Positions 1-64,000 of a stretch of 64,000 nucleotides of DNA are shown here, piece by piece (positions within the stretch are counted from its first letter, which is position 1; the number at the start of each line of letters is the position of its first letter). Source of the DNA: Candidatus Riflebacteria bacterium HGW-Riflebacteria-2 (GTDB lineage: Bacteria > Muiribacteriota > Ozemobacteria > Ozemobacterales > Ozemobacteraceae); NCBI GenBank assembly GCA_002839435.1, contig PGYA01000007.1, positions 14,756 through 78,755 of the forward strand. Reading direction: 5' to 3'. The position numbers and the translations under genes were made by a program. The notes beneath the pieces are model-generated. The model made no database searches. It had not been told where the DNA came from and worked only from the letters and a program-made list of their open reading frames with translations.

Positions 1-1428
1 AAGGATACGGGTTCCCAGTTCTTTATTAAGAGTCTCAAGGCGGGAAGCCAGGTTAACCGTTGTACCCATGACAGTGAATTCCTGCCGGCGCGAAGAACCA
101 ATGTTGCCGGCAAGCACTTCACCGGTGGCGATACCAACCCTTATATTGAACCCCTGCAAGCCACGATTGGCCCAGTCTGAACTCAGGAGTTCGAGTTCTT
201 CCATCATGGCGCAGGCAGCTTCCACAGCATTCTTAGCGGGATACGGCAGATCGCTGAGAACGCCAAAACGGGCCATAATAGCGTCTCCGATGAACTTGTC
301 GATTTCGCCCTGGTAATCGAGAATCACCTCGGTCATGCGTGACAGGTATTCGTTCATCAGGATGACAACTTCTTTGGGGTTCATACGAGAACTGAAAGCA
401 GTAAAACCAACTATGTCGGTGAACATAATTGCCGCAGTCTTGTTTACCCCACCGAGATCAATTTTTTCCGGGTTGCGCAACAGGCTTTCGATAAGCTCTG
501 CCGAAGTATAGCGCGAAAAAATTTCCTGCAATCGGCGTTTTTCAGCTATTTCATGTTCGGTCACCTGCTTGGCCGAGGTAAGCTCTTCACGCGTCTGCAC
601 AAAAATGTCAGCATTGGCCAGCGCACCGCCAATAAAGGTCGGTAGAGTTGACAAAAATCTGATCTCGCTTTCATCTATTTCGGTGTGGCCATCAGCAAAA
701 GCGGCTATATGCACAACGCCAAAATTCTTTTCCTTACCGAACAGCGGAATAGCGACAAGCATATTGGAAAGAGGTTCGCGGTCGAGTAATTTGCGTAACT
801 CGATATCGCTTGTCGCAGCATCGCGATAAATAGTCTGTTTTCTCTTGAGAGCGTAGGTCAGTGCATGCGCATTTTCGACCGACATTGAAAATTTTTCCAC
901 GGCTGAGTCGCTATAGCCCTGCCAACGAAAGGGGTAAAGCTCATGCTTGACTGGATCGACGAGAAAAATAACATAGCGGCTGGCGCCAATATCGACTTCG
1001 ATCAGGTTGGATATCGCATTGAAAAGCTCTTTGTGATCAAGCGTATCAAGCAGGTTTTTTACCTTGATCATGACCATCGTGAAACGTTGGCGCACCTGCT
1101 CGATCTTTTTGTCGAGTAAGGCCTGTTTGGCCTGATACTCGTTTCTTATCTTTCTAGCGTAAGAATCCTCAACTGTCTTTTTTACAGTGGCCTTGATCTG
1201 TACTGACTTGCCGAGCGACTTGTTAACCATTCCGAGAAATACGCCCAGCAAAGCTATGATGACAACCACCAGCGCAACTACGACTGACCAGGCAAAAGGC
1301 GAAGGCGCAATGACGATTGCCGGCGGGGTGTCGGCATGAGCACATGCCGCCACGGCAGCAATCGCTGCAATGACCAGCAGAATTATGCGAAAAGGCCGGC
1401 TGGACCTCGAATTAAACAATTTAACCAT
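1..1428 (-). CDS. GAF-domain class III adenylate/guanylate cyclase (5' partial; C-terminus runs off window start)
   Basis: Minus-strand translation starts at ATG 1428 (MVKLFNSRSS...) with a TM segment and GAF-like region. The cyclase core motifs are present: FTDIVGFT, KFIGDAIMARFG, VGIATGEVLAGNIGS and GTTVNLASRLE. Confidence 0.8.
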   Translation of the reverse strand, partial: MVKLFNSRSSRPFRIILLVIAAIAAVAACAHADTPPAIVIAPSPFAWSVVVALVVVIIALLGVFLGMVNKSLGKSVQIKATVKKTVEDSYARKIRNEYQAKQALLDKKIEQVRQRFTMVMIKVKNLLDTLDHKELFNAISNLIEVDIGASRYVIFLVDPVKHELYPFRWQGYSDSAVEKFSMSVENAHALTYALKRKQTIYRDAATSDIELRKLLDREPLSNMLVAIPLFGKEKNFGVVHIAAFADGHTEIDESEIRFLSTLPTFIGGALANADIFVQTREELTSAKQVTEHEIAEKRRLQEIFSRYTSAELIESLLRNPEKIDLGGVNKTAAIMFTDIVGFTAFSSRMNPKEVVILMNEYLSRMTEVILDYQGEIDKFIGDAIMARFGVLSDLPYPAKNAVEAACAMMEELELLSSDWANRGLQGFNIRVGIATGEVLAGNIGSSRRQEFTVMGTTVNLASRLETLNKELGTRIL

Positions 1429-1431
1429 AGA

Positions 1432-2106
1432 TCAGTATGTCGGTGCTGAATCTGAGAACGGCGCCACATTAAGACGAAATTTATGACTCATCGGAACTTT
1501 TAAATCTCTGGCGATATAGCCATCAGGCGGAGCCAGTGTCAGTGAGATTTCCAACAACGTACCAATTGCATCAGCATTGATACCTGCTACGATTTCTTCG
1601 GCATTGTTCGCTGTTTTTATAACAGAAGAAACGATGAATTCGATTGCCACCACATCATCGAGCACCGGTGCGCGACCGCCGCCGCCGTTGATAACCAGCC
1701 TCCGATTCTGTCTGGCAATCGAATATATACTGTGTTCGCTGGTGTGATTTGAACTGGCCATATCGTAAATTGTCCTGCTCACGTTCCAGGCAAGTATGTT
1801 GCCATTTGGAGCGGAGCTCGGGTCAGGATGAATTTTGACAGGCCGGGGCGATTCTGTCAGAGTAGGATTAAGAATGTCAGTACTGAATTCCAGCCGATTG
1901 GTCGCCTCTTCAAGAGCCTTACGCGCCTGGGCCCAGAAAATATCGGACTGTGCCGCACGCTCCTGCTTCCAGGCGGTAATTCTAAATGAGTCGCTGCTGC
2001 GACTGTACAAATACATTACCGCCATAATAAAAACAGAAAATACCATTATCGAAACGACAATTTCGATAATGGTAAAAGCTTTTTTATTCTGCAATCTTAA
2101 TCTCAA
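1432..2106 (-). CDS. pseudopilin / type IV pilin-like protein (prepilin N-terminal cleavage/methylation motif)
   Basis: N-terminus KKAFTIIEIVVSIMVFSVFIMAV matches the G/A-F-T-[LI]-I-E prepilin consensus with Glu at +5 followed by a hydrophobic helix. Confidence 0.6.
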   Translation of the reverse strand: MRLRLQNKKAFTIIEIVVSIMVFSVFIMAVMYLYSRSSDSFRITAWKQERAAQSDIFWAQARKALEEATNRLEFSTDILNPTLTESPRPVKIHPDPSSAPNGNILAWNVSRTIYDMASSNHTSEHSIYSIARQNRRLVINGGGGRAPVLDDVVAIEFIVSSVIKTANNAEEIVAGINADAIGTLLEISLTLAPPDGYIARDLKVPMSHKFRLNVAPFSDSAPTY

Positions 2107-2635
2107 CCAGTTCCTCCAGCGTTTTGCGGGTACCGTTAAAACTACCCCAAACCCTGACTCTCAGATAATCCTGCGTATAAAGACCGGACAAATTATGTGA
2201 AACCAGGTCGAACTCATCGACGCCAAAATCAAATGTACCGACGAGAGCAGCATCGCCAGCACCAGCAGAGCCTGTCTCAAGAAACTGCTTGATTTTTGCA
2301 GCCGGTGTATCAGCATTTGCCGTCTGCAGATCATGCAACCACATCATTCTGGTCATATTGAACTCGGCTGGGTCGGCGCCATTTTTAACATCAAGTGAAA
2401 GCTGATGTATCCGGTAGTATTCAGAAGGCAGAACGCGGTATTTATAAATCGCCAGCTGTATTCCCGACCTTGCCGCCATCAGAGCACGCGTCTGTTCATA
2501 CTGCTTGCCGAAAGTACCACGCTGCTGTCTGGTATTCATCAGCAGAATGCCAATCAGGGCGAGTATGGCAGTGCAAAATACCAATACCACAGCGATAGCT
2601 ACACCGCGTTTTGTACTATACAATTTTACCATCAT
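2084..2635 (-). CDS. minor pilin-like protein (GspK/PilX-like N-terminal anchor, no Glu5)
   Basis: N-terminus RGVAIAVVLVFCTAILALIGILL is a single N-terminal TM anchor of the PilX/GspK type. The ORF overlaps the flanking pseudopilin genes, so it sits in an operon. Confidence 0.45.
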   Translation of the reverse strand: MMVKLYSTKRGVAIAVVLVFCTAILALIGILLMNTRQQRGTFGKQYEQTRALMAARSGIQLAIYKYRVLPSEYYRIHQLSLDVKNGADPAEFNMTRMMWLHDLQTANADTPAAKIKQFLETGSAGAGDAALVGTFDFGVDEFDLVSHNLSGLYTQDYLRVRVWGSFNGTRKTLEELVEIKIAE

Positions 2636-3231
2636 CTGCTCATATCTGCGCGAAATGTTTCGAGATCAACCGCCTCGCGCTGACCATAATCAACCCGGAC
2701 CTTTACACAAACCAGGTCGTCGAAGCAGGAATAAGTCGCCACCGGTGCTGGAGGCGCCGGTGGAACCGGTGGAGGGCCGGGAGGAGCCTCGAAGTCTCTG
2801 AAACCAAAAACAAGAGCATCATTGTGCGGCGTTTCTATGTTCTGAGCTCGAAAAACCGTATTCACCCAGACACTTACCGAATAAGAAGCCCGGCCAATTG
2901 CTACCGCAGTCGAGCTTGCCGTCATGCCCGAGAATTCGAGAGAACCCTTGAACTCGCCCGATGGCGTCTGTATATTGAGAGGAATTGTGTCCAGCGAGCC
3001 TTCCAGCAGTTTGTTGTAGTTAACCGTCAACAAAACGTTGATAACAGCCTCACCAAGCTTTAGTGCCGTTTCCTGTTCTATCTGACGGGTGGCGGTGCCG
3101 TATGAAGTCGAAAAAGCGCCGATGGCAGGCAATATTGCAAGAGCCATAATTACAAGTGCGACAAGTATTTCGACCAGCGAAACCCCGCAGCGGGTACTTA
3201 AGGCTGTTCCGTGTCTACCTGTTCTTTTCAT
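2632..3231 (-). CDS. pseudopilin (prepilin N-terminal motif) with Pro-rich segment
   Basis: N-terminus GVSLVEILVALVIMALAILP matches the prepilin motif. There is a PPGPPPVPPAPPAP stretch near the C-terminus. Confidence 0.6.
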   Translation of the reverse strand: MKRTGRHGTALSTRCGVSLVEILVALVIMALAILPAIGAFSTSYGTATRQIEQETALKLGEAVINVLLTVNYNKLLEGSLDTIPLNIQTPSGEFKGSLEFSGMTASSTAVAIGRASYSVSVWVNTVFRAQNIETPHNDALVFGFRDFEAPPGPPPVPPAPPAPVATYSCFDDLVCVKVRVDYGQREAVDLETFRADMSR

Positions 3232-5656
3232 GCTTACGATCGATTACTCTGATGTTCGGGTTCTCATTGGTAACCCTCAGATACAGTCTCATGCTGCGTT
3301 CAAGACCGGCGTAATCAGTTGCCCTGACGTCAATGAACGGAAATCGTTGATTGATAAGCTCACCTTCCTCTGCACCGATAACATCAGGCGGGGTGGGTTC
3401 ACGGAAAACGACGCGAAGCTTGCCGTTAACACTTTCCTGCGTATCGATCGGTACCCGGTAACTGGCGCGTGGATGCTGGTTCGGCACTTCCACCATTATC
3501 TCACCATTATTGATACCGGTAGGAATGGAAACGATATTGTCGAGTTTCGCGCCGGCGCTGTCAATAGTTGCCCACTTGATGTTGTCATCGGTCCAGACAT
3601 CGATCAGATACTCAACGTCTTCCTGTATCATCGCTTTATTTCCAGGCAGTTCCAGCAGCGCAACTACCCTGCGCCCATAACTGTTGCGTTTACCAAAGGT
3701 TTCAATATCAAAATCCTGAGTTGCATCAGCTTGACGCATGTCAGACTGATCGTAAGACTCGAGTCTGAAATGCTTACGTATAAATTCGGGATCCGGGCTT
3801 GTTTTGAAGCGATTCAGCAAAATGCTTCGCTCCGTCGCATGCATTACATCACTATAAAAAATATCAACAATTCGAAAGTACAGGTCCTGACTGCCGTCCT
3901 CGACTCTGCTGCTCAAAAAGGGTATCGAGGTCGTCGGACCAAGAAAATCAACGTAATCAGCAACGTTCATATCGGCCGGTGCCGCTGATGACTTGTATTT
4001 TGTCGAATGAACTATAGTGAAATCGGGATCACCCTGTGGAATGACCGGCGGGAAGAAAATACGGCTGCCATCCTTGACCGATTCAAGCCTGATAACGATA
4101 TTTGGCAGATCGTTGTCGCGGATATTGACATAACCCTGGCCGCGGCGAAAATCAGAATTCAACTTGGCTTCCAGATCGCCCAGATAAACGTCATCAAAGG
4201 CTTCGACCGGGCGAAAATCAACCTGTATCGGCCAACCACGCGCAGCAAGAGGGTGCGTCAGCAGATTAGTATCTATAAGTTCGCCAGCAAAATTAACGTT
4301 AACGCTGCCAACAACCGTTGGTCCGAGACCGTAACAATTGACGGGATCATCATCATAAATCTTTGGATCCCCCGGATTCAAGTTACCGGACTCATCCCAG
4401 GCGTAAACCGTATAACGCATGGCACCATGGCATGAATTAGGCATGATGATATGATCAGTTTCGGCGCCAGACTGGATCACGCTGGGCTTTTCCATGACCC
4501 ATCTCTCTTCGTCTGCCCAGGTGATGGCCGGAGCTGCATCAATCTTGCCAAGCAACAGTGCTGTTCCGATTTTTCCGCCGGAATTGTCTTTGATTCTCAA
4601 GCCTTCAACCCGATACCAGTCACCGCTCGTGGCCGGTCTATTGATGCCAAGTTCAGGGAACTCTCCATCTATGCATCCTTCAATCATCGGTGGAGTTCGA
4701 TCTTTGAAGGTCATTATGAATTCTATTCCACTCTGATTTTCTACTATGGCAGAACCATCTTTTGTGTGCTCACCAATAATTGAAGCCAGATTCTTATAAA
4801 TATTGGGTTCGGTTACGTTGTGCTGGTCTCCCGAAGGTGAAGGATCTGACGGATCGGAAGGGTCGGAAGGGTCTGACGGATCGGAAGGGTCAGAAGGATC
4901 TGGCGGATCGGAAGGATCAGAAGGGTCTGGCGGATCGGAAGGGTCGGAAGGATCAGGCGGATCAGAAGGATCGGAAGGATCAGACGGATCGGAAGGATCG
5001 GAAGGATCAGACGGATCGGAAGGATCGGAAGGATCGGAAGGATCGGAAGGATCTGAAGGCGTCGCTCTGACGCAGGGAGGATATTCACAGAAAGCTCTGT
5101 ATTCCTGGCATGAAATGGCATTGGGCTCGGCCGTAAAAGGTTCAATGTATTTGTAATCTGTGCCCAGACACATAAAATATCTGCGCCGATGCGGATTTTC
5201 TGTATTCTCATAATCTCTAAAACGGAGACCGGCCAGAGGACGAAGTTTTTGCGGACGCCAGAACTCCTCACCGGTATCTTCATCGCGCTGCATGTAGCCA
5301 GAGTCGAGATAAAAATTCAGCAACAGGAAATCAGCAAAATTGATCCGAGCTGTAGAAAAAATCAGACCACCATTGCTGTTGAGCAGACTAAAAAAATCGT
5401 CGGCAGTTCTCTTTCTGGCAAAACCACCAAAGGTACTGCTGATATAGCCCTGATTGACAACCGAATCTTCGCTCGCAACCGTCATCTTGATGCCGGTTAT
5501 CCGGTCAACATCTTCATAGGTATCGACAGGGTTACCAAAGTCACTCTCAATCTGTACCGACTGAAGTATCGACATGGTATAGGCATCCTGAGCCATAACT
5601 CTGCCAGTTATCAGCGTTACGAACAAGAACAGACAAACACAAAACAGTCTTTTCAT
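3215..5656 (-). CDS. large secreted protein (813 aa) with a ~35x Pro-Ser-Asp tandem-repeat linker; possible pilus-associated adhesin
   Basis: Signal peptide MKRLFCVCLFLFVTLITGRVMA. Long (PSD)n low-complexity segment. The start overlaps the stop of the downstream pseudopilin gene, so it is in the same operon. Confidence 0.6.
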   Translation of the reverse strand: MKRLFCVCLFLFVTLITGRVMAQDAYTMSILQSVQIESDFGNPVDTYEDVDRITGIKMTVASEDSVVNQGYISSTFGGFARKRTADDFFSLLNSNGGLIFSTARINFADFLLLNFYLDSGYMQRDEDTGEEFWRPQKLRPLAGLRFRDYENTENPHRRRYFMCLGTDYKYIEPFTAEPNAISCQEYRAFCEYPPCVRATPSDPSDPSDPSDPSDPSDPSDPSDPSDPSDPSDPPDPSDPSDPPDPSDPSDPPDPSDPSDPSDPSDPSDPSDPSPSGDQHNVTEPNIYKNLASIIGEHTKDGSAIVENQSGIEFIMTFKDRTPPMIEGCIDGEFPELGINRPATSGDWYRVEGLRIKDNSGGKIGTALLLGKIDAAPAITWADEERWVMEKPSVIQSGAETDHIIMPNSCHGAMRYTVYAWDESGNLNPGDPKIYDDDPVNCYGLGPTVVGSVNVNFAGELIDTNLLTHPLAARGWPIQVDFRPVEAFDDVYLGDLEAKLNSDFRRGQGYVNIRDNDLPNIVIRLESVKDGSRIFFPPVIPQGDPDFTIVHSTKYKSSAAPADMNVADYVDFLGPTTSIPFLSSRVEDGSQDLYFRIVDIFYSDVMHATERSILLNRFKTSPDPEFIRKHFRLESYDQSDMRQADATQDFDIETFGKRNSYGRRVVALLELPGNKAMIQEDVEYLIDVWTDDNIKWATIDSAGAKLDNIVSIPTGINNGEIMVEVPNQHPRASYRVPIDTQESVNGKLRVVFREPTPPDVIGAEEGELINQRFPFIDVRATDYAGLERSMRLYLRVTNENPNIRVIDRKHEKNR
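4838..5057. repeat. imperfect 9-bp tandem repeat (GGATCGGAA-like units) encoding the (PSD)n linker
   Basis: Direct reading of the sequence shows about 25 tandem 9-mers with point variants (G/A/C at wobble positions). Confidence 0.8.
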
Positions 5657-7152
5657 GCTCCACTCCCTGTCTGGTCATCAATTATGGCATAAGCCATGCC
5701 TTCAAAAGTTTCATTGTCTTTCACTTTACTATAACTCATAATAAGGTCGCGCTCAATACGTTTGACAAATTTCGGGTGCCAGCCAGTAATTTGCGTCGCC
5801 AGACCGCTCAAAACCGCCTCTTCAAAGTCACTTTCATAAGCAGCATATTTGAGCTGCTTACGGGCAAGAGCGACAAAGTAATATGCACGTGAACGTAGAG
5901 AACCACTCTCGAGGCTATAGGTGAGAAAACGCTGAGCGCCCTCGATCTGACCGACTTTAAACAGGCTTATGCCGACTAGATAATTCAACCATGGTACGTT
6001 AAGATCGCGGGCAATACTGACAAGTTCGCCGAGACAATCAACCGGAGATCTAAAAAAAATCACCGGCAGGCATTTAACAAAGGTCCAGGCGGAACCCAGC
6101 GAAAAACGCATCAGCAGATCTTCGCCAGCTTTCCAGGAATAGTAGACAGCCAGCGGAATGAGTGCAATAAAGAAAAGCAGAAGAAGATACGAAGCCATGA
6201 AAGCCATAAAATGGCACTCAAAGCGGAAGCCCAGTGTCTGATAAGTCTTACCGGACTTTTCATTGCGACTGAAACCCAGTGCCATAAGATAGTCTTTCTG
6301 GCCGTAATAACATTCTGAAAACAACGGAAAAAGAGTATCATCATCAGGATTGAGATGATGATATTTCCAGAAATCAACCAGAGCATCATCGTAATCTTTC
6401 AGTTTGAGATGAGCCTTACCACGTAAAAGCAGGTATTCGATACGATCAGGTGAATCGGCGATCAAAACCGTCAATGCGTTGATCGTTTCAAGCATGCGGC
6501 CTTCCAGAAATGCGGTCTCAGCTTTTTCGACAAAGGTCTCGATCTGGTTGATGTGATCGATTCTGGCCTTCAACGCAAGCGCCGGCTTGTAGTCAGGTTC
6601 GCGCTTGAGTATTACATCAAGCATTTCCATGGATCTGACACGGTCGCCCTGCGCAAAAAAACCTTGCGCCCGGTTCATGTAGGAGATCGTCGAATAACTA
6701 TCGAGATCATGCGCTCGACCACTTGAAACATCGACCTGGATTCCCTGTGATTGGTATTCTTCTATTTTTCGGTATATCACGGTTACCCGCTGCATATTTT
6801 CAAGAGCAAACTGGTTTTCTGGCGATAAAGCCAGCATTTCCTGCAGCAGCTTTTCGGCGTCGGGAACATTTTTTGCCGACAGATAAAACTCGATCTGCTG
6901 CTGAAGTTTATCTATTTTTTCATCCAGCGCCCTCTTGAGCTTGTCAGAGAATTCCTTTACTTTTTCGTCATTCGCATCGATTTTTTCGGCACGCTGTAAA
7001 AAATTGCGGGCCTGGACAAGATTACCGTTGTCAAAGGAAACTTCGGCACGGCGGAGATACTCGCGCGCCTGCCCGCTGTACGCCAAAATCGGGGTTGGCA
7101 CCCCAACCATAAGCAATACAAGTATGCATACTATTAAGTAAACTTTTGTCAT
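5653..7152 (-). CDS. TPR-repeat protein with N-terminal signal/anchor and an internal TM segment
   Basis: Signal-like N-terminus. Several TPR-like helical repeats (e.g. ALGFSRNEKSGKTYQTLGF... AKARIDHINQIETFVEKAETAFLEGR). Internal hydrophobic stretch MAFMASYLLLLFFIALIPLAVYY. Confidence 0.55.
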   Translation of the reverse strand: MTKVYLIVCILVLLMVGVPTPILAYSGQAREYLRRAEVSFDNGNLVQARNFLQRAEKIDANDEKVKEFSDKLKRALDEKIDKLQQQIEFYLSAKNVPDAEKLLQEMLALSPENQFALENMQRVTVIYRKIEEYQSQGIQVDVSSGRAHDLDSYSTISYMNRAQGFFAQGDRVRSMEMLDVILKREPDYKPALALKARIDHINQIETFVEKAETAFLEGRMLETINALTVLIADSPDRIEYLLLRGKAHLKLKDYDDALVDFWKYHHLNPDDDTLFPLFSECYYGQKDYLMALGFSRNEKSGKTYQTLGFRFECHFMAFMASYLLLLFFIALIPLAVYYSWKAGEDLLMRFSLGSAWTFVKCLPVIFFRSPVDCLGELVSIARDLNVPWLNYLVGISLFKVGQIEGAQRFLTYSLESGSLRSRAYYFVALARKQLKYAAYESDFEEAVLSGLATQITGWHPKFVKRIERDLIMSYSKVKDNETFEGMAYAIIDDQTGSGA

Positions 7153-7270
7153 TTCCCGCTATTCTAACAGTATACGGCCGGAACCGTACCCTGCTGTCAA
7201 TTCCTGTTACAGAGATAACGTTGAAATCAAGTCGAAAGTTTCATAAGACTTTACAATTATTCGGCAGCTT

Positions 7271-7299
7271 TTGACAATTTTGGCAGCAACTGATAAGAT
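7271..7299 (+). promoter_or_regulatory. sigma70-like promoter upstream of fba (TTGACA-17 bp-TAAGAT)
   Basis: TTGACA at 7271-7276, a 17-nt spacer, then TAAGAT at 7294-7299. The RBS CAGGAGG sits 13 nt before ATG 7359. Confidence 0.45.
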
Positions 7300-7307
7300 G
7301 CGACTGA

Positions 7308-8300
<993 letters not shown>

Positions 8301-8343
8301 TTCATTGCAACCAGACAAAACACAGTGACATAATCGTATGACC

Positions 8344-8371
8344 GTAGGGGTTCAGCCTGCTGAACCCCTAC
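8344..8371 (+). terminator. intrinsic terminator-like hairpin after fba
   Basis: Perfect 12-bp stem GTAGGGGTTCAG/CTGAACCCCTAC with a 4-nt loop, followed by ATTCATTTTGAC. It lies 43 nt after the fba stop codon. Confidence 0.5.
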
Positions 8372-8415
8372 ATTCATTTTGACACCGGGTTGAATTGCGT
8401 CTAGAATATGTATCT

Positions 8416-8922
8416 ATGAATAACCTGAAAACAATATTCTGCCTGTTAACGATCTTTTGTATGGTGCTGATTTTGGCCGGCTGCGGCGGTGGTGGCGGGG
8501 GCAGCAGTGATTACACGCTGTCACCCGAAGAGCTTGAGGTAGCCACAGCAGTCGAAGCATTTGCTGCTGCCGTTAAGACCGAGAACCTTGCTTCTGCCAT
8601 GTCTTACGTTTTTTCTAACCTCAAGTATTTCAATTCGATCAAGCCAGCCGATCACACAGAGTTTCAGAAACGCCTTGAAAATTTGTTCGAAAAAGCCACG
8701 GTTGTAGACTTTACTATTACCAATATCGGCGTCAACATGGGTGGAGAGGATTTTGCTTCGATTATCGGCCAGCTGACACTCGTTTACAGCGTCGATGGAT
8801 CAGTTGCCACACTTAGCGAAAGCATTGACATCAGTTTGGAAAGAGATAGCGGGAAATGGGGCTTTACGCAGATATCCGGCCGCAATGAACTCATGATCAC
8901 CGCTTTTCCACCGGCATTGTAA
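8416..8922 (+). CDS. lipoprotein of unknown function
   Basis: Signal peptide with lipobox LILAGC, then a Gly-rich linker GGGGGGSS. Confidence 0.5.
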   Translation: MNNLKTIFCLLTIFCMVLILAGCGGGGGGSSDYTLSPEELEVATAVEAFAAAVKTENLASAMSYVFSNLKYFNSIKPADHTEFQKRLENLFEKATVVDFTITNIGVNMGGEDFASIIGQLTLVYSVDGSVATLSESIDISLERDSGKWGFTQISGRNELMITAFPPAL

Positions 8923-8949
8923 CAAAATTAACGGGAGGAGCCTGCTCTG

Positions 8950-10368
8950 ATGACCTGCACAGTAGTGCCCGTCGAATCGAAGGATCTGCTGCGACTTGAT
9001 TTTTCGCTGACTCCAGCAGCCTGGAGTGAAGTTGCCGGCGACAATGTTTCGATAATGGCGATCGAGAACGGTCTGGCGATCTTTTCGTTTGCGACCGGAG
9101 CAATGCTTGACAGTGCACCTGCTGATTCCCGCCTGCTGGCAAAATTGCCGACAGCAACTGCTGTTGCGCTGAATCGGCACACCCAGGGAACCGCAGCAGA
9201 AGAAAACCTGCTGTTCAAGTTCGAGCGTTTCGACCTGACCGGGCAATTTGCCGCAGGAATCAGTTTGCAGGCGACCGGCGACACAGCCGGCGCGATAACC
9301 GCATACCAGAAGGTAATAGAGGCTGATGCCGGCGTTGGCAGAGTTTATAATCTGCTTGGTCTGTGTCAGCGCCTGAAAAACGAGACTGCCGCCGCTGAAG
9401 CTTCTTACTACAAGGCACTCGAAGTTTTTGCCGATGCTCCTGATGCCTGGTGCAACCTTGGCATTCTCTACCAGAAAACAGGCCACGACATGAGAGCCCA
9501 GGAGTTTTTCAGCAAAGCACTCAAACGTGATGAGTTTTATTTCAACGCTCTGCTACGACGGGCGGCCTGGTTTCTTGAAACCGGCCAGGTCGCAAATTCT
9601 GAGTTTACCACGCTGAACCTCAGGCTGCTCATGCACTACAGCGAACTGGCAACGGTGCAGCGGCATCTCATCAGCAGTGCCGAGCGTCTCGACATGTCTA
9701 TCGAAGATTACTGCGAACAGCTGCACAGTGACCATGGTATTCTCGCCAACAGCAAAATTCAGCAGTATTTCAGACAAATAGAAGCGTTTATCAACAATGG
9801 CGCCTTTGCTCAGGCAACTGGTTATATACAGATGCTGAGCGGCCTTATTCGACAAATGCATGGTGAACAGCAGATAACCGGGTGGCTGCAACCCAGACTC
9901 AAAAAGATCGGCAGACGGTTTCCGACCGAATCTTCTTATGAATTCGTAAAAGCAGTCAGACAGTTGTCAACACCAGATAACCAGCCGCAGGCATCAGATA
10001 AACCTGAACGCAAACCCTTGACCGGCCCGGAGTTCTTTTCGATGGTACTGCTCGAAATAATGCGTGATGGGCAGATAGAGCCGGCCGAGCAGGAATTGAT
10101 AAAGAAGCTGAAGGCAGCGCTCAATGTTCCTGACGAAATGTTCATGAAAATGTTCAACAACGTCAGGCGTCAGCTTGCCGGCGTAGAACTTTCCGGCGGG
10201 TTACGTGAACGTTTCAGTCATCAGCGCCTGTTCAAAAACCTTTGTCAGGCAGCTTTTCGTGATGGCGTTATCGAAGAATCCGAAAAAAAGATTCTGGGTT
10301 TTGCCTGCCGGGCATTTGGTATATCATCAGAAGAGTTCAAACGAATAATATCCGAGGTTGTCAGATGA
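8950..10368 (+). CDS. TPR-repeat protein with C-terminal TerB-like tandem motifs
   Basis: TPR-like repeats (AITAYQKVIEADAGVGRVYNLLGLCQ... AWCNLGILYQKTGHDMRAQEFFSKALKRD). The C-terminus carries two DG[QV]IE...E..L motifs (DGQIEPAEQELIKKLKAALNVPDEMF and DGVIEESEKKILGFACRAFGISSEEFKRI) typical of the TerB fold. Confidence 0.55.
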   Translation: MTCTVVPVESKDLLRLDFSLTPAAWSEVAGDNVSIMAIENGLAIFSFATGAMLDSAPADSRLLAKLPTATAVALNRHTQGTAAEENLLFKFERFDLTGQFAAGISLQATGDTAGAITAYQKVIEADAGVGRVYNLLGLCQRLKNETAAAEASYYKALEVFADAPDAWCNLGILYQKTGHDMRAQEFFSKALKRDEFYFNALLRRAAWFLETGQVANSEFTTLNLRLLMHYSELATVQRHLISSAERLDMSIEDYCEQLHSDHGILANSKIQQYFRQIEAFINNGAFAQATGYIQMLSGLIRQMHGEQQITGWLQPRLKKIGRRFPTESSYEFVKAVRQLSTPDNQPQASDKPERKPLTGPEFFSMVLLEIMRDGQIEPAEQELIKKLKAALNVPDEMFMKMFNNVRRQLAGVELSGGLRERFSHQRLFKNLCQAAFRDGVIEESEKKILGFACRAFGISSEEFKRIISEVVR

Positions 10369-10946
10369 ACACGGACAATGACCAGCTGGAATCAGAATTC
10401 TCACCACTCGCGATCATCGCCCAGATAAAGACCTACCTGGATGCCGCCGAAATCAGATATCACGACATCGCCGATGATGCGATCGAGCTTTACATGCAGG
10501 GCCACAACCTGACGATGCACGTGGTCGTCTATGTACACAACAATCATCTCATTCTGCGCATACCCGGCTTCATCAGGAACATTGAAATGTACCGATCAGA
10601 CATCATGCAGTTTCTGATGCAGGTAATGAATGATATTCTCGATATCAGGTTCGAAATCGGCAAAGACGGCAAAAGCCTCTCAGCCTGCTGCCAACACATT
10701 CTCGAAGACACCATGATCACCCGACGTCAGTTTGACCTTGCTTTCATGGTGCTGATTCACATTGTTGACGATACTTACCCGCACCTGATGAAACTGATTT
10801 ACCAGTCCGATAGCGCCAATAGTCCAGAAATAGCTGGCGATTTTGCGGAAGCACCAGAGCAAAACAGCCTTGAAGAGGAAGAAAGCGAAGAAACTGAAGA
10901 CTTTGCACCAATCGAAGACAGCGAGCAAACCCGCAAGATTAACTGA
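10365..10946 (+). CDS. YbjN-like (T3SS-chaperone-like) small acidic protein
   Basis: About 190 aa with an acidic C-terminal tail. The pattern of alternating beta/alpha segments resembles the YbjN family. The start overlaps the upstream stop (ATGA), so it is probably translationally coupled. The family assignment is tentative. Confidence 0.4.
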   Translation: MNTDNDQLESEFSPLAIIAQIKTYLDAAEIRYHDIADDAIELYMQGHNLTMHVVVYVHNNHLILRIPGFIRNIEMYRSDIMQFLMQVMNDILDIRFEIGKDGKSLSACCQHILEDTMITRRQFDLAFMVLIHIVDDTYPHLMKLIYQSDSANSPEIAGDFAEAPEQNSLEEEESEETEDFAPIEDSEQTRKIN

Positions 10947-10968
10947 GAAAGAAAAAGGAGCTGCAACA

Positions 10969-12081
10969 ATGACGGCACGCCATATCAGGTCGACAAAACA
11001 CCTTGTCACAATCATGTTTCTCCTCTGCAGCTGTTTTGTGCAGGCGGCCACATTGCAGGTTCCCGAATGGTTCAGCCTCACTGCCCGGCTGGAGCGTGCG
11101 CCGGAACTCAACCAGAGCATTGAACTGCAGGCCGAACTGCAGTCTGTTATAGGCACTCTGAATGATGTTCAGATAAGGCTCATTCTGCCAGAAAGCTGGC
11201 AGGCAGAACCGGAATCAGCCAGAATAAGCGTAATAGAAGCTGGCAGTCGGCACAAGGCCGTTTTCAAGGTAACCCCGGGCAGCTATCTGTCGCAGGGTTC
11301 GATTGTTGTCGAAGCTGCTTTTGTGGTTCCCAAAAGCGAACTGATCGCCCATTTTAACCGCGAAATACCTGAAGATGCCGGCGAACTGAGCGAAACCGTG
11401 CGCCGCTGGCCTGATACTACAAAGCGTTACGTCGACATATCATTCGCCCTGACACCCGAAGAAACATTCTACCCGCTGGCTGATGATATGTGGCTCAGTT
11501 ACGACGATAGAATAATCGTGCATGATGGCTTCCGTGGGCCATCTTATTACGAAGACCCCTTGATCAGCGCTCACCAGGCACAAACTGATGTCGAAATGTT
11601 CGGAAAACTTGAAGAATACATCAAGTCTGACCCCAACCTGCTCGAAACAATGCAGAAATCAGGCATAGACGTCAAGCGCAAGCGCTATGACAAACTAAAT
11701 GGCCTATATGTTCTGGCGGTCAAGGCTTATCAGGATAACAGCCTCGATATGGCAGGCAATTTTATCGAGCAGTTTGAGTCTGCCATAAAATCTGAACCGG
11801 CGACGGCATACGAAAACCTGAGAATTGCCGCCGGTAACATCAGGGGCCTTGTATTCTGGGGCAAAGGGCAGCGCCGGCTGGCCGAAGAAGCATTTAAGAA
11901 AACCTTTTACAGCAATCGCAAGCACCCACTGCAACGCTACATACTGCGCAACATCGGTCTGCTCATGCTGGCCGGCAAAGACGCCGCAACCGCCGGCGAA
12001 ATGTTAAGACTGGCACGTGGCTTCAAAAAAGGCTACACATTACTCGACAAGGAAAGCGAGCTGCTTGGCAAGAACAGATAA
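10969..12081 (+). CDS. secreted protein of unknown function
   Basis: RBS AAAGGAG 8 nt upstream of ATG 10969. Signal peptide MTARHIRSTKHLVTIMFLLCSCFVQAATLQ. Confidence 0.5.
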   Translation: MTARHIRSTKHLVTIMFLLCSCFVQAATLQVPEWFSLTARLERAPELNQSIELQAELQSVIGTLNDVQIRLILPESWQAEPESARISVIEAGSRHKAVFKVTPGSYLSQGSIVVEAAFVVPKSELIAHFNREIPEDAGELSETVRRWPDTTKRYVDISFALTPEETFYPLADDMWLSYDDRIIVHDGFRGPSYYEDPLISAHQAQTDVEMFGKLEEYIKSDPNLLETMQKSGIDVKRKRYDKLNGLYVLAVKAYQDNSLDMAGNFIEQFESAIKSEPATAYENLRIAAGNIRGLVFWGKGQRRLAEEAFKKTFYSNRKHPLQRYILRNIGLLMLAGKDAATAGEMLRLARGFKKGYTLLDKESELLGKNR

Positions 12082-14538
12082 ATGGACGCAGTAAATGAAC
12101 TGTTCAACGACCTGAAATCTCCTGATCCGGCGATCAGGTTTTCGGTTCTTTCGCGAATCGAAGACATGGCCTGGTCAGATGAGCATAAAGAGGCTTTTCG
12201 CAAGATTTTTGCCGGCGAAAAAGACCCTGGCATTCGTTTTCACATGCAGAAAGTTCTCGCCAGGCTCGATAGCGGCGACAAAAACCGCGGCAGCCTTGAG
12301 GCCATTGAAGAACAGCTGCAAAACCCGTTGCGTGACGAAATAAACCTGGCCCTGATGCTGGAATCGGTCAAGCGCAACGAAGCCGCCGCTGTGGCCGAAA
12401 GCCTGCGCCGTGCCGAATGGCCAAAATTCTCGCAGCAGCTGCTGCCCTCGGTGTTAAAGTTTCTCAAAAAATACGGGGCGGCAGAAGATACGCCGGCCAT
12501 CGAAAAACTGTGCCGTCACCATGATCCCCGCGTTCTCAGCGCTGCCATCGAAGCTCTTGAAAAGCACAACCCCGAGCGCCTCAAAGCCCTGATAGTTCCG
12601 CTGCTGATCAACAGCAATTTCGGTATCAGATCGCGGGCCGTGCGCCTGCTACATCGCTGGGACCCATCAGAAGCATTGCGTCACTTTGAGTCGATGCTGT
12701 TTTCGAATCTCGAAACAGAGAAACATGCGGCGCTTTATCAGGCGTTCTTTTTTCCTTTCAAACAGATAGAGACTCTCATGTTGCGCTATATAAGTGTCGA
12801 GAGCGAGCCTGAGATGATCAAAAAGGCCGGACTGATATTTATGACCAACCCGGAACGCCACATTCCGGCCCGGCTGCTCGAGGTTCGTCAGGCCTGCACA
12901 GGTATCAAGCAAAGACTGGTCGATGTGATACTCAAAGGCGTTCTGCAGTCACTCTTTCAGGCCAGAATAGTAAATGCCGCACCAGAACAGATGCTGCAGG
13001 TGCTCGAAACACATTTCAAGGAAAAGCGCATCAGGCTTTTCATAGATCACCATGGCAACGCGCTGAAGTCGCCAGAAGCAGCTGTGCGTCTGCAATCAGC
13101 CCTCAAGCTGAGCGAAATCGCAAGACGCGGTGCTGAAGAAGCCAGACAGGTGGTCGAAGCATACCTGCCGCACGAACGCGACCTTAACAATGTCAGAAAA
13201 GTCAGATATTTTCTTGAGACCGGTCAGCTTGAAATTCAAAAAACCGCTGAAACTGAGCCTCCAAAGCAGCCGTCACCGCCAAAGCCTGTGCCAACCGGAG
13301 CATCAGCCAAGCCCGCGGCTGAAAACAAAATTTCGCCGGACTCCGGGGCAGCCGTCGTCAAAACCGAAAAACCAGCCAGTAAGACTGTCGAGAAGCGGCT
13401 CTTACAGGAATATACCGCAAGAGAACGGCAAAACTTCATTTCTGCGATTTCTGCTGAAAACTACGAGCAGTACATGGCTATTATCAGACCATTTTTCCGG
13501 GAAATGGACGTAAATGAGCAGATAGCGGTGATCAAACGCATCGAAAGATTTGGCGGCCAGTCGGATTCAGAGCTTCTCATCGGCTGTCTTCATAGCGACG
13601 ATGAAAACATTCTTGAGTCAACCATTGAAGCTCTCAGCGTCATCAACCCGGAAGCGCTGCACCCCTATCTGCCACAGCTTATCAAGCATCGCTACGACGA
13701 AGTAAAGCTGGCGGCCATAAAGGTTTTTTCGCTGTTTGACAAAAAACAGGCCATCTCTCTCGTCGAAAACATGTTGCTGTCTATCAAGCCGGCACAGCGC
13801 CAGACTGCCTTATTCTGCCTCGGCAGTTTCGACTATCACTCGGTCAGCCAGATTCTTATCAATGCCTTCAAAAGTGAGAATGACAGCGAAAATCTGAAGC
13901 AGATAAGCTCCATTCTGCGCTCAAATGCCGACGAAGACACTTTTTTCCGACTGTATGTAGACTACCAGGCCTGCAAATCTTCAAAAAGGGACGAATATGA
14001 GAAACTGTGCCGGGAACTCGCCGCCACAATCGTCGAAGCTGAGCCAGGCCGACCGATAGAGGCACTTTTCTCTGCCGGCGAAGAGATGGTAGCCGAAGAA
14101 GAGCGCAAGAAAACTGAACGCGCCGCCTATAAACTCGAAAAAATTCAGAAAATACGCGAAAACGTCGACAAAACAGTGGTCATTGATGCTTCGCTGGCCA
14201 GATTTACGGTTATCTCTTATGGCGTTGGCGCAGTATTGACCGCGCTTATCTGGTTTCTCTTTCTGGCGCCACCACCACCGCTGCCGCCTGATGCTTCGCC
14301 CAGGGCAACAACTGCCCGCAAAGTTATGGAGACAATTACCATAAAAGGACGAGTTGTTATTTCAGATAAAGCTCAACGCATTGTCGCAATAGAAACTGAA
14401 CCGGGCAGATTATACAAAATGCAGCTGCCCGAAAACTTCGGCAGGATGCCTGAGCCCGGTTCCAATTTTCAGGCTCAGATCAGAGCTGAAAAAGACAGCA
14501 GCGGCGAAATAGCGGCCGAATTTCTGACCGCCTTCTGA
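12082..14538 (+). CDS. HEAT/PBS-lyase-like repeat protein with a C-terminal TM helix and a small extracytoplasmic domain
   Basis: Repeated DPxxR/IRxxA HEAT-like units (DPAIRFSVLSRI, DPGIRFHMQKVL, DPRVLSAAIEALEKH, DENILESTIEALSVI). TM segment FTVISYGVGAVLTALIWFLFLA is followed by PPPPLPP and a ~100-aa tail. Confidence 0.55.
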   Translation: MDAVNELFNDLKSPDPAIRFSVLSRIEDMAWSDEHKEAFRKIFAGEKDPGIRFHMQKVLARLDSGDKNRGSLEAIEEQLQNPLRDEINLALMLESVKRNEAAAVAESLRRAEWPKFSQQLLPSVLKFLKKYGAAEDTPAIEKLCRHHDPRVLSAAIEALEKHNPERLKALIVPLLINSNFGIRSRAVRLLHRWDPSEALRHFESMLFSNLETEKHAALYQAFFFPFKQIETLMLRYISVESEPEMIKKAGLIFMTNPERHIPARLLEVRQACTGIKQRLVDVILKGVLQSLFQARIVNAAPEQMLQVLETHFKEKRIRLFIDHHGNALKSPEAAVRLQSALKLSEIARRGAEEARQVVEAYLPHERDLNNVRKVRYFLETGQLEIQKTAETEPPKQPSPPKPVPTGASAKPAAENKISPDSGAAVVKTEKPASKTVEKRLLQEYTARERQNFISAISAENYEQYMAIIRPFFREMDVNEQIAVIKRIERFGGQSDSELLIGCLHSDDENILESTIEALSVINPEALHPYLPQLIKHRYDEVKLAAIKVFSLFDKKQAISLVENMLLSIKPAQRQTALFCLGSFDYHSVSQILINAFKSENDSENLKQISSILRSNADEDTFFRLYVDYQACKSSKRDEYEKLCRELAATIVEAEPGRPIEALFSAGEEMVAEEERKKTERAAYKLEKIQKIRENVDKTVVIDASLARFTVISYGVGAVLTALIWFLFLAPPPPLPPDASPRATTARKVMETITIKGRVVISDKAQRIVAIETEPGRLYKMQLPENFGRMPEPGSNFQAQIRAEKDSSGEIAAEFLTAF

Positions 14539-14594
14539 TTTGTCGCCAGCCCTTTTGCATTGACTTGCCGGCAAAAAGGCTATATATTTTTTCC

Positions 14595-14945
14595 ATGAGT
14601 AACTTTACCGTCAAAACAGAAAATAACAGCGACATTTTTATCGTGCGCTCGAGCGGTTACCTCGACGAAAGCGGCGGTGCTGCAGTCTTTGAGGCAGTAC
14701 AGAACACCCTGCCGGATGACTGTCACAAGGTCATTCTCAATCTTAAAGACTCACCGGTCATCAACTCACAGGGAATCGCCCAGCTCATCGAGCTCAGCGA
14801 AATAATCGTCGATGACAAGGGCGGGGAACTGGCTTTTGTCGGCCTCAGCGACCTGACTTATGGCGTATTTAAGATGGTAGGCCTGCTGCAGATGGGAAAC
14901 CCCTTTGAAAGCGAATCTGAAGCAATAGAAGCGATGCGCCAGTAA
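14595..14945 (+). CDS. STAS-domain anti-sigma-factor antagonist (SpoIIAA-like)
   Basis: About 115 aa. Contains the STAS pattern VILNLKDSPVINSQGIAQLIEL...ELAFVGLSDLTYGVFKMVGL. Confidence 0.65.
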   Translation: MSNFTVKTENNSDIFIVRSSGYLDESGGAAVFEAVQNTLPDDCHKVILNLKDSPVINSQGIAQLIELSEIIVDDKGGELAFVGLSDLTYGVFKMVGLLQMGNPFESESEAIEAMRQ

Positions 14946-15015
14946 AGGTAGACGAAAAGCTGTAAATCAGATATATTTAAGGTAAGGTACACAAAAAGAC
15001 AAGGAGGTCTTAACT

Positions 15016-15801
15016 GTGGTTATCAAGGCAACAAATTCCAACAGGCTGCACAGCAGCCTTATAAAAAGTGAAGAGGCCAGAAGCAAAACCCTCGACCGAC
15101 TGGCAACAGGCAAAAAAATAAACAGTGCCAGCGACGACCCGGCCGGTTTATCAATGGTGATGAGCCTCGAATCGCAGACACGAGGTCTGCTGATGGGCAT
15201 TAACAACCGCCAGGACGAAATTTCCCTGCTGCAGACTGCCGAAGGGGCTTTGAGCTCGACCGGCGACATGCTGCAACGGATGAATGAACTGGCAGTTCAG
15301 GCTGCCAACGGCACATTGACCAGCGAAGACCGCAGCAATATTCAGCTCGAAATAGATCAGCTGGCACAACAGGTCGATCAGACTGCCAGCAACACCGTTT
15401 ACAATGATAAAAAGCTGCTTGACGGCAGTTTCAGCATTGAACTGCAGGGCGGTGAAACCATGTCGCTGCCGGCCGCCAGTGCCGAAGCACTCGGAGTAAA
15501 TTCGCTGAATCTGACTGCCAATGCCGAACAGGCAATTGGCCAGGTCAGTCAGGCCATCAATAACGTTGCAACCCAACGTGGCACGATCGGTGCCACCATC
15601 AACGGCATAAGTTCTCAGATTGCCGGGCTGCAGAGTGAGCTTATCAACACAACTGCTTCACAGTCACGCATCGAAGACGCCGATATCGCGGCAGAACTGA
15701 TCAACATGAATATGCAGGCGCTACAGTCCAAAGCAGCCATACAGGCGTTCAAAATGCAGGACGAAAACCGCGCGACCGTTCTCAAACTCATCAACGGCTG
15801 A
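15016..15801 (+). CDS. fliC: flagellin (short, 261 aa)
   Basis: GTG start with RBS AAGGAGG. The N-terminal flagellin signature is RLATGKKINSASDDPAGLSM. The C-terminal signature is QSRIEDADIAAELINMNMQALQSKAAIQAFKMQ. Confidence 0.8.
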   Translation: MVIKATNSNRLHSSLIKSEEARSKTLDRLATGKKINSASDDPAGLSMVMSLESQTRGLLMGINNRQDEISLLQTAEGALSSTGDMLQRMNELAVQAANGTLTSEDRSNIQLEIDQLAQQVDQTASNTVYNDKKLLDGSFSIELQGGETMSLPAASAEALGVNSLNLTANAEQAIGQVSQAINNVATQRGTIGATINGISSQIAGLQSELINTTASQSRIEDADIAAELINMNMQALQSKAAIQAFKMQDENRATVLKLING

Positions 15802-16278
15802 TTACAGTGAGAGTGGTTTGAATTCCGGCTGAAACTTGAGCGGGCGACTCGCGATCGCAGCCTTTACCTGCTCAATGCTTTTGCCATGCCCCATCCCCGA
15901 GAAACTGCCGTCCGCTTCGACGGGCCAGCTGCCCTGAGGCGAGTTGAACACTTCATAATGATTATCGACAGCGCGCAAAAAAAGCAGGTAGCTTTTGCCT
16001 TCAACGAAATCGACGTTGTCTTCGATGCCGCGCCAGGTTCGGATTCTGATTTTTTCACCGGCGGCACTACCACCCTTGAGGCATTCTTTTATCTCAAACA
16101 GGCTCGCCACAACCTCTACCCCGTCAGTTTTCGTTTCGCCAGCCCGAACGCCGGCGATTCTGCCGCTCACTACCAGATCAGCACCCTGTGCGAGCTGCTC
16201 AAGACTCAAAGTTTCAATCATTGCATATCCTCCCATGCTCAACATCACCAGAAACAGTGTCAGGGCGAGATTTTTCAT
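15802..16278 (-). CDS. small secreted protein of unknown function
   Basis: RBS GGAGGAA before ATG 16278. Signal peptide MKNLALTLFLVMLSMGGYAM. Confidence 0.45.
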   Translation of the reverse strand: MKNLALTLFLVMLSMGGYAMIETLSLEQLAQGADLVVSGRIAGVRAGETKTDGVEVVASLFEIKECLKGGSAAGEKIRIRTWRGIEDNVDFVEGKSYLLFLRAVDNHYEVFNSPQGSWPVEADGSFSGMGHGKSIEQVKAAIASRPLKFQPEFKPLSL

Positions 16279-16382
16279 GCTTTCCTCCATCGGCGGGCGT
16301 CTGATCGACTCCAACATTGTAACAGTTTTTCGCGACGGGATAAAGCGTTGACAATAACGCCCGGGGTTGAGATTATTTAATT

Positions 16383-18494
16383 ATGCACTCAATGCTGTCT
16401 CGATCATCAAATTTAATAAAACGTAATGGCTTTGCCATAATGTTTGCCGTCGTCATCGGCACTGTCATGCTTATTCTGGCAGTGTCACTTTACACATTCG
16501 TCGGGCACCAGCACACTGGAATTCAAAGCATAGTCAACGGCGAAATCGCGCATTTTCTTGCTGAAGCAGGCATCAACAGCAGCATAGGCTCAGTACGTGA
16601 GGCCGTCGCCAAAGTTATGTCCGGCACTTCGGGCAACCAGCAGCTCAACGAAATACTGCTAAAACCCGGTGATCTCGATGATGTCTGTATCAATGACATG
16701 CTCGATGCCAACTGGAACCGCGACCTCGAAGAGTTTGCGCGCGAAATGGACAAAGATGCCTCGATCAAAGTCGAAGTCTGGCTGAGAGATTTCAGCAACT
16801 GCGAAACCGCGCCTGGCAGCTGGGCCGACCCGGTTGCCAAAGACGGTCATCTGGTAATTGAATCGACAGGCACCTTCAAGGGCAGCAGCCGGGTAATTCT
16901 GGTCAAGCGCAGAGTAAGAGTGGGAAATACCGTTCCCGCCTGGCTGAGCAAGTTCAGCCTGTTCGTCAACGATGCCGCCCGCGCCGGCGAAGGCGGCTTC
17001 AACCTTATCCGTAACGACTACCGCGGTATGATAACCGACGGCCCTAAGGCGCTGATTGTCTACAACCACGCCACCCCTGACGCGCCCTTCGAGGCCGGCA
17101 ACATGAGCGATATTCTGCGCGAAGAAGGCGATAAAGACATCTGGCAACGCCGCGGCTGGCTCTGGATGGGAGGCCGGCGCAGCCGGCTGAATCTCTGTTC
17201 CGGCGCCGGCGATCTCGGCGAAATATTCCATTTTTACGATGTCAGCAACCCGAATATCTTTTCGCCGGTCAAGTTCTCGACACCGGCAGAAGCTCTTCCC
17301 GAAGCTTTTTCTACGTCGCTGATGATTCCGTGGGACAAAAGCGACACCTCAGTCCGCCAGGTCAGTTACAGATTCGGGCACAGTTTCGTGCTCGATGGCT
17401 TTCACGACCGCAGCAACCGCAAAGAAAGCGACGCGATGTACGAAGGCAACATCCTTTCAACTGGTGAAAAAAACTCCTATTCATCTAAATCATCGATTCT
17501 GCACCTGTTCGGTGATGCGCGCAAGGGTTACCAGTCGCGCACCCGCGTGTTTGGCAACGTTCACATCGCTTTCCCGCGCTATGCCAGCCTTGAAGTAAAA
17601 GCTGACGAACCCGACGTCGAGGCACTCTTTACCGCGGTCAACCCGCCGCCGCTTTATCTGCTGCCTTCGGTTTCAGAGAGCGCCTGGCACAATTCGATCA
17701 TGATTCAAGACATCATGGGCCGCAAGTTTGGCGGGCCGTTACTGCAATCAGGCATGCTCTGCCGCAGTTACGCTGACTACGCGCAACTGATGAGCCGAAT
17801 CAGCGAACTGCCTTATGCTGAATCCTACAACAGCATGCAGGACGTCTACAGTAATAAGGCCGGCCGGGTGTTTCCATCAGATGCCAGCATTCTTGCCATG
17901 GACAACGGCCTCAACCTCGAAATTTCGCGCGACAGTCACGTTTTTTTCAAGGGCCGACCGACAGCACAGGGACTGCTTCAGGTTATAGACAACCGCACAC
18001 AAATCGAAGTCGATTCGATAAACGATTTCTGGAAACGTTTTCTCAATGAGCGCGATGAGCTTGAGCTCAATGCCATAGTCAGTATAAAGAATCCGCGTCA
18101 GCTCGACATGCAGATTCCAGCCGCCGGCAAACCACAACCGATGACAGTAAAAGGCGGCGGAATGATCATACTCCGGCAGGGCAACCTGGTATTGCGCGGC
18201 ATCAGCTGTGCATCACCCGACGAGGCACTGACCGTCGTTCTCGCCGGTAACGGTTCGGTAAGCTTTTCTTCGACGCAGCCCAATCATGTAAACATTGTTG
18301 CGCCCAACGCCGAGCTGGGTTATGGTTCTAAATTCGACATGTATGGCTCCATGTGCGTCGGCTCTATCTACGCCGACCATCGTTTTCAGGGCGGCACCCT
18401 GCGCTTTCGCCCCGGCCAGGATCCTGCCACTTCCGGTTACAACCGATATTACAAGGTATTTATCGATCCCAAGGATTCATTCTGGAATGAATAA
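16383..18494 (+). CDS. large (703 aa) PilX/GspK-like minor pilin / putative pilus-tip protein
   Basis: N-terminal anchor KRNGFAIMFAVVIGTVMLILAVSLYTF is PilX_N-like with no Glu5. It is followed by a large globular region and lies directly upstream of two canonical pseudopilin genes. Confidence 0.5.
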   Translation: MHSMLSRSSNLIKRNGFAIMFAVVIGTVMLILAVSLYTFVGHQHTGIQSIVNGEIAHFLAEAGINSSIGSVREAVAKVMSGTSGNQQLNEILLKPGDLDDVCINDMLDANWNRDLEEFAREMDKDASIKVEVWLRDFSNCETAPGSWADPVAKDGHLVIESTGTFKGSSRVILVKRRVRVGNTVPAWLSKFSLFVNDAARAGEGGFNLIRNDYRGMITDGPKALIVYNHATPDAPFEAGNMSDILREEGDKDIWQRRGWLWMGGRRSRLNLCSGAGDLGEIFHFYDVSNPNIFSPVKFSTPAEALPEAFSTSLMIPWDKSDTSVRQVSYRFGHSFVLDGFHDRSNRKESDAMYEGNILSTGEKNSYSSKSSILHLFGDARKGYQSRTRVFGNVHIAFPRYASLEVKADEPDVEALFTAVNPPPLYLLPSVSESAWHNSIMIQDIMGRKFGGPLLQSGMLCRSYADYAQLMSRISELPYAESYNSMQDVYSNKAGRVFPSDASILAMDNGLNLEISRDSHVFFKGRPTAQGLLQVIDNRTQIEVDSINDFWKRFLNERDELELNAIVSIKNPRQLDMQIPAAGKPQPMTVKGGGMIILRQGNLVLRGISCASPDEALTVVLAGNGSVSFSSTQPNHVNIVAPNAELGYGSKFDMYGSMCVGSIYADHRFQGGTLRFRPGQDPATSGYNRYYKVFIDPKDSFWNE

Positions 18495-18930
18495 GACACA
18501 GCGTAGCGGCTTATCAATGATTGAAATCGTCTTTTCGATCGGCATACTTGCCCTGATCATGCTGCCTGTGTTCATGACGTTTTCGAGTGGCAACCGCAAT
18601 ATACAGCTGACAGACTCAGAATTCAGGGCACACACAGCCGCGATCGAGCTGATGGAACAGATTGTTTCGCTGCCGTTCGGCCAGATAAAAAGCGGTGAAT
18701 ATGACAGTGACACGATTATCGACGGCGGGCAGTTTGCCGACGGCCCGGTTTTGTTCAAGCTTTCGCCAGTCGAAGATCTCAGGCACACATTGAAAATTGA
18801 GGATATCAAACGTGACGGCAAAACTCTGTTCAAGAAAGTCACGGTAACGATAAAGTTTGCCGCGGCGCCTGGTTCAGACCGTATCCGCGAATTTTTCATG
18901 AAAACGCTGGTGGCCAATGAAAACCTGTAA
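18487..18930 (+). CDS. pseudopilin (prepilin N-terminal motif)
   Basis: Start MNKTQRSGLSMIEIVFSIGILALIML contains the G-LSMIE motif with Glu5. ATG 18487 overlaps the stop of the upstream gene. Confidence 0.6.
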   Translation: MNKTQRSGLSMIEIVFSIGILALIMLPVFMTFSSGNRNIQLTDSEFRAHTAAIELMEQIVSLPFGQIKSGEYDSDTIIDGGQFADGPVLFKLSPVEDLRHTLKIEDIKRDGKTLFKKVTVTIKFAAAPGSDRIREFFMKTLVANENL

Positions 18931-19498
18931 AACCCGGGCATTTACACTGGTCGAAATTATTGTCGTCTGCGGCATAGTTACCGTTTTTCTCGGCACGGCC
19001 ATTATGCTTTTCACCAACTTCCGGCGAGGCTTCAGCCGCAGTGAAGGCACGGCGGTCCTGATGCAGGATGGCGCCCTCTTTCTGGCGCGCCTGCGCACCG
19101 ATCTTAACAACGCGGTTATAGCGCCCGACGCTTCCGGCGGCACCCCGGCCCAGATCAATACAACTCCCGATCAGCTGAGCTTTATGGTTTACAGCAGTCG
19201 TGAGGCGAAAGCCCTGCCGGTAATCTACCGCTATCTGGCCGCAGAGAACGGCGGCAGTATTTTTCGGCGCGAGGGCGGCGAGAAAGAGCGCGAACTGATA
19301 AAGGATCGCGTCGCATCTCTCACCTGGCAGACCGAACTGGAAAGGTTTGTAGAACCTGATAGTACTGGTTCCGGCACCATAAGGCTCAGCATTGGCCTCG
19401 ACATGAAACTTAAAATGAAAAGTGGCGACGAGAAACCTTTTTCGCTGAAAACCTCTATTTTCCCGGCCCGTCTCAATCGTCAGCTCAACTCGCCCTGA
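18917..19498 (+). CDS. pseudopilin (prepilin N-terminal motif)
   Basis: MKTCKTRAFTLVEIIVVCGIVTVFLGTAIML carries the classic A-FTLVEI motif. Confidence 0.65.
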   Translation: MKTCKTRAFTLVEIIVVCGIVTVFLGTAIMLFTNFRRGFSRSEGTAVLMQDGALFLARLRTDLNNAVIAPDASGGTPAQINTTPDQLSFMVYSSREAKALPVIYRYLAAENGGSIFRREGGEKERELIKDRVASLTWQTELERFVEPDSTGSGTIRLSIGLDMKLKMKSGDEKPFSLKTSIFPARLNRQLNSP

Positions 19499-19577
19499 CC
19501 TCTGTCACTTTTTTGCAACAAATAGAAGGAAAATTTCGTATAATTATACAGGCGAATGTACAGGGGGAGGTATTTAT

Positions 19578-20789
19578 ATGACACAGAAATGGCTGATCCT
19601 GGTGAGCATACTGCTTTTCACTGCTTTTGCTCCAGTTTATGGGCAGAGCGGCAGTTATCTCGACAGCATCTACAGCGCAGACGGCCAGGGCACCTCAGCC
19701 ATAGCTGACGAACCCGAAACCCGATATGTAGACGACAGCGATAATCCTCCCGAAGTCGTTGACGTCCCGGAACCAACTGGTGACCCGGCACAACAGAAAG
19801 CCCTCGAACGCCTGCAGAACATCATCAATCAGATCATGCGTATAATTGGCGGTAAAATGTGCGGCGCCAGAATTGTCGTGGTGGTAATTCCCTGCGAAAA
19901 AATAGTGCCAAAGCCCAAGCCCCCGGTAACCAGCACATCGACTTCTACTGCTACCTCGACCTCGACTGCGACCTCTACCGGCACGCAGACCTCTACCAGC
20001 ACAACCACTTCGACAAGCACGCAGACCTCGACGAGCACATCGACTTCGACCGCCACCTCTACTGGCACGCAAACCTCTACCAGCACAGCGACTTCGACCG
20101 GAACTTCAACGGCGACGGCGACGGCCACTTCCACCAGCACCGGCACCAGCACGGCAACAGGCAAAGAAGCAGTACGTGCCGCTATCCGGCAAAAATACGG
20201 CATAAATGCCGCCGATGGCCAGAATCAGACCTGGAGCGAAAATCAGCTGCGGGCAGCTGACGAAGCACTTGCTTCCTTACCATCGTTCTTCCGCAAGTGC
20301 ACCGATACAGTCTATCGTGACGGCCCGCCATACGACTCGAGAATACCACCCAGCGCCGCGGCCTATGTTATAGTGCCTCAGCACAAAGTTCATATGCTCG
20401 ATCTCAGCGCCCAGATGACACAGGGCGCCTACAATTCGCTGGTAGCGGCCTATGGACGCGCACCAACCACCGAAGAGCAGATGGCCTATCTCAAGCATAA
20501 TTTCAAACGCACTCTGGTGCATGAGATGACGCACTGTTTCCAGAATACCTACCCACAGGTCATGCAGAACTGGAGCAGACAATTCTGGCCGGGTGGCCGC
20601 CTCGTCGGACAGTGCCCAACCGGTTATGGTCGCACTCAGCCGGTTGAAGACATGTCAGAATCGGTAGCCACCTACTGGACCGGCGGCTCGATCAAAAATG
20701 GCGTATTCGTTTCAAGAAGCGGTGCCACCATGGATCTCGAACGCTACAACTTCATCAAGCAATACATCATGGATGGCAAGGAATACTGA
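19578..20789 (+). CDS. secreted HExxH zinc-metallopeptidase-like protein with a Thr/Ser-rich linker
   Basis: RBS GGGGGAGG. Signal peptide. A ~75-aa (T/S/A/G)n linker. The C-terminal domain has LVHEMTHCF (HExxH) and a downstream EDMSES motif with a candidate third Zn-ligand Glu. Confidence 0.55.
   Translation: MTQKWLILVSILLFTAFAPVYGQSGSYLDSIYSADGQGTSAIADEPETRYVDDSDNPPEVVDVPEPTGDPAQQKALERLQNIINQIMRIIGGKMCGARIVVVVIPCEKIVPKPKPPVTSTSTSTATSTSTATSTGTQTSTSTTTSTSTQTSTSTSTSTATSTGTQTSTSTATSTGTSTATATATSTSTGTSTATGKEAVRAAIRQKYGINAADGQNQTWSENQLRAADEALASLPSFFRKCTDTVYRDGPPYDSRIPPSAAAYVIVPQHKVHMLDLSAQMTQGAYNSLVAAYGRAPTTEEQMAYLKHNFKRTLVHEMTHCFQNTYPQVMQNWSRQFWPGGRLVGQCPTGYGRTQPVEDMSESVATYWTGGSIKNGVFVSRSGATMDLERYNFIKQYIMDGKEY
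19927..20160. repeat. degenerate tandem repeat of ACN/TCN codons encoding the Thr/Ser linker
   Basis: Repeated units such as acctcgac / acctctac / acttcgac are visible in the sequence. Confidence 0.7.
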
Positions 20790-20806
20790 GCTGAAAGGAT
20801 CAAGCA

Positions 20807-22162
20807 ATGAATAGACTGGCACTGGTTCTGACAATCCTTCTGGCCCTTTCAGCTCCTGCCTGGAGCCAATCAGGCAGCTACCTCGACGCCGTCTACCAGG
20901 TCTACGACAACGCCAGCGACACCGACCCGCTGGAAACCCTTAAAAACAGCATTCGCGATCAGTTCGAAATCGAGATTGCCGATGACCCAGATGTTCATCG
21001 CTGGTCAGAAGACTGGCTAAATGCCACGAAAACCGTGCTGACCGCGCTTCCAGCCAGTTTTCGCGCGGCGACCCGCATGATCTACCTCGAACCCAGCAAC
21101 CTTGATTTCGAAGTCAAATACAATGGCTACAACGATCAGCATGGCATAGTTCAGATGGGCCATGGTTCGATGTATCCATCATCGGTTTACGTCAGCAAGT
21201 TCAAGGCGACCTATAACCGCCTGCCTACAAGCGCCGAAAAAATAGCACGTTTCAAGTATATCCTGGCGAGAGGCATGGCCTACAGCTTCATTCAGGAAAA
21301 CCCCGACATTTTCAAGGCATACGGTCAGACGATTACCTACGGTGACTACCCGACCAAAGTCTACGGGCCGGGTGCCGAAGCCAACATGGTTGTACTTCCC
21401 GGCAAAACACCATTGATGATCGATCTGGCATTTGCCATCGGTGAATACTGTGCGGCGCCTTCCAGCCTGCAGAAGAAATCAAAAGATCGCTTTGATTTCG
21501 TAAAAGCCCACGTTATGGGCGGCACTGCCATCTCCGGCTGGGATTACAAGCCAATCGATGACTCAGCCTCGAACACCACCGACCCCGGCAACGACGATCC
21601 GGGCAATAATGTCGAAGTTCCTACTGCCAGCGGCGCTCCCGAGATTCCAGATGGCGACTACATGCCGATTGTCACCGAAGTCGATGTCGGCACCGCTGCC
21701 GCCAATCTGCCGACTGAATGGAAAACCGCACCCGATCTGCTCAAGAGCGCAATTGCCGAGCTTTTCGAAGTGTTGCCCAAGTTTTTCTCGACCTGCACTC
21801 AGGCTATTGCCTATATGCCGACAACCGATACCGAAACCGCTTTTTCCGCCGAAGGCTTCGTCTTTATCACCCAGAATTCATGGTTCATGTCATCATTTGT
21901 CGATCTCGACGATGCCGCGCGCGGCAAGCGTTTTAAAGAGATACTGATGCGTGAAATGGCACTGCGCTTTCTCTACTTCCACCCTGAAGTCACGCAGAAG
22001 TGGAAAGACACCTTCGACAAGACCCAGAGCAGTTACGACGCCTATATCGACATGCAGCAGGCAGTTGTCGGCTATTTCGCAGCCCCGGCCTGGCTCAAAC
22101 AGGTGAACCAGGCGCGCTACAACTTCATCAAAACCGAGTTCATGCAGGGCAAAGAATTCTAG
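20807..22162 (+). CDS. secreted paralog of the upstream metallopeptidase-like protein, with an internally duplicated domain and degenerate (His-less) active-site motifs
   Basis: It shares the N-terminus (signal peptide + QSGSYLDxVY) and the C-terminus (RYNFIKxxxMxGKE[YF]) with the 19578 gene. The motif positions read ILARGMAYSF and LMREMALRF instead of HEMTH. Confidence 0.5.
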   Translation: MNRLALVLTILLALSAPAWSQSGSYLDAVYQVYDNASDTDPLETLKNSIRDQFEIEIADDPDVHRWSEDWLNATKTVLTALPASFRAATRMIYLEPSNLDFEVKYNGYNDQHGIVQMGHGSMYPSSVYVSKFKATYNRLPTSAEKIARFKYILARGMAYSFIQENPDIFKAYGQTITYGDYPTKVYGPGAEANMVVLPGKTPLMIDLAFAIGEYCAAPSSLQKKSKDRFDFVKAHVMGGTAISGWDYKPIDDSASNTTDPGNDDPGNNVEVPTASGAPEIPDGDYMPIVTEVDVGTAAANLPTEWKTAPDLLKSAIAELFEVLPKFFSTCTQAIAYMPTTDTETAFSAEGFVFITQNSWFMSSFVDLDDAARGKRFKEILMREMALRFLYFHPEVTQKWKDTFDKTQSSYDAYIDMQQAVVGYFAAPAWLKQVNQARYNFIKTEFMQGKEF

Positions 22163-22192
22163 TCCTTTGTCACATAAGAGTTTGGTGTTATC

Positions 22193-22265
22193 TGTCATTG
22201 CGAGCAAAGCGAAGCAATCTCACAGACAGAAGGATTGCTTCGTCGCTACGCTCCTCGCAATGACA
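22193..22265. repeat. palindromic intergenic element (TGTCATTGCGAG...GAAGCAATC // GATTGCTTC...CTCGCAATGACA), full copy, between convergent genes
   Basis: Nested inverted repeats are readable directly. Related copies occur at 36945, 45765 and 59795. Confidence 0.75.
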
Positions 22266-22302
22266 GTTTTCAAACACACATTCAAATGTGACAGAGGACT
22301 CT

Positions 22303-24846
22303 TCAGGTGCTGGAGCGGCGGGCAATCTGTTTTTTGGTGCCGCGGCTGGCGACGGCGATGGTGGGATCATCGGGCCAGGGGTGTTTCGGGTAGCGGCCTT
22401 TGAGCTCTTTTATCACCTGCGGATACCCGGTCTGCCAGAAAGAGGCAAGATCGGCGGTTATCTGTACCGGTCGCCCGGCCGGTGAGAGCAGGTGCACCAG
22501 CAATCGGCACTGGCCATCACAGATGGCTGGCGTCTGTGCCATGCCAAAGAGTTCCTGAATTTTTACAGCGAGAATCGGCGCCGCCTCAGCCGCCTGATAT
22601 TGCAGGCACAGGGCGCTGCCAGAAGGCACTGTAAAGCGCTCAGGCACCAGTTTTTCGAATTTTTCGCGATTTTTCCAGCTTAAATTCTGCAGGTATAACT
22701 GTTCGAGCGACTGCCGCTGCATATCGGCAAAACCGCGACATGTCGATGCCAGCGCGCGTATCTGCATCGCCAGCCAGTCATCGTCGATCGCCGGAAAATC
22801 AGCGCCAGCCCGACAAGCTTTGAGTGTAGTAACCCGGTTGATAAAGTTGCGGTTGGCGTCAGCATCGAGCGCCAGTGCCTTGCCGGGGTCAGCCAGCGCA
22901 GCGGCAACCAGAATTTCGACGGCTGCGTCAGCCTCGTCAGGCCTCACTGCTGCCTCATTTTCGCGCAGCATCAGTTTGCCGTAGAAAACACGCTCGCGCG
23001 CCATAACACGCGCGTGGGACCTGCTGAAAAACAGCTCGCGCCGACGCTGATAGAGACGCTGTTCGGCCAGCAAAGATTCTTCGAGCGCACAGGCAAGAAA
23101 TATCCGGCCGTCACCGATTCTCTGAGTCTGATCCAGGCGTAACGCGAGAATCAGCGGTTCCCCTGGCAACAGCCCGTTTTCACTGATAACAAAACCCTGG
23201 CCACCACAGATAGTATAACTGCCCGAACGCCCGTCACTGCGCCTTTGACAGACACGATCAGGAAATGCCGCGAGCAAAGCCCGGTGCAGTTTGTCGCCAG
23301 AAATTGTGGGCACTTGTGCCGGCTTTCTGCGCATGAGTTCGAGCAGCTGCTTCTGTATGTTATAAATTCTTCTGACCGCGTTGCGGTCAATTTCGATGTC
23401 TGGCGGCAAACTGCCGAGATCGCCGGCGGCAAGAAGCTGGAGACGCCATTCGAGGTCGGCATCGACCCGGTTTCTGCCGGTTCTTAAAAAGTCTTTCTCA
23501 GAAATCACGGCGGCGGCTAAAGCCGCGGTTTCGCCAATGCCAAGCTGCGCGGCAACAATCAGCATGCGCGCCAGCCTGGGCTCAAGCGGCAGTTCTGACA
23601 TCTTGCGACCGGCAGTTGTGATCTTGCCGCTTTCATCTACTGCGCCAAGCATTTGCAGCAGTTCCAGCGAACGCGCAATTTTTTCGGGGCCCGGCGATTG
23701 CAGCCAGTTGAAGTGTAATGGATCGCGACAGCCCCAGGCAAAAAGCTCGAGAACAGCAGAAGTCGGATCGATTCTGAGTATCTCGGGCGGATCGTTTTCG
23801 GCCATCTGATGATGTTCTGGCTGGCTCCAGAGGCGGTAAGCGCGGCCCGGCTTCAGACGACCGGCGCGGCCGGCGCGCTGCGCCGCCGAAGACCGGCTGA
23901 TACGATGCAGACTGAGCTGTTCAAGGCCGCTTTGTGAATCTATTTCGAGCCAGCGTGCTTCGCCGGAGTCGATTACTACGGTGATTCCATCGATGGTCAG
24001 AGAAGTTTCGGCGATATTGGTGCTCAAAATAATGCGCGGCCGCGCGGCTGGTCGCAAAACCTTTTCCTGTTCGCTTACTGGCAACGAACCGTGCAGATGC
24101 ATGATTTGATGCCCGGAAAGACTGGCGGCCAGATGTTCAGATACCCGCATTATTTCGCCCATTCCAGGCAAAAAGACAAGAAATTCCTCGGCGCGGCCAG
24201 ACTCAGCAACTATCTGCGCAATCGCACCGGCCAATTCACCGATGCGGTCACGGCCAGACGAAAAAGGCCGGTATTGAATATCTACCGGGTAAAGAAAGCC
24301 TTTACCTTCTATCAGTTGCGGCCGGTCAAGAAAGCTTTGCGCCAGTTCAAGGTCTGCGGTCGCTGACATCAGCATCAGCCTGAGATCAGGCCGCACCTCA
24401 CGTTTTATTTCGCGGCACAGGGCAAGGCAAAGATCGGTGTGCACCGAGCGTTCGTGAAATTCATCGAAAATTACCAGTCCAACGTCTTCGAGCAGAGGAT
24501 CCTTCTGCAGGCGCCGGGTAAGAATACCCTCGGTAAGCACTTCTATACGTGTTGCCGACGTGATATTGCTGTCGAAGCGGACTCTATGGCCGATCACGGC
24601 ACCTGGCGGCGAAGCGTCGAGACTGGCCATGCGGCGCGCCAGCGCCACGGCAGCGATTCGGCGTGGTTGCAATATCACGATGCGTTTTCCGGCCAGCCAG
24701 GCTTCGTCTTTCAGCGCCAGCGGCACGATGGTAGACTTGCCGGCCCCGGGCGCCGCCGACAGAATCACATCGCGATTATCAGCAAGAGCAGCCTTGATCT
24801 GAGGCAGACTCTCTTCTACCGGAAACCCGCGCGATCTTTGATTCAT
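22303..24846 (-). CDS. hrpB: ATP-dependent DEAH-box helicase HrpB
   Basis: Motifs GAGKST, DEFHER and SATAD are present. The protein is 847 aa with the characteristic HrpB C-terminal domain. Confidence 0.9.
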   Translation of the reverse strand: MNQRSRGFPVEESLPQIKAALADNRDVILSAAPGAGKSTIVPLALKDEAWLAGKRIVILQPRRIAAVALARRMASLDASPPGAVIGHRVRFDSNITSATRIEVLTEGILTRRLQKDPLLEDVGLVIFDEFHERSVHTDLCLALCREIKREVRPDLRLMLMSATADLELAQSFLDRPQLIEGKGFLYPVDIQYRPFSSGRDRIGELAGAIAQIVAESGRAEEFLVFLPGMGEIMRVSEHLAASLSGHQIMHLHGSLPVSEQEKVLRPAARPRIILSTNIAETSLTIDGITVVIDSGEARWLEIDSQSGLEQLSLHRISRSSAAQRAGRAGRLKPGRAYRLWSQPEHHQMAENDPPEILRIDPTSAVLELFAWGCRDPLHFNWLQSPGPEKIARSLELLQMLGAVDESGKITTAGRKMSELPLEPRLARMLIVAAQLGIGETAALAAAVISEKDFLRTGRNRVDADLEWRLQLLAAGDLGSLPPDIEIDRNAVRRIYNIQKQLLELMRRKPAQVPTISGDKLHRALLAAFPDRVCQRRSDGRSGSYTICGGQGFVISENGLLPGEPLILALRLDQTQRIGDGRIFLACALEESLLAEQRLYQRRRELFFSRSHARVMARERVFYGKLMLRENEAAVRPDEADAAVEILVAAALADPGKALALDADANRNFINRVTTLKACRAGADFPAIDDDWLAMQIRALASTCRGFADMQRQSLEQLYLQNLSWKNREKFEKLVPERFTVPSGSALCLQYQAAEAAPILAVKIQELFGMAQTPAICDGQCRLLVHLLSPAGRPVQITADLASFWQTGYPQVIKELKGRYPKHPWPDDPTIAVASRGTKKQIARRSST

Positions 24847-25246
24847 TACTTATCAAAACCTGCTATAGAAATAATTAAACCTGTATATATTCTGCCTACC
24901 CGGGCTCTCGGCGGGATTAGGCCGATCTTACGACTTTAGTCGTTAGAGCGGCGGATCCCTTTAGGGGCCCAACGCTTCAACTCTCACCAGACGAAAACTG
25001 ATTTTAAAAAGCTATGGCTTTGCGTCAAAGGTGCCTGGCTCGGCCTAGCTGCTCTATCCTGCGCAGCTCGGCATAAGCACCTCCCTGTGCAAAAAGTTTA
25101 CGCTTATGGGATACCCACCTGCGCCCTCAATATACTTATTTTTGTATAGAAATGCTTACCAGCAGAGCATGTTGAAGGGATGAACAATATTAACTGCTAC
25201 TATAAAATCGGTTAAATCGGCGGAATCTGCGGATTATTTTCCGCGT

Positions 25247-25765
25247 TTACTTTTGCTGGCGCTTCAAAGTGCCGTCAGTGAACTCGAACACTGCGGTGTC
25301 TTCAACCTGAGGTTCGACGTCGGTGTCGGTATAGGCGATATAAACCCGCTTACGACCGCTGCCGTCGCGATCTTCGATCGAGGCTTCGCCGGCGGCATAA
25401 CCGGTTTCAAGCCAGACTGGCAGATAAACGCCTTCTTTGAAATGCAGCAGCTCAAACTCGCGATAACCGCCGGAACCACCGAGATCCATCTGAATAAGCA
25501 GCTCACCGATACCGTCACCATCGAGGTCTTCGTGAATGACCTGCTGAATGGCGCGCCCTTCCGATTCGAAAACCTCTATGGCTTCGTCGCCCTGCTCAAG
25601 CACAATACTGTCGTTAAAAGCCAGGCCGTCGGGTATGGCAGAGCGCTCTAACACAAGCTTGCCATGCGGCAGTTCAGCGATAATCGAACGCTCTGACGGC
25701 TGGGCGAAGCCTGGAGTTATTCCTGACAACAAAGCGATCAAGACCGAAAAGATGATTTTATTCAT
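25247..25765 (-). CDS. secreted protein of unknown function (DxDGDG motif)
   Basis: RBS AGGGAAA before ATG 25765. Signal peptide MNKIIFSVLIALLSGITPGFAQ. Contains DLDGDGIGE. Confidence 0.45.
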   Translation of the reverse strand: MNKIIFSVLIALLSGITPGFAQPSERSIIAELPHGKLVLERSAIPDGLAFNDSIVLEQGDEAIEVFESEGRAIQQVIHEDLDGDGIGELLIQMDLGGSGGYREFELLHFKEGVYLPVWLETGYAAGEASIEDRDGSGRKRVYIAYTDTDVEPQVEDTAVFEFTDGTLKRQQK

Positions 25766-26067
25766 ATTGTTTCCCTGTATGCCAATTCTATAGTTAATCG
25801 TAAAACTCGTCAGCTGATTCGTCAACGTCTGATAATACAAAAGTAATTATACTTCAAATGCAAGCACATCTTCACGGCGCCGGCGCAAAAGTTTTTAAAC
25901 GTTGTCAACTTTAGCTGTCCATAGTTTAACTGTTAATAATTGTAAAGACGGTTCATCGGCTTGTGCCGTCGTGATATCATTTATGCGTAAAAAAATCAGA
26001 GGCTGTTTTTACAAACGGCTTTTTGCCGCCAGAACACCGTAAACAGGCACATCAACAGGAGAAGATA

Positions 26068-27300
26068 ATGAAAAAATTCGCACTGACATTCATTCTTGGT
26101 CTTGCGATAGCCGGCGTTATAATTCACACAATACAGGGCGGATCAGGCACAAAAACGGGTGGCCCCGGACGACGCGGGCCAGGCGTTGCCAGGGTTGCGG
26201 TTGAAATCACTCCGATAAAAGTTGCCAGCCTGGTCGATGAGGGCCGTTTCGTCGGTTCTCTTGAATCGAAGTCAAAATTCATGGTGGCGCCCAAGATTTC
26301 GGGCCGTCTTAAAAAGCTGCTGGTCGATATAGGCGACAGCATCGATAATGGTGAAACCGTAGCATTTCTCGATGACGAAGAGCTGCTTCTCTCGGTTAAA
26401 CAAGCTGAAGCCGATATGGAAATAGCCCGCGCCAATTTCACCGAAAGCACCGAATTGCTCGAGATTTCGCAGCGCGAGCTCGACCGTGTCAAAACCATGC
26501 GCCAGCAGAAGGTTTCGTCAGAAGTTGATGTCGAAAACGCTCAGGCAGCGCATAAGACCCGCCAGGCCAGACACCAGGTCAACCGGGCGCTGCTCAGCCA
26601 GAAGGAAGCCGCTCTTGAAACCGCAAAAGTCAGGTTATCTTATGCCAGGGTAACCGCTTCCTGGAGCGACAGTAATGGCAGTCGCTTCATAGCCGAGCGC
26701 TTTCTCAACGAGGGCGCGATGATCTCGGCCAACACACCGATTGTTTCGGTCATCGACATAGCGACGATAACCGCAGTAATAGATGCGGTAGAGCAGGACT
26801 ATTTCAAATTAGAAACAGGACAAATGGCTGAGATCGAGCCATCGGCGACACCCGGCCGCACTTATCAGGCAAGAATTTCGCGCATAGCACCAATGCTCGA
26901 TGAGGCTTCCCGCCAGGCCCGTATTGAGCTTGAACTCAGCAACAGCGATTATCAGCTCAAACCCGGGATGTTCATCCGAGCCCGCATTATTTTCGCAAAG
27001 CATAACGACGCAACGGTGGTTCCGGCTTCGGCCATGGCCAGGCGCAACGAGCGTGAGGGCGTTTTTCTGATCGACCACGAAAGTGAGAAGGCCAACTTCA
27101 TACCAATCGAAAGAGGCTTTACCGAGGGTGAATTTGTCGAAATAGCATCTCCCAGCCTTTCCGGCGATGTTGTCACACTTGGACATCACCTGCTGGAAGA
27201 CGGTATGGCGATTATTCTTGCCGACAAGAATCGGCCAGCAGAGAAGAGCGAAAAGAAAGGCAAGGGCCCGGGCGCGACGAAAGGCGGTCGGCAGCCATGA
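26068..27300 (+). CDS. RND efflux membrane fusion protein (periplasmic adaptor, HlyD/AcrA family)
   Basis: RBS AGGAGA. N-terminal anchor, coiled-coil hairpin region, beta-barrel and MP domain motifs (VTASWSDSNGSRFIAERFLNEGAMI...). It overlaps the downstream permease gene. Confidence 0.8.
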   Translation: MKKFALTFILGLAIAGVIIHTIQGGSGTKTGGPGRRGPGVARVAVEITPIKVASLVDEGRFVGSLESKSKFMVAPKISGRLKKLLVDIGDSIDNGETVAFLDDEELLLSVKQAEADMEIARANFTESTELLEISQRELDRVKTMRQQKVSSEVDVENAQAAHKTRQARHQVNRALLSQKEAALETAKVRLSYARVTASWSDSNGSRFIAERFLNEGAMISANTPIVSVIDIATITAVIDAVEQDYFKLETGQMAEIEPSATPGRTYQARISRIAPMLDEASRQARIELELSNSDYQLKPGMFIRARIIFAKHNDATVVPASAMARRNEREGVFLIDHESEKANFIPIERGFTEGEFVEIASPSLSGDVVTLGHHLLEDGMAIILADKNRPAEKSEKKGKGPGATKGGRQP

Positions 27301-30300
27301 TTCTCGCTAACATCTCGGTTAAGCGCCCGATTGGCGTAACGATGATCATGTGCATCGTTATCATCTTCGGCGCTATTTCTCTGTATAAGTTACCGGTAGA
27401 TCTGATGCCCGACATCACCTATCCGACGATCACAGTTATGGCCAGCTATTCAGACGCCAGCCCGACCGAAGTCGAAACCCTTATTACCAGACCATTAGAG
27501 CAGGCGGTGGCCGCTATCCCCGGTGTCGAAGAAATCAACTCGACCTCGACCGAAGGCCGCAGTCGCGTGCGCATTTCGTTTGCCTGGGGCACCGATCTCG
27601 ATGCCGCCTCGAATGACCTGCGCGACCGTATCGACCGCATTCTTTCGCGATTTCCCGATGATGTCGACAGACCAACCATCCGCAAGTTCGACGCGGCCGC
27701 TTTTCCGGTGCTGATTATCGGTGCCGCCAGCGATCTCGATCCCGTGCAGATGCTCGATCTCATCGACGATCAGGTAAAGTATCGCATCGAGCGTATTCCC
27801 GGCGTGGCGGCAATTGACGTCATGGGCGGCAATCAGCGCGAGATACAGGTTAACATCGACATAAACAAGGTTAAGGCGCTAAAAATTGCTCCTGACCAGG
27901 TCATCAGCCGACTGCGGGCAGAAAACATCAACCTGCCGGCCGGGATGATCGAGTCAGGAAACTACGAACTGAGACTGCGCACACCCGGCGAATTCAAAGA
28001 CGTCAAGGAAATAGAACGACTTGTCATCGGCGAGACAGCCGGCAAACTGATCAGGCTGCGTGATGTCGCCGAAATACTCGACCTCTGGGAAAAACGCCGC
28101 AGCATAGTGCGTATTAACGGCAAACCCGGCGTGCGCATCATGGTCAACAAGCAATCGGGCAGCAATACCGTCGCAGTCGCCAAGGCCGTCAAGAGCGAAC
28201 TTGAAAAAATCAATGAAGAAATACCGCAGCTGCGACTGGCGCCGATTGTCGATAGTTCAAAATACATCGAGCGCTCGATCAATAACGTCAGCTCTTCGGC
28301 GCTTTATGGAGGGCTTCTGGCGATTCTTATCCTGCAGTTTTTTCTTGGCAATCTTGCCAGTACCGGCATTATCGCGACAGCAATACCGGTTTCGATCGTA
28401 GCGACCTTTGCACTGATGTATTACTTCGGCTTTACCCTCAATATCATGTCACTCGGCGGTGTCGCTCTCGGCATCGGCATGCTCGTCGATAACTCGATCG
28501 TCGTGCTCGAAAATATTTTCCGCTACCGCGAAAAGGGTATGGGCATGATGGAAGCAGCCATAAAGGGCAGTTCTGAAGTTGCCATGCCGGTTCTCGCCAG
28601 CACCCTGACCACAGTTGTCATCTTTCTGCCGCTGCTTTTCGTCGAAGGCATGACCGGTGTCATGTTCAAACAGCTGGCCTACATAGTGGCATTCTCGCTG
28701 CTGTGCTCGATGGTAATTTCATTAACCGTCGTGCCCATGCTGACGTCGCGCTATCTGCGCCTCGGCAACGGAAAACGCAGCATATTCCGACAATTATCCG
28801 AAGCCGCGATAAGAGTTATTCTGTCCGCGCACGGCGGCGCCCTCAACCTCATACTGTTGCACCGCAAAAAGGCTGTATTCGTTCTCGGCATACTGGCAGC
28901 GTCAGCTCTCGGCCTCGCCCGCAACATTGGCACCGAGCTGATGCCGACCGCCGACGAAGGCGAAGTTCGCGTTAACATCGAACTCGAGGAAGGCACTCGT
29001 TTGAGCCTGACCGAACGGATTTTCAGCGGCGTCGAAGCGATCGTCATTGCTGCCGTGCCGGAAGCCGAAACGGTATTCACCAACGTTGGCGGCGGCATGG
29101 GCGGCGGCGGCGGTTCTTTGAACAGCGGGTCGATACGAGTTCCTCTCAAAAGCAGCAAAGATCGCAAACGCAGCAGTGCCGAAGTTTCGGCCGAACTGCG
29201 CCGCCAACTTAGCGGTACTCCCGGCGCAGTAGTCAGAATCAGAGAAGGTCAGGGCTTGTTCATGATGCGCATGGGTTCTGGCTCAGGCGATGAACTTGAA
29301 GTACAGATACGCGGTTTCGACCTGAAGACCGCCGATCTTCTTGGCGAGTCGGTCAAGAAAGTGCTCGAAGGCATAGAAGGCGTAACCGACGTTCAGCTTT
29401 CACGCGAGAAGGGCGTGCCTGAGCGTCTCGTCGTCATCGATCGTGCCAAGGCCGCCGACCAGAAACTGACAGTATCGAAAATATCGTCATTTCTAGAAAC
29501 CATGATGTCAGGCAGCAGCGCCGGCAACCTGCGTGAAGGCGGCGATGAATACCGCATTCAGGTCAAGGCGAAAAATGCCGAATACCTCAAACTCGATGAA
29601 ATTCTCAACCTGACAATTACCAACTCAGCCGGGCGCCAGGTCATGCTGCGCAATGTCGCGCACATCGAGAGTCAGCAGGGCCCGACCCAGATTGAACGCC
29701 GTGACCAGGAGCGCGTGCTCAATGTCGAAGCCAATATCGAAGGGCGTGCCATCGGATTCGTCATCGCCGAAGCCCAGGAGAAGCTGCGAGGAATCCCGCT
29801 GCCGGCGAACTTCAGCATTGTCATGTCGGGCGATTACGAAGAGCAGCAGAAGTCGTTCCGCGAACTGCTGTTCAGCTTTTTCCTGGCACTAGTGCTGGTT
29901 TACATGGTCATGGCGGTGCAGTATGAATCGCTGTATGACCCGATCATCGTCATGTTTACCGTGCCGTTCTCATTGCTGGGCGTCATCCCGCTGCTGTACT
30001 TCACCGGCACCACTTTCAACGTGCAGTCATTCATTGGCTGCATCATGCTCGGCGGCATAGTGGTCAACAACTCGATCCTGCTGGTCGATCACATCAACGA
30101 CCTGCGCAGCAAAAGCGACCTCGACCTGATGAGCGTGATCAAGGAAGCCACCCGCGACCGCTGCCGGCCAATCATGATGACGGCACTCACTACCATGCTC
30201 GGCCTGCTGCCGCTGGCGATAGGAATCGGCGAAGGTGGCGAAGTCCAGGCACCGATGGCACGCGCTGTAATTGGCGGACTGCTCTGCTCGACCTTCATTT

Positions 30301-30383
30301 CACTGCTGTTCATCCCGATCGTTTATTACGAATTTGAAATGGCGTTCCGCAGCAAACCCGCCGAAAAAGAGGTTGATTCATGA
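27297..30383 (+). CDS. RND family efflux permease (AcrB/HAE1-like)
   Basis: 1028 aa with 12-TM RND topology and two large periplasmic loops. N-terminus MILANISVKRPIGVTMIM. Confidence 0.9.
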   Translation: MILANISVKRPIGVTMIMCIVIIFGAISLYKLPVDLMPDITYPTITVMASYSDASPTEVETLITRPLEQAVAAIPGVEEINSTSTEGRSRVRISFAWGTDLDAASNDLRDRIDRILSRFPDDVDRPTIRKFDAAAFPVLIIGAASDLDPVQMLDLIDDQVKYRIERIPGVAAIDVMGGNQREIQVNIDINKVKALKIAPDQVISRLRAENINLPAGMIESGNYELRLRTPGEFKDVKEIERLVIGETAGKLIRLRDVAEILDLWEKRRSIVRINGKPGVRIMVNKQSGSNTVAVAKAVKSELEKINEEIPQLRLAPIVDSSKYIERSINNVSSSALYGGLLAILILQFFLGNLASTGIIATAIPVSIVATFALMYYFGFTLNIMSLGGVALGIGMLVDNSIVVLENIFRYREKGMGMMEAAIKGSSEVAMPVLASTLTTVVIFLPLLFVEGMTGVMFKQLAYIVAFSLLCSMVISLTVVPMLTSRYLRLGNGKRSIFRQLSEAAIRVILSAHGGALNLILLHRKKAVFVLGILAASALGLARNIGTELMPTADEGEVRVNIELEEGTRLSLTERIFSGVEAIVIAAVPEAETVFTNVGGGMGGGGGSLNSGSIRVPLKSSKDRKRSSAEVSAELRRQLSGTPGAVVRIREGQGLFMMRMGSGSGDELEVQIRGFDLKTADLLGESVKKVLEGIEGVTDVQLSREKGVPERLVVIDRAKAADQKLTVSKISSFLETMMSGSSAGNLREGGDEYRIQVKAKNAEYLKLDEILNLTITNSAGRQVMLRNVAHIESQQGPTQIERRDQERVLNVEANIEGRAIGFVIAEAQEKLRGIPLPANFSIVMSGDYEEQQKSFRELLFSFFLALVLVYMVMAVQYESLYDPIIVMFTVPFSLLGVIPLLYFTGTTFNVQSFIGCIMLGGIVVNNSILLVDHINDLRSKSDLDLMSVIKEATRDRCRPIMMTALTTMLGLLPLAIGIGEGGEVQAPMARAVIGGLLCSTFISLLFIPIVYYEFEMAFRSKPAEKEVDS

Positions 30384-31912
30384 ACAAGCACTGTCTTACC
30401 GCAACACTTATATTGCTGACGACTCTGGCTCCACTGGCGGCTGAAGTCAGCGAACTGCCAAAATCAGGCTGCCGCGAATTCGGTGCCGTCAGTATCTTCG
30501 CCAGCGACTCTGCTGCCCTGTTGATCTCACTCGATGACGCCATCAACAGCGCCCTGCGTAACAACATCGCCCTCAGTGTCGAAAACTTCAAACCACAGAT
30601 CAGTGAAACCGGCGTCGAAAAGGAAAAGGCCCGCTTCGACCCGACCCTCAGTGCCGAACTGTCGAGCAGCGAGCGCGTCGGCAAATCTCTCTCGCAGCAA
30701 CGCAGGCTTAATGACTCGATCAACAACTCGACTGACGCCGAGGTGGCGGTCAACCAGTTGTCAACTTCAGGCACCAGAACGGCTCTGGCGCTCAGCCAGT
30801 CGCGCAGCCGCTCAGCTACAATCGACGACCTCTACAACACACGCTTTGGCCTCGAACTGCAGCACCCACTGCGCCGCGGTGCCGGGCGCAGTGTTAATCT
30901 GGTTTCTCTTCGCAAAGCTGAGCTCGAGCTCAACTGGTCGGAATACGAATTGCAGGGTTTCGTGCTGGCACTGACCGCACGCGTCGAGACGCTTTACTGG
31001 CAGTATTATCTGCGCCTGCGCCAGCTCGAAATCGTCAAAGAATCTCTGCAACTTGCAGAACAACAGCGCGAAGAAACCGGGCGGCGCATCGAAGCCGGCA
31101 GTATACCCGAATCAGAAGCGGCAGCGGCCGAAGCCGAAGTGGCACTGCGCTACGAAGAACAGATCAATGCCGAAAGCCAGGCGGTAACCGCTGCTGTCGC
31201 ACTTTTGCGGGCCATCAACCACGACAGCGAAAAATTCTGGTCGCTGCGCCCGGAGCTGACCGACGCACCACTGCTCAAGCAGATCGAACAGCTCGATCTC
31301 TGCAGTCACATTGCAACCGCCATGCAAAAACGGCCGGAACTCGCACAAGCACGCCTGCTGAGCGAGCAGGACGCACTCGATATAGTTGAGAGTGAAAACG
31401 GCCTGCTGCCACGTCTCGACTTCTTTGCGACCATCGGCACGACCGGTTACGCGACCAGTTCGGGCAAGTCTTTCAGCCGAATCGGCGACAGAGACACCTA
31501 TGATATCAGCGCCGGTTTTGTCTACGAAATCAGCCGTGGCCACCGCGCCGAGCAAGCCGAGCTGAAACGCGCCAGGGTCTCACACGCAATGCGTCGTGAA
31601 GCGATCAGAAATCTCGAACAGGTTATCCAGGAAGACGTCATCAATGCTTTCATCGAGGTTAAGCGCACGATTCAGCAGATGACCGCAACCGCCGCTACTT
31701 CCCAGAAACAGCTCGAAAAACTGCGCGTCGAAGAGGTACGCTTCAGCGTCGGTAAGACAACCTCGTTTCAGGTGGCTCAGGCACAGCGTGACCTTACTGC
31801 CGCCCGTATCGCCGAGGTCAAGGCGGCGGTTGAATACACCAACGCCATTATCGAACTGTTCAGAGCCGACGGCTCACTGCTCGAACGCAACCGCATTGCC
31901 CTGGAAAAATAG
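30380..31912 (+). CDS. outer membrane efflux protein (TolC-like OMF)
   Basis: Signal peptide and two OEP repeats (LSLDDAINSALRNNIALSV..., LDIVESENGLLPRLDFF...). It overlaps the RND permease stop codon. Confidence 0.8.
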   Translation: MNKHCLTATLILLTTLAPLAAEVSELPKSGCREFGAVSIFASDSAALLISLDDAINSALRNNIALSVENFKPQISETGVEKEKARFDPTLSAELSSSERVGKSLSQQRRLNDSINNSTDAEVAVNQLSTSGTRTALALSQSRSRSATIDDLYNTRFGLELQHPLRRGAGRSVNLVSLRKAELELNWSEYELQGFVLALTARVETLYWQYYLRLRQLEIVKESLQLAEQQREETGRRIEAGSIPESEAAAAEAEVALRYEEQINAESQAVTAAVALLRAINHDSEKFWSLRPELTDAPLLKQIEQLDLCSHIATAMQKRPELAQARLLSEQDALDIVESENGLLPRLDFFATIGTTGYATSSGKSFSRIGDRDTYDISAGFVYEISRGHRAEQAELKRARVSHAMRREAIRNLEQVIQEDVINAFIEVKRTIQQMTATAATSQKQLEKLRVEEVRFSVGKTTSFQVAQAQRDLTAARIAEVKAAVEYTNAIIELFRADGSLLERNRIALEK

Positions 31913-31926
31913 GAGGCTTCAACCAC

Positions 31927-32550
31927 ATGCGCATGAAAATATGGTCACTTTTACTTTTCTACATAGTGATAAACAGCACCTGCAGCGCCTATACAACTGA
32001 CTACAAGGCAATGATCGAAAAATATGGCCCGGTCCCTGAAGCCATACTTGAACCACCTTCCGAAGAAATGATTGCCCGCGAAAAAGGCTCATTGCTCGGC
32101 AACATTTTCGGCCATCGCGGAGCACGCTTCGATGCCCGAACAAAGGCCTGTTACGCCAATCAACGCATTACCCTCGGCGCCATCGAAATGTATAACATGG
32201 ACAACACCACCATGTATACGACTCTTGCCTACCCAGACGTCGCAGATGCCGGTGGTCTGCTGGTTACCGGCAAATACCTCAGAAGCCCTGTTTATCAACC
32301 AGAACCCTACTGCCATCTGCGCAGTTACGGTGATCTGAGCGACATTGCCATAATCTACTGCGATTACCATGGCTGCCTGGAAGAAGATCGCGATGGCCTG
32401 CGCGCTGCCAGTGGATACACGCCAAAGCACCGTGTCTCCAAAGATAGTTCCGACCATACCATAGTGTTCGTTGTAATTGTGCTCGGCGTGCTGTCAGTTG
32501 GCGTTATGATAGTTCTACACAACGTGCTGCCCAAAGCCCCAGGCGCCTGA
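31927..32550 (+). CDS. signal-peptide protein with C-terminal TM anchor, unknown function
   Basis: Signal peptide MRMKIWSLLLFYIVINSTCSA. C-terminal hydrophobic helix IVFVVIVLGVLSVGVMIVL. Confidence 0.45.
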   Translation: MRMKIWSLLLFYIVINSTCSAYTTDYKAMIEKYGPVPEAILEPPSEEMIAREKGSLLGNIFGHRGARFDARTKACYANQRITLGAIEMYNMDNTTMYTTLAYPDVADAGGLLVTGKYLRSPVYQPEPYCHLRSYGDLSDIAIIYCDYHGCLEEDRDGLRAASGYTPKHRVSKDSSDHTIVFVVIVLGVLSVGVMIVLHNVLPKAPGA

Positions 32551-32557
32551 ATTCAGG

Positions 32558-33169
32558 TCAGGTGCGGCTTTTGAGAGTAATCGTGACCCATCTGACGCCT
32601 TCGCGACCAAGACTGTCTGCTTCTTCGCTGCCGACATCGGCGTCAAAGCCGCTCGCGGCAAAAACCCGCGTCCATTCTTCGACCGGCATCAGATTGAAAA
32701 CCCGGCCATGCTCATCAAGTCCGGAAAGATCGACATCCGGGCGACCGACCGGCAGTGAAACAAGACCACCGTGGCGAACCACACGATGAATCTCGCTCAT
32801 CACAACATAAAGATCGTCTGATGGCAGATGCATCAGGCAGGCAACGCTGTAAAAGCCGGCAAAAGTCTTGTCGGCAAAGGGAAGTTGACATGGCAGCACC
32901 ATTTGAAAAAGTCTGCCATCAAGCTCAGGATGAAGTTTCTGTGCCTCTTTCAGCAGACGATGCGAAGCATCTATGGCCGCCACATCGAAACCACTGCTGA
33001 TGGCGCGGGCCGCATCACGTCCCGAACCACAGCCAATCTCGAGCAGGCAGCTTCCCGGCTCGAAACAGGTTTTCAGGGTCTGATGAAAAGAATCGAGGCT
33101 GACACTTTCGTAGCGTTCGCAAAGTTCAGCCGCATTTTGTTCGTAATAATCGATAGTCCTCTGTTTCAT
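32558..33169 (-). CDS. class I SAM-dependent methyltransferase
   Basis: Motif I LLEIGCGSGRD is present, followed by the post-I acidic residue (AAIDAS). Confidence 0.7.
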   Translation of the reverse strand: MKQRTIDYYEQNAAELCERYESVSLDSFHQTLKTCFEPGSCLLEIGCGSGRDAARAISSGFDVAAIDASHRLLKEAQKLHPELDGRLFQMVLPCQLPFADKTFAGFYSVACLMHLPSDDLYVVMSEIHRVVRHGGLVSLPVGRPDVDLSGLDEHGRVFNLMPVEEWTRVFAASGFDADVGSEEADSLGREGVRWVTITLKSRT

Positions 33170-33173
33170 CCTG

Positions 33174-34466
33174 TTACACAGGATCTGAACAACCAACCGC
33201 CTGTTCGATACCAACCACGATATCGCTCTGGCGCCGGCGGAATTCTGATTCCTTGCCAAACACCAGTTCGTAGACGTCGATAGCAATCTGCAGCTCCTCG
33301 TTTGTCGGCACCACAACCACTGTAACCGGCGAGTGAGCTTCAGATACTATTCCTTCGTTCGATCCTTTCTCCTTGTTTAATTTATAATTCATGCAGATTC
33401 CGAGATTTTCGAGACGGTGACAGATGCGCTCGCGCATGCGCCAGCCGTGCTGACCTATGCCACCAGTAAATACCAGCATATCAAGCTTGACCAGGTTGGC
33501 AGAGTAAGCACCAATATATTTGCGCACGCGGTAGGCGTAGCATTCTATCGCTTCCTTGGCGCGCCGGTTCCCCTCTGCGGCGGCTTTTTCGAGATCGCGC
33601 AGATCGTTGGAAATGCCGCTGAGACCGACCAGACCACTCTCTTTGTTGAGAATCTTCATGAGATCCTTGGCTGAATAGCCGCGATCCATAAGGTAGCCAA
33701 AAATCGCCGGGTCGATATCGCCGGAGCGCGTGCCCATCATGATGCCTTCGAGTGGAGTAAAGCCCATCGAGGTATCGATCGATTTGCCATGCGCGATAGC
33801 TGTAAGCGAAGCGCCATTGCCGAGGTGGCATGAAATCAGGTTGGTATTGATCGGGTGGCGGTGGCAGAGATGCATGGCGCGCGCTGACACATAGCGGTGA
33901 CTGGTGCCATGAAAGCCGTAACGGCGAATTTTAAGCTCGTCGTAAAACTTGCGCGGCAGGCCGTAAAGATAGGCGTGCGGCGGCATAGTCTGATGAAAGG
34001 CGGTATCAAAAACTGCAACCTGCTGCACTTTTGGCATAAGTTCGCGGGCAACACGAATGCCGGTGAGGTTGGGCGGATTATGCAACGGCGCCAGCTCGAT
34101 AAATTCTTCGACCGCGTCCACCACGCTCTGATCGATGACAACAGAAGAAGAATACTTGTCGCCGCCGTGTACGACACGGTGACCGATACCACAAATCTCA
34201 TCGACACTTTTGATAATGCCTTCGTCAGGGTCGGTAATAGCACGCATGACCAGTTCGAGCGCCTCTTTGTGATCCGGGATCTTCTGCTCGATAACCAGCT
34301 TTTTATCGCCACAACGCTGATCGAGCGAACCTTTTTCTTCGCCGATGCGTTCGACGATACCGCGACCCAGGCTCATGCGGTGTGGCATTCTGATCAGATC
34401 GTATTTGAGCGACGAGCTGCCGCAATTTAATACCAGAATTACTTTTGCATCATCTTCAGCGACCAT
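33174..34466 (-). CDS. ackA: acetate kinase
   Basis: ILVLNCGSSSLKY at the N-terminus, plus HGTSHRYV and VVPTNEELQIA acetate/propionate kinase signatures. Confidence 0.9.
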   Translation of the reverse strand: MVAEDDAKVILVLNCGSSSLKYDLIRMPHRMSLGRGIVERIGEEKGSLDQRCGDKKLVIEQKIPDHKEALELVMRAITDPDEGIIKSVDEICGIGHRVVHGGDKYSSSVVIDQSVVDAVEEFIELAPLHNPPNLTGIRVARELMPKVQQVAVFDTAFHQTMPPHAYLYGLPRKFYDELKIRRYGFHGTSHRYVSARAMHLCHRHPINTNLISCHLGNGASLTAIAHGKSIDTSMGFTPLEGIMMGTRSGDIDPAIFGYLMDRGYSAKDLMKILNKESGLVGLSGISNDLRDLEKAAAEGNRRAKEAIECYAYRVRKYIGAYSANLVKLDMLVFTGGIGQHGWRMRERICHRLENLGICMNYKLNKEKGSNEGIVSEAHSPVTVVVVPTNEELQIAIDVYELVFGKESEFRRRQSDIVVGIEQAVGCSDPV

Positions 34467-34624
34467 GGTGGCCTCCCTTTCATTCCCTTCGTACAGCTGA
34501 TGTTAGCGTTTTTGCTGCATTGTGTCAAGATTTTTATGCTGCGTCCGCACAATAACTTTCTGGTTCCGGCCCTTTATATCTGGTATTATATTTACCACAT
34601 TCTTAACCGGGAAAGCAAAAAATC

Positions 34625-35053
34625 ATGCAGACACAGATACATCCATTCAGCAACGCCGACCGGCAGTGGTTGGCACGCAGCCTTGAGCGCGGTCGCGCGA
34701 TATGTACACACTTCAAGCTTCTGGAAACCAGCCGCGATGCTGCGGCGCTCGATCAGGCCTTTCTGCTCTGGGCCAGGTCGCCAGCCGGTGCTGGCCAATT
34801 CAGCGCCGATGAAATTGCCGACGGGCTCGGAAGTCTTTTTGGCGAACTGCTGCAGCGTCAGTTTAACTTCAGCTGGTGCCAGATCGAAGACCAGCATGGA
34901 CGTGAAATCGCTCTGCTCGAAGAAACTACTGGCAGCATCGTCATGCCGGTCAACGCGGTGCACAAACGCATCGAACCGGAACTACAGAAACAGCCATTTT
35001 TCGCGCCGATGTGGCAGATGATCGCCGCCCATCTTGAGAAAAAAGAAAACTGA
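34625..35053 (+). CDS. hypothetical protein (142 aa)
   Basis: ORF with protein-like composition. It overlaps alternative-frame ORFs, so the call is weak. Confidence 0.3.
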   Translation: MQTQIHPFSNADRQWLARSLERGRAICTHFKLLETSRDAAALDQAFLLWARSPAGAGQFSADEIADGLGSLFGELLQRQFNFSWCQIEDQHGREIALLEETTGSIVMPVNAVHKRIEPELQKQPFFAPMWQMIAAHLEKKEN

Positions 35054-35296
35054 AGAGTATCGCACAAAGACGCAGAGACACGAAAAAAGCCTTAAGACAG
35101 AAGAGTCTCACGCAGAGACGCTGAGGCGCAGGCAAAAGACAAAACCGAAGAACCGCGCACTAAGGCACGGAAACCCAAAGAAGACTTCAGTATGAGAGCA
35201 GAAGGCCCTCACGCAGAGGCCTGAGACCCTGAGGCCAGAAATATTAGAAAACTAATCTTTATTGCAAAACTAATCTATTTTGGTTATATTAGTAAT

Positions 35297-35554
35297 ATGA
35301 AAACCCTTAATGTTAGACTTGATGATTGGACACATAAAAACCTCAAGGCTCTTGCAGCTTTGAAAGAAACAACCATTGCGGAATTACTGAAAATGCTGGT
35401 CGGCAAAGAAATCGAAGAAAACCCTCAAGAGTGCGAACTTTGCCGCAAATTTGGGCATGAACCGAACGAAACTACCAGAAAAGCAATGGCTGAAAAAGGT
35501 GGCAAATCATTCAAGTCGATAAAAGCGCTCATGGAAGACCTGCAGAGTGATTGA
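35297..35554 (+). CDS. type II antitoxin (ribbon-helix-helix, DinJ/RelB-like)
   Basis: N-terminus MKTLNVRLDDWTHKNLKALAA has an RHH beta-strand/helix pattern. It overlaps the downstream YafQ-like toxin gene. Confidence 0.55.
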   Translation: MKTLNVRLDDWTHKNLKALAALKETTIAELLKMLVGKEIEENPQECELCRKFGHEPNETTRKAMAEKGGKSFKSIKALMEDLQSD

Positions 35555-35819
35555 CAAAATCCTTCGTAAAACCCAGTTTAAGAAAGACTTCAAGCGCATC
35601 ATCAAGCAGGGGAAAAATCCCCAGGAAATTTCAAAATTACTGTCCATGCTCATTGAAGAAAAGCCAATCCCGGAAAAGTACAAAGACCATCCTCTTATTG
35701 GTGATTACAGCGGTTATCGGGAACTCCACATAGCACCAGACTGGCTTCTGGTTTACAAAATTGAAGATAATACGCTGACCCTTGCAAGAACAGGTTCTCA
35801 CTCAGAACTTTTTGGCTGA
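35547..35819 (+). CDS. yafQ: type II toxin, YafQ/RelE family mRNA interferase
   Basis: KDFKRIIKQGKNPQEISKLLSMLIE...DHPLIGDYSGYRELHIAPDWLLVYKIEDNTLTLARTGSHSELF matches the YafQ consensus. Confidence 0.8.
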   Translation: MIDKILRKTQFKKDFKRIIKQGKNPQEISKLLSMLIEEKPIPEKYKDHPLIGDYSGYRELHIAPDWLLVYKIEDNTLTLARTGSHSELFG

Positions 35820-36036
35820 TTTTAGAAGAGCCGCGCACAAAGACACGGAGACACAAAGAAAGCCTTTATTTTTTAGAGTTGCAGTCAAATAATTGCCGCC
35901 GGCTTTGTGACTTTGTGGCTCTGTGCGAGAAGAAAAGTCTCACGCTGAGCTGCTGAGGCGCAGGTTTTGCCTTTTTGTTGAAAAACGGGTATTATTATAC
36001 ATATAATCGTATTCGAAATTACAGGAGGCCAATCTT

Positions 36037-36264
36037 ATGGAACGACCAAGAGTTACTTTTACGATCGACAGGAACATCCTGCTCGAGCTCGACAGTATTG
36101 CCAAAGAATTGGGCCAGAAGAAGAGCCACATTGTAGAACAGGCGCTGGAACTTTACTTTGATACTGTTGATACGATGATCGCTGACCGTAGGCTTGACCG
36201 GCTGGCCAGCGGCAAAGATAAAACTATTCCGGCTGAAGACGTCTGGAAGGAACTCGACCTGTAA
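36037..36264 (+). CDS. relB: type II antitoxin (RHH, RelB/DinJ family)
   Basis: RBS CAGGAGG. RVTFTIDRNILLELDSIAKELGQKKSHIVEQALELYF is an RHH fold. Its stop codon overlaps the toxin start. Confidence 0.7.
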   Translation: MERPRVTFTIDRNILLELDSIAKELGQKKSHIVEQALELYFDTVDTMIADRRLDRLASGKDKTIPAEDVWKELDL

Positions 36265-36527
36265 TGTACCGACTGGAATTCCTGCCGGGTGCTGTTAAAG
36301 ATTTGAAAAAGCTGGATTTTGTCGTTCAAAAAATGATCAAAAACAAGCTTGAGATTCTTGCAGACAACCCTGGACAGCTGAAAAACGACATTAAAGCTCT
36401 CAAAGGAAACCATACCGGCAAATACAGATTGCGGGTCAGAGATTATCGCGTGATATTTCAGAGGCGAGATGATGTTCTGATAATTCTGATTGTCGGCATC
36501 GGGCATCGAAAAAGCGTGTACAAATGA
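36264..36527 (+). CDS. relE: type II toxin, RelE/ParE family
   Basis: YRLEFLPGAVKDLKKLD...KYRLRVRDYRVIFQRRDDVLIILIVGIGHRKSVYK matches the RelE consensus (RVGDYRIIY...IGHRKDVY). Confidence 0.8.
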   Translation: MYRLEFLPGAVKDLKKLDFVVQKMIKNKLEILADNPGQLKNDIKALKGNHTGKYRLRVRDYRVIFQRRDDVLIILIVGIGHRKSVYK

Positions 36528-36663
36528 CGATCATAACCATCATTCCGCACCCATAATGTTTTTTCGAGACAGAAGAGACTCGCACGAAGACACAGAGATA
36601 CTAAGAAGATTTTGAGCTGCTCAGCAGCAGCCCACACAAGACAAGCAATCATGACCTGAAATT

Positions 36664-36752
36664 AATCTGCGCCTATCTGTGTAATCACCCGGGCGCTTCC
36701 ATCCTGATGCGCCCAAGTATCACCCACATCCTGTGGGCGACGGCGGATACTG
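36664..36752. repeat. composite MITE-like repeat, copy A (AATCTGCG...ATCACCCGGGCGCTTCCATCCTGATGCGCCCAAGTATCACCCACATCCTGTGGGCGAC.GCGGAT)
   Basis: Near-identical to 47746-47830. Related copies lie at 39587 and 50054. Confidence 0.7.
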
Positions 36753-36785
36753 TCTTTCTCTTAAAAGTCGTATCGGGATCGAAAT

Positions 36786-36832
36786 CGAAAACCAAAACCA
36801 AAACCAAAACCAATACCAATACCGATACCAAT
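36786..36832. repeat. microsatellite (AAACC)4(AATACC)2-like
   Basis: Readable directly from the sequence. Confidence 0.7.
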
Positions 36833-36944
36833 TAGAAGATAAGACATAGGTCTGGATTAGTGGCGGGGATTTTATTGTAATTGCATGTAGACGGAAAAAC
36901 TTTTATCATCGAGATTCAGGAATACGGGCAACCGGTATTTTGCC

Positions 36945-37001
36945 TGTCATTGCGAGGAATTCTGCGTAGCGTTACGCGGAGCAGAATGACGAAGCAATCT
37001 C
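36945..37001. repeat. palindromic-element copy (TGTCATTGCGAGG...GACGAAGCAATCTC), half-site variant with inner hairpin
   Basis: Shares both terminal motifs with the 22193 element. Confidence 0.65.
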
Positions 37002-37073
37002 AAGAAGCTGGCCCTGAAATCCTGATATTGCATGAGTTTCTTATGCAGATGAACTGATGAAAGGGCTGCCATT

Positions 37074-39371
37074 TTGCTGGTTTTATACTCGGCGACGGTT
37101 TTTCTGTCGGCTTTTCTGATTTTTCTCGTGCAGCCGATGATCGGCAAGATGATTCTGCCGCTGGTCGGCGGCGCGCCGGCAGCCTGGAACAGCTGCCTGT
37201 TCTTCTTTCAGGCATTGATGCTGGCCGGTTATGCTTACGCACATTTTTCGCTGCGCCGGCTCGGACTGGCACGGCAGGCACTGACACATCTTGTGCTCAT
37301 GCTGGTTGCACTGGTTCTGCTGCCGATATCGTTTGACCGCAGTGTCGCAGTGCCGGAAGATCCGACCTTCTGGCTAATTATCAGACTTTTCAAAAGCGCT
37401 GGCCTGCCATTTTTCGTGTTGGCCGCACTGTCGCCCCTACTGCAGACCTGGTTCAGCCGCACCGGGCATGTCCGAGCTGAAAACCCCTACTTTCTCTTCT
37501 CCGCCAGCAACCTCGGCAGTTTTGCAGCCCTGCTGCTCTACCCGACACTGGTCGAGACCAGATTCGATCTTACTTTTCAAACAAAAATCTGGGCAGGCGG
37601 CTTCGCACTGCTGCTGATTCTGCTGGTGGCCTGCCGACTGTATGTTAAATCGGTAGAAACAGTCGCGGTTGCCGATGACACAGCCACCCCTGGTTCTGAC
37701 ACACCCGACAATAGAATTAAATGGCTGATAGCAGCAATGCTTCCTTCGGTGTTGCTGCTTGCTGTCACCCAGTTCATAACCGCTGATATCGCTCCGATCC
37801 CCTTACTATGGGTAATACCACTGGCAATCTATCTGATTACCTATGTAATGGCATTCAGCAATCGCAACCTGTCACCAGCCAAAATCGAAACGCTTTTCCT
37901 GCTGGCCATACTGCTGTTTCCGGTTGCTTATTTCAAGCTTAATCAAAGCCTTGCAGCTGCATTGCCGACTCATCTGTTCATTTTGTTCGCAATCTCACTC
38001 TATTGCCACAGCTACCTCGCCAGCAGTCGCCCGAACGCAAAAAATCTTACCGGTTACTACACGATTATGTCGCTTGGCAGCGTAATTGGCAGTCTTGGCG
38101 TAACTTTCATAGCGCCTTTGCTTTTTTCCAACGATGCCGAATACCCGCTGACCATAATATTCGCCTGCTCCATGATAAAGCGCTTCAGACAGTCTGACGG
38201 TGAAGCAACCGATAGCAGAGAAGAAAGCCTTTCATTGTCAATTGCCATAGGCATATACGCAGCTGCCGCGCTTGTTGCCATTGAAAACGTCAACTTCGGA
38301 CGTTATCTGCAACAGACAGCACACAGCCTGGGATTCGACCCCGGTAGCGGGAACCTTAACGCCATGATTCATTTTCTGGCGGCAAGGCAGCTTGTAACCA
38401 CCATGCTGTTTCTGTTTATCGCTGCCGCCCTGCCACTTCTCATCGTCAAAAAAATGCCGCGACTCAATCTGGCGCTTTTTTCATTAATCAGCATAGGCTT
38501 GCTGGCAATAAACCATGCTGGAACCATGCCCCTCAGACTGCACAGCTCACGCAACTTCTTCGGAATCAAGAAAGTCACGGTCGCAAGTGAAAAAAACACC
38601 ATAGCCATGATTCATGGTTCCACCATGCACGGCATGCAAAGCCTGCTGCTTGATAAAATGTTAGAACCGCTTGCCTACTTTCATAAAAATGGCCCAATCG
38701 GCAGCATTTTTGCGCAGGAATTCGCAAAAAAGTCCGATTTCAAGGCCGGAATTCTCGGGCTGGGTATAGGCTCGATGCTCGCTTACGCAAAGCCTGGTCA
38801 GGAATTCACTTTTTATGAGATAGATCCTGAAGTCATCAAAATAGCGCAGAACCCTGACTACTTCAGCTATCTTTCAGCATTCAAGGATCGCGCGCGAATA
38901 ATCTGCGGAGACGGGCGGCGCATGATCGAGCAGAGCCCGAGCAGGTATTTCGATGCAATTTTTGCTGATGCTTTTTCTTCTGACTCTATTCCTGTGCATC
39001 TCGCAACAGAGGAGGCACTGAATATCTACGCCGACAGGCTCCAACCCGATGGAATCATTGTTTTCAATATCAGCAATCGCTATATCGACCTTAAACCGGT
39101 ATTGGCCACACTGGCTCACAATGCGGACTTCATTGCCATGCACGTTCTTGACAACGTCTTTGCCAAAGACGACCCGGCCAATTTCGGCCGCCATGTCTCT
39201 GAGTATGTTGTATTTACCAAATCAGAGCAGATGGCAGAGAGCCTCATGACAAGCCCGATTCTTGCATGGCACAAATTGGCTGACCGTATTTCTTCTGACA
39301 AGACGACAGCAGCAGTTCGCTGGACAGATAACAGTTCAAGCCTTTTCCCGCTGTTCAAAATGTTCCGCTGA
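37074..39371 (+). CDS. fused MFS-like membrane domain / spermidine-synthase-like protein
   Basis: TTG start. About 11 TM helices at the N-terminus. The C-terminal PABS-like fold carries GILGLGIGSM...FYEIDPEVIKIA...FDAIFADAFSSDSIPVHLATEE. Confidence 0.65.
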   Translation: MLVLYSATVFLSAFLIFLVQPMIGKMILPLVGGAPAAWNSCLFFFQALMLAGYAYAHFSLRRLGLARQALTHLVLMLVALVLLPISFDRSVAVPEDPTFWLIIRLFKSAGLPFFVLAALSPLLQTWFSRTGHVRAENPYFLFSASNLGSFAALLLYPTLVETRFDLTFQTKIWAGGFALLLILLVACRLYVKSVETVAVADDTATPGSDTPDNRIKWLIAAMLPSVLLLAVTQFITADIAPIPLLWVIPLAIYLITYVMAFSNRNLSPAKIETLFLLAILLFPVAYFKLNQSLAAALPTHLFILFAISLYCHSYLASSRPNAKNLTGYYTIMSLGSVIGSLGVTFIAPLLFSNDAEYPLTIIFACSMIKRFRQSDGEATDSREESLSLSIAIGIYAAAALVAIENVNFGRYLQQTAHSLGFDPGSGNLNAMIHFLAARQLVTTMLFLFIAAALPLLIVKKMPRLNLALFSLISIGLLAINHAGTMPLRLHSSRNFFGIKKVTVASEKNTIAMIHGSTMHGMQSLLLDKMLEPLAYFHKNGPIGSIFAQEFAKKSDFKAGILGLGIGSMLAYAKPGQEFTFYEIDPEVIKIAQNPDYFSYLSAFKDRARIICGDGRRMIEQSPSRYFDAIFADAFSSDSIPVHLATEEALNIYADRLQPDGIIVFNISNRYIDLKPVLATLAHNADFIAMHVLDNVFAKDDPANFGRHVSEYVVFTKSEQMAESLMTSPILAWHKLADRISSDKTTAAVRWTDNSSSLFPLFKMFR

Positions 39372-39550
39372 TTGCAGTTCGATTGACAAAAGAAATAACC
39401 GAAGAACCTCTCACGAAGGCACAGAGACACCAAGAAAAGCTTTAGCATGAATAGCAGCAAATTTCACATTGAAGCGCTGAAAAGGCTTATCGTGCGTGTC
39501 GCAATCGACATCAGGCCTTCATCCTGCGCGCATAATGACAGAGAGAAACT

Positions 39551-39578
39551 GATTACGATTACGAGCACGAGCACGAAT
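39551..39578. repeat. short tandem repeat (GATTAC)2(GAGCAC)2
   Basis: Same module as at 61590-61676. Confidence 0.6.
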
Positions 39579-39586
39579 TAATATAC

Positions 39587-39681
39587 AAATCTGCGGCAAT
39601 CTGTGTAATCACCCGGGCGCTTCGCCCCTGGGAGCCCTGCGGATTCTCCTATGCTTCTGTGCCTTTGTGGCTTTGTGCGAG
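39587..39681. repeat. composite MITE-like repeat, copy B (shorter)
   Basis: AAATCTGCGGCAATC...ATCACCCGGGCGCTTCGCCCCTGGGAGCCCTGCGGATTCTCC...CTTTGTGGCTTTGTGCGAG. Confidence 0.65.
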
Positions 39682-39846
39682 ATTTGTTTGTCAAAAAATT
39701 TTGCTCTAGTGTAAAAAGTATTTTCGAGAATTAACTACAACCCATATCAGCTACAGTGTATAATATAAGAGAGACAGCGAAAACACAGCCGGATTCTGGC
39801 ATGGTTGTTGCGACATAAAAGCTGGTTGGGCGAGAAGGGGTTGCGT

Positions 39847-42800
39847 ATGTACCGGATATTTCTTTATCTGAGGCGCCGCGGTTTTACGCTGGCCGAAATT
39901 CTGGTGGCGACGGTAATCGCCGGATACTGCATCATGCCGATAGTTGGCAGCATGCAGGGCGGAATCAGACATACCGAAAACTTCAATCACCGCGAAAAAC
40001 TGCGCCTGCTCGCCCGGTCGCGCCTCAATAAAGAACTTGCAGCTGGCGCTTTCGACCATTCCGCAGTTAACTCAGCCCCGGCCTACCATTATGTTTTCAG
40101 GCACCCTGTCAGCGCAGACTATATTTCCTTTGACACTGGAATGACCACCGACAATGCCAGCTTCCCTGACCTGATCACCCCTTCGGGAATCGGAATCGAT
40201 GATCTGCTGTACTCATACAGAGTCAATGTTTCGGTCAGAGAAAATGTAACCATTGCGACAACATCTTCAAGTATTGATCCCAATATGCTAAAGGGTCCAC
40301 GCGGCCTCAAAGCAGTTGTAGTTAATGCCGAACTGCTCGACGGCCCCTATGTTATAGCTACTGATTCGATAAGCTACTTTTCACTGCTGACAGTGCCGAG
40401 TTTCGGCGACCAGTTCATCTGGATTTCCAACTCGAGCATGGTGCGAATTCTGGCCGTAGATGCCAGTACCCGCTCTATTGCTGAAACATTCCAGCTACCC
40501 TACGATACGAGCAAAGCCTTCGACAAAGCCGAACAGGACCCTTTTCGACCATGGAACATCGACCTGCACCCCAGTCGTCGATTAATTGGCGTTCAGTCAA
40601 GACAAAAGATAAGGCTGCTCAACATAGACAAATCGCACTCCTCCTATCAGCAAACTTCCGGATTTGTCGATGTTGCCAGCCATCTTGGTACCGACCCGGA
40701 TCCAGCCAAAAACATTTATGCCGACGCAAAAGCTGACGCAGCCAAAGCCGAAGAAGATCGCGGCATCGTTTTTCGACCAGACGGCAAGTATTTTTTCGTC
40801 AGCAGTCATAGTGACAAATCTTTATACGTCTACAAAATCGATGTTGCCACTTTCACCGATCCGGTCTGGTGGTCACAGGCAGCAGCGTCTGTTGCTCTGG
40901 CCAAACGTTTTGGCCTGAAAGCTGCTGAAGAAGGCGATTCTGATACAGAACACGATAAATTCACCGATATGATCGCCGGCAACGATGGCTATCTCTACCT
41001 CTCCATAAAAGACAAGAAAAACATCATCAGATTTCCCATGTATCCAAACTCTTTCGCCAGCGGCTGGACTTATGAATACGTACTTAAACCAACCGTCGAC
41101 AAAACGGTAAACTCGGTCTGGACTTCAAAAGATGGCAAATATGTGTATATACTCGATGATGAGTACAGGGTCGCCCAGTTCAAATCACACCCATTTGGCA
41201 AAATAGGATACGCCACATTATTCTCAGATGAAAAAATGCGTGATTTCAAGCTTTCTCAGGACTCAAGATATCTTATGGTAACAGATGTCAAAAGTGCGTC
41301 AAACAAGGGTGGTTTGTGGATCAAGAAAATCAATGAAATCAACTTTGCCAGCAATCCCACAATCGCCGCAGTGGATATGAGCAAAGTATATCCTGGTTAT
41401 GCGCTGAAATCTGACCTCTGCGTTCTTTCTCCGACTGGTTATGAAGTTCTATTTTCGCATAAAGACAAGCCTGAGCTGTATTTTGCCGGCATCGCCAGTG
41501 CAGCGAATAATGATTACACATCAAGTCTGCCCGCAGGCCAGATACTGGTTTACGACGGCACCGGCAAACCCTGCGCCGACATCGTGACGCGTGTGCCCGA
41601 GCACATGCTGGTAGGAACAAGTGACAGCAGAATCAAATTCTTCGACCTGCACACTTTCAAATTCGACGAAGACAGAGAGATAACTGGTCTGCGCGGAGTA
41701 CCGAGAACCATCGGGGTAAGCCCGCAGGGCACCAGATTCAAGGTCGGTTATGACGATGTCGTAAGCGGCCTCGATGCCTATAACATGATAGATTCCTCCA
41801 ACATTTCGGTTAATGAACTTACAGGAAACAGCAGGATAGTTTCTTATGCCGCCGACGATGAAACAGTGCGCCATGCCAGCGGTGTTGCAACATATTCAGA
41901 TAACTTTTATGCCACTCTGGAAGTAGATGGCTCAGCTACCCCTAACGGCTACTGGTTAAGAGACGCTCCCATCGGCAGTTTTGGCGACAACAACATCGAT
42001 GCAGCCTGGGTTCCACAGGACATGAAAGCCATGCCGAAAGGCGGCTTTCTCATGCTTTACAGAAAGAGCGATGGTTCCGCCATGCTCGACTGGGTCGGCA
42101 AAATCAAATGGGGCGCCAGCAAAGGCAAATACCAGCGCTTCGCCCGCTGGATAAGTCCATCCGCACCGTCCACCCTTCCCACATCACCAGAGCCAGGAAA
42201 CCCCGGAAATGTAGACACATCGGTTGGGTGTATTCAATTGCTCCAGGCAAGCAATTTCCCAGTTGGCACGACAATAACCCATGTCACTTACACTACGGGT
42301 CCCTTTGCCGGCACAAGATATTTTACTCCAGTGATAGTAGAAATAAATGGTGGAGTAAAAACAATAAAAGACTATGCAACATCGATTTCATCAACCCAGA
42401 ACCTTACTGATATTACGTCCGCAATCTCATGGCAGGTCAATGGAGGTCTGATTCAAACGTCCAATTATTATGTCGGCTTCTGGTTTGGACAGATCGGAGG
42501 CAGCGCTGGACAGGGCTTATTCGATCATGCCAATACAGGCGGTTCTTATGGATCAGACTACGTTAACGCTGGCCCAACAGCCATAACCTCGGCACAAATT
42601 GTTGGTGGCAACCATGTAATAACTTCTGGACCTAACGATACCAACAGGCAATACCCGGTTAAATTCACCGGGACTTTACCAGTAACCAGTTCTTTCCCGC
42701 CACGCTATGCACAGAATATCGCGATCAGCCAAGACGAAGGTTTCCTGGCCATTGAAGCTTCCGGAACTCCGCATGTGGTCTATCTTTATGACTTCGCCAC

Positions 42801-45711
42801 CAACAATTTCGGTCACGAAACGCAGCTGCCCGGTTTGATCATGGATAACCGGAATACCGGCACCGATTTTAATGTGGCGGTTCCAGCCGGCTCCCGCTTT
42901 ACCGGAGGTGGAATCAAATTGAGAGAAACGTTCACCGCCAACCACGCCTGGGCATATTTAAAAACTGAGCCGGTGAATTATAACAACGCCACCACTGACG
43001 CCAAACGTGTTTTTGGCTATTTTCAGCCAAAAGGTACGGTTGATAAGTTTTATCTGATCAGAGAGGATGTAGCCAGACTCTTTGTCGATAACTCACCGCC
43101 CAATGAATTGCTTAAAATCTGGTCTCTGGCTACCACACCATACGGGCCCGGTGCAAGACAGATTCTTGCCAGCACAAGCGTATTCATACAGGCTGATCAC
43201 GGTACTGACGGCGTGGGCAATGGAGGCATAGCCCCAATGTATACCACGAATGCTGCAGTATCAACAATAACTCAACCATCGGTGTCAGGAAGTAAATACG
43301 GCACAACGGCGAACTGGCAACACATAACAGCCTCTGAGACCAGACCGCTCAATTTTCAGCCGATTTTGCTGCGCTCTTATCCGTTAAGCGGGTGTAACAC
43401 GGTTCATGATACCGCGCTGGCATTTTCGCGCGATCTCGCCAACCCGATACTGTTTCAGCTCGACCCCGGCCAGGACGACATCTGGGCGTTAAAACCCGGT
43501 GCCTCATTCACCCGAATCGATATTGGCGGGACTTTCGAAGTGTCTGACAAACAGTTTGTTGTCAGTCCCGATGGACAGAAGCTGATTTTTGCCGAAGACA
43601 CAGGCTCTAACCGAATCTTTGTAACCAATATCGGCAATCCCGACAGCTTTGCTTTTGATGGTACCCCTGTGACGCAGTCTTCTATTTCTCCGGCAAGTTT
43701 TGGCAGCCTGATAACTGCAGTCGGCTGTAGTGCTCCGCCGAAAGCGCTCGGCGTCATGCCGTTCAATTCTTACAAATCAACCTCGCGTCTCGGTAAATAC
43801 GAGCAGGTGGCTACTCTGCCAAACCTTATTTATGGCAACAACAACGCGACTCTGGCAAATGGTGCCATCTACATAATGGGCGGCGCAATTAGCGAGGGGG
43901 CAGCGCCATTAAACAAAATATACAAATTTGAACCAATGGCAACGCCGGCAACCGTTTCAACGCAAATAGCAACTCTGACTCAGACAACCAAACTCAATTC
44001 AGTTGTTGCTTACGACAACAAAATATATAGCTTCAACGGCGCCAAAAACGCCGTTGTGGGCGATGTTACCAGCTGGGTTCAGCGCTTCGACCCCGCCACC
44101 GACCAGGTAATTTCTTCATTCGATCCAGTTGCCGGAACACCGACAGAAATTCAGGTCTCGTTTAATCAAGTTAGTTTGCCATCCCCTACCACGGTTACCG
44201 ATTCTGGCGACATAAGCGGATCTGCTGGTCCAGGTTCTCAAGCATTTGATGGCAGTATTGCAATTGGTAGTGCTTGGGCAACAAATTCCAACAGCCAGTA
44301 TCTTGAATATTATGCAGGAAATACAAGTTTGTCATTTGTAGTTAATAAAATATGGGTTAATAATTCTGTTACCGATACTGATGGAGGAACACATGACTAT
44401 TCCTTTTTTGGTTATGATGGTTTATCGTGGATTCCTCTCCTTACTCACACGATTCCAGAAGCTTCTACAAACTATAGCCAAAACTTCAGTAATTCTAGCG
44501 CTTACCAAGCATATCGGTTTCAAACGACTTCAAGATGTGGCAGCTTTGCAAGCTACTACGGTGTACGTGAAATCAAATTTTATTTATCTGGTGTAATTAA
44601 AATACCTGCTGTGGCATTGACTTCCAACTCCGGGCCATCGCCGTATACTGCTTATCAAAGTAGTACGAATAGTGGAAACGACGGTTACAAAGCTTTTGAT
44701 TCTGGAATAACAACTACTTGGTGGGAGGCTGGCAACAACTCAAATGAATGGGTCGGGATTTACACAGGAAATCTCAGTGGTGAAGTTGTAAAATATGTGA
44801 GAATTCTTTGCAACGAATCGGCTGGAAGACTTAATAATTTCTGGATAGAGGGAGCTTATAACAACACTTTTTCATCCTCAGTAATTATACCATTTTCAGA
44901 TGGAGCTGCTGTTGCAGCCCATCAAAACACCAATGCCAGCTATGTTTATACATTGAATAATATCATTCCATATACTTATTATAGACTATATTGTCAATCT
45001 ACTCATGATGGTAACAATCCAAGGATATACAATGTTGAGTTTTATACTGAATCTGGAGGATTAATTTCTGCTGGCGAACCCATCATGACCAAAACCATTA
45101 CCGACGCGCGTGGTTCTATCGCAGTATCGAGCAACGCAGCCTGCCAGACACCATACGGAATCGTCATCGCCGGCGGTTATACGGGTGCGGCAACGACCAC
45201 CGCCATAGTTTACTGGCCACATGCGCTCGATGAATATACCGATGCAACCAACCATTCATTTGGCATTTCGCGCTCTCTGCCACCTCTGCCAACCAGAATG
45301 ATGATGCATTCTCTGGTCTGGCACAAGGGAAAACTTTATCGCATAGGCGGAAGGCCAGACCCATCAAGCACCGCCACCAATATTCACATTTTTGACTTTG
45401 ACTCCAACAGCTGGTCAGCTGACATTCTCTTTACTAACACCGCATATTTTTCCACCAATGCAACTCTTGCTTTACAGAAGTATTCAGCCGCGGCCTGTTC
45501 TTTTGGCGATGAGATATTTGTGTTTGGTGGTTATAACAGCAGCGGCGACCTACAAAGCACTGCATTCGCATGGAACCCTGAAAGTACCGTGGTCAGGCAA
45601 CTTGGTGACATGCCGGTAGCAAAAGCCGGCCTGACCGCCGTTCCCTGTGGCTCATCGATCTACCTCATCGGCGGCACCAGCGACGCATCCGTTTACAAGT
45701 TCACCCCATGA
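39847..45711 (+). CDS. giant (~1955 aa) type IV pilin-like protein: prepilin N-terminus fused to beta-propeller, discoidin-like and Kelch-like domains
   Basis: RBS GAGAAGGGG then ATG 39847. N-terminus MYRIFLYLRRRGFTLAEILVATVIAGYCIMPIV is a textbook prepilin cleavage/methylation motif. Lactonase-type YVYK/YVTN repeats follow. Two F5/8-C-like segments sit around aa 1400-1650. C-terminal Kelch-like blades (KLYRIGG..., EIFVFGGYNS..., SIYLIGGTS). Confidence 0.7.
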   Translation: MYRIFLYLRRRGFTLAEILVATVIAGYCIMPIVGSMQGGIRHTENFNHREKLRLLARSRLNKELAAGAFDHSAVNSAPAYHYVFRHPVSADYISFDTGMTTDNASFPDLITPSGIGIDDLLYSYRVNVSVRENVTIATTSSSIDPNMLKGPRGLKAVVVNAELLDGPYVIATDSISYFSLLTVPSFGDQFIWISNSSMVRILAVDASTRSIAETFQLPYDTSKAFDKAEQDPFRPWNIDLHPSRRLIGVQSRQKIRLLNIDKSHSSYQQTSGFVDVASHLGTDPDPAKNIYADAKADAAKAEEDRGIVFRPDGKYFFVSSHSDKSLYVYKIDVATFTDPVWWSQAAASVALAKRFGLKAAEEGDSDTEHDKFTDMIAGNDGYLYLSIKDKKNIIRFPMYPNSFASGWTYEYVLKPTVDKTVNSVWTSKDGKYVYILDDEYRVAQFKSHPFGKIGYATLFSDEKMRDFKLSQDSRYLMVTDVKSASNKGGLWIKKINEINFASNPTIAAVDMSKVYPGYALKSDLCVLSPTGYEVLFSHKDKPELYFAGIASAANNDYTSSLPAGQILVYDGTGKPCADIVTRVPEHMLVGTSDSRIKFFDLHTFKFDEDREITGLRGVPRTIGVSPQGTRFKVGYDDVVSGLDAYNMIDSSNISVNELTGNSRIVSYAADDETVRHASGVATYSDNFYATLEVDGSATPNGYWLRDAPIGSFGDNNIDAAWVPQDMKAMPKGGFLMLYRKSDGSAMLDWVGKIKWGASKGKYQRFARWISPSAPSTLPTSPEPGNPGNVDTSVGCIQLLQASNFPVGTTITHVTYTTGPFAGTRYFTPVIVEINGGVKTIKDYATSISSTQNLTDITSAISWQVNGGLIQTSNYYVGFWFGQIGGSAGQGLFDHANTGGSYGSDYVNAGPTAITSAQIVGGNHVITSGPNDTNRQYPVKFTGTLPVTSSFPPRYAQNIAISQDEGFLAIEASGTPHVVYLYDFATNNFGHETQLPGLIMDNRNTGTDFNVAVPAGSRFTGGGIKLRETFTANHAWAYLKTEPVNYNNATTDAKRVFGYFQPKGTVDKFYLIREDVARLFVDNSPPNELLKIWSLATTPYGPGARQILASTSVFIQADHGTDGVGNGGIAPMYTTNAAVSTITQPSVSGSKYGTTANWQHITASETRPLNFQPILLRSYPLSGCNTVHDTALAFSRDLANPILFQLDPGQDDIWALKPGASFTRIDIGGTFEVSDKQFVVSPDGQKLIFAEDTGSNRIFVTNIGNPDSFAFDGTPVTQSSISPASFGSLITAVGCSAPPKALGVMPFNSYKSTSRLGKYEQVATLPNLIYGNNNATLANGAIYIMGGAISEGAAPLNKIYKFEPMATPATVSTQIATLTQTTKLNSVVAYDNKIYSFNGAKNAVVGDVTSWVQRFDPATDQVISSFDPVAGTPTEIQVSFNQVSLPSPTTVTDSGDISGSAGPGSQAFDGSIAIGSAWATNSNSQYLEYYAGNTSLSFVVNKIWVNNSVTDTDGGTHDYSFFGYDGLSWIPLLTHTIPEASTNYSQNFSNSSAYQAYRFQTTSRCGSFASYYGVREIKFYLSGVIKIPAVALTSNSGPSPYTAYQSSTNSGNDGYKAFDSGITTTWWEAGNNSNEWVGIYTGNLSGEVVKYVRILCNESAGRLNNFWIEGAYNNTFSSSVIIPFSDGAAVAAHQNTNASYVYTLNNIIPYTYYRLYCQSTHDGNNPRIYNVEFYTESGGLISAGEPIMTKTITDARGSIAVSSNAACQTPYGIVIAGGYTGAATTTAIVYWPHALDEYTDATNHSFGISRSLPPLPTRMMMHSLVWHKGKLYRIGGRPDPSSTATNIHIFDFDSNSWSADILFTNTAYFSTNATLALQKYSAAACSFGDEIFVFGGYNSSGDLQSTAFAWNPESTVVRQLGDMPVAKAGLTAVPCGSSIYLIGGTSDASVYKFTP

Positions 45712-45764
45712 TTCAGGAGAAGAGGCTCACGCGGAGGCGCAGAAAGGTTATTATGACTGAAAAC

Positions 45765-45850
45765 TGTCATTGCGAGGAGGGCATCAGCCCGACGCGGCAA
45801 TCTCCATGTCCAAAAAGATTGCTTCGTTGGCTTTGCCGACTCGCAATGAC
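45765..45850. repeat. palindromic-element copy (full hairpin) downstream of the giant gene
   Basis: TGTCATTGCGAGG...GGCAATCTC...GATTGCTTCG...CTCGCAATGAC. Confidence 0.7.
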
Positions 45851-45892
45851 GGCAGGAACCTGCTCTGCGGCTCTGCGTAAGAAAAATTCTTT

Positions 45893-46507
45893 ATGAAAAT
45901 TTTGTTTAAAAAAGGTTACACGCTGATGGAATTGCTGGCCGGGCTGGCGCTGATTTCGATAGTTTCCAGTATCGTATTGCCTGGTATTGCCAACTTCTAT
46001 TCAGGCCTGCAGGTCAAAACCGAAGGCGAAATTTTTGTGCAGAACGTCAGGCTGGCTCGTTACAAGGCAATAGGAGAGCAGGCCGTCTACCGCCTGATAT
46101 TCGACACCGACCCTGTGGTTACGCCGCCATTGGCCTATCGTGTACAAACCCACGCTGCTTATGACGACCCACCTATCGGCACATATGACTCAGGTTCCTA
46201 CGACGACGGCGACTATAACAGCACAAACTGGTTCGATGCGATCGAAGCCGAAGAAATCATTTTCGACACCGGCACCGAAATCAAAACCAACCTGCCGCAG
46301 GTGCTTTATTTCTGGCCAAATGGGCAGATATACACAGATCCAGATATAAATAGCCCGTTTGCAACACCGATTCCAGAATACTACATCGCTTTCAGCTACG
46401 GAAGTGCCGGGATCAAGGTTGTCGTTACCCCAATGGGTATTTTCAGTTCTGAATCTTATGCTGCCGATATTGTAGATGCCGAAGATGACAGCGAGGTTTT
46501 GTGGTGA
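45893..46507 (+). CDS. pseudopilin (GspH-like)
   Basis: MKILFKKGYTLMELLAGLALISIVSSIVLP is a prepilin motif with Glu5. Confidence 0.65.
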   Translation: MKILFKKGYTLMELLAGLALISIVSSIVLPGIANFYSGLQVKTEGEIFVQNVRLARYKAIGEQAVYRLIFDTDPVVTPPLAYRVQTHAAYDDPPIGTYDSGSYDDGDYNSTNWFDAIEAEEIIFDTGTEIKTNLPQVLYFWPNGQIYTDPDINSPFATPIPEYYIAFSYGSAGIKVVVTPMGIFSSESYAADIVDAEDDSEVLW

Positions 46508-47013
46508 ATAAAAAGGGGTTTTCGCTGGCTGAGATAATCGTTTCCACAATTGTCATGACCATGCTGATGGTGAGTGTCATTGGCTACATTCAGTACAGCG
46601 GCGAAATCTGGCAGGACGGTTACAGCAAAATTTCAGGTATTAACTACATGCGTATGACCACCGAAATACTGCGACAGGACCTGCTGCGGGCGGTAACCAT
46701 TGCATCGCCAAGCGCAGTTCTTGGAGGAAATGCCACTCCGACTGCCCAGCTTAACTACAGAATATCAGGGCTTCCCGGCAGTTTCACAATAAGAATCGCT
46801 ACAGACAGTGATTTGCTGCTGAGATTATCAGACGGAGTTGCCGCCATGAATAATCGTATAGCAAAAAATGTGGCATCGTTCAGCGTAATGCGCATCTCAA
46901 CCTGGACGCTGCAGATACATATTCAGATTCATAACGATATCACTGAAGAAGATGAGACCTACCGGATAATCGCCAGTGACACATTGTCTTTTATGGCACC
47001 AGGCGCGGGATGA
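46501..47013 (+). CDS. pseudopilin
   Basis: VNKKGFSLAEIIVSTIVMTMLMV is a prepilin motif. GTG start overlaps the upstream stop. Confidence 0.6.
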   Translation: MVNKKGFSLAEIIVSTIVMTMLMVSVIGYIQYSGEIWQDGYSKISGINYMRMTTEILRQDLLRAVTIASPSAVLGGNATPTAQLNYRISGLPGSFTIRIATDSDLLLRLSDGVAAMNNRIAKNVASFSVMRISTWTLQIHIQIHNDITEEDETYRIIASDTLSFMAPGAG

Positions 47014-47022
47014 GGAGCAACC

Positions 47023-47688
47023 ATGAACATTGAAAAGCCTCGTGGGATGGCCGGTACTATATTGGTAATTCTGATTTTCGGGCTGCTGGTTTCGATATCT
47101 ACTGCCTATATCAAAATGGTACAAACAGAGACTCAGGTTCAGGGTATGATCGACAACTCCGATCGCGCGCTCGACGCTGCATTTTCAGGTGTCAACATGG
47201 TAATTGCCATTTTACAGAGCCAGGAAGATAAAATTCCCTTCATAAACGACACGACCACAGCGAAATCAAGAATCTATTTCATCCGACCCGGCTATCTCTC
47301 TACCGACTGGCTTGGGATCAATATCAACCCTCTCACCTCAGCAAGTTTTCCAAACGCTACCAGCAGCGACTGGTTTTATCTGAACGAGAGTCTTGATCTT
47401 TTTGACTATGGCGACACTGGCAGCAGCACAAAACCATATCAATTCAGAACACACTCTTACCCCGGAACAACGGGCGCCGGTGTAATCATACCGGCAAGCT
47501 ATACGATCAAGTCACAGGGTCGCTTTCTTGTTTATGGTCCAGACCAGACAACGGTTCTTGCAACTTATACCTCGCAAATCATAGCGGACTGTTCTATAGA
47601 TTTCACCCGCAAAGTAATTCAGCTTAAACGCTGGCGTTATATGCCATACGAAGACAACGCCTCATTTGCCAAAGCAGTTTACTACTGA
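47023..47688 (+). CDS. PilX/GspK-like minor pilin
   Basis: RBS GAGGAG. N-terminus PRGMAGTILVILIFGLLVSISTAYI is a PilX_N-like anchor without Glu5. Confidence 0.5.
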   Translation: MNIEKPRGMAGTILVILIFGLLVSISTAYIKMVQTETQVQGMIDNSDRALDAAFSGVNMVIAILQSQEDKIPFINDTTTAKSRIYFIRPGYLSTDWLGININPLTSASFPNATSSDWFYLNESLDLFDYGDTGSSTKPYQFRTHSYPGTTGAGVIIPASYTIKSQGRFLVYGPDQTTVLATYTSQIIADCSIDFTRKVIQLKRWRYMPYEDNASFAKAVYY

Positions 47689-47745
47689 TTCAAGGTTGAA
47701 CCCCTGCAAAGATCGCTGCTTAAAGCATACCCCACCACCCTTAAA

Positions 47746-47913
47746 AAATCTGCGTTAATCGGCGGCATCACCCGGGCGCTTCCATCCTGATGCGCCCAAG
47801 TATCACCCACATCCTGTGGGCGACTGCGGATGTTCTCCTTCTTCTCCGGGTTTCTGCTCTTCTGCCCAAAGATTTCCGGCTGCCTTCTTTGCGGCTTTGT
47901 GTCTCTGTGCGAG
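47746..47913. repeat. composite MITE-like repeat, copy C (longest, ~170 bp)
   Basis: Contains all three modules in order: AATCTGCG..AATCGGCGGC, ATCACCCGGGCGCTTCCATCC...GCGGATGTTCTCC, and CTTTGCGGCTTTGTGTCTCTGTGCGAG. Confidence 0.7.
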
Positions 47914-47951
47914 GTATTGTATAATAGAGAAAATGCGGGGCGGAGGTTTTT

Positions 47952-48578
47952 ATGGCGGGATCGACAAAGAAAAAGCAGCAGCGGTATTCTTACGCAGATT
48001 ATCTGACCTGGGATGACGACAATCGTTACGAGATAATCGACGGTGAAGTATTCGATATGACTTCGCCGAGTTTGCTTCACCAGAGCATAAGTGGTGAATT
48101 GTTCAGACAAATGGCAAACTATTTTGAAGATAAGCCATGTAAAGTATTCGCAGCACCTCTAGACGTGCTGCTGGCAAAGAATGCCAGCAGATCGGACGAA
48201 GTATTTACCGTGGTGCAGCCTGATATCATGGTCGTCTGCGACCCGAAAAAACTCGAGGAACGCGGCATAGTCGGCGCGCCCGACCTGGTGGTAGAGATTA
48301 TCTCGCCGTCAACTTCATCGAAAGACAACATTATCAAGCGCCGGGTCTACGAGCAGGCCGGCGTCAGGGAATTCTGGCTGATAAGCCCGGTCGAGCGTCT
48401 GATCAGGGTGAACAAACTCGGCAAAGACGGCCGCTTCGAGCGCGAAGAAATTTATGACGACACGGCAGAGATCGAGATTGCGCAGTTTGCCGGTTTGAGC
48501 GTCGACTGCCGCCGGCTGTTTCCACCCCTGCCGAAAGTTAAACGGGTAAAATCGCCACCACCACCAAAGTATGGGTGA
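47952..48578 (+). CDS. Uma2-family (DUF820) putative endonuclease
   Basis: YSYADYLTWDDDNRYEIIDGEVFDMTSPSLLHQ...VVQPDIMVV...GAPDLVVEIISPST matches the Uma2 consensus. Confidence 0.8.
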   Translation: MAGSTKKKQQRYSYADYLTWDDDNRYEIIDGEVFDMTSPSLLHQSISGELFRQMANYFEDKPCKVFAAPLDVLLAKNASRSDEVFTVVQPDIMVVCDPKKLEERGIVGAPDLVVEIISPSTSSKDNIIKRRVYEQAGVREFWLISPVERLIRVNKLGKDGRFEREEIYDDTAEIEIAQFAGLSVDCRRLFPPLPKVKRVKSPPPPKYG

Positions 48579-48673
48579 GATTCTCTTGACGCGGTCTGTT
48601 GTACATGCGATATAATAAAGATTGAAAAACGCGATGCTGTTCTCGTTGAAACTTTGCAAGCGGAGATGTGTTT

Positions 48674-48970
48674 ATGAGCCCGGAAGTATCTGAGGTCATC
48701 AGGATTCTTTCAAGCCTGAAAGCCGAAATTAAAGCGCGATTCAAGGCTGATCTCAAAGGAGTTTTCGGTTCTTTCGCCCGCTCTGAAGCAACCCCGGACA
48801 GCGATATCGACATTCTCGTCGATTTTCTGCCATCTGCGAACCTTTTCGATATGGCCGAGCTTACACTTTATTTAGAAGACAAGCTGCATCGCAACATCGA
48901 CCTGGTGCCAGAAAGTGGCATCAGAACGGAATTACGGCAAACAATTCTGCAAGAGGCAATCATGCTGTGA
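48674..48970 (+). CDS. mntA: minimal nucleotidyltransferase (MntA-type antitoxin)
   Basis: [27 protein letters not shown] is the NTase GS-x9-DxD motif. Its stop overlaps the HepT start. Confidence 0.75.
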
Positions 48971-49308
48971 GAAATTTTGTTCTATACCTCGAGGACATTC
49001 TTGCAGCTATTCTTGCCATTGAAGAATTCGTTAAGAACATGGATCTGCAAGGGTTCAAACTTGACGACAAGACCTCGAGCGCGGTGATTCGCAAGTTCGA
49101 AATCATTGGCGAAGCAGCCAAAATGGTGCCCGTAGAAGTTCAGGAGAAATACCCAGAAGTTCCATGGCGAGCCATGGCCAGAATGTGCGACAAACTCATT
49201 CACTTTTACTTTGGGGTGCAACATGAGCTGGTCTGGCACACCATAGCTGATTCTCTGCCAGCCCTGAAGCCACATATCGAAAAGGCGATATCTGAACTGA
49301 AGAATTAA
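48967..49308 (+). CDS. hepT: HepT-like (DUF86) toxin
   Basis: About 113 aa with a DUF86-like helical pattern. It contains R-x4-HxY-like KLIHFYF. The pairing with the upstream NTase supports the call. Confidence 0.7.
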
Positions 49309-49430
49309 TATTATCAGATTGCGATTGCGCCGTTTGCTGGTTTGAGCATCGACTGCCGCCGGCTGTTTCCACCCCTGCCAAAGCCGAAAAAAGTAAAATC
49401 GCCGCCAGCGCCGAAGTATGGGTGATGGTA

Positions 49431-49754
49431 TCAGCTCATTGCCAGCTGGGTTCGAATAGCCTTTTCGACTTTGATCAGATCGTCTGATGAAATGTTGCTG
49501 AACAGGTTAGCGAGACGGGTTTTGCTGACTGTCGTTATCTGGTCGGCCATGGCCTTTACCTGGCGACCGCCCAGCGTCACATAAGCCTCGCTGGGGTAAA
49601 GTCGGTCGGTGCTGGTAGTCAGCGGTATGACCTGAACACGATTGAGAAAACGATTTGAAGAATCATTACTGACTATAATTGCCGGGCGGGTCTTTTTTAT
49701 TTCACCGCCAGCCGCCGAAGCAAAATCGACCCACCAGACTTCACCACGGTTCAT
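49431..49754 (-). CDS. mazF: MazF/PemK family toxin
   Basis: GEVWWVDFASAAGGEIKKTRPAIIVSND...VQVIPLTTS matches the PemK/MazF consensus. Confidence 0.8.
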   Translation of the reverse strand: MNRGEVWWVDFASAAGGEIKKTRPAIIVSNDSSNRFLNRVQVIPLTTSTDRLYPSEAYVTLGGRQVKAMADQITTVSKTRLANLFSNISSDDLIKVEKAIRTQLAMS

Positions 49755-49971
49755 CTATGGTTTCTCCAAGGGTTCCTTCGCACCATTCTTCGGCTTCACG
49801 TTCTCTTGCTTCGTCTTTTGCCATTTTTTTGTATTCAGAATCGAGAGAGTTGCCCAGAACATGTGGCCGCAGCAAATCTTCGATAAACTGGCTGATTTTG
49901 CCGCGGCCGATAACCCGGTGCAGCCTTTCGTATACCTGTTCGTCGAGCGTGATAGTCAATTTTTTATGCAT
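49741..49971 (-). CDS. antitoxin (RHH/MazE-like) partner of MazF
   Basis: 76 aa, MHKKLTITLDEQVYERLHRV, with an acidic C-terminus. It overlaps mazF by 14 nt. Confidence 0.6.
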   Translation of the reverse strand: MHKKLTITLDEQVYERLHRVIGRGKISQFIEDLLRPHVLGNSLDSEYKKMAKDEAREREAEEWCEGTLGETIDEPW

Positions 49972-50053
49972 TTACGGATCCCTCAATACGTATTATACAC
50001 GTATATATTGCAACTTGTCAAAACTGACAGCAGCAAATGCTGCCAGTTTCAAA

Positions 50054-50144
50054 AAATCGGCGGCAATCGGCGCAATCTGCGGTTTCTGCTCTTCTGGCCT
50101 AAGTTGGCGGCTGCATTCTTTGCGGCTTTGTGTCTTTGTGCGAG
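50054..50144. repeat. composite MITE-like repeat, copy D (internally deleted)
   Basis: AATCGGCGGCAATCGGCGCAATCTGCGG...CTTTGCGGCTTTGTGTCTTTGTGCGAG. Confidence 0.65.
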
Positions 50145-50169
50145 AAAATGACCGGCGATTAATGCAGCG

Positions 50170-50904
50170 TTACAGGCTGTTGAAGTCTTCGGCGGGCTGG
50201 AAGCCGGCGGCCATAAGAATATCGGCGCCGCGCTCGCGGTCGTCGGCAAGGTTGCCGGTACCAGCACTGTACTGATAAGTTGATGGCGCGGCTTTGGGCA
50301 TGTTCAGTGAGCGCAGCAGATCGTCGATTTCGCGGGGCGGCTCAAATTGAAGCAGATCGCCGGTTTTTTCGAGATAAGTGCGGTCGGCGATGATAAAAGC
50401 GCCAACACCATGATCTTCGGCGGTTTCGGGGCACCAGATGAAAACATAGTCGGCCGGGTCGCCGGCCGGCGAATAGACATAGCTTTCATTCATTATCTGC
50501 AGCTGATGATCAACGATTGAAACGTCGTAGTTATCGTCGGAATCGAGCGTAACCCGCAGTTTTACGCGCATTCTTTCGGGGCGGGGAGCGGCATATTTGA
50601 GGAAAATGCGGTTGATGGTTTCCTGGCGGTCAGGCGGGCATTGCAGAGCAAAGCTGATCTGGCTGGCATAAAGTTGCAGGTGCTCTAAGGCTTTCTGCTG
50701 GCCGGCATCGTTGCGATCGTAGTCGCCAAGCCGGGTAATTTCGCCAAAGATGTTGGAAACCTCAAATGCGTCAACAATATATGCTTTTTCATAACTTATC
50801 AGCCTGATATCGGCCCAGATTTCGAGCAGGTTCTGACTGGCGCTGGCAGAACCGGCCGCCATCGCAAAAAAGCACAGAGTTAAAATTGCCAGAAATCTTG
50901 TCAT
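50170..50904 (-). CDS. secreted protein of unknown function
   Basis: Signal peptide MTRFLAILTLCFFAMAAGSASA. Confidence 0.45.
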   Translation of the reverse strand: MTRFLAILTLCFFAMAAGSASASQNLLEIWADIRLISYEKAYIVDAFEVSNIFGEITRLGDYDRNDAGQQKALEHLQLYASQISFALQCPPDRQETINRIFLKYAAPRPERMRVKLRVTLDSDDNYDVSIVDHQLQIMNESYVYSPAGDPADYVFIWCPETAEDHGVGAFIIADRTYLEKTGDLLQFEPPREIDDLLRSLNMPKAAPSTYQYSAGTGNLADDRERGADILMAAGFQPAEDFNSL

Positions 50905-51173
50905 CGCAGAATCACAAACCTTAATTCACGTAGTAGAATTACAATTGTTTTGTACACAAGAGCATTTAAAAGCAAGTTTTATGCCAGTTGCAGACTGACC
51001 ACTGATAAGCGTTAGCGCTCATTCAGTCTGGAAATGCAGAATATCTGCCAGCTTTATGCCAAAATATCAGCTCCTGTGCTATCGCTATAATAGTCGGAAG
51101 GTGAGTTATGTCAGCTCTATACATGGAATGAAAGTATGGTATTCTGATGCAAATGTTTACAGGAGATTGACTT

Positions 51174-52022
51174 ATGAAGACGTATAAACCGGTGTTTATT
51201 CTGCTGGCCGTTCTGCTGTTTACGAGCAGCAGTGTTATGGCTGAAGTCGATGCTCCGGGCCAGAAACTGCAGCAGAAGGAAATCGACAAGGCAACAGCAC
51301 AATGCCGCGAAATAATCAGACCTTACAGTTCTGAATCAGGATTTCCGGAGATTCTGCCAGAAGGATTACGCGGCAAAGACTGGGAAACGATACGCCGAAA
51401 AGTTGCTGAAGACTGCTTTAAATGTTCGAAAATAATGCTTGATCTGCTTGAAAAAAACAGGCTGCCGATCAAGCTGCGGCTCGGCGCGAAGTATTTTCGC
51501 AAAAGATTCATTATGGGAACCGCTATTTACCCGCACAAAGATGAAAGCGACAAGATTCATGAATTTCAGTGCCGCAGTTTCGCAAGTGACTGTGAAGTCG
51601 GCCTCAACGAAATGCACTACTGGCAGAAAGCCGAACCTGAATCAACCGGTGACGCCCGGTGGTTGAAAACTGCCAGAGATGGTCTTGTCAGGGTTAAGCA
51701 GATGTTGCCGGTATTTCCTGATGAAATAGGCGGCGAAGAAGCCCGAGAATTCTGGCGACAGGCGGCCGAGAGAGCGACACAAGCCGGAAACGAGGCTGGC
51801 ATGACGGCAAGCCGCATCGGCGACTTCAATTCTCCGGCATGGCGCCTTAAATTTGCGATAAAGTATTGCAAGGCTGCTACCAGAGCTGCGGTTTCTGACA
51901 GTCTGCATGCGCGTGAATCTGACCCAGAATACTGGCGACTGGCTGTCATAAAGCTGCAGGAGTCTATCGAACCGCTTGGCAGCGAAATCGATGAACTGCT
52001 CAAATCTCTGTCCAAAAGATAG
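51174..52022 (+). CDS. secreted protein of unknown function
   Basis: RBS AGGAGA. Signal peptide MKTYKPVFILLAVLLFTSSSVMA. Confidence 0.45.
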   Translation: MKTYKPVFILLAVLLFTSSSVMAEVDAPGQKLQQKEIDKATAQCREIIRPYSSESGFPEILPEGLRGKDWETIRRKVAEDCFKCSKIMLDLLEKNRLPIKLRLGAKYFRKRFIMGTAIYPHKDESDKIHEFQCRSFASDCEVGLNEMHYWQKAEPESTGDARWLKTARDGLVRVKQMLPVFPDEIGGEEAREFWRQAAERATQAGNEAGMTASRIGDFNSPAWRLKFAIKYCKAATRAAVSDSLHARESDPEYWRLAVIKLQESIEPLGSEIDELLKSLSKR

Positions 52023-52307
52023 TCTCCAGCGCTGCCGGCCTTTTTGGCCTGCGCTTTGGGAGGTGCCACCAGCTTTACCGGGTCGCTGATAACCTTGAAG
52101 TCGAGATTTGCCAAGGCGCGAGCCGCTACGGCCAGAAACCTTTTCAAGTTGTTCAAAATGGCTATCATGCATAAGGAATGGTGCAAAGCAATCGAATTTT
52201 CAGATTTTTCGGCGAGATTTCACGGCATTACGTTTTTTCTGTCTCTGGTGTATGCTTATAAGATATACAAGTGACTTTGAGCATTAAGCAAATAATCGGA
52301 GGCTTTT

Positions 52308-53876
52308 ATGGCCAGGCATAAGGTTATCGGCGTAGTTTTTATTCTCGCAGTCTTTATGGCTTCGCTCATGCCGGTTAGAGCTGAGCAGTTGATGAATCGC
52401 ATCGACCGATTTTTTGTATTTGGCAGTAATCTGGCCTGGTTTAATAACAATTATGGCGCTGATATCGGCACCAATCATGCTGAAGGTGGCTGGTCACCGA
52501 CCTTTTCTCAGGAACACTGCGAAAAGGTGTTTGCCAATCTCGAAAAGATGGGGTGCCCGGTGATAAGAATCTGGGCGTTTGAAAGACAGGAAGGTCTTAC
52601 TTTTACGGCTGACCTGACTTCTGACCCGGCTTATCCTTATCATGAAGTTACCGGCCTCGACGACAAATTCATGGAGAATTGCCGCTTTTTGATGGATTGC
52701 GCGGACAGACACCATGTAAAAGTTTACTGGTCTCTGCTTAACCATCTGATTCGCGAAGAACAGGATGGCCGACACATGCGCATCATTACCGACAAAAAGG
52801 TGCGTAAAAGCTATATCAACCATGCGGCACTGCCATTTTTGCAGGAATTTGCGCGCCACCCGGCTTTTTTTGCCGTCGATATCATGAACGAAGCTGATGG
52901 CGCGATTGGCGGCATAGATTTTCTCAGCGGTGGCATGAATCCCAAACTTGGCTGCACCTGGAAACAGATGCGGGTATTTATCAAGGAATGTGCAAATGCT
53001 TTTCATCAGGCAATTCCCGGCATAAAAGTCACCTGCAGCAGTGGCTGGCATGAATATAAAAACGTTAAGGCCGGCCGTTTTTCAGGGCTTGGCCTGGATT
53101 TTTATGACTGGCATTCTTATAAAGACGAGCCTGATCTGCCGCATGCCCGCGAACTTAAGCTTGATAAGCCGGTTATCATTGGTGAATGCGGGCCAAAAAC
53201 TCAGGAACCGGACGAGCACTATTCTCTGCAGGGTAAAAACTGGAACGCCTATCTGGCGCAGGCCCGCAAAGGCTATGCTGGGCTGTTGACCTGGTCTTAT
53301 GGCAATCAGGGCGCTGCCAGTAACTTCACCATGGTTAACAAAGACCATAGCTGGCGCAGCGGAGCAAAATTCATTTATCGGGCAACGCGGGGCGAACTGA
53401 TTCCAGACGCTGGGCCGCTGTTGCTAACTGATGCGGAAGCAAAGGCTCTGAAAACCCTTAACAGCGCCCTGAAAATTGTAATCGACCTGAAAGACCATTC
53501 GAACCCGAGATCACTGAATACTGCACAGAAGCGGCTGGTATGGCTCGGCAACGAAACCGCAAAATATTATCCCTATGTAAATCCAAGATACGCTGTTTTC
53601 AGCTTTATCAGAGCCCTGAATGAGATTTCCAATGCCGGTGAATGGGAACTGCGCAACCGCTCAGAAGGCTTTGCCGAAAGAACTGCTGCGTTACAGAAAA
53701 TCGGCGCGGCTCTGCTCGATCAGGAGGGCACCATCAAGTCGACCAGGCTGGCGCAGGCAACCGCACGGCTGGCCGATTTCCTTAAAAGAGACCCGGCCGC
53801 AAAAAACACGGCAACCCCGTCGCCATTTGATGTAGATAGTGCAGGAAGCGGCGCCGCTGTGCCCGAGGTAGAATAA
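52308..53876 (+). CDS. secreted glycoside hydrolase family 5 (mannanase/cellulase-like)
   Basis: Signal peptide. VIRIWAF, DIMNE (candidate acid/base NE) and IIGECG (candidate nucleophile Glu) are in GH5 order. Confidence 0.65.
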   Translation: MARHKVIGVVFILAVFMASLMPVRAEQLMNRIDRFFVFGSNLAWFNNNYGADIGTNHAEGGWSPTFSQEHCEKVFANLEKMGCPVIRIWAFERQEGLTFTADLTSDPAYPYHEVTGLDDKFMENCRFLMDCADRHHVKVYWSLLNHLIREEQDGRHMRIITDKKVRKSYINHAALPFLQEFARHPAFFAVDIMNEADGAIGGIDFLSGGMNPKLGCTWKQMRVFIKECANAFHQAIPGIKVTCSSGWHEYKNVKAGRFSGLGLDFYDWHSYKDEPDLPHARELKLDKPVIIGECGPKTQEPDEHYSLQGKNWNAYLAQARKGYAGLLTWSYGNQGAASNFTMVNKDHSWRSGAKFIYRATRGELIPDAGPLLLTDAEAKALKTLNSALKIVIDLKDHSNPRSLNTAQKRLVWLGNETAKYYPYVNPRYAVFSFIRALNEISNAGEWELRNRSEGFAERTAALQKIGAALLDQEGTIKSTRLAQATARLADFLKRDPAAKNTATPSPFDVDSAGSGAAVPEVE

Positions 53877-53889
53877 GCCTGGCGCACAA

Positions 53890-56787
53890 TCAGTTCTGGC
53901 GCAGGGCAGTCAGCTCATAGAGCGGGTATTCGCGGCTTTTGCCCTTGATTTCGGTTCTTGCCAGAAAACTGACGCGGGCGCGGCCGCGCAGCAGGCGTAT
54001 GGTCGAAGGTGCCACAATGATGCCGGTCTGTGTTGTTCTATGCGCTTCGGCTTTGAGACGGGCAGCCAGATTAACCGCATCACCGATGACGGTAAAATCG
54101 AGTTTGCCGAGACGCGAGCCGATGCGGCCGGAAACCACGCTACCGCTGGCAATACCGCCGCGCAAATGAAAGCTGCGTTGGCGCATGGCTTCGACCAGAT
54201 CGAGAATGGCTGAGGCAGCGGCCAGGGCATGGTCGGGCAAATCTTGCGAGCTGCGAAATACCAGCATGAGAGTGTCTTCGATGAGCTTATCGACGACGCC
54301 GCCGCGCGGCATGACAGCACGATTGGCCTCGTCAATGAAAACACCGAGAGCTTTGAACACTTGATCGCCGGCCTGGTCGTGCAGATCATGCAGGCGCACA
54401 AAAGCGACACTGGCTTCGATACGAATACCACCCGGCGCCATACTGTCGTCGGCATCTTCTTCTACCGCACGCATGGCTTCGCTTGAGAGAAAATGAGAAA
54501 GGCGGCGGCGCTGTTCGAGGCCTTTGATCATCTCGTCAAACGCCGACTTGAGTTCACCAAACTCGTCGCTGCCGGTCAGAGCCACCCGCTGCTGGTAGTC
54601 GCCGGCCGCCACGCATTCGGTTACTCTGACAAATTCTGCGATTGGCCGCAGGTAGATGAGTTTGAAAACCAGCAGAATCAGAAACATCAGCGTCAGGCCA
54701 TATAAAGGCAGAAGCATCATATAGCCCGGTGTTATCAGTTGTCCGGCCGCAATCTCAGCCTGTGTCAGCATGAACAAAGGCATATCGGCCATCGAAAAAA
54801 TCTGAGCCAGATGGTTCTTTTCAGGCTCATAAAGATTGTGACCCGAAATCGATGCCAGCTTGAGATGCTCGAGCAATATCGGGTCAGCAACTTCGCTGTT
54901 GTCTGAAAGATCGTAAAAACGCGGAATGCCAAAATCTTCACGCTGAATGAAAAATTGATGCCGCAGATCAGAAACTCCTTTAAAGTGACGATTGGCAAAT
55001 TCACCCAGCAGAATATCACGGTCAAAAGATGCGGTCAGTATTGCCCTGATGCTGTTTTTACCAGGATAGTTGAAATAGATCGAAGAAAAGCGTCGATCAC
55101 TGCCAAATGCGGCAAACTGATAAATTCCGCCGCAACGGTTAACCACCTCGTTGATGAAAGTCGAATCCATCGCGGTAACACTTTCTTCCTCACCCGTAGA
55201 ACTAACGCCGGTAAGAATGCCCTGCTCGTTGAAACCATGCATTATCGTCGCGGCAAACAGTCGCATGCTGGATTCATCTATATTTGACCGATTGTTTGAG
55301 AAATGTGGCGAACTCATATACAAACCATCGAGAAACTTGCGATCGAGTCTCAATTCTGCCAGAGCAGGGCTCTCTTCAAAACAACCCGCGAAAATTGCGC
55401 TAATCTCGTCATCTTTGCCGGCTTCCAGCCGACCTTCGATTTTCAGCGCCAGATCATAGTTAGCGTGCTGCAGATCGAGCAGATAAGAAGCCAGACCCTC
55501 GGTAAAATCGGTAAAAAGCTGCTGTTGTCGAGATTCGAGCCGATAGCGACCAATCACCTGATTGAACTGGTTCCAGCTGACAAAGCCCGCAAACAACAAC
55601 AAGAATGGCAAAACCAGAAGGAATGCAGTGGCAACGATACTCTTGCTGGTAATACCTGCTTTGAACTCAAAGCCAAACAGATAAAGATTTACCAGAAGCA
55701 AGGTACCAGCCAGTATAAAAAGTCGGCCGGCAAAACTGATGTGAGATCGGTAAGCAAACAGAGGGTGCTGCAACTGCGACTCCGCAACCGATATTTCGAG
55801 AAGCGGCAGCCTGCTGGCAATTTCCTGCAGTCGGGCAGGCACGAAAGTGCCACCATGCACAAGGTCAACCATACTGCTACGCGACATTGTCGATTGCAGA
55901 TGATAGCCCTGGTCATCTTCGACAAAGCGAGTTATCGGCTTTTGCAAAGAATGTTTTTGTTCCCAGAGACTGTCAGAAAATCTGACAAAGCTACGTTGCA
56001 GGCCGGGGATAAAGCGCTTAACCGCAGCTCTGGCAACCTTCTGCCAGGCAATATCGCGACCGTTCACGACCAGCAGACAGCCCCCGGTAATACGGGAAAC
56101 GCCGGCCTGCGTCGCTTTGAAGGGGTGATAATAGAAATAGATGGAACCGCCAGGTTTTGCCGAAACAGATCGGCTGACACGAAATGGAACCACCGGCACT
56201 TCAGCGATAAGCGCAAACATGCGCCTGAAAAAAAGATCGGCATCTTTCTTCGCTTTGAGCGGGTTGCTGAAACGAAAAAGAGCCTGTATCGACTCTGCGG
56301 CAGCAGAGCTGTGAAAACCATACAGCTGCTGTTCGTTTACTGAAACGAACCAGCGTCTGGTAAGAGTTCGCGAAATATTCGACAGGCTCCTTCCGAGCTC
56401 CTCGTTGAACCAGTAATCAACACTCTGCGTATCAGCAGAATGAGTAATTACACCAGCAGCCGGCACCCCGGTCTTATCTCGCATGCTCTCAGCCAGTTTT
56501 GCCGGGTCATTGATATTCTGTGAAGCAGGATCGGCAAAAAAAACTTCGCAACTTCGTTGCAGAAAGCTTTCCATTTCGAGATCATTGCGGAAGCGATCCA
56601 TCTCGTTGGTCATTTTAGCGGTCATTGCGCGCAGATTAGCCTGTCTCGTCTGCTTGAACAGAAAATCCAGACTCAACTGTAGAATCAACACCGGTATAAC
56701 AAACACGGCCAGCCATATCGCCAGCAGGGTAAAAGTTCCGATTCGGCGTTCAATATTTATTGCAACTGATCCAGATCGTTCAGTCAT
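53890..56787 (-). CDS. membrane sensor class III adenylate/guanylate cyclase (periplasmic domain + HAMP + cyclase)
   Basis: The C-terminal cyclase block is VAFVRLHDLHD...IASGSVVSGRIGS...FTVIGDAVNLAARL. A HAMP-like segment lies before it. Two TM regions flank a ~300-aa extracytoplasmic domain. Confidence 0.75.
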   Translation of the reverse strand: MTERSGSVAINIERRIGTFTLLAIWLAVFVIPVLILQLSLDFLFKQTRQANLRAMTAKMTNEMDRFRNDLEMESFLQRSCEVFFADPASQNINDPAKLAESMRDKTGVPAAGVITHSADTQSVDYWFNEELGRSLSNISRTLTRRWFVSVNEQQLYGFHSSAAAESIQALFRFSNPLKAKKDADLFFRRMFALIAEVPVVPFRVSRSVSAKPGGSIYFYYHPFKATQAGVSRITGGCLLVVNGRDIAWQKVARAAVKRFIPGLQRSFVRFSDSLWEQKHSLQKPITRFVEDDQGYHLQSTMSRSSMVDLVHGGTFVPARLQEIASRLPLLEISVAESQLQHPLFAYRSHISFAGRLFILAGTLLLVNLYLFGFEFKAGITSKSIVATAFLLVLPFLLLFAGFVSWNQFNQVIGRYRLESRQQQLFTDFTEGLASYLLDLQHANYDLALKIEGRLEAGKDDEISAIFAGCFEESPALAELRLDRKFLDGLYMSSPHFSNNRSNIDESSMRLFAATIMHGFNEQGILTGVSSTGEEESVTAMDSTFINEVVNRCGGIYQFAAFGSDRRFSSIYFNYPGKNSIRAILTASFDRDILLGEFANRHFKGVSDLRHQFFIQREDFGIPRFYDLSDNSEVADPILLEHLKLASISGHNLYEPEKNHLAQIFSMADMPLFMLTQAEIAAGQLITPGYMMLLPLYGLTLMFLILLVFKLIYLRPIAEFVRVTECVAAGDYQQRVALTGSDEFGELKSAFDEMIKGLEQRRRLSHFLSSEAMRAVEEDADDSMAPGGIRIEASVAFVRLHDLHDQAGDQVFKALGVFIDEANRAVMPRGGVVDKLIEDTLMLVFRSSQDLPDHALAAASAILDLVEAMRQRSFHLRGGIASGSVVSGRIGSRLGKLDFTVIGDAVNLAARLKAEAHRTTQTGIIVAPSTIRLLRGRARVSFLARTEIKGKSREYPLYELTALRQN

Positions 56788-59722
56788 CAGACACCTCATC
56801 AGCAACCAGGCAAAAGGCCGGCAAACCACATAAATCAGTCACATCAGACATGGCCGCGGCATTTTTAACACCGGCAGCAGTCTGCTGACAAAGCAAGATC
56901 CGCGACCCGACATGCCGGCTCGCACTTTCGAGCTTTTCAGCAATATGAGTCACTTCACCAATTACTGAAAGCACCTGACGCCCATCAGGGCTGCCGGCGA
57001 TGCCGGACACAGCTTCGCCGGTGGCAATGCCAATTCCGTTATCGATAACAAAAAGTCCGGCAGCGGCGCGCCGGGCATTGAGAGCAACCAGTCGCCGGCG
57101 CATACACATGGCAGCCGTGAGCGCGCGTTCTTCTGGCCGATCAGCCTGATCATGGTAAAAAACTGCCACTACAGCATCGCCGACAAAACGCTCGATAAAG
57201 CCGCCAGATTCCTTGATAGCGGTTTCCATCTCGGTAAAATAGTCGTTGAGCAGGCTCACGATCTGTTGTGGCTCATGTTTTTCACTGAGTGAAGTGAACC
57301 CGCGAATATCACTGGCAAGCAAGGTTACCATACTGCTTTTCGTGCACTCGCTCGCGCTCAGCCCCAGCTGTTCAAAAAGATTATCAGAAACAAAGCGCCG
57401 CATTTTTTCGCGCTGCACTAGACCGGTCGCCATGCGATTGAAAGAACTGGCCAACAGTGAGAACTCGTCAGAATCGGGCATCTGTACGGCAACCTGGTAA
57501 TTGCCTGCCGTTATCTCAGCTGTTGCCTTCTGAAAACCGGAAACAGGGTGTATAAACATTGCTGAAAGCAGATCTGCAAAAAGCAGAAGGCAAAATAATG
57601 TCATTGCCAGCAGAACGAAGGGAAAAAGCTTGAGCAGCAGTTCAAGCCTGAGATCTTGCGAAGCCGTTGAAATACCGGCAAAGACAAGACTGTCACCGCT
57701 TATGTAACGACGATTGACAAATTTGTAATTGCCGTCAGCATTTTGCATGAGGTGTGAACCGCCACTGCGGCTGGCCGCGGCAATATCCAGCTGCTGTTTG
57801 AGCTCGGATGATGAATTGACATAAGCCGGCCACCAGCGCAATATCGTATCATCTACCCGACGCTGCCCGATAAGAAAATCATGTTGTCGCCACGGCATAC
57901 GCTGCGAATATATTTCTGGAACAAACAGTCCAGGGTTAATCAAGATATAATTGGGACTGCTCGTACTGGTATTGCCTATTGCGCGTAAGGGATTTCCGGG
58001 CAATCTGGTATCGGGCAGCAACATATATACCATGCGCGACAATTCGTCGGCCTTTTTCCAATCTCGCGTTTCGACGCATTCACGATGCATGGTCAGGTGT
58101 TCTGAATAAGACTGCTGCAAAGAATCGATAGCGAGAGAATAAAAATCCCCCTGGTCTATGTACTTGCTATTGGTCGGAACCCTGCGGTCGAGGATACCGA
58201 GATGATCGAGATACCTGGCTGCCAGATAACAATCGGCGCGCCGCGAAGAGATGCTTGCTGGATGCCGTGATCTGAAAGCTCTTGTCATACCGTCGTCGCG
58301 ATAAAAGAACAGTTCAAAAAAATTGTCTGGCAACACAATCTTGTGTGAGTGCATTTGTAAAAGCTCGCTTGAAGGTCTTGCCACATGTTCGATAATTCGC
58401 TGTTTGGTCTTGAGGATCTCGAGATTCAGCTGCAGTTTCTGGTCATAGTAATAGCTGATCAGGCGGTACATTGAACTCGTGGCGTCTGCCCTCAGTTCAT
58501 GGCCGGTCAGGTTGTGAAAACTGTCAAACAGGCTCAGGCAGAAGTAGCCAAGCATCGTCCACGGCAGGCAGATAGAAAGAGCTATTATGGTGAGCATGCG
58601 CAGACGCAGGCGAAATGCATCAGGAAACCCGAACAGCATAAAATATATGGCAACTGCCAGAGTGATGATTATGACAAAACGACAGACGAAAGCAATTGAT
58701 CCCAGATGAGCCGCGTGTTCTTTTCTCAAGCTTTTAATCGAAAGTTCGACGCCGATTCGTGTTGGCAGCTGGTTCTGATAACCGCTGATACGACTGTAAC
58801 CTGCCAGTTCAACTGGAAAAGGCTGATTCAACCTGAGTGTATCAGGATCAGTGCTGTTACCAGATGGCGGTGAAGTGTAAAACAGCCTTCTTGTTCCCGG
58901 CCGCGAACTCTTTGTTGCCAGTTCGAGAATTTGATCTACCCCGATATCTCTGCTGGCAAACATGACAAAATAGCCTCCATAAACTAGTTCACCGGCTTTA
59001 ACCGGCAGATTATAGACAAAAAAGCGCCGGCTGCCAAAACGGGTTGTTGCCATCTCGTAAACAGCACCATGATGCGGTGGGCGATAGGCAAGATCGCCAA
59101 CATAGTCGTAAAAGAATTGATGATAAGTGCGTTCACGCCTGCCTGTTTTTACAACCTCAAATAGAAAATTCTGCAATGATTCACCAGCTTTGTGATTATT
59201 GGCAATCACTGCGCTGAAAGTCGCAGTATCGGCAACAATAAACGGCACCACCGCTTCAAAACGCTTTCGATGCTGAATGGGAAAATCCCGCAATTCACCA
59301 TAACTTTGGTTGAACCAGCTCCAGATATCTGTGAAATCGGTGTTGAAGGTGACTATGGCCAGTGGCTGTATTCCTGCCTCTTTCTGATAAAATTCACAGA
59401 GTTGGCCGATTGTTGCTGCCGTAAAGATACCAGCTTCCTGGTTTTGCGGAAAAATTGGGTGATTCATTGTTGCCGAAACAAGGCCGAGCTGAATCTCAGC
59501 CCGTTTGATCAGATTTTCGACAAACTGACGTGGAATGAGGCTCTTGCGAAAATCTGCCAGCTCTTCCTTGAGGCTTTGTTGAGCAACTTCGAGTTGTTGC
59601 TGCCAAAGACGCCCGGAAATATGATTCAAGTCGCTGACAATAAAGAAAAGAGGCGCAAGAACGACAATGGCAAAGACCAGACTTATCGAAAGACGAAGAT
59701 GCAACTCTCTGTTTTTAACCAT
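56780..59722 (-). CDS. membrane sensor class III adenylate/guanylate cyclase (paralog of the downstream gene)
   Basis: Same architecture as the 53890 gene: a HAMP segment (IHPVSGFQKATAEITAGNYQVAV) followed by the cyclase domain (LLASDIRGFTSL...FVGDAVVAVF...IGIATGEAVSGIAG). Confidence 0.75.
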   Translation of the reverse strand: MVKNRELHLRLSISLVFAIVVLAPLFFIVSDLNHISGRLWQQQLEVAQQSLKEELADFRKSLIPRQFVENLIKRAEIQLGLVSATMNHPIFPQNQEAGIFTAATIGQLCEFYQKEAGIQPLAIVTFNTDFTDIWSWFNQSYGELRDFPIQHRKRFEAVVPFIVADTATFSAVIANNHKAGESLQNFLFEVVKTGRRERTYHQFFYDYVGDLAYRPPHHGAVYEMATTRFGSRRFFVYNLPVKAGELVYGGYFVMFASRDIGVDQILELATKSSRPGTRRLFYTSPPSGNSTDPDTLRLNQPFPVELAGYSRISGYQNQLPTRIGVELSIKSLRKEHAAHLGSIAFVCRFVIIITLAVAIYFMLFGFPDAFRLRLRMLTIIALSICLPWTMLGYFCLSLFDSFHNLTGHELRADATSSMYRLISYYYDQKLQLNLEILKTKQRIIEHVARPSSELLQMHSHKIVLPDNFFELFFYRDDGMTRAFRSRHPASISSRRADCYLAARYLDHLGILDRRVPTNSKYIDQGDFYSLAIDSLQQSYSEHLTMHRECVETRDWKKADELSRMVYMLLPDTRLPGNPLRAIGNTSTSSPNYILINPGLFVPEIYSQRMPWRQHDFLIGQRRVDDTILRWWPAYVNSSSELKQQLDIAAASRSGGSHLMQNADGNYKFVNRRYISGDSLVFAGISTASQDLRLELLLKLFPFVLLAMTLFCLLLFADLLSAMFIHPVSGFQKATAEITAGNYQVAVQMPDSDEFSLLASSFNRMATGLVQREKMRRFVSDNLFEQLGLSASECTKSSMVTLLASDIRGFTSLSEKHEPQQIVSLLNDYFTEMETAIKESGGFIERFVGDAVVAVFYHDQADRPEERALTAAMCMRRRLVALNARRAAAGLFVIDNGIGIATGEAVSGIAGSPDGRQVLSVIGEVTHIAEKLESASRHVGSRILLCQQTAAGVKNAAAMSDVTDLCGLPAFCLVADEVSDD

Positions 59723-59794
59723 TGCGCAGTCGCTTACCTGTTAAAAAGCCCTAAAAGCCTAAGGCTTTCAGGGCTGAAACATTTCAATACCGTT

Positions 59795-59833
59795 GAGATT
59801 GCTTCGTCGGACTTTCGCCCGCCTCGCAATAAC
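59795..59833. repeat. palindromic-element half copy (GAGATTGCTTCGTC...CCTCGCAATAAC)
   Basis: Matches the right half of the 22193 element. Confidence 0.55.
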
Positions 59834-59841
59834 TGTTCATC

Positions 59842-61203
59842 CTAGTTCTTCATGCTGTGGACGGGAGGCGGGATACGGCCGCCGCGGCGCACGAATACAG
59901 AAGGTGAGTGGCGGCCGACTTCCATTACCGGCCCTTTGCCGAGGAGGCCGCCGAAATCGACGATGTCGCCGGCTTTCATACCGGGAACCGGAATCAGACG
60001 GCAGGCGGTGGTCTTGTGGTTGATCATGCCGATAGCAGCTTCATCAGCGATTATACCGGCGATTACATCAACCGGAGTATCACCGGGAATTGCCACCATA
60101 TCGAGGCCGACCGAGCAGACACAGGTCATGGCTTCGAGTTTTTGAATGTTGAGAGCACCGTCTTCAATGGCGCGGCACATGCCGGCATCTTCGGTAACCG
60201 GAATAAAGGCACCGCTCAGGCCGCCGGCGTAGGTAGCCGCCATCATGCCGCCTTTTTTAACGGCATCGTTGAGCATGGCGAGAGCGGCGGTGGTGCCATG
60301 GCAACCGGTGCGTTCGAGGCCCATGAGCTCAAGAATATCAGAGATCGAATCGCCTTTAGCCGGTGTTGGAGCGAGCGAGAGATCGATAATACCAAAAGGA
60401 ATACCCATCATGCGTGAGGCTTCACGACCAACCAGTTCACCCGTGCGGGTGATCTTGAAGCTGACCTTCTTAATCAGCTCGGAAAGTTCGCCGAAGTTCA
60501 GGTTGTGAGAGCCTGCCAGTGCGGCCCGCACCACGCCGGGGCCGGAGAGACCAATGTTGAGTATGGCTTCGGCTTCACCTGGCCCAAGGAATGAGCCGGC
60601 AATAAAGGGGTTGTCTTCGACTGCGTTGCAGAATACGACCAGCTTGGCGCAGGCAAGGCCATTAGTAGCACTTGAGCGTTCAGCCGCTTCCTTAACAATT
60701 TCAGCCATACGGAAAACGCCATCCATGTTGATGCCTGACTGTGAACTACCGATATTAACGCTTGAGCACACGCGGTCGGTGCTGCACAAGGCATCTGGGA
60801 TCGAATTGAGAAGAATCTGGTCGCCACGGGTAAAACCCTTTTGAATAAGGGCACCAAAACCGGCGATGTAGTCGATGCCAAGTTCTTTAGCGGCATTATC
60901 AAGGGCAATCGCAATCGGTACCGCGGTGGGTTCGGTAAAGGCGTTGGCAAGTATTGACACTGGAGTTACCGAAATACGCTTGTTAACTATGGGTATGCCA
61001 TATTTTTTCTCGAGTATACGGGCAGTCGGCACGAGGTCACGTGCCACTTTGATTACCTTCTCGTAGACTTTTTCAGCGCATTTGTGAACGTCTGAATCAG
61101 CACAGCTCATGATGTTGACACCGCACGAAATCGTACGGATATCGAAAGTTTCAACACCTACTGCGCTGATGGTTTCGATGACTTCTTCAAGAGAAAAAAG
61201 CAT
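59842..61203 (-). CDS. UPF0210 (DUF711) family protein
   Basis: End-to-end similarity to the UPF0210 family: FDIRTISCGVN, KVCSSVNIGSSQSGINM, AKLVVFCNAVEDNPFIAGSF, GTTAALAMLNDAVKKGG, GGLSGAFIPVTED and PPVHSMKN. Confidence 0.85.
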   Translation of the reverse strand: MLFSLEEVIETISAVGVETFDIRTISCGVNIMSCADSDVHKCAEKVYEKVIKVARDLVPTARILEKKYGIPIVNKRISVTPVSILANAFTEPTAVPIAIALDNAAKELGIDYIAGFGALIQKGFTRGDQILLNSIPDALCSTDRVCSSVNIGSSQSGINMDGVFRMAEIVKEAAERSSATNGLACAKLVVFCNAVEDNPFIAGSFLGPGEAEAILNIGLSGPGVVRAALAGSHNLNFGELSELIKKVSFKITRTGELVGREASRMMGIPFGIIDLSLAPTPAKGDSISDILELMGLERTGCHGTTAALAMLNDAVKKGGMMAATYAGGLSGAFIPVTEDAGMCRAIEDGALNIQKLEAMTCVCSVGLDMVAIPGDTPVDVIAGIIADEAAIGMINHKTTACRLIPVPGMKAGDIVDFGGLLGKGPVMEVGRHSPSVFVRRGGRIPPPVHSMKN

Positions 61204-61222
61204 TTATGGCCTCCACCAGGTA

Positions 61223-61507
61223 TCAGAGACGATGTTGATATCTGAAAACATCTTCGTGCTGAATGAAAACTTTGACCTGAAGCTGATCGCCCATTGTCTG
61301 CATGCGATTCTGGAATTCCTCAAAGCTGCAGTTGGCTGCAGAAAAATCGGTCATCATCATAAGGGCAAAAAGATCCTGCATGATCTTCTGACTGACGTCT
61401 TCGACGTTGACGTTCGAGTCAGCGATAGTACGGGTAATACCGGCAAGAATACCGGGCTTATTGGCACCGAGTACGGTAATAACGACCTGTTCCTTGTTGT
61501 TGTTCAC
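61223..61507 (-). CDS. ACT-domain protein (UPF0237-like), usual partner of UPF0210
   Basis: Proposed GTG start 61507 with AGGGGG RBS. VVITVLGANKPGILAGITRTIADSNVNVEDVSQKIM is an ACT fold. The longer tool ORF (to 61672) is a translation of the tandem repeat. Confidence 0.6.
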   Translation of the reverse strand: MNNNKEQVVITVLGANKPGILAGITRTIADSNVNVEDVSQKIMQDLFALMMMTDFSAANCSFEEFQNRMQTMGDQLQVKVFIQHEDVFRYQHRL

Positions 61508-61589
61508 CGGGAAGCCCCCTGTTGTCACTATTCTACTGACGCAATATATCAGATAGTTTCGACAAGGTAAAGAATCTTTTCTGCCCAAA

Positions 61590-61676
61590 TCGTGCTCGTT
61601 CGCGTAATCGTAATCGGAAAACGAGAAATAGATTAATAGGACGAAGACGATTACGAGCACGATTACGAGCACGAAA
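61590..61676. repeat. short tandem repeats (CGATTACGAGCAC units in both orientations)
   Basis: gtaatcgtaatcg ... gattacgagcacgattacgagcac. Confidence 0.7.
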
Positions 61677-61680
61677 GAAG

Positions 61681-61712
61681 GGAAATAGAAAAGTCCCCGT
61701 TTGACCGGGGAC
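61681..61712 (-). terminator. rho-independent terminator (minus strand)
   Basis: Minus-strand RNA reads GUCCCCGG-UCAAAC-GGGGAC followed by UUUUCUAUUUC. The stem is 8 bp and GC-rich. Confidence 0.6.
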
Positions 61713-61719
61713 TTTATTG

Positions 61720-62750
61720 AACTAACAGATTAGAATCGGTTTTCCTTCTTGAAGACCTTTCAGTGGGTGGTTACCAGTCACGTCACCGCTTCTGGTTTCC
61801 CCTTCTTGTCGTTACATGTCATCTAGAGTATTAACGCAATTGCACTATGACGCACATTGGTTACGCCAAGCCTAAGGCGTTCATCGCCTTCGAGGCCTTC
61901 GATACAATCACCAGACTGGAGTTAACAAGTCTTTCTATCCTCTTTTCGACTTCTGCCGACTTCAAGGTTCAACACACACTTTCATTGGTTGGATAACACC
62001 AACGCCTTCCTAGGTTTCTTCCCTCTTAGCGCCATCACTACCGGACGTGACAGACAGGATTCCGGCCCTGTCGCATTCCGCTCCCAGGTTTTCTCAACCT
62101 CTCAGCAGAACTTGCGTCGTTAGTAGCTTGCGGGTTTATTCCGCCCCGCTGGCACTTGCAGGGTAATGATCTACAGAGTTTTCCCCTGAGCCGATCGACA
62201 ACTGTTTCCAGCTGTCCTGCTCCTTCGCTGTTACTGTCTCTACACGGTCTTCTTCCAGAAATCACTGGCAGTTCCCACTGCCTGACCGTCGAACTTACAT
62301 TCACCCGATCCTGGTTTTTCCTGGCCCCTTGCTGCAAGCAGCCGGTTTCCATCTTGAGATTCAGCCAACCTTGAAGCCTTGCTCCCGGTTCAGAGCGTCT
62401 CTTACGTTGCCAGGTTTCACCCCGACTCCGCGATTACAACTCTCCTGACCTTTTGTCCTTCGGGGTATCTGGCTATGACAGCCCTGGATAAATCCTTCCT
62501 CCTTCAGGGTTCGAAACCCTCCTGGAGTTTTTCTGCTGCCGTAGTTGGTTTCTCCGACGATGCGGAGCCCTCCCCCCATGGAATTTTTGCCTTTCGACCT
62601 ATACTTCTTCTTCAGTTTCACGTTACCCGAGGTTATTTGTTCCCTTCGGGACCTTAACACCTGTTACCAGATACCAGTATCCTTCTTGAGATAACTGCCT
62701 GAAACCTGCCGGAGCTCAGAAGTATTTGCCTTGCGGCCACCGATTCTATT
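61720..62750 (-). ncRNA. candidate large structured non-coding RNA (ORF-poor ~1 kb upstream of the minus-strand terminator); class unidentified
   Basis: No ORF longer than 104 aa occurs in any frame, and the available ORFs have non-protein-like composition. Many local hairpins are present (e.g. AGGGUUUCGAACCCU, GGUCCCGAAGGGAAC). The region ends at the intrinsic terminator. Confidence 0.25.
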
Positions 62751-63037
62751 GTCAATGATCTGTTCGTTCAACAATTACAGCTTACCGCAAACCGGCAACT
62801 AAAGTCAAACATTTTAAAAAAATATTTTTAAACAACCACAAACACCTATCAACAAAGAACTACAAACAAAACATGTCTTTGGTCGGGCATGGTATGGTCG
62901 AACAATTTTAACTCTACCAGGATACTTATAGTTGTAATAGTCTGGAAACACATTTAATGTTAACGATGTAAGAAGCTGGATGTGCTGCGTTGTTCTTGAT
63001 GCACAGGAAGTAACTTTCGGTTGCGTAATCTCCCTCT

Positions 63038-63086
63038 TGTTTATCTCCAGTATGTATCATATAATTATACTTATTGGAGATAAACA
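63038..63086 (+). promoter_or_regulatory. 12-bp perfect inverted repeat (TGTTTATCTCCA-25 nt AT-rich-TGGAGATAAACA) overlapping the abiEi start: candidate autoregulatory operator
   Basis: Readable directly. The right arm ends at the ATG. Confidence 0.5.
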
Positions 63087-63679
63087 TGTTTAAAGACCAT
63101 GCATTTTTGATGCAGGAACTCAAAGACTATGCCTCGCCTCGGGCAAAGCTTACCAGAATGATCAAGAGCGGCGAAATCATTCAGGTGCGCCGGGGTCTCT
63201 TTCTGGCGGCAAGCGAAAAGGGCTATTCGCTAAAAAGTCTGGCTGCAATCATCTATGGCCCTTCTTACATTTCTTTTGAGTCAGCAGCAAGCTATCATGG
63301 ATTGATTCCTGAACGCGTCAGTGCGATTACTTCAGCGACTTACAAAAAAAATAAAAATCGCAGTTTTCATACGCCGTTTGGCGATTTTTTCTACTATTAT
63401 CTGCCTGCGGCAGTTTACCCTCATTCTGTCAGTTGTGCACAGGAAAATGGCATGAACTTTCTGATTGCGTCACCGGAAAAGGCTCTCTGCGACATGATCT
63501 ACCGCACAGGTAAGGTGTGCAGGCGCGAGGCTATGCGCCAATTGCTGTTTGAAGACTGGCGCATTGAACCAGAAAAGCTCACTGAACTTGACTTTGAGGT
63601 TTTTCGCTTTATCGCGCCACTATATCGAAAAAGAGTGTTCAGCTGCCTGCTATCGCTTTTAGCAGAGGAGCGTTCGTGA
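63086..63679 (+). CDS. abiEi: AbiEi-family antitoxin (type IV TA system)
   Basis: MFKDHAFLMQELKDYASPRAKLTRMIKSGEIIQVRRGLF is an AbiEi_4-type N-terminal wHTH. Its stop overlaps the start of the downstream NTase-like toxin. Confidence 0.7.
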   Translation: MFKDHAFLMQELKDYASPRAKLTRMIKSGEIIQVRRGLFLAASEKGYSLKSLAAIIYGPSYISFESAASYHGLIPERVSAITSATYKKNKNRSFHTPFGDFFYYYLPAAVYPHSVSCAQENGMNFLIASPEKALCDMIYRTGKVCRREAMRQLLFEDWRIEPEKLTELDFEVFRFIAPLYRKRVFSCLLSLLAEERS

Positions 63680-64000
63680 ACAGCGCCATTAAAAGCATGC
63701 TTGATCGTTATTCCTGTTCAAGCGTTGATGATTACCGCAATGCACTCAAGGAGATTGTGCAGGAAATAGCGCTTCTGGGCCTGTATCGCGGCGGGTTTTT
63801 TAGTCATGCCGCATTTTACGGCGGCACGGCTTTGCGCATATTTTATGGCCTGGAGCGCTTTTCGGAAGATCTTGATTTCAGCTTGATCAAGCCTGATCGC
63901 TCATTTCAACTCGTGAATTTTATGCGGACGCTGCAGGATGAGCTAGGTTCATACGGGCTTGAAATGACTGTCGAAGAAAAGTTAAAAAGCAACCGGTCGG
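63676..64000 (+). CDS. abiEii: AbiEii/AbiGii-family nucleotidyltransferase toxin (3' truncated by window end)
   Basis: IALLGLYRGGFFSHAAFYGGTALRIFYGLERFSEDLDFSL is the DUF1814 NTase N-terminal signature. Confidence 0.7.
   Translation, partial: MNSAIKSMLDRYSCSSVDDYRNALKEIVQEIALLGLYRGGFFSHAAFYGGTALRIFYGLERFSEDLDFSLIKPDRSFQLVNFMRTLQDELGSYGLEMTVEEKLKSNRS

Follow-up and report, generated by a model that had tools for sequence, protein, structure and literature searches.

What do two adjacent, related genes for predicted secreted proteins encode when they lie directly behind genes for putative minor pseudopilins, and is the first of them a working protease and the second a dead one? The initial annotation of the window, that is, the whole 64,000-nt stretch of DNA analyzed here, had described tandem secreted paralogs at 19578-22162, and both open reading frames lie exactly at these coordinates on the + strand, with 17 nt between them and a Shine-Dalgarno-like sequence before each. 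We consider it likely that one gene encodes a secreted protease and the other a paralog that binds without catalysis, and that a pseudopilus would export or display both.

Domain layout of gene 1

19578..20789, + strand: gene 1, a predicted secreted ATLF-like HExxH zinc peptidase of 403 aa (ORF, upstream ribosome-binding site GGGGGAGG, homologues)
19578..19643, + strand: hydrophobic signal peptide, aa 1-22, with predicted cleavage at VYG↓Q (read from the sequence)
19644..19925, + strand: N-terminal module, aa 23-116, with QSGSYLDSIY, an acidic stretch, the helix LERLQNIINQIMRII and the strand ARIVVVVIPC (alignment and HMM)
19926..20162, + strand: Thr/Ser-rich low-complexity spacer, aa 117-195 (composition, tandem repeats)
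20163..20786, + strand: predicted catalytic ATLF-like zincin domain, aa 196-403
20520..20534, + strand: HEMTH zinc-binding/catalytic motif, aa 315-319 (conservation in 144 representatives)
20625..20663, + strand: YGRTQPVEDMSES, aa 350-362 (alignments to 2l0r; Glu357 and Asp358 invariant)

The signal peptide that had been proposed for gene 1 corresponds to the hydrophobic residues 1-22, and orthologues have AXA↓Q at the predicted cleavage point instead of VYG↓Q. The Thr/Ser linker, first estimated at about 75 aa, is 79 aa long (40 T, 22 S, 8 A, 5 G, 3 Q, and 1 V) and is encoded by an imperfect tandem repeat; an O-glycosylated or mucin-like spacer had been suggested here as a possibility. Because the orthologues carry Pro/Asp- or Pro/Lys/Glu-rich spacers of differing lengths instead, spacing appears to outweigh composition. 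The catalytic domain would be held on this flexible Thr/Ser stalk of ~80 residues, below the conserved N-terminal module.

Gene 1 has an ATLF-like active site

An M34/ATLF-like fold had been put forward as one to look for. The AF2 model of gene 1 residues 196-403 reached pLDDT 95.1 and pTM 0.91, the HExxH motif lies on the active-site helix of a zincin fold, and the family profile matched anthrax lethal factor with an E-value of 0.59 when 10 sequences were used and 0.012 when 144 were used; the sequence similarity of the domain to M34 is borderline significant. In the family profile, HEMTH, YG.T, E, and AE align with HEFGH, Y728, E735, and E739 of lethal factor, and in the profile alignments (2l0r) Tyr350, Glu357, and Glu361 of gene 1 align with Tyr728, Glu735, and Glu739. 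The downstream YGxT...E..AE motif, which contains the catalytic Tyr and the third-ligand Glu, is therefore present, and the reading of HEMTH...E as gluzincin-like holds: the third ligand is a Glu, Glu357, on the next helix. Among 144 representatives with no more than 50% identity to each other, Glu316, Glu357, and Asp358 are invariant, and His315, His319, Tyr350, and Glu361 are at least 90% conserved.

The most probable product of gene 1 is an active zinc endopeptidase that is exported by Sec and would represent an uncurated family within the ATLF-like gluzincins, a group that includes anthrax lethal factor, the Pro-Pro endopeptidases (PPEPs), MtfA, and Peptidase_Mx1. His315, His319, and Glu357 would bind zinc, and, as in lethal factor, the general base would be Glu316 and the transition state would be stabilized by Tyr350.

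The impression that neither protein fits a well-known peptidase family agrees with the database searches, in which gene 1 and gene 2 reached no Pfam or NCBIfam model. The ATLF model (PF07737) gave no match to the gene 1 protein at E<=1 and its gathering threshold of 27.4 bits was not reached; sub-threshold ATLF matches were obtained for 28 of 109 relatives at E<=0.1 (best E 1.9e-5), and the two relatives with listed scores, 15.9 and 17.9 bits, are likewise under the 27.4-bit threshold. Matches to SOG2 and serine-rich protein models in Pfam and NCBIfam were discarded as low-complexity noise from the Thr/Ser linker, and a single-sequence PDB search returned chance matches alone, e.g., peptidylarginine deiminase (E 0.09).

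Gene 2 contains two dead copies of the domain

20807..22162, + strand: gene 2, a predicted secreted double pseudo-protease of 451 aa (ORF, 51 homologues, AF2 model with pLDDT 82.8)
20807..20896, + strand: signal peptide (aa 1-20) and mature N-terminal motif QSGSYLDAVY (aa 21-30) (sequence)
20927..21541, + strand: N-terminal dead ATLF-like domain, about aa 41-245, in which RGMAY (aa 155-159, 21269-21283) replaces HExxH
21617..22159, + strand: C-terminal dead ATLF-like domain, about aa 271-451, in which REMAL (aa 382-386, 21950-21964) replaces HExxH

It had been left open whether the two genes resemble each other beyond their terminal motifs, which are QSGSYLD(S/A)(I/V)Y and, at the common C-terminus, RYNFIK..M.GKE(Y/F). 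They do: in BLASTP comparisons the gene 1 domain matches the N-terminal half of gene 2 with an E-value of 5e-11 and the C-terminal half with 2e-8, and RGMAY and REMAL of gene 2 align with HEMTH of gene 1. A profile-profile comparison (hhalign) gave a probability of 99.6% and an E-value of 5.8e-25, and by these sequence comparisons the paralogy of the two genes is far beyond chance. The presence of two copies of the domain in gene 2 was also confirmed, since the two halves match each other (E 8e-9), and the PPEPs and both lethal factor domains came out as structural matches of the gene 2 model as well as of gene 1.

The replacement of the His ligands in both copies, recognized at the outset, extends to the homologues of gene 2 (38-89% identity): His is absent from either ligand position of both copies in 32 of 32 homologues. 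At the HExxH positions, the N-terminal copy has Arg155 and Tyr159 in all 32, and the C-terminal copy likewise has Glu383 in all 32, with Arg382 (26 of 32 homologues) and Leu or Lys386. Gene 2 thus has the character of a pseudo-protease, in which the fold is kept, the catalytic and metal-binding residues are lost, and the sequence, including the conserved replacement residues, is under purifying selection. This combination of a preserved fold and conserved replacements makes it most likely that gene 2 acts by binding and not by cutting, and it would serve the protease, or the protease's target, as partner, adaptor, or regulator. It is a paralog formed by internal duplication of the domain, with loss of all zinc ligands from both copies.

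The pair forms the 3' end of a putative pseudopilin cassette

15802..16317, - strand: 171-aa secreted protein that recurs beside gene 1-like peptidases in many loci
16383..18494, + strand: big703, a 703-aa protein with the pilin-like N-terminus RNG↓FAIMFAVVIG, first gene of the cassette (ORF, synteny)
18484..18930, + strand: putative minor pseudopilin A, 148 aa, RSG↓LSMIEIV (sub-threshold N_methyl and XpsI matches, synteny)
18917..19498, + strand: putative minor pseudopilin B, 193 aa, TRA↓FTLVEIIV (sub-threshold N_methyl and GspH matches, synteny)
22192..22270, no strand assigned: long hairpin in the stretch that separates gene 2 from the convergent hrpB-like helicase gene (fold energy)

The initial annotation had passed over the genomic context, in which a conserved cassette that begins with big703, pseudopilin A, and pseudopilin B ends with gene 1 and gene 2. 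The two pseudopilins are putatively assigned from the prepilin motifs visible at their N-termini (G↓LSMIE and A↓FTLVE) and from family matches that are sub-threshold: the PF07963 scores are 16.0 and 18.5 bits versus a cut-off of 21.2, and the XpsI and GspH matches have E-values of 3e-4. The 703-aa protein has G↓FAIMF without Glu5, as in GspK; it has no Pfam or PDB match and no detectable relative outside Riflebacteria, where its homologues all lack a protein name. For the 171-aa protein on the opposite strand there was no PDB sequence match and a weak Pfam match. The hairpin 3' of gene 2 (-44.8 kcal/mol, z -5.15) is likely a bidirectional terminator that closes the operon. Elsewhere the 64,000-nt window encodes an RND efflux operon, cyclases, a Kelch protein, and acetate kinase, and it contains no secretin, ATPase, or major pilin.

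A search for the pair in related genomes, as had been suggested, recovered the full order big703-pseudopilin A-pseudopilin B-gene 1-gene 2 in 15 of 40 GTDB species-representative loci (L004-L017 and L030). In seven more GTDB loci and in L001, big703, the pseudopilins, and gene 1 are retained, but the slot of gene 2 is taken by active paralogs or by other genes. The placement of gene 1 after the minor pilins is kept in more than 20 species-level genomes, as expected of an operon, and wherever gene 2 occurs within a pseudopilin cassette it is directly downstream of gene 1. Co-transcription of gene 1 with the pseudopilins is uncertain because the 80-nt, same-strand gap between pseudopilin B and gene 1 contains a TATAAT-like box.

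A common N-terminal peptide and a proposed route of export

Substrate recognition by type II secretion systems and secreting pili is described as still poorly understood (PMC10120004). In the present locus, one short, conserved, apparently disordered N-terminal peptide is found on two different proteins whose genes immediately follow those of the putative minor pseudopilins: QSGSYLD(S/A)(I/V)Y directly follows the signal peptide of both the gene 1 and gene 2 proteins, the motif lies behind AXA↓Q cleavage sites in both families, and the QSGSYLDAVY region has low pLDDT and is disordered in the gene 2 AF2 model. The position at the end of the cassette, together with this common disordered peptide, suggests that a pseudopilus of the type II secretion or type IV pilus-like kind would carry the two proteins as cargo or bear them at its tip, recognizing both through the N-terminal peptide QSGSY(5)LDxxY.

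Pilus operons are known to encode secreted proteins, TcpF and CofJ, whose flexible mature N-terminus (Tyr5 or Phe10) docks on the minor pilin at the pilus tip (PMC9565799, PMC6048534, PMC10120004). Like these cargo proteins of the type IVb pili of Vibrio cholerae (TcpF) and ETEC (CofJ), the gene 1 and gene 2 proteins are predicted to be soluble and Sec-exported and are apparently encoded in the same operon as minor pilins, and the key aromatic residue of TcpF, Tyr5 (PMC9565799), has a possible counterpart in the Tyr at mature position 5 of QSGSYLD, which is followed by a second Tyr at position 10. However, there is no sequence or fold relationship between the gene 1 and gene 2 proteins and TcpF or CofJ, the pseudopilins are not TcpB/CofB-like, and, unlike the TcpF/CofJ case, QSGSYLD is also found on proteins encoded away from pseudopilins; docking would be analogous.

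A restriction of QSGSYLD to cassette-encoded proteins was rejected with a looser pattern and an HMM and survives for the gene 2 family only, whose homologues outside the cassette lack the motif. Since gene 1-like proteins with QSGSYLD are also encoded away from pseudopilins (L018-L020), the motif is not tied to the cassette in cis, and the peptide might alternatively serve as a pro-peptide or anchor. A portable targeting domain that other cargo enzymes would have in common with gene 1, e.g., the 288-aa protein of L037, was also considered for the 94-aa N-terminal module, but the HMM of this module matched gene 1-like proteins only.

Gene 1-like proteins with the full N-terminal module beside an LptD-like gene, with no pseudopilins (L018 and L020), would be readily explained if the gene 1 and gene 2 proteins were simply exported by Sec to the periplasm or beyond the cell and had nothing to do functionally with the pseudopilins. 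Their adjacency would then be gene order inherited within one phylum, and the peptide would be a pro-peptide, an autoinhibitory segment, or an envelope anchor. A same-strand prepilin-type ORF is nevertheless found no more than 4 kb upstream of the peptidase domain in 26 of 42 loci, about 7-fold above the background rate of about 0.085 per 4 kb in the same loci, although the synteny counts are not independent events because most loci come from one phylum. Among the 26 are a locus from Wallbacteria and another, different cassette of the L001 genome, and the link between peptidase and pseudopilins is seen again where the cassettes are non-orthologous (L042 of Wallbacteria, the second cassette L037, and L036/L039). 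The possible promoter of gene 1 and the gene 2 homologues of gut Riflebacteria, which lie behind a two-component system instead, are compatible with simple Sec export, but the dead protease encoded by gene 2 needs no autoinhibitory pro-peptide and yet has QSGSYLD in the cassette and none outside. We therefore regard ordinary Sec export as a rather unlikely explanation and prefer export or display through the pseudopilus.

A broader proposal, which we offer tentatively and hold to be doubtful in its full form, is that Riflebacteria and Wallbacteria carry modular minor-pseudopilin cassettes, each with its own cargo, and that here QSGSY(5)LDxxY would dock the protease and its dead paralog on a tip complex of the 703-aa protein and the two pseudopilins. 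The pseudopilus might push the proteins out, or show the protease at its tip on the flexible stalk. If true, the peptide would act as a signal, defined by its sequence, for secretion or display by a type II secretion-like system that is not one of the type IVb pili, and the pseudo-enzyme would be a co-cargo or adaptor. The QSGSYLD case presents a concrete candidate peptide-protein interaction that is testable with recombinant proteins, although all the organisms are uncultured MAGs.

Comparison with known ATLF-like proteins

Lethal factor (M34; ATLF PF07737) is secreted and, like gene 1, has HExxH and YG(R)T...E..AE in the same register, at about 13% identity. Gene 1 has one small domain on a low-complexity stalk, whereas lethal factor is a four-domain toxin, and no protective-antigen system was seen in the window. 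Lethal factor also pairs an active ATLF domain with a dead one, but here the dead copies are in a separate gene. Dead ATLF domains are known as the N-terminal domains of lethal factor, edema factor, and Certhrax; those of gene 2 differ in being free-standing, two in tandem, and in having their own conserved replacement motifs. The locus provides a clean example of a predicted protease that is paired with a pseudo-protease duplicated in tandem, much as anthrax lethal factor has both active and dead ATLF domains.

The PPEPs (PPEP-1/Zmp1, PPEP-2, and PPEP-3; M34) are small secreted single-domain enzymes of about 200 aa that resemble the gene 1 domain. They have a similar distance of ~42 residues from HExxH to the third-ligand Glu, and in both cases functionally linked genes appear to adjoin the protease gene. 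Nevertheless, the match of the gene 1 family profile to the PPEPs is marginal (E about 0.2), and the PPEPs are from Firmicutes and are without the N-terminal module, stalk, or pseudopilin context of gene 1. A riboswitch of the type that controls PPEP-1 was not found, Rfam giving no match in the window.

PPEP-1 and PPEP-2 are reported to cleave proteins whose genes adjoin their own. In the same style, gene 2, which in the cassette is always immediately downstream of gene 1, could be the substrate of gene 1, or its regulator or decoy, i.e., an inhibitor occupying the substrate or the protease. The inter-domain linker of gene 2 (aa 254-268) is disordered in the AF2 model, in line with such a role, but it is short and not conserved, and some gene 2 homologues have no adjacent gene 1. 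A PPEP-type cleavage site in the Pro-rich stretch of gene 2 (consensus RPPPEIPDGDY) was rejected: PEIPDGDY is folded confidently into the C-terminal domain (pLDDT 85-91), and gene 2 of the window reads SGAPEIP, without the PPP of the consensus. We consider a regulator, decoy, or substrate role improbable, and favor a binding paralog that is exported with the protease.

The commonest sub-threshold Pfam matches among the relatives were to the families of MtfA (Peptidase_M90) and BACCAC_01431 (Peptidase_Mx1). Peptidase_M90 (PF06167) did not match the gene 1 protein and weakly matched 36 of 109 relatives (best E 4.6e-7), with scores listed for individual relatives of 13-22 bits, under the 26.2-bit threshold. 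Peptidase_Mx1 (PF15890) gave sub-threshold matches in 13 of the 109; gene 1 does not reach its curated threshold and has no lipoprotein signal. Mx-type enzymes are surface proteins encoded with outer-membrane machinery, and the Mx/Mx1 proteins are Bacteroidetes lipoproteins, whereas gene 1 is without a lipobox Cys; MtfA is cytoplasmic and binds Mlc, whereas gene 1 has a signal peptide. Although Peptidase_M90 is the most frequent of these matches, it is very unlikely that the HExxH domain is no peptidase and instead binds or regulates in a metal-dependent manner (in the way MtfA titrates Mlc) or catalyzes another reaction on this scaffold (as YbeY-type nucleases or HExxH oxygenases do). Against this, the whole catalytic set of lethal factor and the PPEPs is conserved, down to the Tyr and the Glu that is the third ligand, gene 1 is predicted to be secreted whereas MtfA and YbeY are cytoplasmic, and MtfA is itself a peptidase.

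Literature searches returned no description of the gene 1/gene 2 family or of the cassette. The gene 1-type family is small (about 370 representative clusters) and found mostly in Riflebacteria and Wallbacteria, and its lethal factor/PPEP-type active site is intact, with no Pfam or NCBIfam model covering it. The public gene call cuts gene 1 down to 131 aa, and this ATLF-like family is consequently under-annotated.

Organization and conservation of the cassette

The tandem ORFs proposed by the initial annotation, gene 1 and gene 2, are both present on the plus strand at the positions it gave, separated by 17 nt, and occupy a conserved position behind three pilin-like genes. The stops and starts of these three upstream genes overlap, gene 1 begins 80 nt past them, and gene 2 is the last gene of the unit.

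Features of the gene 1/gene 2 locus
15802-16317, minus strand: 171-aa secreted protein without family assignment
Upstream, same strand as gene 1: 703-aa protein with pilin-like N-terminus RNG/FAIMF...
Upstream, same strand: pseudopilin A, 148 aa, RSG/LSMIEIV, weak XpsI match
Upstream, same strand: pseudopilin B, 193 aa, TRA/FTLVEIIV, weak GspH match
19578-20789, plus strand: gene 1, 403-aa ORF, Shine-Dalgarno-like sequence upstream
Gene 1, aa 1-22: hydrophobic signal peptide
Gene 1, aa 23-116: conserved N-terminal module
Gene 1, aa 117-195: 79-residue spacer, almost exclusively Thr (40) and Ser (22)
Gene 1, C-terminal domain: HEMTH, aa 315-319; YGRTQPVEDMSES, aa 350-362
20807-22162, plus strand: gene 2, 451-aa ORF, Shine-Dalgarno-like sequence upstream, signal peptide
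22192-22270: hairpin between gene 2 and the convergent hrpB-like helicase gene (-44.8 kcal/mol, z -5.15)

The signal peptide, Thr/Ser linker (79 residues) and HEMTH domain first described for gene 1 are all there, and the DNA of the spacer consists of imperfect tandem repeats. The 22192-22270 element is a long imperfect palindrome (GTCATTGCGAG..GCGAAGCAATC / GATTGCTTCG..CTCGCAATGAC) with a single occurrence in the window; it probably terminates transcription in both directions or represents a palindromic repeat element. The window derives from a Riflebacterium, and its sequence is the same as that of JGI contig Ga0246098_00099 (JGI 3300038336; locus L044, corresponding to 14401-26789) except for a ten-N run in the JGI record, which breaks pseudopilin B where the window reads TTT. 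The L044 annotation starts gene 1 at an internal Met, giving only 131 aa, and calls a spurious 124-aa antisense ORF within the Thr/Ser-linker DNA.

The pair recurs in related genomes, where the initial annotation had suggested searching for it. One gene order is shared by 15 of the 40 GTDB species-representative loci (L004-L017 and L030): flagellin, 171-aa protein (opposite strand), 703-aa protein, pseudopilin A, pseudopilin B, and then the gene 1/gene 2 pair. More distant Riflebacteria, Ozemobacter sibiricus among them, have the 171-aa protein and a second catalytically intact HExxH paralog (in locus L001 a third too) instead of gene 2, so the double domain without catalytic residues is derived and belongs to one clade. 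The intact paralogs at the gene 2 position of L001, from a distant Riflebacterium, lie at 11086-12363 (HEITH) and 12888-13817 (HEMTH), the first starting with QSHSFLESYLQ, a diverged form of the N-terminal motif described below.

In 26 of 42 loci, the peptidase domain is preceded within 4 kb by a prepilin-type ORF on the same strand, including the non-orthologous cassettes of Wallbacteria (L042) and the second cassette of the L001 genome (L037); the density of such ORFs elsewhere in the same loci is ~0.085 per 4 kb. No secretin, ATPase or major pilin was found within the window.

A mature N-terminal peptide common to both proteins

In both the gene 1 and gene 2 families, the signal peptide ends at an AXA/Q or similar site, and the mature proteins start with a common peptide, Q-S/N-G/A/S-S-Y-L-D-x-[IVL]-Y. 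The gene 2 model has pLDDT below 50 for aa 15-38, covering the motif, which suggests that this stretch is disordered. Signals of this kind have an established precedent in TcpF and CofJ, cargo proteins of type IVb pili whose genes belong to the pilus operon; their flexible mature N-terminus (Tyr5 or Phe10) docks on the tip-located minor pilin (PMC9565799, PMC6048534, PMC10120004). The gene 1 and gene 2 products could likewise be pseudopilus cargo or tip-associated, recognized via the N-terminal peptide, although docking of both proteins in this way is a tentative proposal. Rather doubtful, too, is the alternative that the pseudopilin adjacency is functionally meaningless and the peptide a pro-peptide or anchor. 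An HMM of the 94-aa gene 1 module detects it in all gene 1-like proteins, some of them not beside pseudopilins, and the overlap of gene 2 with this module is limited to the first ~20 residues; gut-Riflebacteria homologs of gene 2, encoded behind a two-component system outside the cassette, are devoid of the motif. The shared peptide is a testable lead on how pseudopili recognize substrates.

Gene 2 encodes two dead copies of the gene 1 domain

Gene 2 is a co-encoded secreted paralog of gene 1. By BLASTP, the gene 1 domain matches its N-terminal half with E 5e-11 and its C-terminal half with E 2e-8, and the halves match each other with E 8e-9; profile-profile comparison gives a probability of 99.6% and E 5.8e-25. 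The HExxH positions are occupied by RGMAY and REMAL, bearing out the duplicated domain and replaced His ligands of the initial annotation, whose observations hold throughout. The dead domain of the ATLF family (the anthrax lethal factor catalytic domain, PF07737) in lethal factor works as a binding module, and by analogy the gene 2 product probably has a binding role as partner, adaptor or regulator. That it is instead an inhibitor or substrate of gene 1, on the Pro-Pro endopeptidase (PPEP) paradigm, seems unlikely.

The gene 1 domain has an intact zinc site

Gene 1 encodes a secreted protein with a flexible stalk and an intact lethal factor/PPEP-type zinc site. Its domain is 96% identical to a match in Candidatus Rifleibacterium amylolyticum. 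Foldseek supports an ATLF-like fold, with matches to 4l7a (E 4.5e-4) and lethal factor (E 0.05). A 10-sequence profile aligned weakly with the lethal factor catalytic center (2l0r, E 0.59), and a 144-sequence family profile gave E 0.012 against 2l0r and E 0.008 against 4l7a. Both profiles align HEMTH with lethal factor HEFGH, Tyr350 with Tyr728, Glu357 with Glu735 (the third zinc ligand) and Glu361 with Glu739, lethal factor residue numbers that fit the offset of the 2l0r fragment; the gluzincin-like reading of HEMTH...E agrees with this. Among 109 distant relatives, sub-threshold Pfam matches are to Peptidase_M90 (36/109), ATLF (28/109) and Peptidase_Mx1 (13/109). The domain thus belongs to the ATLF-like gluzincins and falls outside all curated families, as the first inspection by eye had indicated.

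When 1.84 billion representative proteins were searched exhaustively with a profile, 370 relatives came up at E<=1e-3. HExxH is present in nearly all of the 144 best-scoring ones, whose alignment shows no variation at Glu316, Glu357 and Asp358 and >=90% conservation at His315, His319, Tyr350 and Glu361. An active enzyme would be expected to show this pattern. It is very unlikely that the domain is not a peptidase. The gene 1 product would be a zinc endopeptidase active outside the cytoplasm; jointly, this activity, a binding role for gene 2 and operon membership are probable.

Neither the fold nor the catalytic logic is new, and dead ATLF domains are a known concept. New are a family without a curated model (~370 representative clusters, mainly Riflebacteria and Wallbacteria), its architecture, in which a stalk links an N-terminal module to the domain, the tandem pseudo-protease partner as a free-standing protein, and the recurrent tie to minor-pseudopilin cassettes with the shared N-terminal peptide; a literature search found no description of the family, architecture, partner or cassette link. 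The finding is solid and tidy, and not startling as it stands.

Other cassettes and neighboring genes

Second pseudopilin cassette of the window
1432-5656, minus strand: whole cassette
3215-5656, minus strand: 813-aa secreted protein, long (DPS)n linker
2632-3231, minus strand: pseudopilin, 199 aa
2084-2635, minus strand: PilX-like protein, 183 aa
1432-2106, minus strand: pseudopilin, 224 aa

This cassette suggests that each of several pseudopilin cassettes has its own secreted protein. In the L037 cassette, which shares a MAG with L001, genes for a 691-aa pilin-like protein and two pseudopilins precede those for a 288-aa secreted protein (Thr-rich linker, different C-terminal domain), a 171-aa protein homolog and, last, a gene 1-like peptidase. 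Both L037 cargo proteins (7955-8821 and 9524-10540) have an amphipathic helix ahead of the linker. A ~160-170-aa secreted protein lies directly beside gene 1-like peptidases in L018, L019, L021, L023-L025, L027, L037 and L040, also in loci without pseudopilins, and may serve these peptidases specifically as a partner, inhibitor or substrate.

Outside pseudopilin cassettes, a ~683-aa conserved outer-membrane protein (LptD/OstA-like, weak LptC match) is divergent to a gene 1-like gene in L018 (6950-8998) and L020 (6620-8674, minus strand). This pairing is common to a Rifleibacterium MAG and a MAG labeled Avigastranaerophilus, a label that may be a binning error. Elsewhere in the window, two tandem paralogous HAMP/guanylate-cyclase-domain proteins of ~980 aa each (53890-59722, minus strand) and a protein of 1968 aa that carries Kelch repeats at its C-terminus (39805-45711, plus strand) appear unrelated to the protease/pseudo-protease pair.

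Follow-up and report, generated by a model that had tools for sequence, protein, structure and literature searches.

YGTC-tagged hairpin repeats at intergenic sites of a Candidatus Riflebacteria contig and in tailed phages

Six repeat units at four intergenic sites

The window analyzed here, a 64-kb stretch of contig PGYA01000007.1 of Candidatus Riflebacteria bacterium HGW-Riflebacteria-2, contains six copies of a short hairpin-forming unit at four sites, comprising two inverted pairs (22193-22265 and 45765-45851) and two single units (36945-37001 and 59795-59834). Based on the ORF map, all four sites are intergenic, one between convergent and three between co-directional genes, and the palindromic repeat family that an initial annotation had placed at four gene boundaries is real. 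Pair 1 is flanked by the convergent genes 20807-22162(+) and 22303-24846(-), and pair 2 by the co-directional genes 39805-45711(+) and 45893-46507(+). The single unit U5 is located upstream of gene 37074-39371(+), and the single unit U6 is located 8 nt past the stop codon of the DUF711 gene 59842-61203(-).

The unit consists of an unpaired YGTC tag, a 5-bp foot (ATTGC/GCAAT), a purine loop (GA/GAA), an apical hairpin, and a short tail, according to the formula 5'-YGTC-ATTGC-GA-(apical hairpin G...C)-GAA-GCAAT-C-Y-N. In pair 1, the short-type unit U1 (22193-22221, plus strand) is composed of TGTC, ATTGC, GA, the apex GCAAAGC, GAA, GCAAT, and the tail CTC, with both boxes exact, and the long-type unit U2 (22231-22265, minus strand) of TGTC-ATTGC-GA-(G GA GCGTAGC GA C)-GAA-GCAAT-CCT. 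The 13-nt spacer TCACAGACAGAAG (22220-22232) forms the loop of the long hairpin, and its first two bases are shared with the U1 tail. U1 and U2 are arranged as a tag-outward (head-to-head) heterodimer of a short and a long unit, which is the commonest dimer type in the family. Pair 2 is also a tag-outward heterodimer and comprises U3 (45765-45804, plus strand; TGTC-ATTGC-GA-(G GA GGGC ATCA GCCC GA C)-GCG-GCAAT-CTC), which has the 3' box variant GCGGCAATC, and its inverted partner U4 (45815-45851, minus strand; CGTC-ATTGC-GA-(G TCGGC AAA GCCAA C)-GAA-GCAAT-CTT), with a 14-nt spacer TCCATGTCCAAAAA (45803-45816) of which the first two bases are shared with the U3 tail. The two pairs had initially been described as full nested hairpins, the second ending at 45850; the strong folds hold, and the structures are actually inverted pairs of units, the second of which ends at 45851. 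Similarly, the sites at 36945-37001 and 59795-59833, described as half-sites or variants, turned out to be complete single units in sense orientation. U5 (36945-37001, plus strand) reads TGTC-ATTGC-GA-(34-nt apical hairpin GAATTCTGCG..CGCGGAGCAGAATGAC)-GAA-GCAAT-CTC, and U6 (59795-59834, minus strand), which runs to 59834, reads AGTT-ATTGC-GA-(G GCGGGC GAAA GTCCGA C)-GAA-GCAAT-CTC; its tag and 5' box are degenerate. Among the six units, the tags are TGTC (four), CGTC (one), and the degenerate AGTT (one), and the tails are CTC (four), CCT (one), and CTT (one). ATTGC pairs with GCAAT in all six, and the stem starts with A-T.

The 12-mer TGTCATTGCGAG is present as an exact match at 22193(+), 22254-22265(-), 36945(+), and 45765(+); the copy at 45840-45851(-) deviates from it at one position and that at 59823-59834(-) at two. 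By arithmetic for both strands of 64 kb, ~0.008 exact copies would be expected by chance compared to the four found. The half boxes CATTGCGAG and GAAGCAATC each occur five times (1.06 and 1.19 expected, respectively), and none of 100 shuffled sequences reached five copies of the former. Using a two-box scan (5' box, 3 to 60 nt, and 3' box with at most three mismatches), we identified exactly six units in the window, while shuffled DNA contained 0 to 1 per 0.6 to 1.1 Mb. As background, 80 unselected loci of HrpB helicase relatives from a metagenome collection yielded 5 weak two-box matches in 583 kb. Reading ~79 kb of the source contig, including 15 kb outside the window, added no unit to the six at the four sites described. 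Folding predictions, a check proposed in the initial annotation, gave -36.3 kcal/mol as RNA (z -5.1) and -23.8 as DNA (z -6.2) for pair 1, and -50.3 kcal/mol as RNA (z -6.9) and -26.8 as DNA (z -5.5) for pair 2. Using standard energy rules, the single units at 36945-37001 and 59795-59834 fold weakly (z -0.9 to -1.9).

Conserved flanks and a covarying apex

To describe the unit at the level of the family, we compiled 550 units, drawn from 322 loci in addition to the window. Of these, 259 have CGTC as the tag, 230 have TGTC, and 61 have another sequence; here, GTC is fixed by the search pattern and only the preceding Y is independent. The most frequent tails are CTC (184 units), CCA (169), and CCC (56), and CCA is the dominant tail in species genomes (103). 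The part conserved in sequence comprises tag, 5-bp foot, and a purine internal loop with GA on one side and GAA on the other (2 x 3), and pairing of the foot is confined to 5 bp. The foot is invariant in 27 to 28 of 28 aligned units; since an exact-flank pattern was used to fetch the external copies, part of this flank conservation follows from the search itself. GCG is the commonest variant of the GAA side of the loop (22 units).

The apical hairpin is free in sequence and in length (7 to ~40 nt), while its pairing is always kept. We counted 319 distinct insert sequences, which fold better than their shuffled versions (e.g., -7.2 versus -2.9 kcal/mol for inserts of 17 to 24 nt). Among 28 distinct units of 34 nt, both sides change at five of the six apical pairs, and the number of compensatory cells is 38 compared to 14.5 +/- 2.8 in shuffles, none of 500 of which reached the observed value. 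Slid registers of the apical helix all scored far lower. The earlier description captured the palindromes and overlooked the bipartite nature of the unit, in which a conserved tag and foot support a free, covarying apex.

Most of the 7-nt apices (119 of 162) have the sequence GCGNAGC, in which N is most frequently A, and variants with G-T wobbles, such as GTGAAGC and GCGAAGT, were also observed. GCGNAGC and GCGNNAGC are DNA mini-hairpins known from the work of Hirao and co-workers and treated in a review (PMC13037366), according to which GCGNAGC is an unusually stable DNA mini-hairpin with N = A ranked as the most stable (PMC13037366). The commonest apex of the unit is exactly this motif, and A is the top base in both frequency and stability, while the order of the other three bases in the units differs from the stability ranking in the review (PMC13037366). 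The natural mini-hairpin sites reported are phage replication origins and promoters rather than dispersed repeats (PMC13037366), and a mini-hairpin is a physical motif and not a genetic element, unlike the unit.

Units occur alone or in tag-outward inverted pairs that typically combine a short and a long unit ~13 to 30 nt apart and can fold into one long hairpin or cruciform. Among pairs matching the exact pattern, 50 are tag-outward and 4 are tag-inward. The 136 tag-outward pairs comprise 12 homodimers and 124 heterodimers, with 79 pairs combining a short and a long unit; the commonest dimer has insert lengths of 6 and 12 (33 of 136). Approximately half of all units belong to inverted pairs, whose two members lie on opposite strands. 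In a few loci (L046 and L128), units form tandem arrays with linkers of 8 to 17 nt; CRISPR was considered for these arrays and rejected, as they have no spacers.

Distribution and genomic context

Absence of the motif elsewhere had been named at the outset as a point against a repeat family, and the family passes this check, as it is widespread. Outside the window, we found the exact pattern in at least 120 stretches of GTDB species genomes, covering ~11 phyla among the matches listed, and in at least 120 stretches of IMG/VR phage contigs. The GTDB hosts among the matches listed include Alpha-, Gamma-, and Deltaproteobacteria, Chloroflexota, Bacteroidota, Cyanobacteria, Melainabacteria, and Patescibacteria as well as Zixibacteria, Planctomycetota, Latescibacterota, Bacillota, and Helicobacter. 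The IMG/VR contigs with units encode portal, major head, and terminase proteins and belong to tailed phages. Plasmids of Methylosinus, Methylocystis, Novosphingobium, Legionella, Calothrix, and Halomonas also carry the pattern, in these cases under no annotated feature. We note that the other repeat families of the window are separate from the YGTC-tagged units and are rare in IMG/VR (1 and 2 matches).

In 120 species genomes, 20 sites are located between convergent genes versus 6 between divergent genes, as judged from rough ORF calls. Single units between co-directional genes in these genomes are in sense orientation in 11 cases and antisense in 2, numbers that are small and based on crude ORF calls. 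The sites favor gene 3' ends. In phages, many units are located within tightly packed operons, just before the ribosome-binding site of the next gene; in one phage contig (L015), all eight units are antisense to its genes.

Comparison of related phages provided a site that is occupied in one contig (L003:4355-4388) and empty at the same junction in six related phage contigs. In alignments of occupied and empty sites from related phages, we observed no target-site duplication, and the boundaries were fuzzy. These differences in presence and absence suggest that the units are mobile. Because the units are polymorphic between related phages, events of gain and loss can be dated and dissected. For the window itself, the metagenome collection offered no locus close enough for such a comparison: the adjacent HrpB helicase has its nearest relative there at only 60% identity.

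To search for a linked enzyme, we analyzed the genes around the units. All-against-all clustering of ORFs from 240 loci gave no recurrent protein family within 1 kb of units, and a Pfam scan of 150 neighboring genes identified no family more than twice and no RAYT/Y1 transposase. A linked GIY-YIG nuclease or RAYT/Y1 transposase was, therefore, rejected. Among the larger window ORFs scanned, we found no transposase domain and no Y1 transposase, and neither the window nor the DNA beside the 150 sampled neighbors has an insertion sequence with ends of this type.

Relation to known repeats and possible roles

Few non-coding repeats in bacteria are as common as REPs (repetitive extragenic palindromic elements). 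For the CGTC-tagged class of REPs, we know of no mobilizing enzyme and no tested function. As far as the text of the original description goes, the CGTC-tagged REP superfamily comprises the families CGTC-1 to CGTC-4 and includes dRS3 of Neisseria and RPE-4 and RPE-6 of Rickettsia (Di Nocera, De Gregorio, and Rocco 2013, BMC Genomics 14:522, PMC3733652). In that text, these REPs have an unpaired CGTC tag, which is often TGTC, stems that start with AT, and a 3-nt tail close to CCA; head-to-head dimers (tags outside) prevail over rare tail-to-tail dimers, and heterodimers are common (PMC3733652). They are described there as mostly intergenic, downstream of ORFs and between co-directional or convergent genes, as lacking a dedicated transposase, and as having tens to thousands of copies per genome (PMC3733652). 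Within the scope of that description, the units identified here share with the superfamily the unpaired C/TGTC tag, the AT-starting stem, the predominance of tag-outward dimers with common heterodimers, the sites downstream of ORFs, the presence in many phyla, and, in the genes scanned, the lack of a dedicated transposase. Their short unpaired tail is CCA in some units and CTC or CCC in others. Canonical CGTC REPs also co-occur with our units in the same loci, and some have the ATTGC/GCAAT foot, e.g., CGTC-ATTGCCGGG-CTTGA-CCCGGCAAT-CCA; the apices of canonical CGTC-1 units are GCGNNAGC-like mini-hairpins. Heterodimers of the two kinds are rare (16 ambiguous cases among 550 units).

The four families are characterized in the same text by uninterrupted stems of 8 to 9 bp and loops of 4 to 5 nt and are reported from five phyla, and the authors discuss that members with bulges may have escaped their search (PMC3733652). 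The present unit, with its 5-bp foot, GA/GAA internal loop, and apex of 7 to ~40 nt, has an interrupted stem and a variable apex and, thus, lacks the stem/loop feature that defines CGTC-1 to CGTC-4 as described there. Intragenic copies of these families are stated to encode SFPRKRES, VIPAKAGI, VIAGLDPAIH, and VIPWLDHGI (PMC3733652), and the peptides encoded by the present unit differ from those listed. Its host range (~11 phyla among the matches listed, in addition to tailed phages) is also wider than the five phyla given for the superfamily in that account. Searching the literature with sequence and peptide strings, we found no paper containing the longer unit strings ATTGCGAGCGAAGC and CGAAGCGAAGCAATC and only primer noise. 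Based on these comparisons, we are fairly confident that the units are REP-type repeats that belong, by architecture, to the CGTC/TGTC-tagged REP superfamily. The family is probably uncatalogued and of a known kind, and it is set apart from CGTC-1 to CGTC-4 by text descriptions rather than by consensus sequences. The REP-like behavior proposed in the initial annotation is borne out in that the elements are short, hairpin-forming, intergenic, present singly or in inverted pairs, and located at gene 3' ends.

The units also resemble the GTAG-tagged REPs, BIMEs, and REPINs of E. coli and Pseudomonas, which have RAYT (TnpA-REP) transposases and are tagged hairpins with inverted doublets that form long hairpins at gene 3' ends, and their heterodimers recall the Y and Z units of E. 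coli. As in the RAYT-REP complex, the hairpin foot is conserved and the upper part is variable. However, the present tag is YGTC and not GT[AG]G, and among the sampled neighbors, no copy has a RAYT beside it. REPs have been described as species-specific, whereas the 20 flank bases of this family stay the same from phylum to phylum and the family travels on phages. As far as available accounts of REPIN-RAYT systems go, these are mostly inherited vertically, unlike the present cross-phylum family. In hand checks of other structured elements, the sarcin-ricin loop and known small ribozymes were rejected, with hammerhead, hairpin, and twister cores absent. Integron attC sites were also rejected, as the R''/R' core sites are missing.

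E. coli REP hairpins act as barriers to exonucleases at 3' ends and as insulators. By analogy, when transcribed at a gene end or between cistrons, the hairpin of the present unit would serve as a 3' barrier to exonucleases and as an insulator and would not act as an intrinsic terminator; stabilization of mRNA 3' ends is a plausible candidate function. We further propose that the units are non-autonomous DNA that is copied or lost via single-stranded DNA and that an enzyme acting in trans would read the tag and the hairpin foot in the way that RAYT, the REP-associated tyrosine transposase, reads GTAG and the REP foot. More tentatively, and with considerable doubt, the YGTC tag together with the ATTGC/GCAAT foot may serve as the target of a single-stranded DNA enzyme in trans that is either an orphan nuclease of the HUH type or a replication factor, host-universal or phage-borne, that reads "GTC next to an SSB-resistant mini-hairpin", and tailed phages would then carry the REPs across phyla. 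If correct, this proposal would explain how CGTC-type REPs exist without a linked transposase and why the sequence is kept in ~11 phyla, unlike that of the lineage-bound REPIN-RAYT systems.

An alternative is that the unit is a structured functional RNA, in which a conserved protein would recognize the foot and the GA/GAA loop, with the apical helix as a spacer, and which would act in cis on neighboring mRNAs. The strongly compensatory apical helix above a constant internal loop and foot, the G-T wobble variants of the apex, and the excess of sense over antisense single units in species genomes would fit such an RNA. We nevertheless consider it unlikely. The whole window had no match to Rfam at gathering thresholds, and a permissive search of two regions in E-value mode returned generic hairpin noise with every match below the gathering score of its family. 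No consistent gene association emerged from the 240 loci and 150 neighbors, and both the placement of about half of the units in inverted pairs, with one unit per strand, and the uniformly antisense units of contig L015 argue against such an RNA. Moreover, the apices are mostly C-GNA-G triloops, a DNA mini-hairpin signature, and not the GNRA or UNCG loops typical of RNA, and the GA/GAA loop is off the register of a K-turn, which was rejected by hand check.

That the elements act as Rho-independent bidirectional transcription terminators, as put forward in the initial annotation, is very unlikely. The strong hairpins just past stop codons, one of them between convergent genes, and a run of four T's (GTTTTC) after pair 1 on the plus strand would be compatible with this function, but a scan found no site with a hairpin and T-run at 22100-22360 or 45680-45940, and no T-run follows pair 2 or the single units. 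In addition, the units of phages separate the cistrons of structural operons and are followed within a few bases by the next ribosome-binding site; ending transcription there would be detrimental.

MITEs, the other element class named early on, measure 100 to 400 bp, carry terminal inverted repeats that derive from a parent insertion sequence, are bordered by target-site duplications, and can be co-transcribed with neighboring genes. If the units were MITEs, they would be deletion derivatives of an insertion sequence moved by its transposase via terminal inverted repeats. In common with MITEs such as Correia/NEMIS, ERIC, RUP, and Nezha, the copies are short, non-coding, and dispersed, the pairs are palindromic, and their presence varies among related phages. 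We observed neither the size nor the terminal inverted repeats or target-site duplications of MITEs, and no transposase relative. The lack of sharp boundaries in the occupied and empty phage sites, the commonness of complete single units, the lack of an insertion sequence with these ends in the window or among the 150 sampled neighbors, and a span of ~11 phyla among the matches listed, which is beyond what any single insertion sequence explains, make this origin highly improbable. Finally, chance palindromes or low-complexity matches, with which the non-enriched 12-mer at up to two mismatches (12 versus 7.9 expected) would agree, are refuted already by the counts of exact 12-mers and two-box units and by the hundreds of copies elsewhere with paired apices, leaving a practically nil probability.

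Taken as CGTC/TGTC-tagged REPs, the units are an ordinary genome feature of the present window and not a new system. The family provides a clean handle on CGTC REPs, as a sharp boundary divides the putative recognition part (tag, foot, and purine loop) from the variable apex. Its conservation in many phyla limits the candidates for a partner to proteins that are widely shared or move horizontally. The units can seed misassemblies and could flag hairpins in 3' UTRs with an influence on mRNA decay. They also generate spurious small ORFs that can pollute protein databases; the peptides reported initially for the window, CHCEERSDEAI and CHCEEG..., are correct, and translation of the consensus unit gives VIASEAKQS, LLRFARND, and DCFASLAMT.

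Repeat units of the window and their anatomy

The window carries six repeat units, U1 to U6, of which four are arranged in two pairs (U1/U2 at 22193-22265 and U3/U4 at 45765-45851) and two are single (U5 at 36945-37001 on the forward strand and U6 at 59795-59834 on the reverse strand). The first sequence box, TGTCATTGCGAG, is present in four exact copies, at 22193 (+), 22254-22265 (-), 36945 (+) and 45765 (+), with a chance expectation of ~0.008 copies by our own arithmetic, and in two variants with one (45840-45851, -) and two (59823-59834, -) mismatches, respectively. The second box, GAAGCAATC, occurs five times, in each case on the strand of a first box and 6-34 nt 3' of it. A two-box scan returned exactly six units in the window vs 0-1 per 0.6-1.1 Mb of shuffled DNA, and the repeat family proposed in the initial annotation is therefore real. 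In 15 kb more of the contig beyond the window, which is from a metagenome assembly, no unit was found.

All four sites are intergenic, as had been stated, and one lies between convergent genes, i.e., U1/U2 between 20807-22162 (+) and 22303-24846 (-), the latter encoding the HrpB helicase. U3/U4 is located between the gene for a 1968-aa Kelch-repeat protein and a prepilin-type gene, U5 is upstream of 37074-39371 (+), and U6 lies 8 nt past the stop codon of a DUF711 gene; both single units are sense-oriented. The peptides quoted previously for small ORFs generated by the repeats are correct. We also observed that U2 and U3 share the 5' box plus 7 nt upstream (TGAAAAC) as a 22-nt perfect inverted match (22251-22272 and 45758-45779), an identity that could reflect a recent common origin or the boundary of a longer element.

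Alignment of the six copies gave the consensus 5'-YGTC / ATTGC / GA / [G ... C apical hairpin] / GAA / GCAAT / C-Y-N, i.e., a tag, a 5-bp foot interrupted from the apex by a purine loop, and a 3-nt tail. The flanks are the same or almost the same in all copies, and the apical hairpin is different in all six: GCAAAGC in U1, G-GA-GCGTAGC-GA-C in U2, G-GA-GGGC-ATCA-GCCC-GA-C in U3, G-TCGGC-AAA-GCCAA-C in U4, 34 nt in U5, and G-GCGGGC-GAAA-GTCCGA-C in U6. In U1/U2 and U3/U4, the units are inverted with the tags outside and 13-14 nt between them, and each pair folds as a single long hairpin (RNA, -36.3 and -50.3 kcal/mol, z -5.1 and -6.9; DNA, -23.8 and -26.8 kcal/mol, z -6.2 and -5.5, respectively). 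The copies described earlier as full nested hairpins are each made up of two inverted units. The presumed half-sites at 36945-37001 and 59795-59833 are instead complete single units, which fold weakly (z -0.9 to -1.9) under standard energy rules that take no account of tandem G.A pairs or GNA mini-hairpins.

Variation, distribution and turnover of the family

Using the exact pattern GTCATTGCGAG-N(4-34)-GAAGCAATC, we found matches in at least 120 stretches each in IMG/VR and in GTDB species genomes. Hosts among the matches listed include Alphaproteobacteria (Bradyrhizobium, Sphingomonas, Novosphingobium, Micavibrio and Rickettsiales), Gamma- and Deltaproteobacteria, Chloroflexota, Bacteroidota (Pedobacter, Mucilaginibacter, Flavobacterium and Prevotellaceae), Cyanobacteria (Nostoc and Microcoleus) and Melainabacteria, Patescibacteria, Zixibacteria, Planctomycetota and Latescibacterota, as well as Bacillota (Sporomusa) and Helicobacter rodentium. 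The unit-bearing viral contigs carry genes for portal, major head, terminase and tail fibre proteins and belong to genuine tailed phages. Plasmid copies, found in Methylosinus trichosporium OB3b, Methylocystis, Novosphingobium, Legionella, Calothrix and Halomonas, are in every case under no annotated feature. Another 80 loci (583 kb), unselected and retrieved for a different purpose, gave five weak matches only, supporting that the family is patchy and not universal.

Among 550 units from the window and 322 outside loci, there are 319 distinct apical inserts, which fold better than their own shuffles; the commonest core is GTCATTGCGAG-CGAAGC-GAAGCAATC. GCGNAGC, most frequently with N = A, makes up 119 of the 162 apices that are 7 nt long; this sequence forms an unusually stable, nuclease-resistant DNA mini-hairpin, of which the form with N = A ranks as the most stable (PMC13037366). 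In 28 distinct equal-length units, both sides change in five of the six apical pairs, and the five foot pairs are invariant. Compensatory cells numbered 38 vs 14.5 +/- 2.8 after shuffling, none of 500 shuffles reached 38, and the count in every slid register was far below that in the true register. Outside the apex, C or T precedes GTC in 89% of the 550 units, tails are CTC, CCA or CCC, the 10 nt upstream are pyrimidine-rich, and the main flank variant among mismatch-tolerant matches, also present in U3, is a change of the 3' loop strand from GAA to GCG or GTG. The retrieval pattern itself accounts for part of the conservation of the two boxes, but not for that of the tag base, the tail or the flanks within the window. 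The recognition part is constrained in sequence and the apex in structure alone.

Exact-unit pairs are tag-outward in 50 cases and tag-inward in 4. The 136 mismatch-tolerant tag-outward pairs have a median spacer of 23.5 nt and comprise 12 homodimers and 79 short-long combinations; the commonest dimer, with 6- and 12-nt inserts, is of the same type as U1/U2. An inverted partner from the same family accompanies about half of the units, and partners from other families are rare. Among the matches listed for 120 species genomes, sites are convergent in 20 and divergent in 6 cases (p ~0.01, binomial estimate), and single units between co-directional genes are sense in 11 and antisense in 2 cases (p ~0.02), both counts being based on rough ORF calls. 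Phage contig L015 has eight units, every one of them antisense and placed after a stop codon and ahead of the next ribosome-binding site. Short tandem arrays of units, or of 5' halves with a pyrimidine-rich linker, are present at L046:2695-2818 (four units with a 33-nt period), L128:1340-1870 and L036:6030-6190 (GTCATTGCGAGGTGCACCCCTCCT repeated) and look like slippage products.

Flank-to-flank comparison among fetched loci revealed related phage contigs that differ in unit presence at single sites. At L003:4355-4388, the extra DNA consists of a ~13-nt pyrimidine-rich leader, the unit and ~4 nt, and six relatives have a tight gene junction instead. No target-site duplication was found in this comparison, leaving the suggestion that the elements are MITE-like unsupported. 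At another phage junction, two phages have a unit and a third has an unrelated hairpin, a hint that the position requires a hairpin per se. At L008:3135-3222 and L104:622-709, a unit pair replaces a ~50-nt variable segment of a conserved, probably coding region (compared with L010, L066 and L095); the pairs in these two related phage contigs may lie inside a gene, a situation reported for Rickettsia RPEs. Searches for a linked enzyme found no transposase among the larger ORFs scanned in the window, which contains ordinary chromosomal genes and several toxin-antitoxin pairs, no recurrent family except phage structural proteins when all ORFs up to 1 kb from a unit were clustered across 240 loci, and no Pfam family seen more than twice among 150 unit-adjacent genes of species genomes.

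Relation to CGTC-tagged REPs and possible function

The units are a dispersed, structured, tagged palindromic repeat that is enzyme-less, biased to gene 3' ends, and gained and lost between relatives. With its tag-outward pairs and 3'-end bias, the family bears out the earlier REP-like reading, and it probably belongs to the CGTC/TGTC-tagged kind of REP-type repeats. Di Nocera, De Gregorio and Rocco (2013) split REPs into GTAG- and CGTC-tagged superfamilies. In their account (PMC3733652), units of the CGTC class carry an unpaired tag, CGTC or often TGTC, on a stem that in nearly all cases starts with AT, and end in a 3-nt tail close to CCA; dimers are mainly head-to-head and often heterodimers, sites are downstream of ORFs, the class is spread over five phyla but chiefly Alphaproteobacteria, and it has no dedicated transposase. 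The window family shares the tag, the AT start of the stem, the dimer types, the sites, the occurrence in many phyla and the lack of a dedicated transposase, and its tails are CTC (184 of 550 units), CCA (169) or CCC (56) in most units. Canonical CGTC REPs are present in the same fetched loci, e.g., CGTC-ATTCCCGC-GAAA-GCGGGAAT-CCA; some have the ATTGC/GCAAT foot in common with the window family, and their GCGNNAGC-like apices are the other mini-hairpin form. As described there, however, the four published CGTC families have uninterrupted 8-9-bp stems with 4-5-nt loops, whereas the window family has an interrupted stem and a variable apex, and the peptides listed for their intragenic copies differ from those of this unit. 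The entry "Bradyrhizobium CGTC-1 with loops of different length" may cover the window type, published families being compared by their text descriptions, and the same account remarks that its search may have missed members with bulges. A search of 8 million papers for the longer sequence strings of the unit found no occurrence, and Rfam has no model for it. The family is apparently an uncatalogued member of a known REP kind. A 2018 survey described REP sequences as species-specific, to which this family, kept in sequence across phyla and carried by phages, is a clear exception; as part of this window, the repeat is an ordinary feature of the genome.

Any specific function of the units is distinctly doubtful. 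A role as bidirectional terminators, suggested initially, is unsupported, as a search for a hairpin-plus-T-run detected none at either window pair. As a working model, the units would act like RAYT-type REPs by folding on single-stranded DNA, with a putative trans-acting enzyme recognising the tag and the hairpin foot; structure at the DNA level would fit the dominance of C-GNA-G mini-hairpins and Y-GA-R tandem mismatches. Upon transcription, the sense form would have stabilising G.A pairs and GNA loops and the antisense form C/U mismatches, an asymmetry that could account for the sense bias of single units and for the use of pairs at sites where both strands are important. The RNA would likely serve, by analogy with E. 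coli REPs, as a 3' exonuclease barrier or intercistronic insulator.

Other repeats and neighbouring features of the window

A second, unrelated intergenic repeat family (CGCACAAAGACACGGAGACACAAAGAA and AGAAGAGTCTCACGCAGAGACGCTGAGGCGCAGG, inverse TGTGGCTTTGTGCGAGA) is present at 35038-35182, 35811-35964, 36558-36607, 39387-39436, 39658-39682, 45718-45751, 47877-47914 and 50108-50145, with one copy 14 nt upstream of U3. It had one match in IMG/VR in an exact-pattern scan and, thus, looks lineage-specific. A third family (AATCTGCG..AATCTGTGTAATCACCCGGGCGCTTCC...), with two IMG/VR matches in an exact scan, lies within the same composite intergenic regions at 36664-36759 and 47747-47842 (96 nt, 88% identical) and also at 39588-39630 and 50046-50077. 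The GATTACGATTACGAGCACGAGCACGAA repeat has a single copy at 39551-39579 and an inverted pair at 61590-61674 (region 61587-61675) with 27-nt arms 31 nt apart.

Small toxin-antitoxin/defence-type genes cluster at 35297-36527 and 47952-49308 (an antitoxin with a YafQ toxin, RHH_3 with a ParE toxin, a Uma2 nuclease, and a nucleotidyltransferase and HepT pair), and each module is flanked by the repeat families just described in a cassette-like layout. A 110-nt direct repeat (48469-48578 and 49316-49425, 85% identical) covers the Uma2 gene 3' end and a site just past the HepT gene, and a short-period A/C-rich tract (gaaaaccaaaaccaaaaccaaaaccaataccaataccgatacc) at 36775-36835 separates the toxin-antitoxin region from U5. 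A tyrosine recombinase and an AbiEii/AbiEi pair are encoded on the contig just past the window end. Finally, in-frame tandem repeats are present at 4785-5108 (9-nt period, ~36 copies by span) in the 813-aa ORF 3215-5656 (-) and at 19929-20162 (18-nt period, Thr/Ser-rich) in the 403-aa ORF 19578-20789 (+).

Follow-up and report, generated by a model that had tools for sequence, protein, structure and literature searches.

BOX elements of Streptococcus pneumoniae are modular intergenic repeats (boxA-boxB(n)-boxC) with hairpin potential and no encoded transposase, and the minimal mobile elements of Neisseria occupy dRS3/Correia-flanked slots, in which conserved flanking genes enclose varying small cassettes with repeats at their borders. 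REPs lie mostly downstream of genes and are plausibly transcribed; a GTAG or CGTC tag sits beside the stem, and some families have no dedicated transposase (PMC3733652). The repeats analyzed here lie between genes in a 64,000-nt stretch of DNA (the window) from Candidatus Riflebacteria bacterium HGW-Riflebacteria-2, and a literature search returned no paper describing these repeat sequences or elements. Contigs from JGI sample 3300038336 and ENA ERZ27239240 match the window identically, and its 765-aa protein has 100% identity to one from HGW-Riflebacteria-2.

Like the REPs and BIMEs of Enterobacteria and Pseudomonas, including REPIN/RAYT systems, the window repeats are short, GC-rich, imperfect palindromes that are extragenic, multi-copy and arranged in mosaics with other short motifs. 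However, the palindromic part, a 55-nt double-hairpin core, has a 5' flank reading AGTC in 26/30 copies and CGTC in 4/30 and no GTAG/CGTC tag; its stem starts with GC rather than AT, its two hairpins are unlike each other and form no inverted doublet, and it sits at a fixed base within a decamer array. No RAYT was found by tblastn over 435 kb, a fraction of any genome. The resemblance to BOX lies in sub-modules that vary in number and presence, an intergenic location, hairpin potential and the lack of an encoded transposase, but the sequences are unrelated, the host belongs to another phylum, and the modules here are arrays with 6-, 9- and 10-nt periods that very often occur alone. The Neisseria slots share with this locus the conserved flanking genes, an intergenic slot with lineage-specific small cassettes and short border repeats, although those repeats are unrelated to the window modules.

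Among RNA families, the closest is Bacillaceae-1 (RF01690), which is also multi-copy and has two hairpins with RUCCU loops on one strand (CAUCCUG on the window plus strand). The window core shares the exact 13-mer CCACAGGATGTGG and the motif CAGGATGG with Alkalihalobacillus copies, and the Alkalihalobacillus loci recovered in the first pattern scan are bona fide Bacillaceae-1 sequences, on the strand opposite CAGGAUG. The likeness is genuine but stops short of membership: the best score in the window is 15.6 bits (E=2.3, plus strand) against a gathering score of 35, pairing in the Riflebacteria copies favors the opposite strand, and the flanks and second stem are unrelated. At the gathering threshold, Rfam returned nothing in the window, with only chance-level matches at E up to 5-10, and nothing for 24700-25400. 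With modest confidence, we favor the view that the window contains extragenic mosaic repeats of the REP/BIME/BOX kind together with a copy-paste hairpin module, whose function we can only infer, rather than one transposon.

Composite repeats in the window

The sequence-only reading of the window had described a modular repeat family with internal deletions around toxin-antitoxin (TA) genes. All of the module copies that it listed are present at their positions, far above chance, as established by sequence reading and repeat mapping. The module-1 pattern AATCKGCGNNAATCKGYG (AATC[TG]GCG units) matched four times, at 36664, 39588, 47747 and 50055, compared with 0.47 matches expected, and the module-3 pattern CTCKCACARAGMCACARAG (CTCGCACARAGMCACARAG) matched eight times compared with 0.20 expected, a count that 0/100 shuffles reached; looser module-3 matches were found at 35107, 45726 and 45863. 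The two full copies of module 2 (36686-36740 and 47769-47823) are 55 nt each and 11 kb apart, and BLAST aligned them with 64/65 identities over a 65-nt match. Beyond those listed there is a further module-1 copy at 25209-25236, and module 3 also occurs at 45718-45751 and 45863-45881. Module 2 had been taken for a separate block; it is instead inserted within one module-1 unit and is referred to below as the core. What had been called degenerate module-3 fragments do occur at the listed sites, but most of them match the reverse complement of the composites' module-3 copies, half of the module-3 copies being reverse complements of the other half.

Module 1 (M1) consists of (CGCAGATNN)n arrays with CGCAGAT units at 9-10-nt spacing. 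Module 3 (M3) is a purine-rich array with a 9-nt period that is located 6-52 nt past stop codons or antisense upstream of promoters. Sense M3 follows six window genes or operons (stops at 35053, 35819, 36527, 39371, 45711 and, on the minus strand, 50170), and antisense M3 precedes four window gene starts. M3 mostly faces away from its nearest gene: over 273 kb of Riflebacteria-type loci, crude ORF-based gene calls gave 34 M3 units with this orientation, 12 that face the gene and 6 within ORFs.

The first M3 copy in the TA region is a plus-strand tandem array of about four units of about 48 nt (35054-35235; purine-rich, 9-nt sub-period), which begins 6 nt past the stop codon of a DUF3806 gene. 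A plus-strand unit at 35829-35863, 13 nt past the stop of the first TA pair, has an inverted partner on the minus strand at 35893-35930, the two forming an inverted M3 pair (35832-35929), and a plus-strand M3-like unit follows at 35931-35964. Another plus-strand unit (36555-36607) lies 52 nt past the stop of the second, ParE-type TA pair. Beyond it is the first core-containing composite, on the minus strand: M1 decamer units of CGCAGAT type at 36664-36685, on the 3' side of the core; the core itself at 36686-36740, TCGCCCACAGGATGTGGGTGATACTTGGGCGCATCAGGATGGAAGCGCCCGGGTG, which scored 114.6 bits with the covariance model described below; and, at 36741-36748, the 5' half of the interrupted M1 unit, ATCCGCCG. 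The stretch 36770-36830 is a block of hexamer microsatellite, of GGTTTT/GGTATT type when read on the minus strand. Such a hexamer-type module often accompanies the composite, and related blocks are present in loci L009, L023 and L024.

The block at 39372-39684 contains a plus-strand M3 unit as its left arm (39405-39436, 37 nt past the stop of a fused MFS/spermidine-synthase gene), a hexamer block of GATTAC/GAGCAC (39552-39578), a minus-strand M1 array (39587-39644) with an internally deleted, 27-nt remnant of the core (39610-39636; 26.5 bits, E=2.6e-5) and, upstream of the promoter of a giant Kelch-repeat gene, a minus-strand M3 unit as the inverted right arm (39658-39682). A plus-strand M3-like unit at 45718-45751, 15 nt past the stop of a 1968-aa gene, is accompanied by a second M3-like unit in inverted orientation (45863-45881, minus strand). 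The second full core (47769-47823, minus strand, 113.3 bits) has M1 units on its 3' side (47747-47768), which are followed by a T-run on the minus strand (47741-47746). On its other side, the minus-strand stretch 47824-47913 comprises the 5' M1 half-unit (47824-47831) and then a purine-rich linker, a spacer common only to this composite and the one at 50055, and an M3 unit (47887-47913) 39 nt upstream of a Uma2 gene. The minus-strand composite at 50054-50144, 26 nt past the stop of a 244-aa gene, consists of M3 (50144-50118), the spacer, three M1 units and a T-run. An isolated core-less M1 array (25209-25236, minus strand, 17.7 bits) lies beyond the TA region.

When the four window composites are aligned, they differ by whole blocks. 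The fullest, read on the minus strand from 47913 to 47741, has the order M3 (CTCGCACAGAGACACAAAGCCGCAAAG), spacer, purine-rich linker, ATCCGCAG, the 55-nt core, ATGCCGCCGATTAACGCAGAT (M1 units) and T-run. The composite at 36664 has the hexamer microsatellite in place of M3, that at 39588 retains only the 27-nt remnant of the core, and that at 50055 has no core. These block-wise differences, along with the remnant, bear out the proposal of a modular family with internal deletions. M1, M3 and the core are also found independently of each other, and modules lie beside non-TA genes at 39372-39684, 45718-45751 and 25209-25236. The intergenic DNA of the Riflebacteria lineage is built of independent short modules.

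The double-hairpin core and its insertion point

On the minus strand, the core forms two adjacent hairpins of 9 and 10+2 bp, each of which presents a CAGGAUG loop. Fold z-scores were -3.95 and -3.02 on this strand compared with -3.00 and -2.21 on the plus strand. A search of one genome per GTDB species with the pattern CCACAGGATGTGGN{15,19}CAGGATGG gave 20 loci, 8 of which have window-type flanks; these are located in three Riflebacteria MAGs (HGW-Riflebacteria-1, on three contigs; GWC2_50_8; and Rifleibacterium amylolyticum), an unclassified MAG (two loci) and a 1.7-kb contig binned as Nitrospirota. A further 29 loci came from JGI metagenomes, which were scanned with anchors elsewhere in the core. 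Thirty distinct intergenic contexts from Riflebacteria-type MAGs align without gaps across the core; columns left free by the search patterns show hardly any variation, with the proviso that collection by exact pattern favors conserved copies, and the flanks are variable. With 30 distinct contexts, and three contigs of HGW-Riflebacteria-1 alone, the core is dispersed rather than the product of a local duplication. The core pattern was absent from IMG/VR, and BLAST with the composite found no match among PLSDB plasmids or INPHARED phages.

The two-hairpin pairing is retained in 98.9% of alignment cells on the CAGGAUG strand compared with 86% on the other strand, and all six one-sided stem changes (6/6) retain pairing via G-U. 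This asymmetry favors the CAGGAUG strand for the folded form, either as RNA or as single-stranded DNA. No double compensatory change was found in either stem in the 30-context alignment, so the structure is supported by the G-U asymmetry and helix length only. The GGA of each loop is conserved (loop A, 30/30 copies; loop B, 30/30), with motif starts 26 nt apart, and CAGGA is kept even where adjoining loop bases vary. The loop variants GGAGG and GATAGA are common to copies with unrelated flanks and occur in all four combinations, which suggests exchange among core copies. The high conservation of stems and loops could reflect recent spread rather than function.

The core shows no consistent orientation relative to neighboring genes: by crude gene calls, 9 contexts have a sense upstream gene and 14 an antisense one. 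The element in locus L015 begins 10 nt past a stop codon, which leaves no space for a promoter of its own, and scans for promoters and terminators gave counts within about 2 SD of shuffled means and no consistent transcription unit for the core. A closing stem, P1 (AAUCUGCG/CUGCGGAU), predicted on the plus strand, was considered and rejected because it needs G-U pairs on the strand with A-C hairpin mismatches; the 5' flank of the core is just another M1 unit.

A covariance model built from the core alignment was searched over 355 kb. It recovered all full copies, the remnant in the window and two additional copies, of which one is conserved and the other diverged. In about 18 distinct 50-nt matches, the flanks of the model are joined and the core is missing; these are empty arrays, with the junction ATCCGCAG|ATTACGCAGAT or, in a fuller reading, ...AGAGTTATCCGCAG|ATTACGCAGATGG..., whereas filled arrays read ...ATCCGCAG[TCGCC...CCCGGGTG]ATTACGCAGATGG.... 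Comparison of the two kinds of junction shows that the core invariably interrupts a single M1 unit, between its CGCAG and its ATT, and always has the same orientation. Paralogous arrays with near-identical downstream sequence exist in filled and empty forms (L039 against L026). The ends of the core (TCGCCCAC... and ...CCCGGGTG) contain no terminal inverted repeats, and comparison of CGCAG[core]ATT with CGCAG|ATT limits any duplication to at most 1 nt. The core is therefore a discrete unit with a fixed insertion point in a decamer array; a check for target-site duplications and terminal inverted repeats, proposed with the original description, found neither at the core.

Syntenic loci were found via homologues of the 765-aa window protein: L054 (85% aa identity), L055 (68%) and L056 (HGW-Riflebacteria-1; 61%). 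The M1 array of L054 that is orthologous to the one at 39588 has no core remnant (TAATC|TGTGGATT) and no hexamer block. The whole 310-nt block 39372-39684 is absent from HGW-Riflebacteria-1 and L055, where the stop codon is followed nearly immediately by a conserved promoter-like region. The composite at 50055 is retained in an 84%-identity relative (L297) with about 90% identity, module by module; it was inherited vertically with its intergenic region. Orthologous sites thus point to arrays that are passed on with the intergenic DNA and gain or lose whole blocks. No full core was found in 55.6 kb of syntenic DNA from four relatives. On these sequence comparisons, gain and loss of the core outpace species divergence, and its sequence is almost unchanged.

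Phased arrays and toxin-antitoxin genes in other genomes

Three-unit M3 and three-unit M1 patterns each gave at least 120 matches in IMG/VR; by estimate, the patterns are far too specific for chance matches. Among the matches listed, the array loci span GC contents of 0.27-0.74. M1- and M3-type arrays are therefore widespread beyond the Riflebacteria lineage, in unrelated metagenomic contigs, a conclusion that draws on IMG/VR contigs of varied GC. Neighboring M3 arrays among the listed matches are convergent in 60 cases, divergent in 12 and direct in 28, and the corresponding numbers for M1 are 73, 5 and 33. The pairs are mostly convergent inverted arrays 20-120 nt apart, and in many cases they take up the whole interval from one gene's stop codon to the start of the following gene. 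At the variable bases between heptamers, complementarity between the two arms is not maintained, which speaks for conservation of the heptamer itself and not of a perfect hairpin. No target-site duplication was seen at M1 palindromes of other contigs.

Both TA islets of the window are bracketed by modules, as originally described. According to Pfam, the islet at 35297-36527 encodes a DUF6290-like (HicB/ParD-like) antitoxin with a YafQ-family toxin and an RHH antitoxin with a ParE-family toxin, and that at 47952-49971 encodes Uma2, MNT/HepT and a VapB-like antitoxin with MazF. In the window, the slot between the DUF3806 gene and the MFS/spermidine-synthase gene is occupied by two TA pairs; its counterpart in L055 has PIN/MazE, flanked by two M1+M3 copies (7030-7085 and 7960-8000 of L055), and that in HGW-Riflebacteria-1 is free of TA cassettes. 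An M3 array downstream of the DUF3806 gene is present in all three syntenic lineages, with four units in the window, two in L055 and five in HGW-Riflebacteria-1 (7476-7740 of L056). These differing contents among relatives support the idea that the slot downstream of DUF3806 is a hot spot. Modules lie next to non-TA genes too, however.

At the MNT/HepT cassette (48579-49315), which L297 lacks, the borders are a 110-nt direct duplication of the 3' end of Uma2 (93/110 identical); this cassette was therefore inserted without using any module. Because the composites at 47747 and 50055 share a private spacer, the two may have arisen by local duplication in connection with the formation of the islet. 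Elsewhere, ORFs within 1.2 kb of the 28 non-window cores are mostly housekeeping genes (MutS2, sigma-54, NadA, T2SS proteins and RNase HII, among others), and the TA-like neighbors amount to a single HigB/HTH pair plus one or two small proteins that resemble TA or defence components. No TA enrichment beside core copies was seen, with a raw count of approximately 2-3 TA-like contexts among 28. TA genes neighbor the modules here, but not in general, and these results argue against a specific TA link. One IS110-family gene lies 340 nt from one core copy.

Competing explanations and a working model

The composite had been interpreted as a non-autonomous transposon (MITE), in which inverted M3 arms would serve as transposase-binding ends and which would carry or target TA cassettes. 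Consistent with this are the inverted M3 pairs at 35832/35911 and 39408/39663, the 310-nt block missing from two relatives, the inverted, convergent pairing (90-180 nt) of M1 and M3 arms in many further metagenomic contigs, the TA islets bracketed by direct copies in the window (47747/50055) and in L055, and a dispersed multi-copy distribution (30 distinct contexts, three contigs of one MAG). Nevertheless, we consider the MITE interpretation quite improbable. No junction examined showed a target-site duplication, the core ends lack terminal inverted repeats, and each module can be found without the others. M3 is also seen in direct tandem arrays and as lone units past stop codons, inverted M3 arms are present in only 2/5 window composites, and the variable spacer bases of paired arms in other contigs are not kept complementary. 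The same arms across GC contents of 0.27-0.74 would need one transposase specificity in very many lineages, and composites are kept at an orthologous site. The original description was correct that no transposase lies near the window modules, and none with such ends was found by tblastn in 435 kb or in the gene neighborhoods of core copies. An IS200/IS605-type mini-element was considered for the target-specific, orientation-fixed insertion of the core without target-site duplication and was a poor fit: in the guide-sequence argument, for which IS608 is the model, the hairpins abut the core ends and leave no space for guide sequences, and the two hairpins are dissimilar. A search with Y1 transposases of the IS200/RAYT type (IS608 TnpA and E. 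coli RAYT; tblastn) found none in 435 kb. Even less probable, in our judgment, is a role of the modules as recombination sites through which an integron-like or Campbell-type cassette system would load TA cassettes. Different cassettes do occupy the same intergenic slot among relatives, and direct M1+M3 copies flank cassettes in L055 (7030-7085/7960-8000) and in the window (47747/50055, with the private spacer); however, attC-type pairs of R'' (RYYYAAC) and R' (GTTRRRY) were absent from the four module regions (0 matches, compared with 4 over the entire window), no integrase lay beside the arrays in precomputed gene lists, the MNT/HepT insertion instead duplicated 110 nt of a coding 3' end, the genes beside most cores are housekeeping genes, and M3 also follows ordinary genes.

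It is unlikely, though less so than either of these, that the core is a structured RNA that binds a protein via its two loops, either as a CsrA/Rsm-type GGA-loop decoy or as a relative of Bacillaceae-1 RNA; it would then be multi-copy because sponge-like sites are useful in many transcripts. Two adjacent hairpins, each with CAGGAUG and with motif starts 26 nt apart, a CAGGA loop conserved amid variable loop bases and the G-U-consistent pairing on the CAGGAUG strand all agree with an RNA. The signature CCCACAGGAUGUGGG plus CAGGAUGG occurs in unrelated phyla, with second stems that covary by eye, and in Bacillaceae-1 loci, and RF01690 is the best Rfam match, though sub-threshold. Against this, the core has no fixed orientation to its neighbors (9 sense, 14 antisense; crude calls), a dedicated promoter has neither room nor conservation, the core is not retained at orthologous sites, and its stems are invariant rather than covarying. 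The CsrA site is usually cited as A(N)GGA, which the CAGGA loop does not match, and Rfam has Bacillaceae-1 on the opposite strand. No csrA was detected in 435 kb by tblastn, which found no Hfq either, and the Rfam Csr/Rsm RNA families had no match in the window.

Under the REP/BIME/BOX-like reading that we favor, arrays would be inherited with their intergenic regions and would grow, shrink and swap blocks via slippage and recombination. The core would be gained and lost between arrays by copy-paste, perhaps through short-tract gene conversion that uses the flanking M1 units as homology or, alternatively, through a site-specific enzyme acting in trans. When transcribed or single-stranded, the hairpins may bind proteins or mark transcript boundaries, roles that have been proposed for REPs; the core could alternatively act as a double-stranded DNA site. 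TA cassettes would gather in the same permissive intergenic hot spots, and dispersed modules may provide homology for cassette exchange in a manner that is not TA-specific. A bolder version, in which the phased arrays are gene-boundary punctuation read by a conserved host factor and the core is a transposase-less "homing" module at CGCAG^ATT, is in our view doubtful. If it were true, (CGCAGATNN)3 and (CRCAGAGRC)3 would represent a widespread undescribed class of repeats that point away from genes and are usually convergent across lineages, and such CGCAGA-type signals in different phyla would imply an unrecognized factor acting at transcript or replication boundaries.

A core that is near-invariant across species, not retained at orthologous sites and fixed to one base of a decamer array is a clean case in which to study REP-like spread without an obvious transposase. 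The repeats also mark intergenic slots of TA cassette turnover between close relatives. Candidate-phylum genomes are known almost only as MAGs; core copies often lie at contig ends, as expected of a multi-copy repeat, which indicates that the repeats break assemblies, and they also generate spurious ORFs.

Insertions at the Uma2 gene and a transposase near a composite

In the second toxin-antitoxin islet of the window, the Uma2 3' end is present twice, as a 110-nt direct repeat (48469-48578 and 49316-49425; 93/110 identical) that encloses the MNT/HepT toxin-antitoxin cassette. L297, a relative with 84% identity, carries a single copy of this sequence and lacks MNT/HepT, so the arrangement in the window is a cassette insertion accompanied by a long duplication of coding sequence. 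The Uma2 region of L297 is itself broken up by a DDE_Tnp_1 (IS4/IS5-type) transposase (L297 9949-11526), so ordinary IS insertions also enter this slot.

On L024, a 1.7-kb contig with the bin label Nitrospirota, a composite that contains the core has an IS110-family transposase (DEDD_Tnp_IS110 and Transposase_20; L024 90-1118) about 340 nt away. The contig is probably mis-binned, because its repeat region differs hardly at all from that of the Riflebacteria-type locus L009.

Tandem arrays and other intergenic sequences

Directly 3' of the DUF3806 gene in HGW-Riflebacteria-1, L056 contains five tandem units of ~52 nt (7476-7740), made up of the purine-rich M3 array and UUUUAGUUAGCAGCCGAAGAG. 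Locus L023 contains tandem ~84-nt units (2496-2630), each comprising an M1 decamer array and GAGAGAUGGUUAGCAGGCC.... Both arrays are minisatellites of higher order, assembled from the same M1/M3 modules.

A further palindromic element is likewise dispersed in intergenic DNA; it has the form GTCATTGCGAG...GAAGCAATC...GATTGCTTCG...CTCGCAATGAC. Copies were located in the window at 22195-22265, 36938-37010, 45765-45860 and 59795-59835, and in the syntenic relatives at about 205-245 of L054 and about 7920-7975 of L056. At the MFS/spermidine-synthase gene, a copy sits between promoter and start in three lineages.

A GC-rich intergenic stretch of 260 nt between two minus-strand genes (window 24880-25140) is rich in short complementary segments; no Rfam match was obtained even with E up to 1, and searches for tRNA and tmRNA found neither.

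Two-hairpin motifs in other phyla

A motif of two hairpins, CCCACAGGAUGUGGG-AAGUG-stem(loop ..CAGGAUGG..)-stem, was seen at L008 7536-7573, L010 1381-1417 and about 1002-1039, L017 7899-7935 and L018 21-60. Its hosts are Gammaproteobacteria, Leptonemataceae, Pseudobdellovibrionaceae and one unclassified MAG; in Leptonemataceae it occurs twice, within a tRNA-adjacent tandem duplication. The second stem varies among these hosts with pairing retained, and Rfam assigned the motif to no family at gathering score.

In Alkalihalobacillus (L005, L007, L013 and L014), the Bacillaceae-1 copies lie within tandem repeat units of roughly 190 nt, and the strand given by Rfam is the one with AUCCU in its loops. 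Judged by eye, there is C-A in the second stem on the Rfam strand, whereas the opposite, CAGGAUG strand has a U-G pair; the Rfam strand assignment of Bacillaceae-1 may be worth re-examining.
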